DNA from: an uncultured virus (IMG/VR IMGVR_UViG_3300007759_000001)
Lineage: Duplodnaviria > Heunggongvirae > Uroviricota > Caudoviricetes
Strand: one strand, 5' to 3'
Virus record (IMG/VR): IMGVR_UViG_3300007759_000001
Length of the DNA: 20,000 nucleotides
Shown here: in pieces, positions 1-20,000 of the stretch
Position numbering within the stretch: the stretch's first letter is position 1
How the letters are laid out: every line of letters starts with the position of its first letter
The notes under the pieces: model-generated
Seen by the model: only the letters and a program-made list of their open reading frames with translations
The model's database searches: none
What the model was told of the DNA's origin: nothing
Made by a program: the position numbers and the translations under genes

Positions 1-176
1 CGTCTGATCTTTACGACGAGGTGGAATGCGGCGCACCACGAACGGCGGTTCATGAGAACGGTTCCGATGGTTGGACTTGCGAAGCGGGTCATCATCATTG
101 GGAATACGGTTCTCCGATGCAGGCAGCCGAAGAAGCCGAAGAGGCTTGGGCAGAACGAGCCGGAATGGCTTGGTGA
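1..176 (+). CDS. 3' part of small hypothetical phage protein (…ECGAPR…WTCEAGHHHWEY…AERAGMAW*)
   Basis: Open frame from nt 3 to TGA 174-176, followed directly by a terminator; Cys/His motif. Confidence 0.7.
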   Translation, partial: SDLYDEVECGAPRTAVHENGSDGWTCEAGHHHWEYGSPMQAAEEAEEAWAERAGMAW

Positions 177-184
177 TCCGATCT

Positions 185-209
185 AGCCCCCCACATCGGG
201 GGGCTTTTT
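185..209 (+). terminator. Rho-independent terminator
   Basis: agcccccc-acatc-ggggggct-tttt followed by cgcgtg. Confidence 0.85.
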
Positions 210-285
210 CGCGTGCGGAGTCGAATAGTCCCGAGTTTCGGTCGGGTTGGCGGGGCTTGCGGTGTCTAAAGGGGTGTAGACGCGA

Positions 286-308
286 GAAAACCCCCGCCGA
301 AGCGGGGG
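286..308 (-). terminator. Rho-independent terminator (UUCG loop)
   Basis: On minus strand cccccgc-ttcg-gcggggg-ttttc followed by cgcgtc. Confidence 0.85.
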
Positions 309-322
309 CGTTCTTCACTCGT

Positions 323-440
323 TAGTGATCGGACAGGGAGTCGAACCCTGCAATACTTGGGCAACACGGTTTCACGCTGTAATACGCCACGCCGTGCAGT
401 TACATTACCCAAGGACACCGTGCCTCATCTTTGGCCGACC
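323..440 (-). ncRNA. tRNA-like ncRNA with enlarged anticodon domain
   Basis: Own promoter (480-452) and terminator, no SD-led ORF; acceptor GGUCGG/CCGAUC+A, canonical T-arm CAGGG-UUCGACU-CCCUG, long stem CUUGGGUAA/UUGCCCAAG enclosing about 40 nt. Confidence 0.65.
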
Positions 441-451
441 TCGTAATACTA

Positions 452-521
452 AGTATAGCACAAGGGTGAGGCAATGTCAAGTCTGATTCGACTTGACAGG
501 GGCTAGTGACTATGCTATAAT
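452..521. promoter_or_regulatory. Divergent sigmaA promoter pair
   Basis: Minus TTGACA(480-475)-17-TATACT(457-452); plus TTGACA(493-498)-17-TATAAT(516-521). Confidence 0.9.
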
Positions 522-547
522 ACTTGTAGTGGGAGAAAGTACCCCGC

Positions 548-566
548 TTAGTTGACAACTAAATAG
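548..566 (+). promoter_or_regulatory. boxA-like leader element GTTGACAACTAAATAG
   Basis: Between 5' hairpin and SD; repeated at 1287(-), 5169(-), 6294, 6936, 7538, 8215, 8847, 9320. Confidence 0.6.
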
Positions 567-579
567 AAGGAGAATCCCA

Positions 580-753
580 ATGGGAATCACAACCGACCTC
601 CGTAGCCGTAACGGGCGACCAGTAGGGACCGGATTCACCGGCCTAGTCCAATGTGACGAATGTAGCGATTACGGCCACATCGACACATTCGATGAGATGG
701 TGGCCGGGGGGTGGTACACAAACATTGCAGGATGCGCCTGCCCCAAGGATTGA
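580..753 (+). CDS. 57-aa Cys-rich putative Zn-binding protein (MGITTDLRS…CDEC…GW…CACPKD)
   Basis: SD AAGGAG, ATG 580, TGA 751-753, terminator 760-785; below ORF-track cutoff. Confidence 0.85.
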   Translation: MGITTDLRSRNGRPVGTGFTGLVQCDECSDYGHIDTFDEMVAGGWYTNIAGCACPKD

Positions 754-759
754 GGATTG

Positions 760-785
760 GCCCCCGGCTTCGGTCGGGGGCTTTT
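760..785 (+). terminator. Rho-independent terminator
   Basis: gcccccggc-ttcg-gtcgggggc-tttt then cgcgtc. Confidence 0.9.
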
Positions 786-802
786 CCGCGTCCGAAGTTG
801 GA

Positions 803-952
803 CTAAAGGCGTCGGCCCCGGCGGTAACCAGTCCCGGCATATGCCTTCATGAGTTCCCGTTCCAGTTCATCAGTCATAACTTGATTATGATAGTAATAAT
901 GGTTAGTTCTTGGCTTTAGAAGATGCTTTACTTTATTGAATAGAGTTTTCAT
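803..952 (-). CDS. 49-aa basic hypothetical protein in AT-rich insert (MKTLFNKVKHLLKPR…RRGRRL)
   Basis: ATG 952, TAG 805-803, purine-rich upstream, TAGAAT at 987-982. Confidence 0.55.
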   Translation of the reverse strand: MKTLFNKVKHLLKPRTNHYYYHNQVMTDELERELMKAYAGTGYRRGRRL

Positions 953-1041
953 TATTCTTTCTTGCTTGTCGGTCAGCCTTTATTCTACCGGATGAACTTG
1001 TGAATCGGTTCACTTGTTCTATGGCAGGCGTCACTAAGCCC

Positions 1042-1055
1042 CGAACATTCGTTCG
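1042..1055. promoter_or_regulatory. LexA (SOS) box
   Basis: CGAAC-ATTC-GTTCG matches the Gram-positive/actinobacterial consensus; lies inside the 31-bp site. Confidence 0.6.
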
Positions 1056-1093
1056 ACCATCGGGACTAAACGGGGGGCGGAACCCTAGACGCG

Positions 1094-1121
1094 AAGAAAC
1101 CCCGACCGATTGGCCGGGGTT
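1094..1121 (-). terminator. Rho-independent terminator
   Basis: aaccccggcc-aatc-ggtcggggtt-tctt then cgcgtc on minus strand. Confidence 0.85.
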
Positions 1122-1132
1122 CCCTCTTGAGA

Positions 1133-1270
1133 TTAGATGAACTCTAGGAGATCACCGTCAGCGATTTCGTCGTATTCGACGCCGTTCGCTTCAGCGATTG
1201 CCTCCCAGAGATCGTCCTCGTCCACTGGGGCTTCCCAGTCTACGAGGTCCATCCAGTTTATGACTGTCAT
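1133..1270 (-). CDS. 45-aa highly acidic protein (MTVINWMDLVDWEAPVDEDDLWEAIAEANGVEYDEIADGDLLEFI)
   Basis: SD AGGAGG, ATG 1270, TAA 1135-1133; own promoter, boxA-like leader and terminator; 15 D/E, no K/R. Confidence 0.9.
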   Translation of the reverse strand: MTVINWMDLVDWEAPVDEDDLWEAIAEANGVEYDEIADGDLLEFI

Positions 1271-1326
1271 GGATTGCCTCCTAAGGCTATTTAGTTGTCA
1301 ATGAAGGGGTTTCCCTCCATGAAGTA

Positions 1327-1395
1327 AGTATAGCACACTAGGATGACATTGTCAAATCCGACTGACTTGACATTGTCTCACGGGTATGCTATACT
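1327..1395. promoter_or_regulatory. Divergent sigmaA promoter pair
   Basis: Minus TTGACA(1355-1350)-17-TATACT(1332-1327); plus TTGACA(1367-1372)-17-TATACT(1390-1395); 11 bp between the -35 boxes. Confidence 0.9.
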
Positions 1396-1483
1396 TATTC
1401 TATCAAGAAGGGATGGCGCAGATGCCCGTAAAGCGCCCCCGCCGCGGCTACGGCCCCAGCGGGGAACGAACGAAGGAGAAGCA

Positions 1484-1639
1484 ATGAAGATCGAACATGA
1501 TCTCATGCTTGTCGAACATAAAGGCACGCTTGCCGAGTTTCAGGCCCAGATGGAAGAACTCCATCGTTGGGCTAGGGGCGAGGGCGAGTGGAACGACGAA
1601 GCATGGGAAGCGTTGGATGAACCGACGCTAAACTACTAG
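1484..1639 (+). CDS. 51-aa acidic hypothetical protein (MKIEHDLMLVEH…)
   Basis: SD AAGGAG before ATG 1484 (the upstream part of the track ORF is translated promoter); terminator 1644-1669. Confidence 0.85.
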   Translation: MKIEHDLMLVEHKGTLAEFQAQMEELHRWARGEGEWNDEAWEALDEPTLNY

Positions 1640-1643
1640 AAGC

Positions 1644-1669
1644 AGCCCCCACTCCGGTGGGGGTTTCTT
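1644..1669 (+). terminator. Rho-independent terminator
   Basis: agcccccac-tccg-gtgggggtt-tctt then cgcgtc. Confidence 0.85.
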
Positions 1670-1737
1670 CGCGTCCCCAATCAGTCCCGAAACTGTCATC
1701 CACTTGCGGGGCTGCGGCGGATGAGATAGAATAAGAC

Positions 1738-1953
1738 ATGGCCCGAGAGAAGTACCGCCCGGAATCAAACTACGAAAACTTGACTAATCCTATTTATTGG
1801 GTAGAATGGGTTGATTCCGAGGGCGAGATTCGTCATTGCCTTCGTTCTTTGATCGGGATTCTCCCCGAAGGCACCAAGATCATCTATCCTCCGTCCCCGC
1901 AAGCCCCGAGGGCGCGAGAAAGCCCCCCACCGAAGCGGGGGGCTGACCACTAG
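1738..1953 (+). CDS. 71-aa hypothetical protein, probably leaderless
   Basis: TTGCGG(1704)-17-TAGAAT(1727-1732), ATG 5 nt downstream; C-terminus runs into the opposing terminator. Confidence 0.5.
   Translation: MAREKYRPESNYENLTNPIYWVEWVDSEGEIRHCLRSLIGILPEGTKIIYPPSPQAPRARESPPPKRGADH
1918..1944 (-). terminator. Rho-independent terminator
   Basis: agccccccgc-ttcg-gtggggggct-ttt on minus strand. Confidence 0.85.
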
Positions 1954-2054
1954 GCCGGATCTGCCGGATCCTCGTAGCCCTCTCCGAAGAGATCCCATTG
2001 TTCGGGATGCTCCGCGTAGAAGTCCTCCGGGTAATCCTCGTAGAAGTCGTCCAT
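1950..2054 (-). CDS. 34-aa acidic-aromatic micropeptide (MDDFYEDYPEDFYAEHPEQWDLFGEGYEDPADPA)
   Basis: SD AAGGAG, ATG 2054, TAG 1952-1950, own promoter, 5' hairpin and terminator. Confidence 0.85.
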   Translation of the reverse strand: MDDFYEDYPEDFYAEHPEQWDLFGEGYEDPADPA

Positions 2055-2103
2055 GATGGCTCCTTGCCGTCGTGTGGGAGGCGGCCCCCTCCCACTAACC
2101 ACA

Positions 2104-2172
2104 AGTATAGCACAGGGCTAGGACAATAGCAAATCGGCCCGACTTGACATTGTCGTAAGGGTGTGGTATACT
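2104..2172. promoter_or_regulatory. Divergent sigmaA promoter pair
   Basis: Minus TTGCTA(2132-2127)-17-TATACT(2109-2104); plus TTGACA(2144-2149)-17-TATACT(2167-2172). Confidence 0.85.
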
Positions 2173-2177
2173 TATTG

Positions 2178-2309
2178 TGTTGAGTGAAAGCAGCGGAAAG
2201 ACCGCCGGGGACGCGAAACCCCGCACGGGCAGCACAAAGAAATGACCGACCGGCCCGCAGCAAAAAGTCTCCACCAATGGGTTATCCCGACAGGTGGGGG
2301 CTTTTTTTT
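2178..2309 (+). ncRNA. About 130-nt multi-hairpin small RNA
   Basis: Promoter-to-terminator unit with no SD-led ORF; hairpins gcgg/ccgc, cgggg/ccccg, cgggc/gcccg; terminator with U8 at 2265-2309. Confidence 0.6.
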
Positions 2310-2387
2310 GTCCCTCGTTACGTCCCGGCGGGCTGCGCCCCCTTCGGGACTCGCGCAGGTGCGCGGCTGCGCCCGCATAACGCCGAC

Positions 2388-2416
2388 TTGACACTGTCAT
2401 GCTGGTGTGCTAGAAT
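2388..2416 (+). promoter_or_regulatory. sigmaA promoter
   Basis: TTGACA-17-TAGAAT with TGTCAT in the spacer. Confidence 0.85.
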
Positions 2417-2442
2417 ACTGGTATCACGAAGGAGGTGATTTT

Positions 2443-2577
2443 ATGAGTTACATCCCTTGTGGCTGGCACGAACCCAGCGCCACTCAAATGAAGTGGCTGA
2501 AGGAAGAGCAGCGACGGCGCAACGCCGAAGCGGCTGCCGACTTCGCACGCGAGGTGGAAGAGGCTGATTTAGCCTAA
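2443..2577 (+). CDS. 44-aa hypothetical protein (MSYIPCGWHEPSATQMKWLKEEQRRR…)
   Basis: SD AAGGAGGTG, ATG 2443, TAA 2575-2577, terminator 2587-2612 then cgcgtc. Confidence 0.85.
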   Translation: MSYIPCGWHEPSATQMKWLKEEQRRRNAEAAADFAREVEEADLA

Positions 2578-2673
2578 CCCACCACCGCCCCCCCCGCAAG
2601 GGGGGGCTTTTTCGCGTCTACACCCGCCCGAACCCCCGCGCCAGCCCCGAGGGCTGCGGCCCTATTCGGGACT

Positions 2674-2755
2674 CGCGCGCCCACGCGTGCGTGCGCGCCC
2701 ACGCGTGCGTGCGCCTGCGTGCGTGACTTGCCCCTGACTTGCCCCTGACTTGACA
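2674..2755. repeat. Short tandem repeats and alternating purine-pyrimidine tract upstream of a promoter
   Basis: gcgcccacgcgtgcgtgc x2 and tgacttgcccc x2 leading into TTGACA 2750. Confidence 0.7.
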
Positions 2756-2820
2756 CCGTCACAAGCGTCTGGTAAAGTATTGCTCGTCGGGGATCGTCCC
2801 CGATAATCCAAGGAGGCGTT

Positions 2821-3126
2821 ATGTATTTCAAAAATGCTCCTATCGTGGATTCTTGCTGGTACTGCGGGTGCGATTTGTACCTGCGTTACTCCTCGCACAT
2901 TGAGGGTAGCAAGATCACGGGTAGGAAGTTTTACGGCCTAGTGGACCGTCATGGTCACGGTACCTGCTCCGTTTCACGGCCTTTCGCTCCAAACTGCAAG
3001 TGGCAGGACCACGAACCCATCATGGGTCGCGTGGGTGAACCCTTCGATTCGGATCGCGTGGATCGCTGCGTGACCGTGAAGGGCAGGACGCTCCTAGACA
3101 GAGCGAATCGCTACGTCGTAGCGTAA
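2821..3126 (+). CDS. 101-aa Cys/His-rich hypothetical protein
   Basis: Promoter TTGACA(2750)-17-TAAAGT, SD AAGGAGG, CWYC motif, terminator 3132-3157. Confidence 0.85.
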   Translation: MYFKNAPIVDSCWYCGCDLYLRYSSHIEGSKITGRKFYGLVDRHGHGTCSVSRPFAPNCKWQDHEPIMGRVGEPFDSDRVDRCVTVKGRTLLDRANRYVVA

Positions 3127-3131
3127 TCTTG

Positions 3132-3157
3132 GAAACCCCCCGAAAGGGGGGTTTCTT
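3132..3157. terminator. Terminator between convergent genes
   Basis: gaaacccccc-gaaa-ggggggtttc-tt then cgcgtc. Confidence 0.85.
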
Positions 3158-3168
3158 CGCGTCTGGGG

Positions 3169-3921
3169 TCAAACGGATTTAGGGCCATTCTGACCCCCCC
3201 CACCGTAGGTGTAGGTCACTTTGGGGGCTGGGACGGGCTTGGGGGGGCTGTACAAGGCTGTGACGGCATTCCACGCAACAGGTGTGACCCTTGTTTTCGA
3301 TGCGAGTTCCGCAAATCCATCCAACGACATGTCTGCGCCACCGTAAACAACAATGTTTCGGTGCTCATTTCGGGGATAACCGTACGGCAAACGTACCCCG
3401 TTGCCTAGTCCTTGCCCTGTTAGCACCAACTGTTTCGGGTTGACCTCCACTGTCGGTGCATCAACTACGTTGCATGCACCGATCAGTCCTTCTCGTACTT
3501 TGCGCGCCGGGAGTGGTTCCTCAAAAAATACCCACAGGTGGTAGCCTTTGGATCGGGAGCGTTCTATCCATGAAGTTACTTGAAGTTGTTGTAGTACAGT
3601 CTGGAGGTTGACGGCGTGGGCTAGTGAGGCTTCTTCGCCTTCGTCAAAGTCTACGCACCCCCATTGGGTGACGTAGACGGCTGCGTCGTCTTCGGTGTTG
3701 TGTCGTGTCAACGGGTAAACACCGATGTTGGGTTTGTCTGCGTTGGTGAGGTGGTCTTCAACAGCCGTTGTGTAGCCTGCTCCTGTTGCTTTGTGCCATC
3801 CTCCGGCAGGGTTTTCCCATGGGCGAAACCCTTTATTGTCCGTGGGGTCGTCGGTGGCGATGTGTCCGCCTGCGAATAGGGCGGCGAACAGGTTTATTGT
3901 GTGGCGTGAGACATCTTCCAT
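3169..3921 (-). CDS. Archaeo-eukaryotic primase (AEP) superfamily primase/polymerase domain, possibly C-terminally truncated
   Basis: Motifs IGVYPL, WGCVDFD (DxD), ERSRSKGYHLWVFF (SxxGxH), EVNPKQ, GNGVRLP. Confidence 0.8.
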   Translation of the reverse strand: MEDVSRHTINLFAALFAGGHIATDDPTDNKGFRPWENPAGGWHKATGAGYTTAVEDHLTNADKPNIGVYPLTRHNTEDDAAVYVTQWGCVDFDEGEEASLAHAVNLQTVLQQLQVTSWIERSRSKGYHLWVFFEEPLPARKVREGLIGACNVVDAPTVEVNPKQLVLTGQGLGNGVRLPYGYPRNEHRNIVVYGGADMSLDGFAELASKTRVTPVAWNAVTALYSPPKPVPAPKVTYTYGGGGQNGPKSV

Positions 3922-4094
3922 TGTTTCCTCTCCATCCCAGATGCTCTGTCGAAGTATTGGACGAGTTGCCCTGCTTCGATGATGTCTTTATTTGTTGTGA
4001 TTTGGTCGGAGCCGTGCAGGTAGTGTAGTGCTTGGGCGATGAGGCGTGTTTCGTCGGGGGACAGTATCGCTGTCGTGTATTCAGTCGTAGTCAT
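3894..4094 (-). CDS. 66-aa hypothetical protein
   Basis: Overlaps both neighbours in the minus-strand operon. Confidence 0.65.
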   Translation of the reverse strand: MTTTEYTTAILSPDETRLIAQALHYLHGSDQITTNKDIIEAGQLVQYFDRASGMERKQWKMSHATQ

Positions 4095-4218
4095 CGATGA
4101 GTCTTTCTAGCAGGTCGATGGCTTCGATGGCGAGTTTGACGTTGTTGTCGTCGTTGCCTAGTCGCCGTAAGGCTCTCAGTATGAGCCATCGTTCACGGTT
4201 TTCTACTTCAAGCATCAT
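4081..4218 (-). CDS. 45-aa helical hypothetical protein (MMLEVENRERWLILRALRRLG…LIDDYD)
   Basis: ATG 4218, TGA 4083-4081, overlaps the start of the next gene. Confidence 0.6.
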   Translation of the reverse strand: MMLEVENRERWLILRALRRLGNDDNNVKLAIEAIDLLERLIDDYD

Positions 4219-4380
4219 TTGTGGTACAACCGTTTCTTATAAGGAAGAGGTGCAAAGAAACTCCAGTTATTTTGTAGGTCGATAAGTATTCGACTAACGG
4301 TCATCGTCGGGCTCGGCTCACGCGACTGATCGCTTTGGCGCAGTCGTCGCCCATGGCCCACAGAGGCGCTAATACGGGGT

Positions 4381-4821
4381 TTAGGGGCCAAGATAGTTCT
4401 CTTCATTCACTATGGATTCGCACTGGCACTCATCATGACACGGGTAACCCAACGCGTGAATATGAAGTTGCGCCGTCCCTATCACCGCTTTCACACTCTT
4501 CGTCATCTGTCGATAAAGAAGTTCAGGATCATCACCACGCATCAGATCAAACGGCCCCATCATCACAGCGAACTCCGCCTGCTCCAATCTGTTGTCCGAA
4601 TCCACGATTGCCATGTGTAGCCCCGCATGGGCGCACAACATGCGGGACGAAGGGAGATGTTCTTCATCACAGTCAGCCCAAAGTTGATAAGTATCTAAAC
4701 GATAAGAGAACTGATAATAGTTTTCTACTTCAACTTGTTCCGACAACATTTGGTTGAACGAGATGAACTTGCCAAAGAGTTTGCGCGCCTTCTCGTAACT
4801 GATCGCCATGAAGGACATCAT
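4381..4821 (-). CDS. Hypothetical protein of about 146 aa (possibly leaderless from ATG 4809)
   Basis: Long ORF with protein-like composition; TATGAT -10-like box shortly before MAISY. Confidence 0.75.
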   Translation of the reverse strand: MMSFMAISYEKARKLFGKFISFNQMLSEQVEVENYYQFSYRLDTYQLWADCDEEHLPSSRMLCAHAGLHMAIVDSDNRLEQAEFAVMMGPFDLMRGDDPELLYRQMTKSVKAVIGTAQLHIHALGYPCHDECQCESIVNEENYLGP

Positions 4822-4903
4822 AAGCCCCGCAGTCTGTTGAGTAGTGGACCTCCTTGAAGAAGCGGGGCTAAAGGGGTGGAGGGGAGGCTTTCGCCCCCCC
4901 CTC

Positions 4904-4917
4904 CGAACACCTGTTCG
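4904..4917. promoter_or_regulatory. LexA (SOS) box
   Basis: CGAAC-ACCT-GTTCG, upstream of the minus-strand primase block. Confidence 0.65.
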
Positions 4918-4918
4918 A

Positions 4919-5158
4919 TCAGACGATCACTTCCGTCTGAACGATGTGGCCCTCGTTCTCAAGATAGGTGTAAATCCACTCCCTGACCGCTGTGTCAGTC
5001 ACCTCAGGGTGACCACACGCTGTCACCTCCGCTTCGACTCGCCCTACCAGCGCCTCCGCAGTGACTGCGTGGGTGAAGGACAGGACGATCTCCAGTTGGC
5101 GCTGGAGGGACGCTAGGACCATCCTGTCGCCCTCATGGGTGTACATGCTGAACTGCAT
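4919..5158 (-). CDS. 79-aa hypothetical protein (MQFSMYTHEGDRMV…)
   Basis: SD GAGGAG, boxA-like leader, own promoter; hairpin 4878-4904 downstream. Confidence 0.85.
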   Translation of the reverse strand: MQFSMYTHEGDRMVLASLQRQLEIVLSFTHAVTAEALVGRVEAEVTACGHPEVTDTAVREWIYTYLENEGHIVQTEVIV

Positions 5159-5207
5159 GTTGTCTCCTCTTGTTGTCAACAAGTGGGGCGCTTCCCCACT
5201 AAGAAAC

Positions 5208-5276
5208 AGTATAGCACACTGGTATGACAGTGTCAAATCGGGCTGACTTGACAATGTCACACAGGGGTGCTATAAT
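5208..5276. promoter_or_regulatory. Divergent sigmaA promoter pair
   Basis: Minus TTGACA(5236-5231)-17-TATACT(5213-5208); plus TTGACA(5248-5253)-17-TATAAT(5271-5276). Confidence 0.9.
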
Positions 5277-5282
5277 ACCTAC

Positions 5283-5498
5283 ATGGCAACGAAGCAGAAC
5301 ACCGACGCAGTCGCAGCGATGTTCGCAACCCTCGCCACGCTTGGAGGCAATCACGCCTACCGGGCAGCGAAAGCGACCTACCGTCGCACTTGGGGAGCGG
5401 AGCGGGCACGCAAGGCGCAAGTACGGGCCGTGGAAGCGGAACGGGCGAGGCGCTACGCAGCGCTTGGCATCACGCCACGCGACATCTTCACTGACTGA
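5283..5498 (+). CDS. 71-aa Ala/Arg-rich protein, leaderless
   Basis: ATG 6 nt downstream of TATAAT, no SD. Confidence 0.8.
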   Translation: MATKQNTDAVAAMFATLATLGGNHAYRAAKATYRRTWGAERARKAQVRAVEAERARRYAALGITPRDIFTD

Positions 5499-5542
5499 GA
5501 ATCGGCCCTGACCGGGGGTGGCAACAGAACCGGTCGAAACAC

Positions 5543-5610
5543 CTTCCAGTCATGTAGAGGAGTGGGCAACGCCAGTATGGGTTGTAGGAGTTCGATTCTC
5601 CGCTGGAGGA
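5543..5610 (+). ncRNA. Degenerate tRNA-like element (acceptor stem plus T-arm)
   Basis: CUUCCAG/CUGGAGG+A; GGAG-UUCGAUU-CUCC; no canonical D or anticodon arm. Confidence 0.5.
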
Positions 5611-5645
5611 CTTGACAGTGTCGCACCTATGTGCTATACTATTAC

Positions 5646-5931
5646 TAACAGATCGAAGCCCTGCCAATAGGCAGGCGAATCGGAGGGGGACATAGCCTGA
5701 GTCGCGCTCAAGGCGAGTCCGTGACAGGATGGTATCTGTCACTCAGTCACCACGGCTGAGTAAAGCGGCTCTCCCCCAATGTCTAAGTGCTGGCGAATAC
5801 CACGCCAGCCGAGAACCGGCCAGCAACCCTGAAATGGCGTTGTTGCGAAGAACCGGCGCATTCGCGGAAGCGGTGATCCAGAGATGGACGCCGACTAGCC
5901 CCCGAGCCAGATCCCCCGAAAGGGGGTTTCT
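5646..5931 (+). ncRNA. About 285-nt highly structured ncRNA
   Basis: Promoter TTGACA(5612)-17-TATACT(5635); at least 7 hairpins; terminator 5911-5931 then cgcgtc; no SD-led ORF. Confidence 0.65.
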
Positions 5932-6020
5932 GCGCGTCTAGCCCCGCTTTTTGTTGCGACTTCCGGGGCGGACTGAGGGGGGACGCGAAAGAGGGGAGCC
6001 TTTCGGCTCCCCCCGTTTCT

Positions 6021-6146
6021 TTAGACTCTTGGGTCCGTAGACCAGTGGTAATCTTCGGCCAGTATGGCATCGCATCTATGGCAACCGCCGTCGCATTCGC
6101 ACCCTTCTTCCATGTAGGGCGCTTCTAGCCAAGCGTCGTAGTCCAT
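6021..6146 (-). CDS. 41-aa acidic Cys-cluster peptide (MDYDAWLEAPYMEEGCECDGGCHRCD…)
   Basis: SD AGGAG, own promoter, terminator 5988-6020. Confidence 0.85.
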   Translation of the reverse strand: MDYDAWLEAPYMEEGCECDGGCHRCDAILAEDYHWSTDPRV

Positions 6147-6193
6147 CGTGTCTCCTAAGTTGTAGTTGTCGTGGCCGGTAGCCACTGAGAATA

Positions 6194-6264
6194 AGTATAG
6201 CACATGGGTATGACACTGTCAAACCGGCCCCCGACTTGACACTGTCACACTGGTATGCTATACT
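6194..6264. promoter_or_regulatory. Divergent sigmaA promoter pair
   Basis: Minus TTGACA(6222-6217)-17-TATACT; plus TTGACA(6236-6241)-17-TATACT(6259-6264). Confidence 0.9.
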
Positions 6265-6319
6265 TGTTTCTAGTGGGAGCAACTGCTACCCACGTTGACA
6301 ACTAAATAGGAGACAGAGG

Positions 6320-6535
6320 ATGCACATCCCAATGTGTACCATCCAGCACCCCACCACAAGCGGTGCCCGTCTGATCACCCTCTGGGTGAACGGCGACGCA
6401 GCGATCCTGTGGGGCGACACGGAGTACCGTTACGAGAATCTCAACGCTTTCGCAGCGATGGCGACTTTCACGGTCACGAAGTCGATGGGCCAACTGGCTA
6501 ACTACATCAAGCGCAACAGCGACTTGGTGGGCTGA
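6320..6535 (+). CDS. 71-aa hypothetical protein
   Basis: Hairpin, boxA-like element and SD in leader; terminator 6540-6570 then cgcgtc. Confidence 0.85.
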   Translation: MHIPMCTIQHPTTSGARLITLWVNGDAAILWGDTEYRYENLNAFAAMATFTVTKSMGQLANYIKRNSDLVG

Positions 6536-6665
6536 GCGAAAGGGGAGGGGCGAAAGCCTCTCCCCTTCGTCGCGTCTAGAGCCAAGTCAATCAGCCCCGC
6601 CCCCCCAACTGCCTGCGGGGCGCACCCGGACGCGGGAAAACCCCCCTTTCGGGGGGTTCACCGGC

Positions 6666-6785
6666 TTACTCCTCAGAGTAAGTCCCCGCGTAGGGCGACG
6701 GATCGTCGTCCCAACGGCTGGGGTCCGGCCCGTACCACTCAGCCGCGAGGGCTTCGTAGTCCAGTTCGTCTCCTGCTGGATTCAT
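6666..6785 (-). CDS. 39-aa acidic micropeptide (MNPAGDELDYEALAAEWYGPDPSRWDDDPSPYAGTYSEE)
   Basis: SD AAGGAGGTG, ATG 6785, TAA 6668-6666, terminator 6636-6659. Confidence 0.9.
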   Translation of the reverse strand: MNPAGDELDYEALAAEWYGPDPSRWDDDPSPYAGTYSEE

Positions 6786-6841
6786 GTCTCACCTCCTTGG
6801 GTGAATCAGTGGGGCACTTTCTGGCCCCTCCAACAACAATA

Positions 6842-6910
6842 AGTATAGCACATGGGTAGGACAGTGTCAAACTGGGCCGAGTTGACAGTGTCACACCAGT
6901 ATGCTAGACT
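6842..6910. promoter_or_regulatory. Divergent sigmaA promoter pair
   Basis: Minus TTGACA(6870-6865)-17-TATACT; plus TTGACA(6882-6887)-17-TAGACT(6905-6910). Confidence 0.9.
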
Positions 6911-6961
6911 CTCTCTTAGTGGCCGACCCGGTCACGTTGACAACTAAATAGGAGACACATC

Positions 6962-7252
6962 ATGGCTCGTAAGACCAATCCGTTCGGGCGCATCGTCCCA
7001 CAAGACGATCCCTACGCCACCTACGTCAATGACGCAGGATGGACTTGGTACGTCGTAAAGACCTACCAGCATCCGGACAACGAGGATGGCTACTCCCGGT
7101 GGTTCTGCTACGTCTCGTCCCCGCACACATTCGGTGGATTCGACTTGGGAGACGTTTACCGGAAGGACGTTCTAGAGAACGCCCGACTGCTGAACGGCAC
7201 CGACGAGTGGATCGTGAACTACTCACGATTCGTTCACGGAGTTACAGTCTGA
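6962..7252 (+). CDS. 96-aa aromatic-rich phage protein (possibly DUF2958-like)
   Basis: Cassette leader and SD; WTWYV…RWFC.VSSP…G.FDLGDVY pattern; terminator 7254-7281; family assignment is tentative. Confidence 0.85.
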   Translation: MARKTNPFGRIVPQDDPYATYVNDAGWTWYVVKTYQHPDNEDGYSRWFCYVSSPHTFGGFDLGDVYRKDVLENARLLNGTDEWIVNYSRFVHGVTV

Positions 7253-7338
7253 GAAGGGGGAGGGCGAAAGCCCTCCCTTTTCCGCGTCCTGAATCAGTCC
7301 CGATCCCCGCTGCTGGCTGCGGGGCTAAACAAGACGCG

Positions 7339-7435
7339 AAAAAAGCGACGAGATCGAAAGGACGTATTCGCCTGTTGCTAGTTCCCTAATCGGGTCGAAT
7401 GGCGCTGATACGCATTGTCTCATCGCTTTCTTCAC
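7339..7435 (-). ncRNA. About 97-nt rod-like small RNA
   Basis: Promoter TTGACA(7469-7464)-17-TATACT(7446-7441); 5' aaagcgatgaga pairs with 3' tctcgtcgcttt followed by U-tract and cgcgtc. Confidence 0.65.
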
Positions 7436-7440
7436 AAGTA

Positions 7441-7509
7441 AGTATAGCATACCAGTGTGACATTGTCAAACTGGGCCGATTAGACGCTGTCACACCTATC
7501 TGCTATACT
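7441..7509. promoter_or_regulatory. Divergent promoter pair
   Basis: Minus promoter is consensus; plus TAGACG / TGTCAC(7488)-N10-TATACT(7504-7509). Confidence 0.85.
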
Positions 7510-7561
7510 TGTATCTAGTGGATGGGACACCATCTGCGTTGACAACTAAATAGGAGACACC

Positions 7562-7876
7562 ATGCTGAACTACAGCAATGTGATCGGATTCGATCTGGGC
7601 TGCCACGTTGATGGCACTCACGGCTGGCGTGCGATTTCGCATCTGGTTCTGAACGTGTTGGACGACTACGCCACGGAATCGCAGAAGCGCATCATGCGTG
7701 CCTACGACCGTGGTTGGACGATTGCCAACATTCCAGACGTAGCGATGGAGATCGTGGACGAAGTGGAAGATGCTTTCCATGAGCATGTTTCATCGTTTGG
7801 AGTGACTTCGATGTGGATGGACGGAGAATGGTTCGTCGTCACGGAAGAAGATGCTCTGGCAGCGTCAGGCTGGTAG
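7562..7876 (+). CDS. 104-aa acidic hypothetical protein
   Basis: Cassette leader and SD; terminator 7889-7917 then cgcgtc. Confidence 0.85.
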   Translation: MLNYSNVIGFDLGCHVDGTHGWRAISHLVLNVLDDYATESQKRIMRAYDRGWTIANIPDVAMEIVDEVEDAFHEHVSSFGVTSMWMDGEWFVVTEEDALAASGW

Positions 7877-8004
7877 GTCGAAGAAATAGGAGCGCCATCC
7901 GAAAGGGTGGCGCTTCTGCGCGTCTGGAGTCAAGTCGATCAGCCCCGACTCCCGCTCCAGTACCGGGGCTAAATGGCTGCCCCCCCGTGAAGGGGGGCGG
8001 TGGA

Positions 8005-8085
8005 CTAACCGGTGAACCGGTCAGAACACACCAACCAAAGCGCCGCGCAAACGGTCACGATGGGCAGTAATGGTAGGAATACCAT
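8005..8085 (-). CDS. 26-aa single-pass membrane micropeptide (MVFLPLLPIVTVCAALWLVCSDRFTG)
   Basis: Promoter TTGACT(8152-8147)-17-TAGAAT(8129-8124), SD AAAGGA, TAG 8007-8005, hairpin 7979-7998. Confidence 0.75.
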   Translation of the reverse strand: MVFLPLLPIVTVCAALWLVCSDRFTG

Positions 8086-8123
8086 CGTTTCCTTTCTGTA
8101 TCCGCTCCTTGCGGAATAAAACT

Positions 8124-8192
8124 ATTCTATTACACGGATGAGACATAGTCAAGTCAGGCCGATTTGACACTGTCACACTAGTCTGCTATACT
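8124..8192. promoter_or_regulatory. Divergent sigmaA promoter pair
   Basis: Minus TTGACT-17-TAGAAT; plus TTGACA(8164-8169)-17-TATACT(8187-8192). Confidence 0.85.
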
Positions 8193-8240
8193 TGTTCTAG
8201 TGGCCGAGGGGCCATTGACAACTACATAAAGGAGCATCCG

Positions 8241-8393
8241 ATGGCAAAGCGCCTACGGAATACCGCTCGCATTCAGTACGAGTGCGAGGGGAACTGCGAC
8301 GGCAACATGATGGGACCATACCCGTGTGTTGTTTGTACGAAGTACGTCGATGGCGTACCGGTCGGGATGGAAATGTTCCCGGCTAGCAAGTAG
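8241..8393 (+). CDS. 50-aa putative Zn-binding protein (MAKRLRNTARIQYECEGNC…CVVC…)
   Basis: SD AAGGAG, TAG 8391-8393, terminator 8397-8423. Confidence 0.85.
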   Translation: MAKRLRNTARIQYECEGNCDGNMMGPYPCVVCTKYVDGVPVGMEMFPASK

Positions 8394-8484
8394 GGAGAAG
8401 GAGGGCTTCGGCCCTCCTTTTTTCGCGCCCCGACACGCCCCGGCCCTCGCACCAACCGGCGGGGCTAAATAAGACCAGACGCGC

Positions 8485-8744
8485 AAAAACCCCCCGCTTC
8501 CGTGTCAGGACTTCTAGTTCGTTTCACGCTTTCGTGCGTGGGGTGGAGGAACTGCGTTGCGGACCCAGCGTTTGGCCTCAAACCCTACAATCGGGCTACT
8601 GTCTCCGTGGCGGACTTTCGTCCTTTCTGTCCCTGTCCCATCGACACTGGCGGTTCTGGTAAAGAACTAGCCTAGTTCCTGTGGAATCGGGGGGTTTCTG
8701 TGGTTTCTAGAAACCCTCGCGTTGGGGTTTTCTCTCCCCAACAA
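8485..8744 (-). ncRNA. About 260-nt structured ncRNA closed by a long-range terminal helix
   Basis: Promoter TTGACA(8778-8773)-17-TATACT(8755-8750); aaaccccccg near the 5' end pairs with cggggggttt at the 3' end, then U-tract and cgcgtc; internal hairpins. Confidence 0.6.
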
Positions 8745-8749
8745 CAATA

Positions 8750-8821
8750 AGTATAGCATACTGGTGCGACATTGTCAAACCGGCCCCCGACTTGGTGACT
8801 GTCATACCGGGGTGCTAGACT
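8750..8821. promoter_or_regulatory. Divergent promoter pair
   Basis: Minus promoter is consensus; plus TGTCAT(8800)-N10-TAGACT(8816-8821). Confidence 0.8.
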
Positions 8822-8871
8822 TGTTCTCAGTGGCCGGAAGGGTCACGTTGACAACTGAATAGGAGACTGTC

Positions 8872-9078
8872 ATGGCGCACAAGCATGACATTGACGACAC
8901 CAACGGCGACGTTATGGATCGGGTCTACTTCTGCGGCGATTACTGCCACCGGAGTTGGTGCCAGAACCAGAACGTGGACTACGCCGGTTGGGACGGCTGC
9001 CACGAACTGGAGTTCGACACCCCCTGCGATTCGTGCGGGGATACGATCCCCGGCGTCGAAGGGCCGTATGTCTACTGA
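8872..9078 (+). CDS. 68-aa acidic Cys-rich putative Zn-binding protein
   Basis: Cassette leader and SD; CGDYC…CDSCG; terminator 9084-9106 then cgcgtc. Confidence 0.85.
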   Translation: MAHKHDIDDTNGDVMDRVYFCGDYCHRSWCQNQNVDYAGWDGCHELEFDTPCDSCGDTIPGVEGPYVY

Positions 9079-9168
9079 GAACTGGGGGGCTTCGGCCCCC
9101 CCTTTTCCGCGTCCCGAATCAGCCCCGAACCCACGCACCAACAGCGGGGCTAAATAAGGCGGGACGCG

Positions 9169-9216
9169 CAAAGCAGTGACGTATCGCTGTGATACAGCAG
9201 GTCCGTTGACCCGATA
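9169..9216 (-). ncRNA. Tiny RNA cassette of about 50 nt
   Basis: Consensus promoter 9250-9222; two small hairpins (gggtc-aacg-gacct; gtatc-acagc-gatac) then ttt-g-cgcgtc; no ORF. Confidence 0.5.
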
Positions 9217-9221
9217 AAGTA

Positions 9222-9290
9222 AGTATAGCACATGGGTGAGACAATGTCAAATCGGGCTGACTTGACAGTGTCACACCCGGCGTGTATACT
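9222..9290. promoter_or_regulatory. Divergent sigmaA promoter pair
   Basis: Minus TTGACA(9250-9245)-17-TATACT; plus TTGACA(9262-9267)-17-TATACT(9285-9290). Confidence 0.9.
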
Positions 9291-9343
9291 TGTGGTTAGT
9301 GGATGGGACAAGCCATCCCTTGACAACAGAATAAGGAGACATC

Positions 9344-9583
9344 ATGACCCGCAAGGATTATGAAGCCTTCGCTACAATCGTAAAGGATCTCAACGAGTTC
9401 CGGTTCGATACGGCGATGGTACTGGTTGCCGCAAAGATGGCAGCCGTGTTCGCAGCCGATAACGAGCGCTTTGACGCTCTGCGGTGGTACAACGCCTGTG
9501 GCGTTGACGGCGAACTGGCCGTGCGACTTCTTCGGATTGAGGAAGGCCACGGCGCAACGGCTCACCACCCGGTGAGCCTGTAA
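9344..9583 (+). CDS. 79-aa small phage protein (MTRKDY…DNERFD…NACG pattern)
   Basis: Cassette leader and SD AAGGAG; hairpin 9595-9618 downstream. Confidence 0.85.
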   Translation: MTRKDYEAFATIVKDLNEFRFDTAMVLVAAKMAAVFAADNERFDALRWYNACGVDGELAVRLLRIEEGHGATAHHPVSL

Positions 9584-9616
9584 GACGCAAGTCGGTGGGG
9601 GGCTACGGCCCCCCAC

Positions 9617-9645
9617 TTGACAAGCAGGCACCGGTATGCTATACT
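9617..9645 (+). promoter_or_regulatory. sigmaA promoter for the mini-tmRNA
   Basis: TTGACA(9617-9622)-17-TATACT(9640-9645). Confidence 0.9.
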
Positions 9646-9658
9646 AGTGCCAAGCACC

Positions 9659-9740
9659 GGGGGTGATCGGTGTAGACGGAAGTGAAAGCCGCATGTCGGA
9701 ACGCTTTCGGACCGGAGTTCGATTCTCCGCACCTCCACGA
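9659..9740 (+). ncRNA. Mini-tmRNA: tRNA-like domain of tmRNA without the mRNA-like domain
   Basis: Acceptor GGGGGUG/CACCUCC with G3:U70 and A73; D-loop analogue AUCGGUGUAGAC; helix GGAAGUG/CGCUUUC; GGAC; T-arm CGGAG-UUCGAUU-CUCCG; terminator 9769-9796. Confidence 0.8.
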
Positions 9741-9850
9741 AGTTGTCAACACGGCAATCGCCGGACAGAACCCCTGACCAATCGGTTGGGGGTTTTGTCG
9801 CGTACCCGTTTAGCCCCGGCCTCCCGAGGCGGGGAAGCCCCGAAAAATAA

Positions 9851-9899
9851 CTAAAAAAAACGGGACGGTCCGAGTTGGTTCTAAAAAAACGGGACGGTC
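9851..9899 (+). repeat. Direct repeat CT(A)nCGGGACGGTC x2
   Basis: Copies at 9851-9870 and 9881-9899; core AACGGGACGG also near 13031, 18318 and 19118. Confidence 0.7.
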
Positions 9900-9963
9900 G
9901 GGGGTTTGGGTCGGATCGGGTGTGGTTGCGGTGTCTATGTAATAAGAAGGCAAATGCGGTGAT

Positions 9964-9977
9964 CGAACACATGTTCT
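9964..9977. promoter_or_regulatory. LexA (SOS) box
   Basis: TCGAAC-ACAT-GTTCTA directly followed by TGTCACACC. Confidence 0.6.
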
Positions 9978-10008
9978 ATGTCACACCGGTAGGGATGGTC
10001 TTGGTGAT

Positions 10009-10137
10009 CTGAGCCAATGCTGCGACTGTGGCGAATGGACGGACATTGAGCCGTGCTACACCATAGACGAAACGCCGGACGGGGCGCTTTGCCCTGAGTG
10101 CGACCCGACGGACCACGACAAGGTCTACCCGGTCTGA
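10009..10137 (+). pseudogene. Zn-finger-like ORF remnant (…QCCDCGEW…LCPECDP…YPV*) with no ATG/GTG start
   Basis: CxxC…CxxC frame ending at TGA 10135-10137 before a UUCG hairpin; no in-frame canonical start after TAA 9943. Confidence 0.4.
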
Positions 10138-10310
10138 TCTGGTGGGACTTCGGTCCCCCCCTGACTAGACCGACTTGACAACTGTCATACCCGTATGCTA
10201 TACTACGGGTCTAACGTAAACGCTCGTTATCTACGGGCACCGAATAAGGGTCGGATCAGACCCCCATTCGGTGTCTTAGGGGTAACGGCTAACATAGGAA
10301 AGAGAAGGAC

Positions 10311-10574
10311 ATGGACAACACTTACCGGAACCTCCGGTTCACGCGTCACGCTATCGACATGGCTATTGCCCGTATCGACGGCGTGGACACACCGGAGCAG
10401 GCAAAGGCTCTGATGCGAAGCGAATACATCGCGTCGAAGATCACCTATGCCTCAAAGCGCCATCCTGAGCAAGACAAGATTCAGGGTGACCACATTTGTA
10501 TGGCCTACGAGCGGGCTGCACACAAGATCGTGACGCTGTTCATCAGCGGGCATGTGAGTGTCACACCCCGGTAG
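10311..10574 (+). CDS. 87-aa protein, possibly DUF4258/RelE-like
   Basis: Promoter TTGACA(10175)-18-TATACT, SD; LRFTRHA…KIVTLF pattern; family assignment is inference. Confidence 0.8.
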   Translation: MDNTYRNLRFTRHAIDMAIARIDGVDTPEQAKALMRSEYIASKITYASKRHPEQDKIQGDHICMAYERAAHKIVTLFISGHVSVTPR

Positions 10575-10692
10575 TAACATACAGGGAGTCGGCAAGGGGG
10601 TCGTGGCAGAACGACTGTCACACCCCCATGCTAGACTATCACTTAGTGGATGGAAAGCCCATCCGCTGATCAGACCCACATAGGAGACTAGC

Positions 10693-11103
10693 GTGGATAC
10701 TACTACCGCCGTAGCGGGCATCGGCACCGCAAGGAAGATGGCAACGGCTATGGCAGCCACCGCCGTCCAGACTGTTGCCCAGCAGGTCGCTGACCTAAAG
10801 GCGATGGTCAAGGAGGCTTCCGACGCCTACCGTGAGGCTGAGAACGCGTTTCTTGCCTTGGGTGAGGACGAGGTTGTTCTGTCGGACGGACGGACTGTTC
10901 AGGTCGTCCATTCGCAGGTGCGAGAGATCGACACCGATGCGATTCAGGCCATCCTCCCGACCGATGTGTTTGATCGGATTGCTAAGACTTCGGTCGTGGC
11001 TACCCGGTTCGACGCGGAGGTCGAAGCAGGACGACTGGACGAGGGTGCTGTCGCCAGCACGATCTCGTTCAAGGACCGCAAGCCAGCGGTCAAGATCGTC
11101 TGA
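10693..11103 (+). CDS. 136-aa hypothetical protein with N-terminal coiled coil
   Basis: TGTCAC(10616)-N10-TAGACT promoter, 5' hairpin, SD AGGAG, GTG start; hairpin after stop. Confidence 0.85.
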   Translation: MDTTTAVAGIGTARKMATAMAATAVQTVAQQVADLKAMVKEASDAYREAENAFLALGEDEVVLSDGRTVQVVHSQVREIDTDAIQAILPTDVFDRIAKTSVVATRFDAEVEAGRLDEGAVASTISFKDRKPAVKIV

Positions 11104-11266
11104 TCCGGTCGGGGAGGGACTTCGGTCCCTCCCCGGCTGTCCGCTTGGTGGGTCGGGGAACAGGACAGGAGCGTTAGCGCGTTCCGGCAGTCCCCGGTCC
11201 ACCATTTGACAAGTATCATACCCGTGTGCTATACTAATAGCATACCAACTAGTAGAAAGACAAGAC

Positions 11267-11560
11267 ATGGACTTTATCAAGGACATTGACATTCACGACT
11301 TCCTCGAAGGATGGGGCGATGAGATTTGCACGGCAGGGTTCGTCATTGACGAACTAGGCCAGATCGTGCTTTACACAGGGGCACGCATCAACAAGGAAAC
11401 TGGAGAGTTTGAGTACGGGAACTTCGGGAACCCCGGTGCTGATCCAGAAGCCTACATTCCCGGCGTGAGCAAGACCGTCTTGGTCTGGCGCGATCACAAC
11501 ATGACCGACGAGCAGGCGGAAGCCATTCAGTCGTTCGTAGAGGTCGAACTGAGCGTTTGA
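11267..11560 (+). CDS. 97-aa acidic protein with DxxGQIVLYT motif
   Basis: Promoter TTGACA(11206)-18-TATACT; motif shared with 13378-13611. Confidence 0.85.
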   Translation: MDFIKDIDIHDFLEGWGDEICTAGFVIDELGQIVLYTGARINKETGEFEYGNFGNPGADPEAYIPGVSKTVLVWRDHNMTDEQAEAIQSFVEVELSV

Positions 11561-11614
11561 TTTGATGGCGGGGGGGCGTTTCTTGTCCTTTCTCCCCCCC
11601 GCCGTCATCCACTT

Positions 11615-11723
11615 GGGGTAGCCCATAGGGTTAGAGTTATCTCGCTGGCAACAGCGAGTGTTTACGACACGCAAACTGAGCAGTTTCGACTTACTCAGGC
11701 ATCGTGGTCCTATGGGTTGCCCC
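11615..11723 (+). ncRNA. Intergenic multi-way junction RNA element
   Basis: 15-bp closing helix 11615-11629/11709-11723 enclosing three hairpins with GCAA, UACG-type and UUCG loops. Confidence 0.6.
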
Positions 11724-11749
11724 CCTTTACAACTAACAAGGAGACAACA

Positions 11750-12100
11750 ATGAGCATTCACCAAGCCAATCTGATCTTGGAAGCGCAGGCGAGAGCCGAA
11801 GCGCGTGAAAAAGATTGGAAAAGGCAAGACGAACTCGCCAACCAACGGCGTCGTAACTACAATCGTGAGTATCTTGGATGCGCGGACTTCTGTCCTGTAT
11901 GCAAGGCTGACGACATTACCGCGGACGACGAAAGTTTCGACGGCCCCAGCGGTTGCTACACGGTTCATTGTAATGTGTGCGAGTCCACATGGCTGGACTT
12001 CTACACGTTGCAGGGCTACGAGATCACGAAGGACAACTACGATCCTGAGGACGTAATGTCCCCGGCGTTCAGTCCGGTTCGTGGAAGGGAAGCCCGATGA
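11750..12100 (+). CDS. 116-aa Zn-ribbon protein (CPVC…CNVC)
   Basis: SD AAGGAG before ATG 11750. Confidence 0.85.
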   Translation: MSIHQANLILEAQARAEAREKDWKRQDELANQRRRNYNREYLGCADFCPVCKADDITADDESFDGPSGCYTVHCNVCESTWLDFYTLQGYEITKDNYDPEDVMSPAFSPVRGREAR

Positions 12101-12363
12101 GCATTATCTACACAGAAACCAAGTCCGCAACCGACAGTCGAATGGACATTGACCTTGGCGATGGCCGGAACATGACGGTCACCATCACCGGGGAAGGTAT
12201 TATCTTCGACGTATTTGGACTTCGGGTAGTTCAGGTAGACGGAATGGTCTACGACGATCTTCACCTTGGAACGGTGGGCATGACCTACGAGGAATGGGGA
12301 GACTGGGTAAGCGAGTCTCACATCCCGATGCCGGATAGCAAGATCGACCCGGCGAAGCGGTAA
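12097..12363 (+). CDS. 88-aa hypothetical protein
   Basis: ATGA overlap with the previous gene; hairpin after stop. Confidence 0.8.
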   Translation: MSIIYTETKSATDSRMDIDLGDGRNMTVTITGEGIIFDVFGLRVVQVDGMVYDDLHLGTVGMTYEEWGDWVSESHIPMPDSKIDPAKR

Positions 12364-12413
12364 CGGACGGGGGGCTTGCGCCCCCCGCTTCCGCTTGCTA
12401 CAATAGGTAGCAG

Positions 12414-12620
12414 ATGGAGTTCGACGCCGAAGAAACCAAGCAACTCTGGCACAGCCCCGCTGATGAAATCTTCAACGGCGAACTGGGTTGTTACCAAAAG
12501 CATCGGGACGTTCTGACCATCCTATGTGAAAGCCAAGGATTCGTGGACACTCTGAAGTACGACACACCTGAAGAAATGGATCAGGTCTGGGAACTTCTTG
12601 TTCTTTCTGCGGACGTGTAA
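12414..12620 (+). CDS. 68-aa acidic hypothetical protein
   Basis: Weak SD (AGGT), co-directional packing. Confidence 0.7.
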   Translation: MEFDAEETKQLWHSPADEIFNGELGCYQKHRDVLTILCESQGFVDTLKYDTPEEMDQVWELLVLSADV

Positions 12621-12632
12621 AGGAGAGGCGAG

Positions 12633-12890
12633 ATGCCAACGGTAGAAGATTTGATTGACGAGTATGTGGGAAAGAAGGCCGAATACGAAACAACCGATGG
12701 TTTGACTATTGAGATCACGGTTGTAAATGTAAAGACGCACTTCGGTCGGATAGATCTTTGTGTAACTCCGGTTCATGGTAAAGGTGAACGGTGGGTTACT
12801 TCAGGCAAACTTGATTTCGGTGGAGTTTCTTCCAATGGAAGCCTGCCGCCGGAGACAACTCCCGCTGCAAAAAACGACGAAATCTGGTAA
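12633..12890 (+). CDS. 85-aa small beta-barrel-like hypothetical protein
   Basis: SD AAGGAG; VKTHFGRIDLCVTP…G.GERWV pattern. Confidence 0.8.
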   Translation: MPTVEDLIDEYVGKKAEYETTDGLTIEITVVNVKTHFGRIDLCVTPVHGKGERWVTSGKLDFGGVSSNGSLPPETTPAAKNDEIW

Positions 12891-12973
12891 GCGGTAAAGA
12901 GTAAGGCTTCAGATTACCGTATACCGAAAGCCTTCTCCGGTGTAGCCCCGCCCCGTGTTAGAACTACGGGGCT

Positions 12974-13180
12974 ATGTGGCTCATCAAAGGTAAAAAAGCC
13001 CCGCCGGTTGTCGACATGTTAGAGATAAGCAACGGGACGGGCGCGCCTCCGGTCATTGGGTGCGATGCTTGCGATGTAACTTGGTTGGCTAAATCTAGTT
13101 TGACTTGCTGGTTATGCGGTAGCCCCGGCGCACCTTATGCGGTGGCCTATCGTAATGTTACGAACAAGTTACAAACGTAA
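12974..13180 (+). CDS. 68-aa Zn-finger-like protein (CDAC…CWLC)
   Basis: Two CxxC pairs; start directly after the 30-bp site. Confidence 0.6.
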   Translation: MWLIKGKKAPPVVDMLEISNGTGAPPVIGCDACDVTWLAKSSLTCWLCGSPGAPYAVAYRNVTNKLQT

Positions 13181-13193
13181 CGTTGCTGTAAAC

Positions 13194-13348
13194 TTGACAA
13201 GCGTCTTGAAGTGTGGTATACTAGGTGACTGCGGTGATGGAGAGTCGAACACCTGTTCGATGTCACACCCCCGTAGTATACTTGTTCTGTGATGGCGGGG
13301 GACACCCGTTACCCTACGGTCCCCGCTGTCACACCCCCCTGCTACACT
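13194..13348 (+). promoter_or_regulatory. Stack of three promoters with a LexA box
   Basis: TTGACA(13194)-17-TATACT; TCGAAC-ACCT-GTTCGA 13245-13260; TGTCAC(13261)-N10-TATACT; TGTCAC(13327)-N10-TACACT. Confidence 0.8.
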
Positions 13349-13377
13349 AGGGGCATACCAACTACAAGGAGAGAGAC

Positions 13378-13611
13378 ATGTACGACGGAAAGAGCAACGA
13401 GGGATCGTGGCTTGACTATCACCAGTTCACCAGCGTGGGGCAGGCATTGCGCCAACTCATGGACTTCGTTGAGTTCGGTGAGGACAATGACGGCCAGATC
13501 GTCATCTACACCAACCTCACGTTTCAGGAGAGCAACGGTCGCGGCGAGATTCGCAACGGAGTTCATACCAGCGAGAGAATCGTTGACATGGACACGTTGG
13601 AGCGAGTCTGA
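13378..13611 (+). CDS. 77-aa protein with EDNDGQIVIYT motif
   Basis: SD AAGGAG. Confidence 0.85.
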   Translation: MYDGKSNEGSWLDYHQFTSVGQALRQLMDFVEFGEDNDGQIVIYTNLTFQESNGRGEIRNGVHTSERIVDMDTLERV

Positions 13612-13753
13612 TCCGACTGTCACACCCGGCTGCTAGACTTGTTTCTAGCAAGTCGGGGGTGACTCCACTTGTGCTGATGCTGCCGACTTGACAGCGTCAC
13701 ACACATGTGCTATACTGCATATGTACCAACCAACAACTCATAGGAGACATACT

Positions 13754-14479
13754 ATGACAAACGAAAACCTACCCCAGTGCTGGCAGGACTACAACGATGT
13801 TCTGGCAGCAGGGATCGACAGGATCATCCTGTTCGGCCCACCGGGGACCGGCAAGACATTCGCCGGACTCAACATGGGCGATACGGACTCCGGTTCGTGG
13901 CGTCTCGTCTGCACAGAAGACATGACTAACTTTGACGTAACGGGAGGCTTCCTCCCCGGTCAGGACGGGTCATTCGACTGGAACGATGGATCGGCTATCA
14001 AGGCATGGCGTGGAAACGGCATCCGGGGTGGCAGGCTCGTCGTAGACGAGATTGACAAGGCAGGTGGCGATGTATTCGCAACCTTGCTTGCCATGACGGA
14101 TACCGTCGATTCGGCTAAGTGGGAGAACCCCGCGACTGGCCGGGTGGAAACGCCTAAGGACGGGTTCAGCGTTATCATGACAACGAACATTGAGAACATG
14201 GAGGAACTGCCTTCTGCTTTGAAGGACCGTTTCCCGTGTGCGATTCGTATCAACGAACCGCATCCCAATGCGTTGTTGAACCTGCCGACCAGCATTCGGG
14301 AATACGCCCGAAAGATGGCCGACGCGGGTGATCGCCGGATTAGCCTTCGCCAGTTCTACGCCTACGGACAGTTGGCGCGGAGCCACGGCGACGAGCGTGC
14401 TGCCAAACTGATCTTCGGATCACGGGCAGAAGCCTTCCTTGACGCTGTCAAGGTTGACACGGTCGGATCGGCTTCCTGA
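13754..14479 (+). CDS. MoxR-type / AAA_5 (CbbQ/CobS-like) AAA+ ATPase, 241 aa
   Basis: Walker A GPPGTGKT, Walker B LVVDEIDK, sensor-1 TTN, Arg finger ALKDRF; promoter 13688-13716; SD AGGAG. Confidence 0.9.
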   Translation: MTNENLPQCWQDYNDVLAAGIDRIILFGPPGTGKTFAGLNMGDTDSGSWRLVCTEDMTNFDVTGGFLPGQDGSFDWNDGSAIKAWRGNGIRGGRLVVDEIDKAGGDVFATLLAMTDTVDSAKWENPATGRVETPKDGFSVIMTTNIENMEELPSALKDRFPCAIRINEPHPNALLNLPTSIREYARKMADAGDRRISLRQFYAYGQLARSHGDERAAKLIFGSRAEAFLDAVKVDTVGSAS

Positions 14480-14601
14480 TCCCAGCGAGTGGTTGGTGGG
14501 TGCTTCGGCACCCCCAACCCTCGCCCACACTTGCCTGTCACACCCATGTGATAGGCTATGCAAAGCAAGTAAGCAAGTAACCAATCACGTTAGGAGACGA
14601 G

Positions 14602-16098
14602 ATGGAAACTATAGAACATAAGGATCTACGCCCCATGCCTGAACTAATCAGGCGTAGGGATGGAGCCAATGACGAACCTGCGGAGTGGGAGATTCACCCA
14701 TGCGCCGCGGAGCGTGGCCTACCCCGAACGGGTGTGCTACCTCGCACGATGATCGTGCCTGTTCAAGACTTTGAACTGGACCGTGTCATCAGGGCGCATG
14801 AGATGATGCACGCAAAGGTTTCACCCGGCGACAGGTCGGTATGGGTCAACAGGGGCATTTGCTCCGACCGGGCCATGATCTGTGCGGAGGAAGCCCGTGT
14901 GAACTTCCTAGTGAGCAAGGCTGGATTTGATCTGGACATTCTTGAGGATGGCACAGAGATGAATGCAGGCGAGCGCATCGCGGAACGCGGCGACTGGGCA
15001 GAGGCTGTTTACTTCACGGCCAGTGTTTCTGGCTGTGGGGGCTTGAACAAGTACCTCGTAGGCATCAGGCGACACCGACCGGGATGGGGACCACGACTCC
15101 GTCGTATCCATCAGTTGCTTCAAAAGGAACTGCGTCAACTGTCACGCACGAACCACACGAGTTTGTGTTCGACAATGACTAGTTCTGGCAGGCTTGACCC
15201 GGCCAACGAACTTATCGAAGGATTCTTTCATACAGAATCCATCGGAGAGTGGCTTGACCGACTGGCCAACCCCGAAACTGACGAGGACGAGAAGACCGAA
15301 GGCGATACCACAGCAGGCGACACCGAAGAAGGTGGCGACGAGGGTGGTGCTGGCGAGGTCGATACGGACTCCGAAGAAGAGGCACCTATCTCCAAAGAAG
15401 ACTTGGAGAACCAGAAGCCTGTTCGCAGCGACGAGGCTGGGTCTTGGTCACAGTTGAATGTGAAGAAGCAGAACCTCACCCGGCACGTTCCGGGTGGACT
15501 GGGGAAGCGTCGAATCGCATCCAACATGGGTCGCAACCCGCGTCGTGTTGGCCGGATGTTCACCGATCCGCAGAAGCGGATTTTTGATCGGAAGGTCAAG
15601 GGCAATGGAGGTGTCGTGCTTATCGACTACTCAGGCTCAATGGCTTTGTCAGAGAAGGATGTGTTGGACATTATGGATGCAGCCCCCGGTTGCACCGTAG
15701 CGTGCTACACAACCAACGACTTTGACAGGGACGGCAAAGCGAACTGCTGGATTTTGGGAGAGCGTGGTCGGATGACCACAGCGATTCCAGAGTCTCGCGG
15801 AGGCAACGGTGTCGATCATCCCGCATTGGTGTGGGCTGTGCAGCAGAAGCAGCGCAGGAACGCACCAGTCGTGTGGGTGACTGATGGCGGGGTGCTTGGT
15901 CCGGGTCAGGGCTACAGGGATCAGTTGGCGATGCAGTGCATCAAGACTGTCCAGAAGTCGAAGGTGCTTATCCGAAACGAGGTTTCGGATGCCGTCGAAC
16001 TTCTCCACGACTTGGCGACAGGGAAGCCTGTCAAGCAGTGGTGGCCTGCATGGTTCAGGCGGACCTACGAGAACCAGACCGGAACCAAACTGGTCTGA
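14602..16098 (+). CDS. vWA-domain partner of the MoxR ATPase with N-terminal HExxH metallopeptidase-like domain (CobT-like architecture)
   Basis: HEMMH…EEARVN, acidic linker, MIDAS DYSGS…VTDG; adjacent to the AAA+ gene. Confidence 0.85.
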   Translation: METIEHKDLRPMPELIRRRDGANDEPAEWEIHPCAAERGLPRTGVLPRTMIVPVQDFELDRVIRAHEMMHAKVSPGDRSVWVNRGICSDRAMICAEEARVNFLVSKAGFDLDILEDGTEMNAGERIAERGDWAEAVYFTASVSGCGGLNKYLVGIRRHRPGWGPRLRRIHQLLQKELRQLSRTNHTSLCSTMTSSGRLDPANELIEGFFHTESIGEWLDRLANPETDEDEKTEGDTTAGDTEEGGDEGGAGEVDTDSEEEAPISKEDLENQKPVRSDEAGSWSQLNVKKQNLTRHVPGGLGKRRIASNMGRNPRRVGRMFTDPQKRIFDRKVKGNGGVVLIDYSGSMALSEKDVLDIMDAAPGCTVACYTTNDFDRDGKANCWILGERGRMTTAIPESRGGNGVDHPALVWAVQQKQRRNAPVVWVTDGGVLGPGQGYRDQLAMQCIKTVQKSKVLIRNEVSDAVELLHDLATGKPVKQWWPAWFRRTYENQTGTKLV

Positions 16099-16206
16099 TT
16101 GGGTGGGGGGCGAAAGCCCCCCACTCCCCACTTGCCCGACTTGACAGAAGGGCTGACATGTGCTATACTGGTACATGTAAACATAACTAGCCAAAGGAGA
16201 CTAACT

Positions 16207-16374
16207 ATGGCTGAAGTAACAAGCGGTAGCGATATAACCGTTATCGTACTAAACAACGCGGAAGCCAGTGCGCTAACAGAAGGGCTGAACTTCCTGAACA
16301 TAGACGGGGATCTGCACGCAGATCTCTACCAACTAGCAGAAGCCTTTGGTGTCAAGAGCGGATGGGGCTGGTAA
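16207..16374 (+). CDS. 55-aa hypothetical protein
   Basis: Promoter TTGACA(16141)-17-TATACT, SD AAGGAG. Confidence 0.8.
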   Translation: MAEVTSGSDITVIVLNNAEASALTEGLNFLNIDGDLHADLYQLAEAFGVKSGWGW

Positions 16375-16376
16375 CC

Positions 16377-16616
16377 ATGAACGACACCATAAGCATCACC
16401 AATAGCACAGTGATCGTCCCCGACCATGGAGACTTTTGCGGAAGCCTTGGCATGTGGATGTCTGAATGGAAGGATCTATCCGACCAGACAGACGAGATCA
16501 GCGACGAGTCCTTCGGGACGTTGGCGTGGACTGAGTATGTTGAGGCGAAGGCTGAACTGGCCGACCAGATGGGTCAGTTCCTAGTAGCCAACCTGAAGGG
16601 AGGGCTACCAAACTGA
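16377..16616 (+). CDS. 79-aa acidic hypothetical protein
   Basis: Starts 2 nt after the previous stop. Confidence 0.75.
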   Translation: MNDTISITNSTVIVPDHGDFCGSLGMWMSEWKDLSDQTDEISDESFGTLAWTEYVEAKAELADQMGQFLVANLKGGLPN

Positions 16617-16702
16617 TGGACTTCAAAGCGAGAGGTGCATTCTTCGGAGTCAAAAAGGTTCTGAAGGGTCCAAAAAAGAAGCGGCGCAAAAAGCGCTGGT
16701 GA
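16616..16702 (+). CDS. 28-aa very basic peptide (MDFKARGAFFGVKKVLKGPKKKRRKKRW)
   Basis: TGATG coupling to the upstream gene; stop directly before UUCG hairpin 16709-16726. Confidence 0.6.
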   Translation: MDFKARGAFFGVKKVLKGPKKKRRKKRW

Positions 16703-16772
16703 TTGATCGGGGGGCTTCGGCCCCCCATCCACTTGCCGCCAACAGGCGGCGATAAACGAATAGGAGAGAGAA

Positions 16773-16904
16773 ATGCCAAAAGTAAACAAAGATGACGGCT
16801 TCACCACCTTCGTGTTTTCAGGCACGGAGATTCGGGAGAAGACCGAGAAAGAACTGAAGGACGAGTTGAAGAAGGAACTCGCCAAAGACAAGGCGGTTAC
16901 CTGA
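16773..16904 (+). CDS. 43-aa charged helical peptide (MPKVNKDDGFTTFVFSGTEIREKTEKELKDELKKEL…)
   Basis: SD AGGAG; TGATG coupling to the next gene. Confidence 0.75.
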   Translation: MPKVNKDDGFTTFVFSGTEIREKTEKELKDELKKELAKDKAVT

Positions 16905-17296
16905 TGGGTGACCGCGGAAACATAGAGATCAAGCAGATGAAGAACTGCGACAGTGTGTATCTATACACGCATTGGCGTGGGTCTTCCGTCAACATCGCGT
17001 TGGCGCGTGCGATCAAGAAGGCTGGGATGCGGTGTTCCGACCCCAGTTACTTCACGCGCATTGCGTTGAACGAGTTGCAGCAGGATGATCGAACGACGAC
17101 TGGGTTTGGCATTTGTGTCAAAGCACCGGACGACAACGAGCATCCGATCCCGCAGGTCTTTTGGGACGAGGATCACGGACTATCCGTCAACCATCCCACC
17201 GTGGTAAACACGATGGGCACCCTGACAGGGGCGCAGTGGGTTGATTGGGTGGCTGAGAACTATCCCGACGCAGACCTAGAGATCAACGATGGCTGA
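16904..17296 (+). CDS. 130-aa hypothetical phage protein (MGDRGNI…VYLYTHW.G pattern)
   Basis: Translationally coupled ORF. Confidence 0.85.
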   Translation: MGDRGNIEIKQMKNCDSVYLYTHWRGSSVNIALARAIKKAGMRCSDPSYFTRIALNELQQDDRTTTGFGICVKAPDDNEHPIPQVFWDEDHGLSVNHPTVVNTMGTLTGAQWVDWVAENYPDADLEINDG

Positions 17297-17684
17297 GATC
17301 TTTCACGCAACATGGCCTAGCAAGGTTGACCAGATCATGGAGGAAGGGCTACAGCCCGGAATCGACGGCTGCGTCTACCTTGCTGGGCCGTTGCCCGCGC
17401 ACGCAGCCACGTTTGTGGCGATCAGGGGCGGAGAGTTCGACGGATACGAAGAGGTTGAAATCGACGGGAAGATAGAAACCTTCCCGAAGATGGTCAACCA
17501 TGACAAGATCTTCGTATTTTCGGTAGACACCGACGATCTAGACCCAGAACTCCTCCGCGAATCTACTGATCATTCCCATGCCTTCTTCCCAGAGGGCACG
17601 GAATCGTGGTGTTACGACGGGCCAATAGACCCAGATGACCTACAACTTGCTTGGGAAATCCCAATGGTAGGTGTAGGATCATGA
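17289..17684 (+). CDS. ADP-ribosyltransferase-fold protein (KptA/Tpt1 C-terminal domain or DUF952-like)
   Basis: N-terminal FHAT…I.EEGL.P…VYLA…A and C-terminal W.Y..PI.P..L pattern. Confidence 0.65.
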   Translation: MAEIFHATWPSKVDQIMEEGLQPGIDGCVYLAGPLPAHAATFVAIRGGEFDGYEEVEIDGKIETFPKMVNHDKIFVFSVDTDDLDPELLRESTDHSHAFFPEGTESWCYDGPIDPDDLQLAWEIPMVGVGS

Positions 17685-17814
17685 TCGGTACCGGGGTTAG
17701 TTGTTTTCTCTTGTCTCCTTCCGACTAATCCCCGTACCCGGCGGGCGGTATGTGCTTCGGCACTGCCGCCCGCCCCCCTCTTTAGCGTGTAATCTATCGA
17801 AAGGAGCGCGCATA

Positions 17815-18249
17815 ATGGAAGATAATGTAAACGTAGACTGGAACAAGGAGTTACAGGGACTTGACTCGTTAGAAAAAGAAGAGGCAATGTTCGATGTAAC
17901 AACTGACCGGATCGAACGGCTGGTAAGCAAGTGGATGGAAACACCCATGTACGCCAACCCGGACGACGGTAAGATGCAGATCAGTGAGGAACCATCAGAG
18001 ATGTCCCATCAAACAACGTTGGGACAAATCGCTGCGGTGCCTTTGTTGAACCTAATCGCAAAGACCGCCGCACAGATGTCACGGGAATCAGATCCGTTGG
18101 ACTGGTTTGCAGAACACATCAACGACAACGGTGATCTAATCCTTGACCTTCTAAAGTCAACAATGACAGAAGGCATCATGATTGCCAATGCACCCGGACT
18201 TCGCGAAGAGTTCGATCAGGTGCTTGAAGTCATTCGCAAAGTGGACTAA
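17815..18249 (+). CDS. 144-aa acidic helical hypothetical protein
   Basis: SD AAGGAG before ATG 17815; UUCG hairpin 17740-17774 upstream. Confidence 0.8.
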   Translation: MEDNVNVDWNKELQGLDSLEKEEAMFDVTTDRIERLVSKWMETPMYANPDDGKMQISEEPSEMSHQTTLGQIAAVPLLNLIAKTAAQMSRESDPLDWFAEHINDNGDLILDLLKSTMTEGIMIANAPGLREEFDQVLEVIRKVD

Positions 18250-18336
18250 GTTACAACCGTTTAGGTCTGCGAAAACCGAAGACAAAGCCAGTGTTTCTTT
18301 AAGGAACATTGTAAAGAAACGGGACGGCTTCGGGTT

Positions 18337-18699
18337 CTATGAAACCATGATGCGGCAATATCCGCAGAACTCAATGGAACCATGGAACTCGGAGTCGTTT
18401 CGTTCTCTTTGACAAGGGTACGGTTGACCGCACGGTTCAAGAATAGTCTCGCCGGTAAGGTACTCTCTTAAAATATCGACCTTTCTTGGAATCGGAGCCG
18501 CCGGAGGAGGTGGCGTCGGTAAGCCTCGGGCTTCTTCAACAGCCTGCCGCAGCACAATCCCGCACCATTCGTTCATGTTGGTGTTCGGTAAGGACATCAC
18601 ATGGTCCGCAATCATGTTGCGAACCCTTCCCGGTAAGTTTATTCGGAAGTCTACGGTGGCGTCGTCCGGGTAATGCTTGGGTTTCCTGCCGCTAGGCAT
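18337..18699 (-). CDS. Ribbon-helix-helix-like DNA-binding protein with C-terminal Cys cluster
   Basis: VDFRINLPGRVRNMIADH…NMNEWCGIVLRQAV; CGQPYPC…CGYC. Confidence 0.7.
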   Translation of the reverse strand: MPSGRKPKHYPDDATVDFRINLPGRVRNMIADHVMSLPNTNMNEWCGIVLRQAVEEARGLPTPPPPAAPIPRKVDILREYLTGETILEPCGQPYPCQRERNDSEFHGSIEFCGYCRIMVS

Positions 18700-18886
18700 C
18701 TCGCTCCACTAAAGAAATCAAGTATTCGGTCACGGTGAGGTCGTACTCCTCGGCACGGTCGATCATTTGGTTCTTGATTTCGGCAGGTATTCGCACGGTA
18801 AGAGTTATTGAGGAACCATCAGCGGCACGCTTCGGCGGACGCCCAGTCTTGGGATGGATGGCTTCGGTATGATCACTCATTTGCAA
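18692..18886 (-). CDS. Ribbon-helix-helix (Arc/CopG-like) DNA-binding protein
   Basis: GRPPK followed by SITLTVRIPAEIKNQMIDRAEEYDLTVTEYLISLVE. Confidence 0.8.
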   Translation of the reverse strand: MQMSDHTEAIHPKTGRPPKRAADGSSITLTVRIPAEIKNQMIDRAEEYDLTVTEYLISLVERDA

Positions 18887-18974
18887 ATCCTACTACAAAA
18901 AGAACTGTCACGGTGTGAAAAAGAAACTTTCATTTAGGGTTGACAACATACTACAACGGTGTCATTATATCCAC

Positions 18975-19098
18975 CGTAACGAGAAGGTAATGGTTCCCTA
19001 CCGTTTTCCTCCTCTCTTCCGGTGGGGTTCTTGGTCCTCCCATTCGTTACAGTAAAGGCGGGGCTGCTTTGCAGAGATTGTAAAGTAGTCCCGCTTTT
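18975..19098 (+). ncRNA. Candidate sRNA with C/U-rich anti-Shine-Dalgarno segment
   Basis: TTGACA(18940)-17-CATTAT; closing helix gtaacga/tcgttac; UUCCUCCU at 19006-19013; long terminator 19054-19098 then cgcgtc. Confidence 0.55.
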
Positions 19099-19399
19099 AC
19101 GCGTCCGGTGTAAAAGAAACGGGACGGTATCGGTTACGGTAAAGAAGCGGGGCGGCTTGCGGTGTTTGGTAAAGGCAAGCCCCGCTTTTGTTATGGTGAG
19201 GTTACGGTTGTCATGTTAGGACAAGCCCCGCCGTGCAACACTTGCGGTAGACATGCATGGTATAAGCAAGTCCCGGTGGGTGTTACGGTGGCGTTACAAA
19301 TGTAGTGTTTAGATAGAACTGTTTCGGCACACGGTATGCCTAAAAAGTTTTCGACCCTTTTTCTAGATAGCAGTAATAGCAAGGAAGTGGTCACCTCGG

Positions 19400-20000
19400 A
19401 ATGTCACACCGCCTTCCAAAACTTGCAAAGATTTGCAAGGCGGTGTGGATAACTCGGATGGAGACAGTATAGGTCTAGACCTATGCGGTGCAAAAGAATC
19501 CAGAACCACGCCCCTCGGTAGTTACATGTAATGATGTAATGCGGTGGAAGGGTTGGGGTTTTTATTACTTATAGTAGGCAGTATCTCCTACTATCTATAG
19601 TAGATATCTCCTACTACTAGCAGCAATAGTATATACTATCTACAGTAGATAGACCTACTAACTACAACAGATAGCCCCTAACAAAACCCGCACAACGACA
19701 AAAGCAACACCCCACAGAAAAACGCACACGCACGCGGCATTTTTTTGTGTTGTTTTTTGGTGGGGTTTTTTAGGTTAGTGGGTGGTTGTGGGTGATAGTG
19801 GGGGGTTTTGGTGAGTTATTTTATTGTTCGTGATAGTAGGACGAGTAGTGCTGGTAGGAGTAGGAACACTAGGTAAATGGTGGTCATCGGGGGTAGGAGG
19901 TTCGTTTGTTGGGGCCGTTGGGCCATTTGGGTTTGTTGTCTCGTTTGGTTTTGTTGGCTTTGGTTTTGGCTTTCTGTTGTTTCTTTGTTTGCTTCTTTAG
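19400..20000. other. Non-coding palindrome-rich region with a strand-skew switch (putative origin or genome terminus)
   Basis: DnaA box TGTGGATAA 19444-19452; palindromes (ataggtctagacctat, ctactat-ct-atagtag); AC-rich then GT-rich tracts switching near 19737. Confidence 0.5.

Follow-up and report, generated by a model that had tools for sequence, protein, structure and literature searches.

Autonomous single-gene transcription units in a two-way, probably exchangeable array of a large marine phage

The window analysed here, a 20,000-nucleotide stretch of DNA from a large marine phage, carries an array in which each accessory gene or small RNA is shown, from its own predicted signals, to be an autonomous one-gene transcription unit. 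By our own count 24 promoter-bearing units lie between positions 445 and 9810 (Table 1). A unit opens with a host-type promoter that is close to consensus and has an extended -10; there follow, in most cases, a stem-loop at the 5' terminus and a shared ribosome-binding leader, then the payload and an intrinsic terminator. The units are packed as back-to-back doublets, with two promoters in each quasi-palindromic module and two terminators facing one another across a conserved inverted repeat. We propose that this is probably a plastic early region built as a two-way cassette array, whose junctions permit the swapping of units.

Sigma-70-like sites number 41, against 10.4 +/- 3.4 in 50 shuffles, and the stricter pattern TTGACA-N14-TGnTATAMT (at most one mismatch) has 21 matches, 18 of them within 452-9645, against 0.00 in 200 shuffles. 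These matches and the 24 units establish as real the array of self-contained mini-cassettes that a first-pass annotation had claimed at 185..9810. Its description of their orientation as mostly alternating was also correct, since there are ten divergent promoter pairs and few co-oriented stretches (the run 2144-3162 and the promoter pairs 5248/5612 and 9262/9617); terminators are mostly convergent. A near-consensus sigma-70-type promoter is predicted for all 24 units, and 20 of these promoters carry TTGACAnTGTC. In the ten divergent pairs the -35 boxes lie 11-13 nt apart, and each pair forms a quasi-palindromic module of ~85 bp; modules share 69% mean identity, with a longest common substring of median 12 nt and maximum 23 nt.

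Downstream of the promoters, a (T/C)AGTGG transcript start is found in 10 of the 24 units (nine by scan, the tenth, from the 2132 promoter, by direct reading), and, in a scan of 24 window promoters, 14 are followed by a hairpin close to the 5' end that scores z <= -2 relative to shuffles. In many leaders the common TAGTGG hairpin is followed by TTGACAACTAAATAGGAGACA, and the hairpin arms keep their complementarity while their sequence varies. At the other end of the units, the combination of hairpin (dG <= -9), T-run and CGCG gives 21 raw matches in 1-9900 and one in 9901-20000; in our reading the 21 represent 17 distinct sites, or 18 counting one antisense inside unit c08, and three further RNA ends have weaker hairpins. 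The inverted repeat between convergent terminators, GYCCCG-N16/17-CGGGRC, occurs 12 times between genes in 1-9900, whereas shuffles of the whole window average 0.37, its spacing being constant (16-17 bp) and its loop sequence variable. Genes with weak promoters at 952..803 and 1738-1953 directly adjoin a copy of this repeat and read away from it.

Table 1. Features of the array in window coordinates. P- and P+, the two promoters of a module; z, folding score against shuffles; L104, L106, L107 and L110, related contigs.
Feature	Position	Strand	Content
Promoter module 1	445..528		P- 480..452, P+ 493-521
Promoter module 2	1320..1402		P- 1355..1327, P+ 1367-1395
Promoter module 3	2097..2179		P- 2132..2104 (-35 TTGCTA), P+ 2144-2172
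Promoter module 4	5201..5283		P- 5236..5208, P+ 5248-5276
Promoter module 5	6187..6271		P- 6222..6194, P+ 6236-6264
Promoter module 6	6835..6917		P- 6870..6842, P+ 6882-6910
Promoter module 7	7434..7516		P- 7469..7441, P+ 7481-7509 (-35 degenerate, TAGACG)
Promoter module 8	8117..8199		P- 8152..8124, P+ 8164-8192; crossover site of L107 four-cassette indel
Promoter module 9	8743..8826		P- 8778..8750, P+ 8791-8819 (-35 TTGGTG)
Promoter module 10	9215..9297		P- 9250..9222, P+ 9262-9290; second L107 indel crossover site
Spacer inverted repeat	7297..7325		L104 indel crossover site, together with copy at 7942
Other inverted repeats (starts)	228, 1038, 1684, 2322, 2644, 5941, 6594, 7942, 8437, 9122, 9837		
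c02	280..445	-	ORF-less, predicted transcript ~135 nt plus terminator 310..280; z -1.9; T-arm-like hairpin, no tRNA called by tRNA search
c03	528..791	+	5' hairpin; 57-aa ORF 580-753, 4 Cys; terminator
c04	1087..1320	-	45-aa ORF 1270..1133, net charge -15; terminator; L110 homolog 76% aa, pN/pS 0.22
c05	1402..1674	+	Long leader; 51-aa ORF 1484-1639; terminator
c07	1912..2097	-	TAGTGG hairpin; 34-aa acidic ORF 2054..1950; terminator
c08	2179..2305	+	Predicted ORF-less RNA ~127 nt, terminator at end; z -2.1
c09	2388..2617	+	Promoter; 44-aa ORF 2443-2577; terminator
c10	2750..3162	+	Promoter (-10 TAAAGT); hairpin; 101-aa Cys-rich ORF 2821-3126; terminator
Insert	3169..4406	-	Strongly AT-skewed, outside cassette grammar; AEP primase-like gene 3921..3169 (PF22548) and small ORFs
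c13	4868..5201	-	TAGTGG hairpin; 79-aa ORF 5158..4919; closing hairpin; followed by 146-aa gene 4821..4381, kept in L110 (82% aa, pN/pS 0.16)
c14	5283..5611	+	71-aa ORF 5283-5498, apparently leaderless (ATG 6 nt past -10 box); 113-nt tail after ORF, no match in family search
c15	5612..5937	+	Promoter; predicted 291-nt ORF-less structured RNA, z -4.56; ~96% identical in L106
c16	5983..6187	-	41-aa acidic ORF 6146..6021, 4 Cys; L106 slot holds unrelated 36-aa basic ORF
c17	6271..6575	+	Hairpin; conserved leader; 71-aa ORF 6320-6535; terminator; L106 ORF 93% aa, pN/pS 0.21
c18	6630..6835	-	39-aa acidic ORF 6785..6666; L110 copy 100% nucleotide-identical
c19	6917..7287	+	96-aa ORF 6962-7252; retained by L104 (93% aa) but replaced in L106
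c20	7334..7434	-	Predicted ORF-less RNA ~100 nt, single long hairpin, z -3.55; copies at 78-79% in L106 and L110
c21	7516..7923	+	104-aa acidic ORF 7562-7876; L104 without c21 and c20; four other runs give mean word depths of 0.3-1.4
c22	7978..8117	-	26-aa hydrophobic ORF 8085..8005; L104 and L107 homologs, pN/pS 0.19-0.24
c23	8199..8428	+	50-aa ORF 8241-8393, 4 Cys; terminator
c24	8479..8743	-	Predicted structured RNA of 265 nt without ORF, z -4.25; no Rfam family
c25	8826..9112	+	68-aa acidic ORF 8872-9078, 6 Cys; L110 copy 100% nucleotide-identical
c26	9164..9215	-	Promoter, then only ~50 nt without stable fold (z +0.56)
c27	9297..9616	+	79-aa ORF 9344-9583; closing hairpin abuts next promoter; phrog_19432 (unknown function); L107 85% aa, pN/pS 0.24
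c28	9617..9803	+	Promoter; 82-nt tmRNA-like RNA 9659-9740; terminator

Payloads within 185-9810 comprise 17 micro-ORFs of 26-104 aa (starts corrected by hand) and seven units predicted to yield transcripts without an ORF, meaning no Shine-Dalgarno-led ORF of at least 20 aa. Four of these seven fold better than shuffles (z <= -3), a signal to which terminator hairpins contribute in part. The payload of c28 is a tmRNA of which only the tRNA-like domain remains, and c26 is effectively empty, apparently a relative of c20 that has lost its payload. Because pN/pS is 0.16-0.29 across the seven shared ORFs with enough differences to measure, we regard the shared micro-ORFs as real genes, and this substitution pattern shows them to be under purifying selection. 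When 20 proteins (the 17 payloads, the 146-aa protein and two insert ORFs) were compared pairwise, no similarity was found at E < 0.1. A Pfam scan of 22 proteins (17 payload, five others) gave none at gathering score, and a PHROG scan gave a sole match at E <= 0.001; it has E 8.5e-6, and the family matched is one of unknown function. The c19 family amounts to nine clusters among 5.8 billion proteins. Many payload proteins are strongly acidic or Cys-rich which, with their early-region location, hints that they may be anti-host or anti-defence effectors.

Relatives were available as four metagenome contigs from separate records (L104, L106, L107 and L110, three of them shorter than 3 kb) and as Logan contigs, drawn from three studies and four runs. 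In such metagenome relatives, junctions that recur are prone to yield chimeric assemblies. The cassette grammar is present in all four of L104, L106, L107 and L110, and the alignment of payloads against junctions suggested by the first-pass annotation, now run, finds the junctions kept and the payloads replaced, lost, moved or reordered. L106 is ~95% identical to the window over 5658-6017, 6255-6573 and 6614-6930, whereas two cassette slots and no others, 6018-6174 and 6932-7289, fall to ~35-45%; replaced slots hold new sequence with intact ORFs and their own copy of the same signals. An indel in L104 joins 7329 to 7938, with the parentage switch in the left arm of the inverted repeat, and one of four cassettes in L107 joins 8195 to 9216, with the switch midway through a promoter module; further events have their crossovers at terminator hairpins or within promoter modules. 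L110 and the window have three of 12 ORF payloads in common, in different order, and the L110 copy of c08, 94% identical, stands after c09 rather than before it. Divergence from L110 is very uneven between cassettes, the c18 and c25 ORFs having no differences, c04 a pS of ~0.52, and backbone blocks 68-79% identity. Junction elements make up 34% of the region, yet they take 23 of the 28 ends of homology blocks and all 22 ends of long-range contig joints, counts in which several of the 28 are contig ends and not true breakpoints, BLAST blocks would end in conserved junctions regardless because any junction aligns with any other, and many joints have short sides (21-39 nt) placed at 85% likeness. 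So read, these breaks in homology support the earlier suggestion that the cassettes are shuffled. The near-identical copies G001 and L007 keep the cassette order of the window and the array is thus stable on short time scales.

Our proposal starts from junctions that are repeated many times and nearly symmetric, and therefore recombination between any two of them would regenerate working signals. Whole cassettes or doublets could then be exchanged for others, gained, lost, relocated or inverted and still be expressed. The units may be transcribed by host RNA polymerase immediately after infection, the 5' hairpin may stabilise their mRNAs, TGACAnTGTCA is a candidate operator for coordinated shut-off, and the payloads would act on the host or host defences.

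In the classical view of actinophage mosaicism, random illegitimate recombination is followed by selection, and the junction repeats could likewise be purely expression signals, with selection retaining those products that break at gene boundaries. Exact homology between junction modules is indeed short (median 12 nt, maximum 23 nt), which would make classical homologous recombination inefficient, and BLAST blocks are expected to end inside mutually alignable junctions in any case. We nevertheless think this unlikely, since both base-resolved indels switch inside a conserved motif and leave a seamless hybrid junction, replaced cassettes bring their own copy of the same signals, and two cassettes show no differences between genomes whose remaining sequence diverges by 20-30%, a sign of frequent targeted exchange. 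It is more doubtful that GYCCCG-N16/17-CGGGRC is a dedicated recombinase site of an integron-like platform, at which doublets are inserted and excised site-specifically. Its fixed spacing, variable loop and excess of intergenic copies, the L104 crossover in its left arm and the two weak-promoter genes reading away from it would suit such a site, and the array resembles an integron as a row of small, unrelated, exchangeable cassettes with imperfect inverted repeats between them. However, Pfam finds no integrase, transposase or recombinase family among the window and contig ORFs scanned (the contig being ~41% of the genome), other crossovers lie in promoter modules or at terminator hairpins, and these cassettes, unlike those of integrons, bring promoters and terminators with them and lie in both orientations. 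Nor is the inverted repeat known to resemble integron attC.

That the differences between relatives are assembly artefacts, from contigs jumping between co-occurring strains or between repeats at the junctions, is very improbable. The junctions are repeated, the data are short-read metagenome assemblies and the 100% identical cassettes of L110 could reflect strain hopping, but the four contigs and the Logan contigs agree, replaced slots are not rearranged window sequence, and exact repeats between modules (at most 23 nt) are shorter than usual assembly k-mers. We give hardly any credence to the array serving mainly to sequester host RNA polymerase as soon as infection begins, with payloads secondary: 18 strict-consensus extended -10 promoters in 9.2 kb, 24 promoter-bearing units and one unit almost without payload would fit, whereas purifying selection on payload ORFs, and translation signals and a terminator in every unit, would not. 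We therefore retain exchange of cassettes at their junctions as the preferred reading.

The SPO1 host-takeover module and the T5 pre-early region also cluster small early genes with many strong host-type promoters; neither is known to be organised by a two-way junction grammar that recurs, or to exchange cassettes at its junctions. These were the comparisons made in the first-pass annotation, which missed the nearest precedent. As far as the portions of the literature drawn on here describe it, the closest known system is that of the promoter-early stem-loop (PeSL) mobile regulatory cassettes in hyperplastic regions of T4-type phages (Arbiol et al., 2010, PMC2839356; Comeau et al., 2014, PMC4122927), of which the array is a two-way variant; the mechanism proposed above would be the PeSL principle in two-way form. 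In both, the plastic region holds small orphan genes bordered by recurring strong early promoters of sigma-70 type and recurring stem-loop terminators; where related phages differ by an insertion, a deletion or a replacement, the ends of the change lie in these repeats, and cassettes bring their own expression signals along. In the sections concerned, PeSL is a composite terminator-promoter unit between genes (PMC2839356), whereas in the array promoters and terminators form separate two-way quasi-palindromic modules, so that genes alternate in orientation. By the same accounts the array further differs in its fixed-spacing inverted repeat between convergent terminators, its operator-like TGACAnTGTCA, its leaders with a common hairpin and start-associated motif, its seven predicted RNA payloads and a phage without sign of being T4-type.

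The leaders also recall the start-associated sequences (SAS) and extended SAS (ESAS) of Cluster K mycobacteriophages, as presented in parts of Pope et al. (2011, PMC3203893): a conserved asymmetric motif with a Shine-Dalgarno core, a few bases upstream of the starts of numerous non-structural genes that are unrelated to one another, in many cases with an inverted repeat of variable spacer ahead of the motif, and probably in the same host phylum. The motifs differ (TTGACAACTAAATAGGAGACA in the array, GGGATAGGAGCCC in Cluster K). The array's leader inverted repeat begins where the transcript is predicted to start, and changes in the sequence of its arms leave them complementary, whereas departures from ESAS are reported not to support RNA pairing; nor, in the parts of that paper used here, are Cluster K genes described as individually bounded by promoter and terminator.

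Two WhiB genes on the contig point to an actinobacterial host, and the source is probably an actinophage; a Fic domain, a deacetylase-like protein and a phosphatase are also encoded near the array. Around the insert, L110 is without the entire ~2750-4381, and contigs from four runs leave 2971-4290 almost bare. Estimated completeness implies a genome well over 100 kb, and distant relatives, by marker protein, occur on contigs of up to 158 kb.

The first-pass annotation had described 185–9810 as a regular array of self-contained cassettes, and this array proved to be real and highly non-random, with 24 promoter-bearing units between 445 and 9810 (our own count, degenerate copies included) and with most of its terminators arranged convergently. 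A generic scan returned 41 promoter-like sites against 10.4 ± 3.4 in shuffled sequences, and the strict pattern TTGACA-N14-TGnTATAMT returned 21 sites against 0.00 in 200 shuffles, 18 of the 21 falling within 452–9645. Ten promoter pairs are divergent, their −35 boxes being 11–13 nt apart, and each such pair forms a module of about 85 bp that is quasi-palindromic; identity among the ten averages 69% (range 55–81%), and the exact repeats that they have in common are at most 23 nt long. From a reading of the promoter listings by eye, nTGTC follows the −35 box in 20 of 24 array promoters compared with 2 of 12 outside the array (Fisher p 1.9e-4), and in most of these 20 it completes the palindrome TGACAnTGTCA, which overlaps the −35 box. 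Because this palindrome is conserved inside an otherwise variable spacer, its conservation suggests a putative operator. Directly upstream of the promoter at 2750, window 2675–2752 consists of tandem repeats (an 18-nt unit present 2.2 times and an 11-nt unit, TGACTTGCCCC, present 2.6 times), and the −35 box of this promoter is part of the last repeat copy.

The pattern of a hairpin followed by a T-run and CGCG(T/C) gave 21 raw matches in 1–9900 compared with 1 in 9901–20000, and by our own reading these collapse to 17 distinct terminator sites, or 18 if an antisense one inside the ORF-less unit c08 is counted. Read directly from the sequence, the whole terminator module is roughly symmetric, as CGCGTC to one side is mirrored by GACGCG to the other. 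Convergent terminators are separated by an inverted repeat, GYCCCG-N16/17-CGGGRC, which has constant spacing and a variable loop sequence and often has ATCA to its left and TAAA to its right; 1–9900 contains 13 distinct copies, 12 of them intergenic, and the whole window 16 as against a mean of 0.37 in block shuffles. Two stretches, 800–1030 and 1713–1914, are inserted between convergent terminators, each adjoining a copy of the inverted repeat. The former is AT-rich and contains a 49-aa basic ORF (952..803), and the latter contains a 71-aa ORF (1738–1953) that is seemingly leaderless behind a TAGAAT box, extends into the neighbouring terminator and is conserved (72% aa) in the related metagenome contig L110.

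Ten units have (T/C)AGTGG at their predicted 5′ end, placed about 7 nt past the −10 box, and in most protein units there is a 5′-proximal hairpin, the arms of which vary in sequence among units while complementarity is kept in single-sequence folds; the leader continues with (G)TTGACAACTAAATAGGAGACA and then the ATG. Stem-loops at the 5′ terminus are established mRNA stabilisers, and the hairpins of the array may play this part. RNAalifold predicted zero pairs for 16 leaders, because the underlying MAFFT alignment was unable to match stems of unequal length. The SAS of Cluster K mycobacteriophages is described as a 13-bp motif, GGGATAGGAGCCC, located 3–7 bp upstream of start codons, and the leader motif of the array with its upstream inverted repeat appears to work in a manner like that of SAS/ESAS (PMC3203893). 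Membership of the SAS/ESAS group was rejected, as the motif sequence differs, and the leader motif is an analogue only.

Seventeen payloads are ORFs of 26–104 aa, led by a Shine-Dalgarno sequence with one apparently leaderless, and seven units have no such ORF; ORF starts were corrected by hand against the sequence, and ORFs take up about 40% of the array, which measures roughly 8.0 kb (185–3168 and 4825–9810, computed by hand from coordinates). Many payloads are strongly acidic, among them c04, c07, c18, c21 and c25, and the net charge reaches −15 in one of 45 aa and −13 in one of 34 aa; others have 4–6 Cys, the Cys-rich candidates including c03, c16, c23 and c25. No pair among 20 proteins compared was similar at E < 0.1, none of the 22 proteins scanned reached a Pfam gathering score, and at E ≤ 0.001 a PHROG match was obtained for c27 only (E 8.5e-6), to a family of unknown function. 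Nine window ORFs, comprising seven of the 17 cassette ORFs, a 146-aa gene and the insert ORF x1738, have homologs in four relatives, and pN/pS is 0.16–0.29 in the seven ORFs with enough differences to measure, which include the 26-aa hydrophobic peptide. Among 5.8 billion proteins the c19 and c27 families amount to 9 and 6 clusters, respectively, all unnamed except two labelled 'hypothetical protein'; a protein identical to c19 is encoded on a 119-kb contig; an AlphaFold2 model of the c19 family had a mean pLDDT of 61, and an ESM Atlas search with c21 returned unnamed viral clusters only. Distant c19 homologs in other phage lineages (L116–L118 and L122–L127, GC 47–49%) each lie behind a conserved promoter-plus-hairpin module specific to the lineage, which in one group takes the form of a perfect palindrome set between −35-like and −10-like boxes. 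Thus, the promoter-hairpin design is widespread and the junction sequence is lineage-specific.

Features of the window: ORF-less cassette units with the z-score of their fold against shuffles, and the marker protein
Feature	Coordinates	Length	Content	Fold z-score
c15		291 nt	ORF-less	−4.56
c24		265 nt	ORF-less	−4.25
c20		about 100 nt	ORF-less	−3.55
c28		149 nt folded, terminator included	ORF-less	−3.12
c08		about 127 nt	ORF-less	−2.1
c02		about 135 nt	ORF-less	−1.9
c26		about 50 nt	ORF-less	+0.56
Marker protein	14602–16098	498 aa		

Among the ORF-less units, c28 alone belongs to a known RNA family. Its RNA of 82 nt (9659–9740), within a stretch bounded by promoter and terminator at 9617–9803, matches tmRNA (Rfam RF00023) with 59.3 bits against a gathering score of 47, at an E of 3.5e-21. 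Six nucleotides stand in place of 294 of the 374 tmRNA model positions, and c28 thus retains the tRNA-like domain, i.e., an acceptor stem with G3:U70 (read from the alignment) and the T-arm, without the tag-encoding part; the mRNA-like domain with its tag reading frame and pseudoknots is missing from the RF00023 alignment, and ARAGORN called no tRNA and no tmRNA. This mini-tmRNA is conserved in the relative L107, and it is a matter of speculation that it could be charged with alanine and interfere with ribosome rescue. Its exact 3′ 25-mer is found in at least 120 reference-genome stretches, mostly, among the matches listed, of Coriobacteriia, an actinobacterial class, a distribution that points only weakly to an actinobacterial host phylum. 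Focused Rfam scans of 270–460 and 5490–5950 gave sub-threshold matches only, those in 270–460 being due to the terminator hairpin, and no Rfam family was matched above threshold by the T-arm-like hairpins of c02 and of 5499–5611. This last stretch, the tail after a leaderless 71-aa ORF (unit c14), has an exact 17-mer, GGAGTTCGATTCTCCGC, in common with the T-arm region of the mini-tmRNA, and its fold is no better than that of shuffles (z −1.0).

It had also been proposed that payloads are exchanged by recombination at the conserved junctions, and relatives of the window bear this out, as they have the same grammar with other payloads and with indels whose crossovers lie in junctions. A metagenome scan with the divergent-pair pattern gave ten loci on nine contigs, four of which (L104, L106, L107 and L110) share the grammar. 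L106 aligns end to end with window 5600–7530 at about 95% identity in c15, c17 and c18, and exactly in the c16 and c19 slots identity is about 35–45%, the level of unrelated sequence, these slots being filled by other intact ORFs with the same signals. L104 lacks the doublet c20 and c21; its sequence matches the left junction as far as ATCAGTCCCGA and from there on the right one, which places the crossover in the inverted repeat's left arm. L107 lacks four cassettes (8196–9215), with the crossover at the centre of a promoter module. In L110 (14.7 kb) the backbone to the left of the array keeps the order of the window at 68–79% identity, except for one 276-nt block that is positioned differently. 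The L110 array has 15 promoter-like sites, one of them within a conserved insert ORF, and the contig has 11 distinct copies of the inverted repeat (12 matches, one nested pair). Only 3 of its 12 payload ORFs have a homolog in the window, the shared cassettes are ordered differently, one terminator-proximal segment has the opposite orientation with respect to the backbone, and the entire stretch corresponding to ~2750–4381 is lacking. The c18 and c25 ORFs show 0 differences from L110 and c04 has a pS of about 0.52, an uneven divergence such as recent transfer of single cassettes would leave in the sequence. Overall, junction elements cover 34% of the region and contain 23 of the 28 homology-block ends, some of these ends being contig ends.

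Parts of the stretch are contained in 20 sequencing runs from ten studies, none listed as RNA; at least 96% of sampled words are present in eight of these, seven of which may be the source sample. Contigs from four runs that contain only part of it (three studies) were compared at 85% likeness, and gaps in their coverage were counted only where L110 lacks the same stretch too. Most cassettes were covered, 2971–4290 was almost bare, and the word depth of c21 was 0.3–1.4. All 22 ends of 11 long-range contig joints fall in junction elements; since the sides of these joints are short (21–39 nt) and any junction resembles any other, we read them as consistent with a mosaic and not as proof.

The comparisons agree with recombination at regulatory junctions that occur repeatedly, the process described for the promoter-early stem-loop cassettes (PeSLs) of T4-type phages (PMC2839356; PMC4122927). 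As in PeSLs, a plastic region has repeated sigma-70-consensus promoters, predicted to be early, most of which precede orphan genes, and the end points of indels and replacements between relatives fall in the repeated motifs. However, the composite intergenic motif of promoter and stem-loop terminator/attenuator seen in PeSLs is not the rule here, where most promoters are paired divergently and terminators convergently, and a hairpin abuts a promoter only at 9588–9645. Promoters and terminators are instead separate, two-way and near-symmetric modules, so that exchange between any two copies, direct or inverted, would restore a working unit, and such two-way exchange could explain the strict alternation. 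The places of crossover are promoter modules, terminator hairpins and the inverted repeat, and the Pfam scan of ORFs, on a contig of ~41% of the genome, revealed no recombinase family; several crossover places, together with no recombinase in this incomplete genome, argue against a single dedicated site. With exact repeats so short, the enzymology could involve a phage recombinase that acts on short homology, or else illegitimate exchange whose products are then selected.

We consider it improbable that the inverted repeat is a protein-recognised joint, whether a recombination site or a topological insulator, which with the palindromic promoter modules would create an orientation-independent platform for self-expressing cassettes. 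If this is the case, the array would be a phage counterpart of the integron, with cassettes that are each equipped with a promoter and fit in either orientation, and the platform's pool would include regulatory RNAs, e.g., a tmRNA stripped to its tRNA-like domain. Integrons have an IntI tyrosine-recombinase integrase beside the array, whereas none is present among the Pfam-scanned ORFs of this incomplete genome, and their cassettes are promoterless and co-oriented under one common promoter, whereas the 24 units here are self-promoted and on both strands. The literature searched, which covered few subscription journals, contained no earlier example of promoter/terminator arrays that work in both directions, whether in phages or in actinophages. 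In terms of exchange at regulatory junctions, the array represents a known principle in two-way form and not a new kind of system. Junction-mediated exchange of accessory genes has so far been documented for T4-type phages (PMC2839356; PMC4122927), and the array is a case of unusual regularity in an apparently unrelated lineage of marine phages whose host is probably actinobacterial, its two-way symmetry offering a design rationale in that recombinants retain working signals in either orientation. Two hypotheses follow for individual motifs, namely that TGACAnTGTCA may be an operator and that the inverted repeat of fixed spacing may be a joint recognised by a protein. The pool of payloads is large, with fast turnover, and is a source of candidate host-modulating products, spanning acidic and Cys-rich micro-proteins, two family-less structured RNAs (~270–290 nt) and a mini-tmRNA.

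The window is 20846–40852, minus strand, of a 53.9-kb contig (G001) with a CheckV completeness estimate of 41%, and a second, near-identical IMG/VR contig begins at ~window 4150. Phage records gave no match to window 1–10000 by megablast or to the marker protein by tblastn, and relatives of the marker at 32–56% aa were found on IMG/VR contigs of up to 158 kb. A comparable promoter array is absent from all 75 of these distant loci (two further loci, 100% copies, were counted apart), two of which have three single matches each, and when viral contigs were scanned for the patterns of leader, promoter and promoter pair, nothing but the near-identical contig and unrelated single matches came up. 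Leaderless genes are linked with Actinobacteria, and the apparently leaderless gene fits an actinobacterial host. On the 54-kb contig (~41% of the genome), the ORFs scanned included no recognisable T4 core gene, and two genes for WhiB-family regulators (PF02467) are present; in the literature WhiB serves to mark out phages that infect Actinobacteria (PMC10914622). Just left of the window lie genes for a protein with a Fic domain, a dual-specificity phosphatase and a histone-deacetylase-like protein, and the gene set of the contig part left of the window (L005) and of L003 looks like the host-manipulation early region of an actinophage. The lineage is marine, with a probable actinobacterial host.

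The genes of this set that lie left of the window have the same kind of strong promoter as the array, but are co-oriented. A strongly AT-skewed insert at 3169–4406, absent from L110 and nearly uncovered in the four other runs, carries a primase-like gene, AEP-TOTE (PF22548), and small ORFs; a paralogous AEP primase-like gene and a 66-nt repeat (88% identical) are located near the other end of the contig (G001 52689–53654). Right after the last array unit, at 9837–9900, an A-run followed by CGGGACGGTC is present in two direct copies, and beyond ~9900 all genes of the window are on the + strand.

Follow-up and report, generated by a model that had tools for sequence, protein, structure and literature searches.

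The locus lies on a 20,000-nt stretch of DNA (hereafter, the window) from an uncultivated marine phage. The stretch is 100% identical to the IMG/VR contig L001 and is contained, in minus orientation, in the record G001 of 53.9 kb; completeness estimates of 29-41% for these two records suggest a genome of about 125 kb. On the plus strand, positions 5646-5931 form a candidate ncRNA gene, a promoter-to-terminator unit without a conserved open reading frame. It is preceded at 5612-5640, on the same strand, by the sigma-70-type promoter that a preliminary description had claimed, TTGACA-17-TATACT with a TG ahead of the -10 box (TG-n-TATACT), which matches the consensus at 11 of 12 positions and from which transcription would start at about 5647. 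This promoter is one of approximately 25 near-identical copies in the window, where 41 promoter-like sites were counted against 10.4 ± 3.4 in shuffled sequences, 23 of them matching 11 or 12 of the 12 positions and nearly all carrying the extended -10 TG. Downstream of most of the window promoters there is a short hairpin at the 5' end, then the leader TTGACAACTAAATAGGAGACA and then an ATG. Unlike the neighbouring units, 5646-5931 has neither the usual 5' hairpin nor the TTGACAACTAAATAGGAGACA leader; downstream of its promoter there are 285 nt dense in hairpins, which end in CCCCC-GAAA-GGGGG-UUUCU.

This last element, a terminator-like hairpin (CCCCC-GAAA-GGGGG, then UUUCU) at 5913-5931 on the plus strand, had been described as the terminator of the unit. 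The hairpin is indeed present, and it is kept in the related contigs L102, L132, L135 and L107; the terminator scan, however, did not list it, as it falls below the T-run criterion (4 T in 8). Further downstream, at 5940-6012 (strand not assigned), there are two GC hairpins, GCCCCG...CGGGGC and GGGGAGCC-UUUC-GGCUCCCC, the second of which is a listed terminator (5993-6012) in common with the convergent gene at 6021-6146 on the minus strand. With a weak hairpin at 5913-5931 and a listed terminator at 5993-6012, the 3' end of the transcript is expected at about 5931 or at about 6015. The plus strand of 5646-5931 has an MFE of -120.8 kcal/mol (z -3.95), a value equalled by one of 200 shuffled sequences, and the minus strand has a fold z of -1.33, so that folding better than shuffled sequence is a property of the plus strand only. 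None of the 20 listed sequencing runs containing the stretch is catalogued as an RNA run, and a metatranscriptome from the study to which run X9 belongs contains almost none of its sequence words.

No RNA family had been recognised for the unit in the preliminary description, and the comparison with Rfam 15 (4227 models) agrees with it. At the gathering thresholds, the only match in the window was of tmRNA type, at 9659-9740; at E ≤ 10, the search of 5400-6300 returned nothing inside 5646-5931, and at E ≤ 1 nothing fell on the RNA in five homologue loci (L123, L104, L150, L121 and L102). Some words of the L123 version bear a likeness to 5S rRNA. This candidate (RF00001) was rejected, with no match at E ≤ 1 in the same five loci and none at E ≤ 10 in the window.

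A coding role was considered for the ATG-started frame of 70 codons at 5729-5941 (70 aa), and for any other short peptide. The absence of an SD-led ORF, as claimed, was borne out by the scan, which gave only a 25-codon GTG frame at 5618-5695 overlapping the promoter; the neighbouring unit 5283-5498 is apparently leaderless, so that a missing SD does not by itself exclude translation in this phage. The frame is, however, cut in the relatives: from 70 codons in the window, it falls to 58 in L102, 38 in L155 and five in both L132 and L135, and among the contigs named below as clade B it has 12 codons in L104 and L123 and eight in L150, L134 being without a homologous ATG. Substitutions by codon position number 3/2/4 between the window and L102 and 8/11/9 between the window and L132, without third-position bias, and L132 also carries 1-nt frame-shifting indels. 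The ORF has no Pfam or PHROG match. Truncation, even substitution over the codon positions and indels refute a conserved protein gene, and a peptide as the product of the unit is extremely improbable.

Relatives of the RNA were collected by probing a metagenome collection with the phage's own repeated promoter motif, which gave 58 loci on 47 marine contigs. Using nhmmer and blastn with 5646-5935 as query, nine of these 47 promoter-found contigs were matched, and the IMG/VR contig L155 was added through a core pattern, as the sole extra member contributed by two such patterns. The full length of the unit is found in L102 (96% identical) and L132 (90%). L135 contains the first ~170 nt and then passes straight to the terminator, whereas in L107 the last ~120 nt stand alone (78% identical), directly behind a promoter of their own. 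In a second phage clade, clade B (L104, L123, L150, L134/L112/L145 and L120/L121), only the first ~125 nt occur, at about 77% identity, with a promoter before them and an intrinsic terminator directly after them. Since the 5' part (module A) and the 3' part (module B) are joined in some relatives, stand apart in others and are missing from others again, the transcript can be read as module A, a spacer hairpin, module B and a terminator. The unit is therefore two independently occurring modules transcribed together, which are probably separated by processing; of the RNA of about 285 nt first proposed, the structured RNA stands, but not as one fold.

Module A is a conserved core RNA of 125 nt at 5655-5779 on the plus strand (fold z -3.91; core length range 98-156 nt), consisting of a 5' hairpin, P0, and a three-way junction, P1/P2/P3, as defined in alignment A2. 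P0 (5658-5676) has seven pairs, a bulged C and an AAUA loop, its outer pairs and bulge having been read directly off the sequences; all of its cells pair, and two pairs change on both sides between the clades (CG/UA and CG/GC). P1 joins GGGGGA at 5685-5690 to UCCCCC at 5772-5777 and is invariant in all eight sequences, as is the junction CAUA at 5691-5694, directly 3' of the first P1 strand. P2 (5695-5714) is built of three pairs, a bulged A and four pairs closed by a pentaloop, U(C/A)GCG; again all cells pair, and three of eight pairs change on both sides (AU/CG, UA/UG/GC and GC/AU). P3 (5715-5771) pairs 5715-5722 with 5765-5771, with a bulged U at 5718, abuts both P2 and P1 and encloses two hairpins, P3a (5723-5740, loop AUGGUA) and P3b (5741-5761, loop ACCAC). 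A short form of the RNA, in L134 and L121, has a single small hairpin in place of P3a and P3b. In the sequencing run X11, the change of 5721 from G to A is accompanied by that of 5766 from C to T, and the P3 pair is kept. For a loop-loop contact between UGGU of P3a and ACCA of P3b, available in most long forms, there is no covariation, and the short form lacks it; such a contact is therefore not put forward.

Six of the hairpins that had been drawn on the single sequence (5660-5675, 5721-5742, 5742-5760, 5789-5809, 5821-5845 and 5877-5888) recur in both the single-sequence and the consensus folds. A seventh, placed at 5688-5720, exists as a hairpin, but its true position is that of P2. The closing pair suggested between 5682-5687 and 5769-5774 was three bases off, the conserved closing helix being P1; 5765-5771 belongs to P3, and a C at 5684 in the relatives breaks the suggested register.

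Comparative support for module A was calculated on alignment A2, with eight distinct sequences, 40 pairs and 307 cells. Standard pairs occupy 98.4% of the cells; the corresponding values are 89.7% when columns are shuffled and 35-49% when the partners are slid. Changes on both sides affect 11 of the 40 pairs, a number reached by none of 500 shuffles, which also have a lower covariation score (0.132, compared with 0.283 for the alignment). The eight sequences represent only some three or four lineages, so that the shuffle control overstates significance and these figures are to be taken as supportive and not as probabilities. The compensatory changes are located in P0, P2, P3a and P3b. P1 and most of P3 are invariant, and covariation neither supports nor contradicts them. 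Alignment A2 contains 60 invariant columns. G-U pairs are numerous on the plus strand, for instance UG in 8/8 sequences at columns 49/53 and in 7/7 at columns 69/143; as the complementary strand would have A-C mismatches at these places, they indicate that the plus-strand RNA is the selected molecule.

In clade A, module A is followed by a spacer hairpin, P5 (5789-5809, plus strand; GCUGGCG-AAUACCA-CGCCAGC), which is restricted to that clade; at this position clade B has the terminator instead. Module B, the second structured RNA, extends over approximately 5816-5905 on the plus strand and is absent from L135. Its helices, from alignment A3 (the window, L102, L132 and L107; four sequences), pair 5816-5819 with 5853-5856, 5820-5826 with 5840-5847, 5862-5867 with 5900-5905, 5869-5875 with 5889-5896 and 5878-5880 with 5885-5887. 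The alignment has 41 predicted pairs, those of the terminator included, of which five are altered in both partners; in the tip hairpin, for example, UCCA/UGGA is replaced by CCC/GGG and by CCU/AGG. The fold z of module B is -3.18 in the window and -3.96 in L107. With no match to a known family, no codon-type conservation and clear covariation in modules A and B, the original proposal of a structured RNA of no recognised family, with its own cassette, is supported. The promoter-to-terminator unit at 5646-5931 is a real, previously uncatalogued phage ncRNA gene with a well-supported fold, and module A is a new RNA family. That the product is a functional, non-coding structured RNA can be held with high confidence.

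Module A occurs in the window and in nine other contigs, as eight distinct sequences distributed over the two phage clades. These clades differ in base composition, the GC content of the contigs being about 55% in clade A and about 46-47% in clade B, while the RNA core lies at 52-62% GC in both and retains long invariant runs. The few proteins common to both clades are only 35-43% identical, whereas the RNA core is about 77% identical. None of the genes flanking module A is common to the two clades, and no protein gene is linked to it across them. Among the shared proteins, one of 300-309 aa is deacetylase-like and is encoded 6-8 kb from the RNA. A promoter lies upstream of module A in the window, in L132 and L135, in L102 (about 75 nt further upstream) and in clade B (L104, L123, L150, L134 and L121); in L155, no sigma-70 promoter was seen in the ~90 nt upstream. 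Wherever a promoter was found, module A has the same orientation to it. Judged by comparison of the sequences, this pattern of conservation is the signature expected of a functional RNA in a self-contained cassette. To our knowledge, few structured phage RNAs are solidly supported by comparative evidence, and a role is known for almost none of them. Being compact, better conserved than the proteins and built around a clear three-way junction with bulges, module A is tractable for probing, pull-downs and structure determination.

Wider searches returned few additional sequences. The covariance model R1 (CM R1), derived from alignment A2, gave scores of 82-143 bits and recovered only sequences already known; it was run over 62 of about 156 sources, duplicate loci and most of the distant IMG/VR loci being left out. 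In IMG/VR, an exact 47-mer and, separately, the promoter pattern matched nothing but the contig of the window itself. The RNA was absent by nhmmer from 80 IMG/VR loci reached through neighbouring proteins (77 through a 498-aa protein and three through the primase), and these loci are also without the dense promoter architecture. Two further IMG/VR patterns produced eight and seven loci, which were rejected as chance, since none of the 15 had a CM match at E ≤ 1; the matches of nhmmer in the same two scans were confined to the contig of the window and the record of L155. A strict core pattern had no match in cellular genomes. Five matches to a gapped pattern, in unrelated MAGs, were likewise attributed to chance, with no CM match at E ≤ 10 and none genome-wide. 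CM R1 also found nothing in 151 genomes of the class of G008, an empty answer that shows little.

The surroundings of the unit recall the cassettes known as PeSL (promoter-early stem-loop), the closest system described. In T4-type phages, these combine a strong, sigma-70-like early promoter with a stem-loop and recur in plastic regions, and recombination between their copies shuffles the genes downstream (PMC2839356; Arbiol et al., 2014, PMC4122927). The window resembles them in its many near-identical sigma-70-type early promoters and GC-rich stem-loops within a region of tiny genes. Hairpins follow the -10 box or flank promoter units, and repeats of 55-140 nt with 75-91% identity surround the window promoters. 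In the runs X10 and X11, the same promoter and terminator enclose 348 different letters (joint 5642 to 5981). In its frame, and only in its frame, the unit is a PeSL-type cassette, combining promoters with stem-loops and exchanging its cargo. Three differences are to be noted: the cargo in this phage is a structured RNA and not an ORFan; the stem-loop stands mostly downstream of the -10 box, where it forms a hairpin at the 5' end of the RNA and is followed by a conserved SD leader; and the host phage is not shown to be of T4 type, the parts tried having matched none of 50,697 phage records by blastn (5000-7000 and 13688-16098) or by tblastn (498-aa protein).

Such a setting invites the reading that the RNA has no function of its own, being recombination or terminator filler of promoter/stem-loop cassettes, or an element acting at the DNA level. 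Repeated promoters and GC hairpins make up the region like a mosaic, relatives have 348 other letters between the same promoter and downstream terminator, and the RNA of L155 is bounded by a direct repeat of 16 nt. Against this reading, the core is conserved far above the surrounding genes in two clades of different GC, with compensatory changes, strand-specific G-U pairs and a constant orientation to the promoter. We consider it quite improbable. Promoter/stem-loop shuffling cassettes of the kind described for T4-type phages can carry RNA genes as cargo, and by fusing or separating RNA modules they would offer phages a simple route to assemble and exchange small-RNA toolkits.

For the function of the RNA, the following mechanism is proposed. 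Host RNA polymerase would transcribe the locus from the repeated, strong sigma-70-type early promoter at 5612-5640, yielding an abundant early RNA that would carry two separable structured RNAs, modules A and B, and would end at the GC hairpin with its U tract at 5913-5931 or at the back-up terminator at 5993-6012. The RNA is proposed to be stable because nearly every base is paired, and its shape would let it bind protein, in the role of decoy or scaffold, and not act as an antisense regulator. Early abundance, as expected from a consensus promoter read by host polymerase, favours a stable decoy or scaffold of this type. The combination of invariant P1 and P3 helices, junction and bulges with short, variable single strands and replaceable P3a and P3b hairpins argues for recognition by a protein over antisense pairing. 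Among the roles that had been suggested earlier, protein binding (a "sponge") would appear to fit best. As a whole, a two-module early ncRNA that binds protein is the best explanation, one that we regard as evenly poised between acceptance and doubt; protein binding as the mode of action, which is deduced from the pattern of conservation, is put somewhat lower and is offered tentatively.

Abundant structured RNAs that titrate a protein are familiar in bacteria, as exemplified by 6S RNA and by CsrB/RsmZ, and the mode proposed here is alike. The likeness does not extend to the molecules themselves. The modules have no Rfam match; they are without the long helix with a central bubble of 6S RNA and without repeated GGA loops, and the GGA of the P3a loop in clade A is not retained in clade B.

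The antisense alternative takes the RNA to be a trans-acting, base-pairing small RNA, possibly chaperone-dependent, with a short exposed seed, for example in the P0 loop, in the linker between P0 and P1 or in the 3' tail. In clade B, the core leads into an A-rich linker and then into an intrinsic terminator with a U tail, an arrangement common in chaperone-dependent small RNAs. Furthermore, in both clades the P0 loop with its 3' flank reads AAUAGG, a word of the phage's mRNA leaders (AAAUAGGAGA), which could mean competition for a leader-binding factor. Linker and tail nevertheless differ between the clades (GCGAAUCGG against ACAUAACGG, and AAUGUCUAAG against AAAGACGCAAAG). In module A, conserved unpaired stretches do not exceed about 4-6 nt and the longest invariant unpaired run is of 4 nt, and it is helices and not single strands that are conserved. 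A base-pairing role is on this account improbable. A self-cleaving or otherwise catalytic RNA was also weighed: a catalytic fold could accommodate a compact three-way junction whose core and bulges are invariant, but no known ribozyme family of Rfam 15 matches, and neither a repeated or rolling-circle context nor a need for processing is evident, which leaves catalysis a very improbable role.

The main rival to a protein-binding decoy or scaffold is that module A is a mimic of a tRNA minihelix (the upper half of the molecule), would be cut by RNase P before P1 and would serve as decoy or substrate for a tRNA-directed host enzyme or for a defence that cleaves tRNA, together with the tRNA-Glu and the tmRNA-like RNA of the phage. 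In this geometry the stacking of P1 on P3 would correspond to that of the acceptor and T stems, with P2 at the place of the D arm. The 3' strands of P3 (5765-5771) and P1 (5772-5777) are contiguous, and the gap between P1 and P2 is only the 4 nt CAUA. The genomic company is suggestive too: in L132 and L135, a tRNA-Glu(UUC) directly precedes the RNA, ending exactly at the -35 box of its promoter; at the same place in the window there is a tRNA-like remnant with acceptor stem and T arm intact, and an 82-nt tmRNA-like tRNA domain is present in the same genomes. Against a mimic, the tRNA, tmRNA and related models of Rfam give no match on the RNA, with a limit of E ≤ 10 for the window and of E ≤ 1 for the five homologue loci, and ARAGORN, which reports no tRNA or tmRNA in the window, finds nothing on the RNA either there or in the relatives. 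A closing helix stacked through a continuous 3' strand is shared with tRNA (RF00005) and with the tmRNA domain (RF00023), but module A has no anticodon or tag region and is without a T-loop-like sequence or an encoded CCA (A1, A2), P1 being followed by AAUG, GAUG or AAAG. P0, which lies upstream of P1, is conserved with covariation, as would not be expected of a discarded 5' leader, and adjacency to a tRNA is found only in clade A. Taken together, mimicry of a tRNA is unlikely, while standing ahead of the other alternatives to the decoy or scaffold reading.

Small phage RNAs beside tRNA genes have a precedent in T4, where RNAC and RNAD adjoin the tRNA genes. Module A is like them in being a small, stable-looking phage RNA next to a tRNA, as in L132 and L135, where it follows tRNA-Glu; there is no sequence similarity by blastn of 5000-7000 against the phage collection. 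RNAC and RNAD are described as "RNAs of yet unknown functions" and are reported as late RNAs (PMC9697503), whereas the promoter here is of the early, sigma-70 type.

The site appears to lie in an island of promoter-driven small RNAs. One extension of the mimic reading would make this an "RNA island" in which module A, as a mimic of the tRNA top half or of a ribosome factor, would counter a host defence aimed at tRNA or translation, or re-tool ribosome rescue early in infection; the cargo of its shuffling early promoter cassettes would be structured RNAs in place of orphan genes and would comprise modules A and B, the tRNA-Glu or pseudo-tRNA, an alanine-type tmRNA-like domain without anticodon and at least four further conserved folded units, each driven by a promoter. 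We hold both this role and this composition to be doubtful, more so than the tRNA mimic taken by itself. The company of a tRNA, a pseudo-tRNA and a miniature tmRNA-like RNA points, all the same, to translation or to tRNA-directed conflict as the place in which to look for the function. The ncRNA, of moderate interest at present, would become more interesting if the link to tRNA or translation were true. Near the unit there are, besides the tRNA-Glu or pseudo-tRNA, a tmRNA-like RNA that has no anticodon and several more structured units with promoters of their own. The tmRNA-like tRNA domain, at 9659-9740, is itself promoter-driven; its 82 nt include a G-U third pair, and 6 nt replace 294 positions of the model.

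Nearly identical promoters, about 25 in all and often arranged as divergent pairs, recur across the whole window. Downstream of most of them come a 5' hairpin (UAGUGG...CCAC), the conserved leader TTGACAACTAAATAGGAGACA and tiny ORFs, an architecture exemplified by the units at 6236-6320, 6882-6962 and 5236-5158 (-). This combination of repeated promoters with hairpin and leader resembles the shuffling architecture of PeSLs, the promoter/stem-loop cassettes of T4-type phages. The phage itself found no match in the cultured-phage collection.

Six further promoter units carry no SD-led or leaderless ORF of at least 30 aa within 400 nt, and are candidate additional small RNAs. Conservation in relatives extends to all six, and in four cases it includes the 125-kb contig L127/L128. 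Four fold with z-scores of -3.5 to -4.9, namely the units at 8549-8749 (-; fold of 8600-8749), 7270-7440 (-; 7291-7440), 7960-8123 (-; 7975-8123) and 10205-10404 (+; 10205-10354). The other two units are at 251-451 (-), with a T-arm-like GGGUUCGACUCCC located inside 302-451 (-), and at 9021-9221 (-). With these candidates, the region therefore looks like an RNA island.

Another unit, at 9617-9800 (+), comprises a promoter (9617-9645), an 82-nt RNA driven by it (9659-9740) that matches the Rfam tmRNA model, and a terminator at about 9770-9797. The match scored 59.3 bits in the whole-window scan and 50.7 bits in a small scan, and it is confined to the tRNA-like domain, with an acceptor stem GGGGGUG/CACCUCC, whose third pair is G-U, and a T arm. 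Six nucleotides stand in place of 294 model positions, which comprise the tag and the pseudoknots. This RNA is a "mini tmRNA" without the coding part, and it is kept in the related contigs L132, L135, L127/L128, L131 and L126. At 14097-14737 of L135, ARAGORN called a tmRNA of the permuted type, whose "tag" would be 25 aa long. The "tag" coincides with the C-terminus of a reading frame that looks ordinary and has its window counterpart at about 10070-10137. This call, centred on the mini tmRNA-like domain, is probably spurious. The Rfam permuted-tmRNA model reached only 25.6 bits in the window, below its gathering threshold of 47.

A second tRNA-related element precedes the promoter of the two-module structured RNA. 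In L132 and L135, members of the same clade, a normal tRNA-Glu(UUC) (10285-10357 in L135) is found just upstream of this promoter, its 3' end lying at the -35 box. Compared with it, the window element at 5543-5610 (+) is a tRNA-like remnant. Its T arm is unchanged and its acceptor stem intact, the differences from L135 in the stem being compensatory; its middle is aberrant, and it yielded neither an ARAGORN call nor an Rfam tRNA match. Relatives in the sequencing runs X10 and X11 have 42 additional letters at 5574/5575.

The promoter at 5248-5276 lies farther upstream, and the ATG of a 71-aa ORF (5283-5498, +) begins 6 nt past its -10 box. L132 and L135 encode counterparts with 65-67% identity across 63 aa, and 5248-5498 (+) looks like a leaderless mRNA continuing into the tRNA-like element. 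A second leaderless start is possible within 13688-14479 (+), 4 nt past the -10 box at 13716.

In contigs of relatives from X10 and X11, the end of the structured RNA's promoter (5642) and the terminator region downstream (5981) are linked by 348 other letters; the frame is the same there and the cargo a different one. L155, the sole IMG/VR relative with module A (the RNA's 5' hairpin and three-way junction), bears the 16-nt direct repeat GCAAATGGYATTGCGG on both sides of this module (2923-2938 and 3233-3248), the copies being 310 nt apart (chance expectation 0.01). No sigma-70 promoter was seen upstream of module A there, and this setting may represent another kind of cassette frame or the footprint of an insertion.

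Several genes in the vicinity of the RNA code for proteins. In the window, 3169-3921 (-) encodes a primase domain of the archaeo-eukaryotic kind, assigned to the "TOTE conflict system" type (PF22548, 1.3e-16), 13754-14479 (+) a MoxR-like AAA_5 ATPase, and 14602-16098 (+) a 498-aa protein (PHROG 33218) widespread in IMG/VR (77 loci). A histone-deacetylase-family protein, at 2015-2944 (-) of contig L158, is common to both phage clades, with 43% identity.

Follow-up and report, generated by a model that had tools for sequence, protein, structure and literature searches.

Nearly all bacteria carry out trans-translation, which is also a drug target. Natural reductions of its RNA, i.e., of tmRNA, to forms without a tag reading frame have been described from organelles and, in one case, from a phage. 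Jakobid mitochondria encode tag-less tmRNAs (Jacob et al. 2004 as cited in PMC3985003), and CDS-less forms of roughly 65 bp are given for the plastids of Mallomonadaceae (PMC11915505). For phages, a 'TLD only' tmRNA of Mycobacterium phage DS6A was listed by Hudson, Lau and Williams in 2014 (PMC4131195) and is repeated in the 2025 tmRNA database paper (PMC11915505). Both papers say, citing Mao et al. 2009, that such a tRNA-like-only molecule inhibits tmRNA in E. coli, perhaps via SmpB titration. A literature search for a described family of such phage RNAs returned only the DS6A statements. As far as these searches show, the phage form is in print as one example, DS6A, and the breadth of the family apparently is not.

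Here, we study a further phage locus of this type within 20,000 nt of DNA from an uncultured virus (the window), which belongs to a viral contig of 53.9 kb. A first-pass annotation, made from the sequence alone, had described an 82-nt RNA at 9659-9740 as a phage-encoded mini-tmRNA and knew of no phage description of such a molecule, a point that the published DS6A listing (PMC4131195, PMC11915505) corrects.

Parts and identity of the RNA

The RNA and its parts are as follows.

9659-9740, + strand: mini-tmRNA gene (tRNA-like domain only), 82 nt, based on RF00023, MFE fold and family covariation
9659-9665 with 9730-9736, + strand: acceptor stem, 7 bp, with G3:U70
9666-9677, + strand: D-loop analogue, 12 nt, unpaired, GG present, no D-stem, final letters GAC
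9678-9684 / 9702-9708, + strand: helix P2a (GGAAGUG with CGCUUUC), 7 bp
9685-9701, + strand: nucleotides enclosed by P2a, 17 nt
9685-9688 / 9700-9701, + strand: internal loop AAAG / AA
9689-9691 / 9697-9699, + strand: helix P2b, CCG/CGG
9692-9696, + strand: loop CAUGU
9709-9712, + strand: GGAC linker
9713-9729, + strand: T-arm CGGAG-UUCGAUU-CUCCG, 5 bp with a 7-nt loop
9737, + strand: discriminator A73
9738-9740, + strand: 3' trailer CGA, in place of CCA

All parts that had been listed for the 82-nt RNA were found where the first-pass annotation put them. This includes the 3' end, read as ACGA with CCA to be added, i.e., CCA is absent from the gene and the trailer is CGA. P2a is flanked by GAC and GGAC (9675-9684, 9702-9712) where a tRNA would have its anticodon arm. 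The word GCAUGUCG had been said to recall one of tmRNA. The Rfam tmRNA consensus and E. coli ssrA indeed have CAUGCCGAGG, which in both forms the 5' side of the helix around the mRNA-like domain, with GCAUGUA on its 3' side.

The Rfam tmRNA model RF00023 matches 9659-9740 on the + strand from end to end with 59.3 bits (E 3.5e-21, gathering score 47) and is the sole Rfam family above threshold within the 20-kb window. The alignment runs from model position 1 to 374 and jumps over 294 internal positions, and both the T-arm and the D-loop analogue are aligned with high posterior probability. That is, both model ends are covered, in accordance with the description as a tmRNA homologue that has the whole tRNA-like domain and no tag-coding domain. 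Our own covariance model R1 (see below) scores the window RNA with 88.3 bits, the window sequence being part of its seed. The MFE fold shows the same four helices as the homology model. Its energy is ordinary compared to shuffled sequences (z -0.78), such that the case rests on homology and covariation and not on thermodynamics.

Other readings of the locus were tried and rejected. ARAGORN reports 0 tRNA or tmRNA genes and no tag peptide for the window, and the tRNA model RF00005 has 0 matches at E<=0.01 across the whole 53.9-kb contig. A tRNA, including the tRNA-Ala cloverleaf that had been named as the competing fold, is ruled out by these two empty searches. The permuted (two-piece) tmRNA model RF04321 reaches 17.3 bits against a cut-off of 47. 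A complete tmRNA is incompatible with the 294 skipped model positions, the mere 17 nt enclosed by P2a and the missing tag peptide. With regard to protein coding, the overlapping ORFs 9562-9972 (- strand) and 9663-9854 (+ strand) have no Pfam or PHROG match at E<=0.01. At the level of sequence comparison, 9659-9740 is confirmed as a real phage gene for a tag-less tmRNA that consists of the tRNA-like domain only.

A family of short forms in viral contigs

A blastn search with the locus against cultured phages gave only two weak hits, one of them in Streptomyces phage Alone3. The elements of the window, DS6A and Alone3 have the inner hairpin CCGCAYG(N)CGG in common. We thus scanned IMG/VR for a pattern of inner hairpin and T-loop in which the acceptor stem was left free, and obtained at least 119 loci. 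Among the 119 listed, 103 show the full architecture and 16 lack it, which disagrees with a one-off decayed ssrA, the outcome that had been named as fatal to the annotation. The loci yield 92 unique sequences, including one false positive (L046) that was removed before alignment. Although free in the pattern, G3:U70 is present in 90/92 and A73 in 91/92 of the unique sequences (one row being the false positive). The tail reads AC in 81/92, and CCA is encoded in 6/92. The window RNA aligns with the DS6A element and 91 viral homologues.

A second scan fixed only GGG, GG, AC, the T-loop and TCCA and left P2 and the inner hairpin free. It resulted in at least 117 loci, and 92 of the 117 listed form at least 6/7 acceptor pairs. 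The hairpin CCGCAYGCGG occurs in only 8 of these 117, i.e., the inner arm is variable in sequence. Model R1 was built from 12 first-scan sequences as seed with the structure supplied by hand. At E<=1e-9, R1 matches 58 of the 99 second-scan loci searched (L231-L248 were left out) as well as the window. In the resulting alignment, 96.3% of the cells pair, compared to 63.9% when shuffled and 43-51% with partners slid. Changes on both sides of a pair that preserve pairing are found for 17/22 pairs, distributed as 7/7 in P2, 4/5 in the T-stem and 4/7 in the acceptor. These values are to be read with the construction in mind, since the alignment was fitted to R1 and leans towards its structure, and the second pattern fixed GGG...TCCA (the first three acceptor pairs) and the T-loop. 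The alignment columns further show that the AAAR bulge is conserved and that the inner helix opens with two near-invariant C-G pairs, whereas its third pair covaries. The loop often reads CAYG, and C74 is found in 55/55.

Covarying short homologues in viral metagenomes, proposed along with the annotation as a check, are thus numerous and have the same short form. The covariation argues for selection on structure, and by these alignments 9659-9740 belongs, as a typical member, to a large phage family that mostly lacks annotation. When applied to 60 first-scan loci, ARAGORN called 0 of the minis as a short RNA. It placed tRNA genes within 300 nt at 20/60 loci, such that 40/60 stand alone. A 324-nt 'tmRNA' that it reported in L062 was rejected, as Rfam instead puts the short form at 286-368 (81.1 bits). 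The same locus carries a match to the Pistol ribozyme (RF02679, cut-off 34.5) at 474-535 (- strand, 51.9 bits), and another is found in L119 at 4-65 (+ strand, 51.4 bits). Both lie about 100-200 nt upstream of those minis that are most similar to that of the window. No Pistol ribozyme was found in the 20-kb window itself.

Transcription signals, surroundings and distribution

The following features surround the mini-tmRNA gene.

9594-9616, + strand: upstream GC-rich hairpin; fold of 9584-9625 with -28.2 kcal/mol, z -5.98, 0/200 shuffles as stable
9617-9645, + strand: promoter TTGACA-17-(TG)TATACT, 11/12 consensus matches, TG extension
9646-9658, + strand: 5' leader, about 6-8 nt past the inferred start, as judged from the distance between -10 box and G1
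9764-9799, + strand: terminator-like hairpin, 16 bp, GC-rich core followed by UUUUGU, seen in the fold of 9741-9810
9800-10174, no strand: non-coding spacer, extending to the next promoter copy at 10175-10204

The promoter ends 13 nt ahead of G1 (9659). The hairpin in front of it starts right after the stop codon (9581-9583) of ORF 9344-9583 and abuts the -35 box. Given its predicted fold, it is likely the terminator of this upstream ORF. On the other side, the hairpin at 9764-9799 follows about 25 nt past the 3' end of the mini-tmRNA, and the respective fold (9741-9810) has -35 kcal/mol (z -4.65, 0/200 shuffles as stable). A simple terminator scan of 9300-10100 reported no terminator. Thus, of the promoter and terminator originally assigned to the RNA, the former holds with 11/12 matches, while the latter is supported by folding and missed by the simple scan. 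With promoter and hairpin, the gene forms a unit of about 150 nt that stands by itself. The transcript would need RNase P for the 5' end as well as trimming and CCA addition for the 3' end.

The next promoter copy is found 558 nt downstream, ahead of the next gene. The promoter type of the mini-tmRNA is frequent: 23 sites with at least 11/12 matches are distributed over both strands of the window, and sites with at least 9/12 matches number 41 compared to 10.4 +/- 3.4 in shuffles. Copies recur every few hundred bases (e.g., 493-521, 5248-5276, 9262-9290, 10175-10204, 13688-13716), and several form divergent back-to-back pairs. The promoter-dense window looks like a hypervariable early region that uses host RNA polymerase, with the early timing being our reading of the promoters. 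The spacer after the mini-tmRNA also contains a 17-nt direct repeat, AAAAAAACGGGACGGTC, at 9854-9870 and 9883-9899, 29 nt apart. With 2 mismatches the repeat is seen again at 19115-19129, i.e., 3 matches compared to 0.07 expected. A 250-aa ORF on the minority strand of the window (3169-3921, - strand) encodes a TOTE-type archaeo-eukaryotic primase domain (PF22548, 61.4 bits). SmpB was not found in the 53.9-kb contig.

To assess the distribution outside of viruses, the first-scan motif was also searched in 596 Gb of bacterial genomes. From the 120 loci listed, 9 remain after a loose filter, and inspection confirms 3 as real, namely in two Actinomycetota MAGs and one Sideroxyarcus MAG. With only these 3 among the 120 bacterial loci listed, the family appears to be phage-specific.

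Neighbours were surveyed in 5-kb flanks of 82 of the 119 first-scan loci, of which 67 hold the mini, giving 2576 ORFs of at least 60 aa. There is no common partner protein, i.e., no cluster occurs in more than 12/67 mini loci. Recurring neighbours are lineage-specific: for instance, one lineage has a capsid module, another a T4 Rnl1-type RNA ligase plus a TROVE protein. In the former (12/67 loci), the mini sits within the structural module (e.g., L486 2873-4120, - strand; L515 3604-4926, + strand), where it ends a few bases from an upstream ORF of 280-440 aa and directly precedes a Phage_capsid_3 gene. This position suggests late expression in that lineage, unlike in the window. In the latter, Streptomyces-phage-like contigs carry the TROVE (Ro60-like) protein (L512 235-1854, + strand) and the RNA ligase (L509 1999-3171, - strand). 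This RNA quality-control/repair module lies beside the mini in 5/67 loci and is not present in the window.

Within the window's own lineage the gene is rare. Among 70 relatives identified via the AAA_5 ATPase gene, the RNA is found within 7 kb only in L369, which is 99% identical. Five complete relatives (about 155 kb) have 0/5 matches above the tmRNA cut-off, the best reaching 27.8 and 22.8 bits. Two of these genomes contain tRNA-like genes (L439 1501-1578 and L440 1501-1579, both - strand) that score 22-28 bits with the tmRNA model, are passed over by ARAGORN, and have the acceptor GCUGGAG/CUCCAGC without G3:U70 and a long extra arm. The absence from all five complete relatives implies that the lineage can dispense with the mini-tmRNA; by this distribution it is clearly an accessory gene that its lineage acquired. 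In the flanks of the AAA_5 relatives, homologues of the small genes at 7.5-13.6 kb are almost absent, so the insertion site is not definable. The gene thus appears as an accessory acquisition in a hypervariable, promoter-dense and presumably early region. In cultured phages, neither tblastn with the large protein 14602-16098 nor a search with the DNA of 13600-16200 gave a match. The window DNA occurs in marine/seawater DNA metagenomes, and among the sequencing runs listed none of those carrying it is an RNA run.

Proposed action and comparison with known systems

We consider it fairly probable that the window RNA is a functional phage gene whose product acts as an alanine-charged competitor of host tmRNA, leaves products untagged and thereby damps trans-translation. 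In this model, host RNA polymerase would make a short separate transcript from the stereotyped phage consensus promoter to the hairpin terminator. RNase P would remove the 5' leader, the 3' trailer would be trimmed and CCA added, and AlaRS would charge the RNA with alanine via G3:U70 and A73. Like the tRNA-like domain of tmRNA, the charged mini-tmRNA would then bind SmpB and EF-Tu of the host. It would thereby rival host tmRNA both for SmpB and for those ribosomes that have stalled on broken mRNAs. Since there is no resume codon or tag frame, the nascent chain is proposed to receive at most one alanine and no ssrA tag, such that host trans-translation, i.e., tagging and the coupled mRNA decay, would be damped during infection. 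The mechanism suggested at first, a decoy or a tag-less rescue, is an idea already in print and plausible for the window RNA.

The near-invariance of G3:U70, A73 and C74 speaks for a role of charging and hence for an action at the ribosome more than for mere sequestration of SmpB. A pure sponge, which would keep SmpB (alternatively AlaRS, EF-Tu or RNase R) away from the ribosome with aminoacylation being irrelevant, is in our view improbable: the near-invariance of G3:U70 (90/92) and A73 (91/92) where the search left them free, and the invariance of C74 (55/55), would hardly be expected unless charging and 3'-end processing were under selection. Charging may be unneeded for the published inhibition, in which case pure titration would leave the strict G3:U70 unexplained. 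The same conserved positions, which suggest that charging and ribosome entry are required, are shared with a helper role that we regard as unlikely, though less so than sequestration. Here, the phage would add a cheap tag-less rescue with the aim of freeing ribosomes on mRNAs that host RNases or abortive-infection nucleases cut during infection, rather than of blocking host tmRNA. Such a role has been proposed for the tag-less tmRNAs of jakobid mitochondria, tag-less organellar forms co-occur with SmpB (PMC11915505), and the window's gene sits among consensus promoters that host RNA polymerase should recognise in a presumably early region. Against it, a contig without SmpB implies that the RNA takes SmpB from the host and in this way competes with host tmRNA in any case, there is no evident way to resolve the peptidyl-RNA without a stop codon, and the published outcome in E. 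coli is inhibition (PMC4131195, PMC11915505).

Two further explanations place the RNA outside of trans-translation. The tRNA genes within 300 nt of 20/60 family loci, together with the T4 Rnl1-type RNA ligase and TROVE (Ro60-like) neighbours in Streptomyces-phage-like contigs, would fit a tRNA-like decoy or processing element, e.g., a nuclease bait, a competitor for RNase P or the CCA enzyme, or a substrate of RNA repair. We rate this as quite improbable, because the RNA keeps features that are specific to tmRNA and foreign to tRNAs (GAC/GGAC, P2a, the AAAR bulge, the CC/GG pairs of P2b), offers no anticodon loop to anticodon nucleases, and has the RNA-repair neighbours in only 5/67 loci and not in the window. 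Least credible of all is a dead remnant, i.e., a decayed ssrA copy or an attP piece left from integration into the host tmRNA gene. Phages commonly carry 3' pieces of the tmRNA gene as attachment sites (PMC11590407), and the phage scaffold L003 starts with the 3' part of a full tmRNA. In contrast, the window RNA has kept the two halves of the tRNA-like domain, which pair with each other, compensatory changes are seen across many loci, and the gene has its own promoter and terminator-like hairpin. An attP fragment of ssrA was also rejected by the lack of an integrase among 24 window ORFs scanned against Pfam, a scan that is not exhaustive for the window.

Extending the reading as an alanine-charged competitor to the whole family, we tentatively suggest that mini-tmRNAs could be a widespread, horizontally mobile phage counter-measure. 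Charged with alanine and borrowing host SmpB and EF-Tu, they might end translation untagged in stalled ribosomes and thus shield phage proteins and mRNAs from quality control and decay, or relieve jams caused by RNA-cutting defences. In this view, a functional contact in its own right, and not a deletion scar, would be formed by the AAAR bulge together with the CC/GG pairs of P2b and the CAYG loop. If true, trans-translation would be the target of a natural viral RNA of 80 nt, which would offer a compact tool and add a new facet to phage takeover. Mini-tmRNAs are common in viral metagenomes and present in cultured Streptomyces phages, and they are missed by ARAGORN. For the window, the gain is a correct annotation and one more family member, which, standing alone with its own promoter, is a clean candidate for synthesis and testing. 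Overall, the first-pass annotation is partly supported: its identity claim is right, its novelty claim is wrong, and its mechanism is plausible and had already been proposed in print.

The DS6A element (JN698994 28478-28560, tmRNA Website tmID 11587) is closest in kind. Like the window RNA, it is phage-borne and 82-83 nt long, with a G3:U70 acceptor, a D-loop analogue ending in GAC, a short P2, the inner hairpin CCGCAYGCGG, a T-arm with UUCGAUU, A73 and no encoded CCA, and both align to RF00023 positions 1-374 with the middle skipped. They differ in phage type and habitat (the window stems from a marine metagenome contig), in their RF00023 score (59.3 bits for the window RNA vs. 43.2 for DS6A) and in the linker, which is the canonical GGAC in the window RNA and a different one in DS6A. 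The Streptomyces phages LuckySocke, GiJojo, Alone3, pSt2308 and BRock carry members of the same family with the same inner hairpin. These phages have about 115 kb and carry the mini in tRNA clusters, unlike the window, where it stands alone. The Alone3 element (80 nt, in a tRNA cluster, unannotated) shares 82.8% identity with the window across 58 nt and matches RF00023 end to end with 36.8 bits. Records of cultured Streptomyces phages annotate an RNA at this place in 0/6 cases, with no feature in 5 and a hypothetical protein in 1. Two other unannotated tRNA-like matches flank the mini of Alone3 (L002): directly upstream, a full-model tRNA match spans 126 nt (2846-2971, 37.5 bits), i.e., a tRNA with an insert of about 50 nt, and downstream a partial match is found at 3132-3187 (29.2 bits).

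With E. coli K-12 ssrA, the window RNA shares the G3:U70 acceptor, the D-loop analogue, GAC/GGAC, P2a and the T-arm. In the same model, P2a of ssrA is followed by a GAAA bulge and then by a CC...GG helix, as in the window RNA. The mRNA-like domain of ssrA is closed by a helix of CAUGC (5') and GCAUG (3'), and the window's loop CAUGU corresponds to that junction. Compared to bacterial tmRNA, the window RNA lacks pseudoknot 1, the resume codon, the tag ORF and pseudoknots 2-4, and CCA is not encoded; without resume codon or tag ORF it cannot direct tagging. Since P2a, the bulge, the first pairs and the loop at the junction are kept, the short form equals a tmRNA minus everything inside the CAUGC/GCAUG helix. 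Both strands of this helix hold GCAUG, and a deletion between them would be a simple route to the short form. The tag-less organellar tmRNAs are likewise natural tmRNA homologues in which only the tRNA-like domain is left and a tag reading frame is missing. They are organelle genes within a reduced genome and work with imported SmpB, whereas the window RNA is a mobile viral accessory gene that, unlike them, would act in a host with its own full tmRNA.
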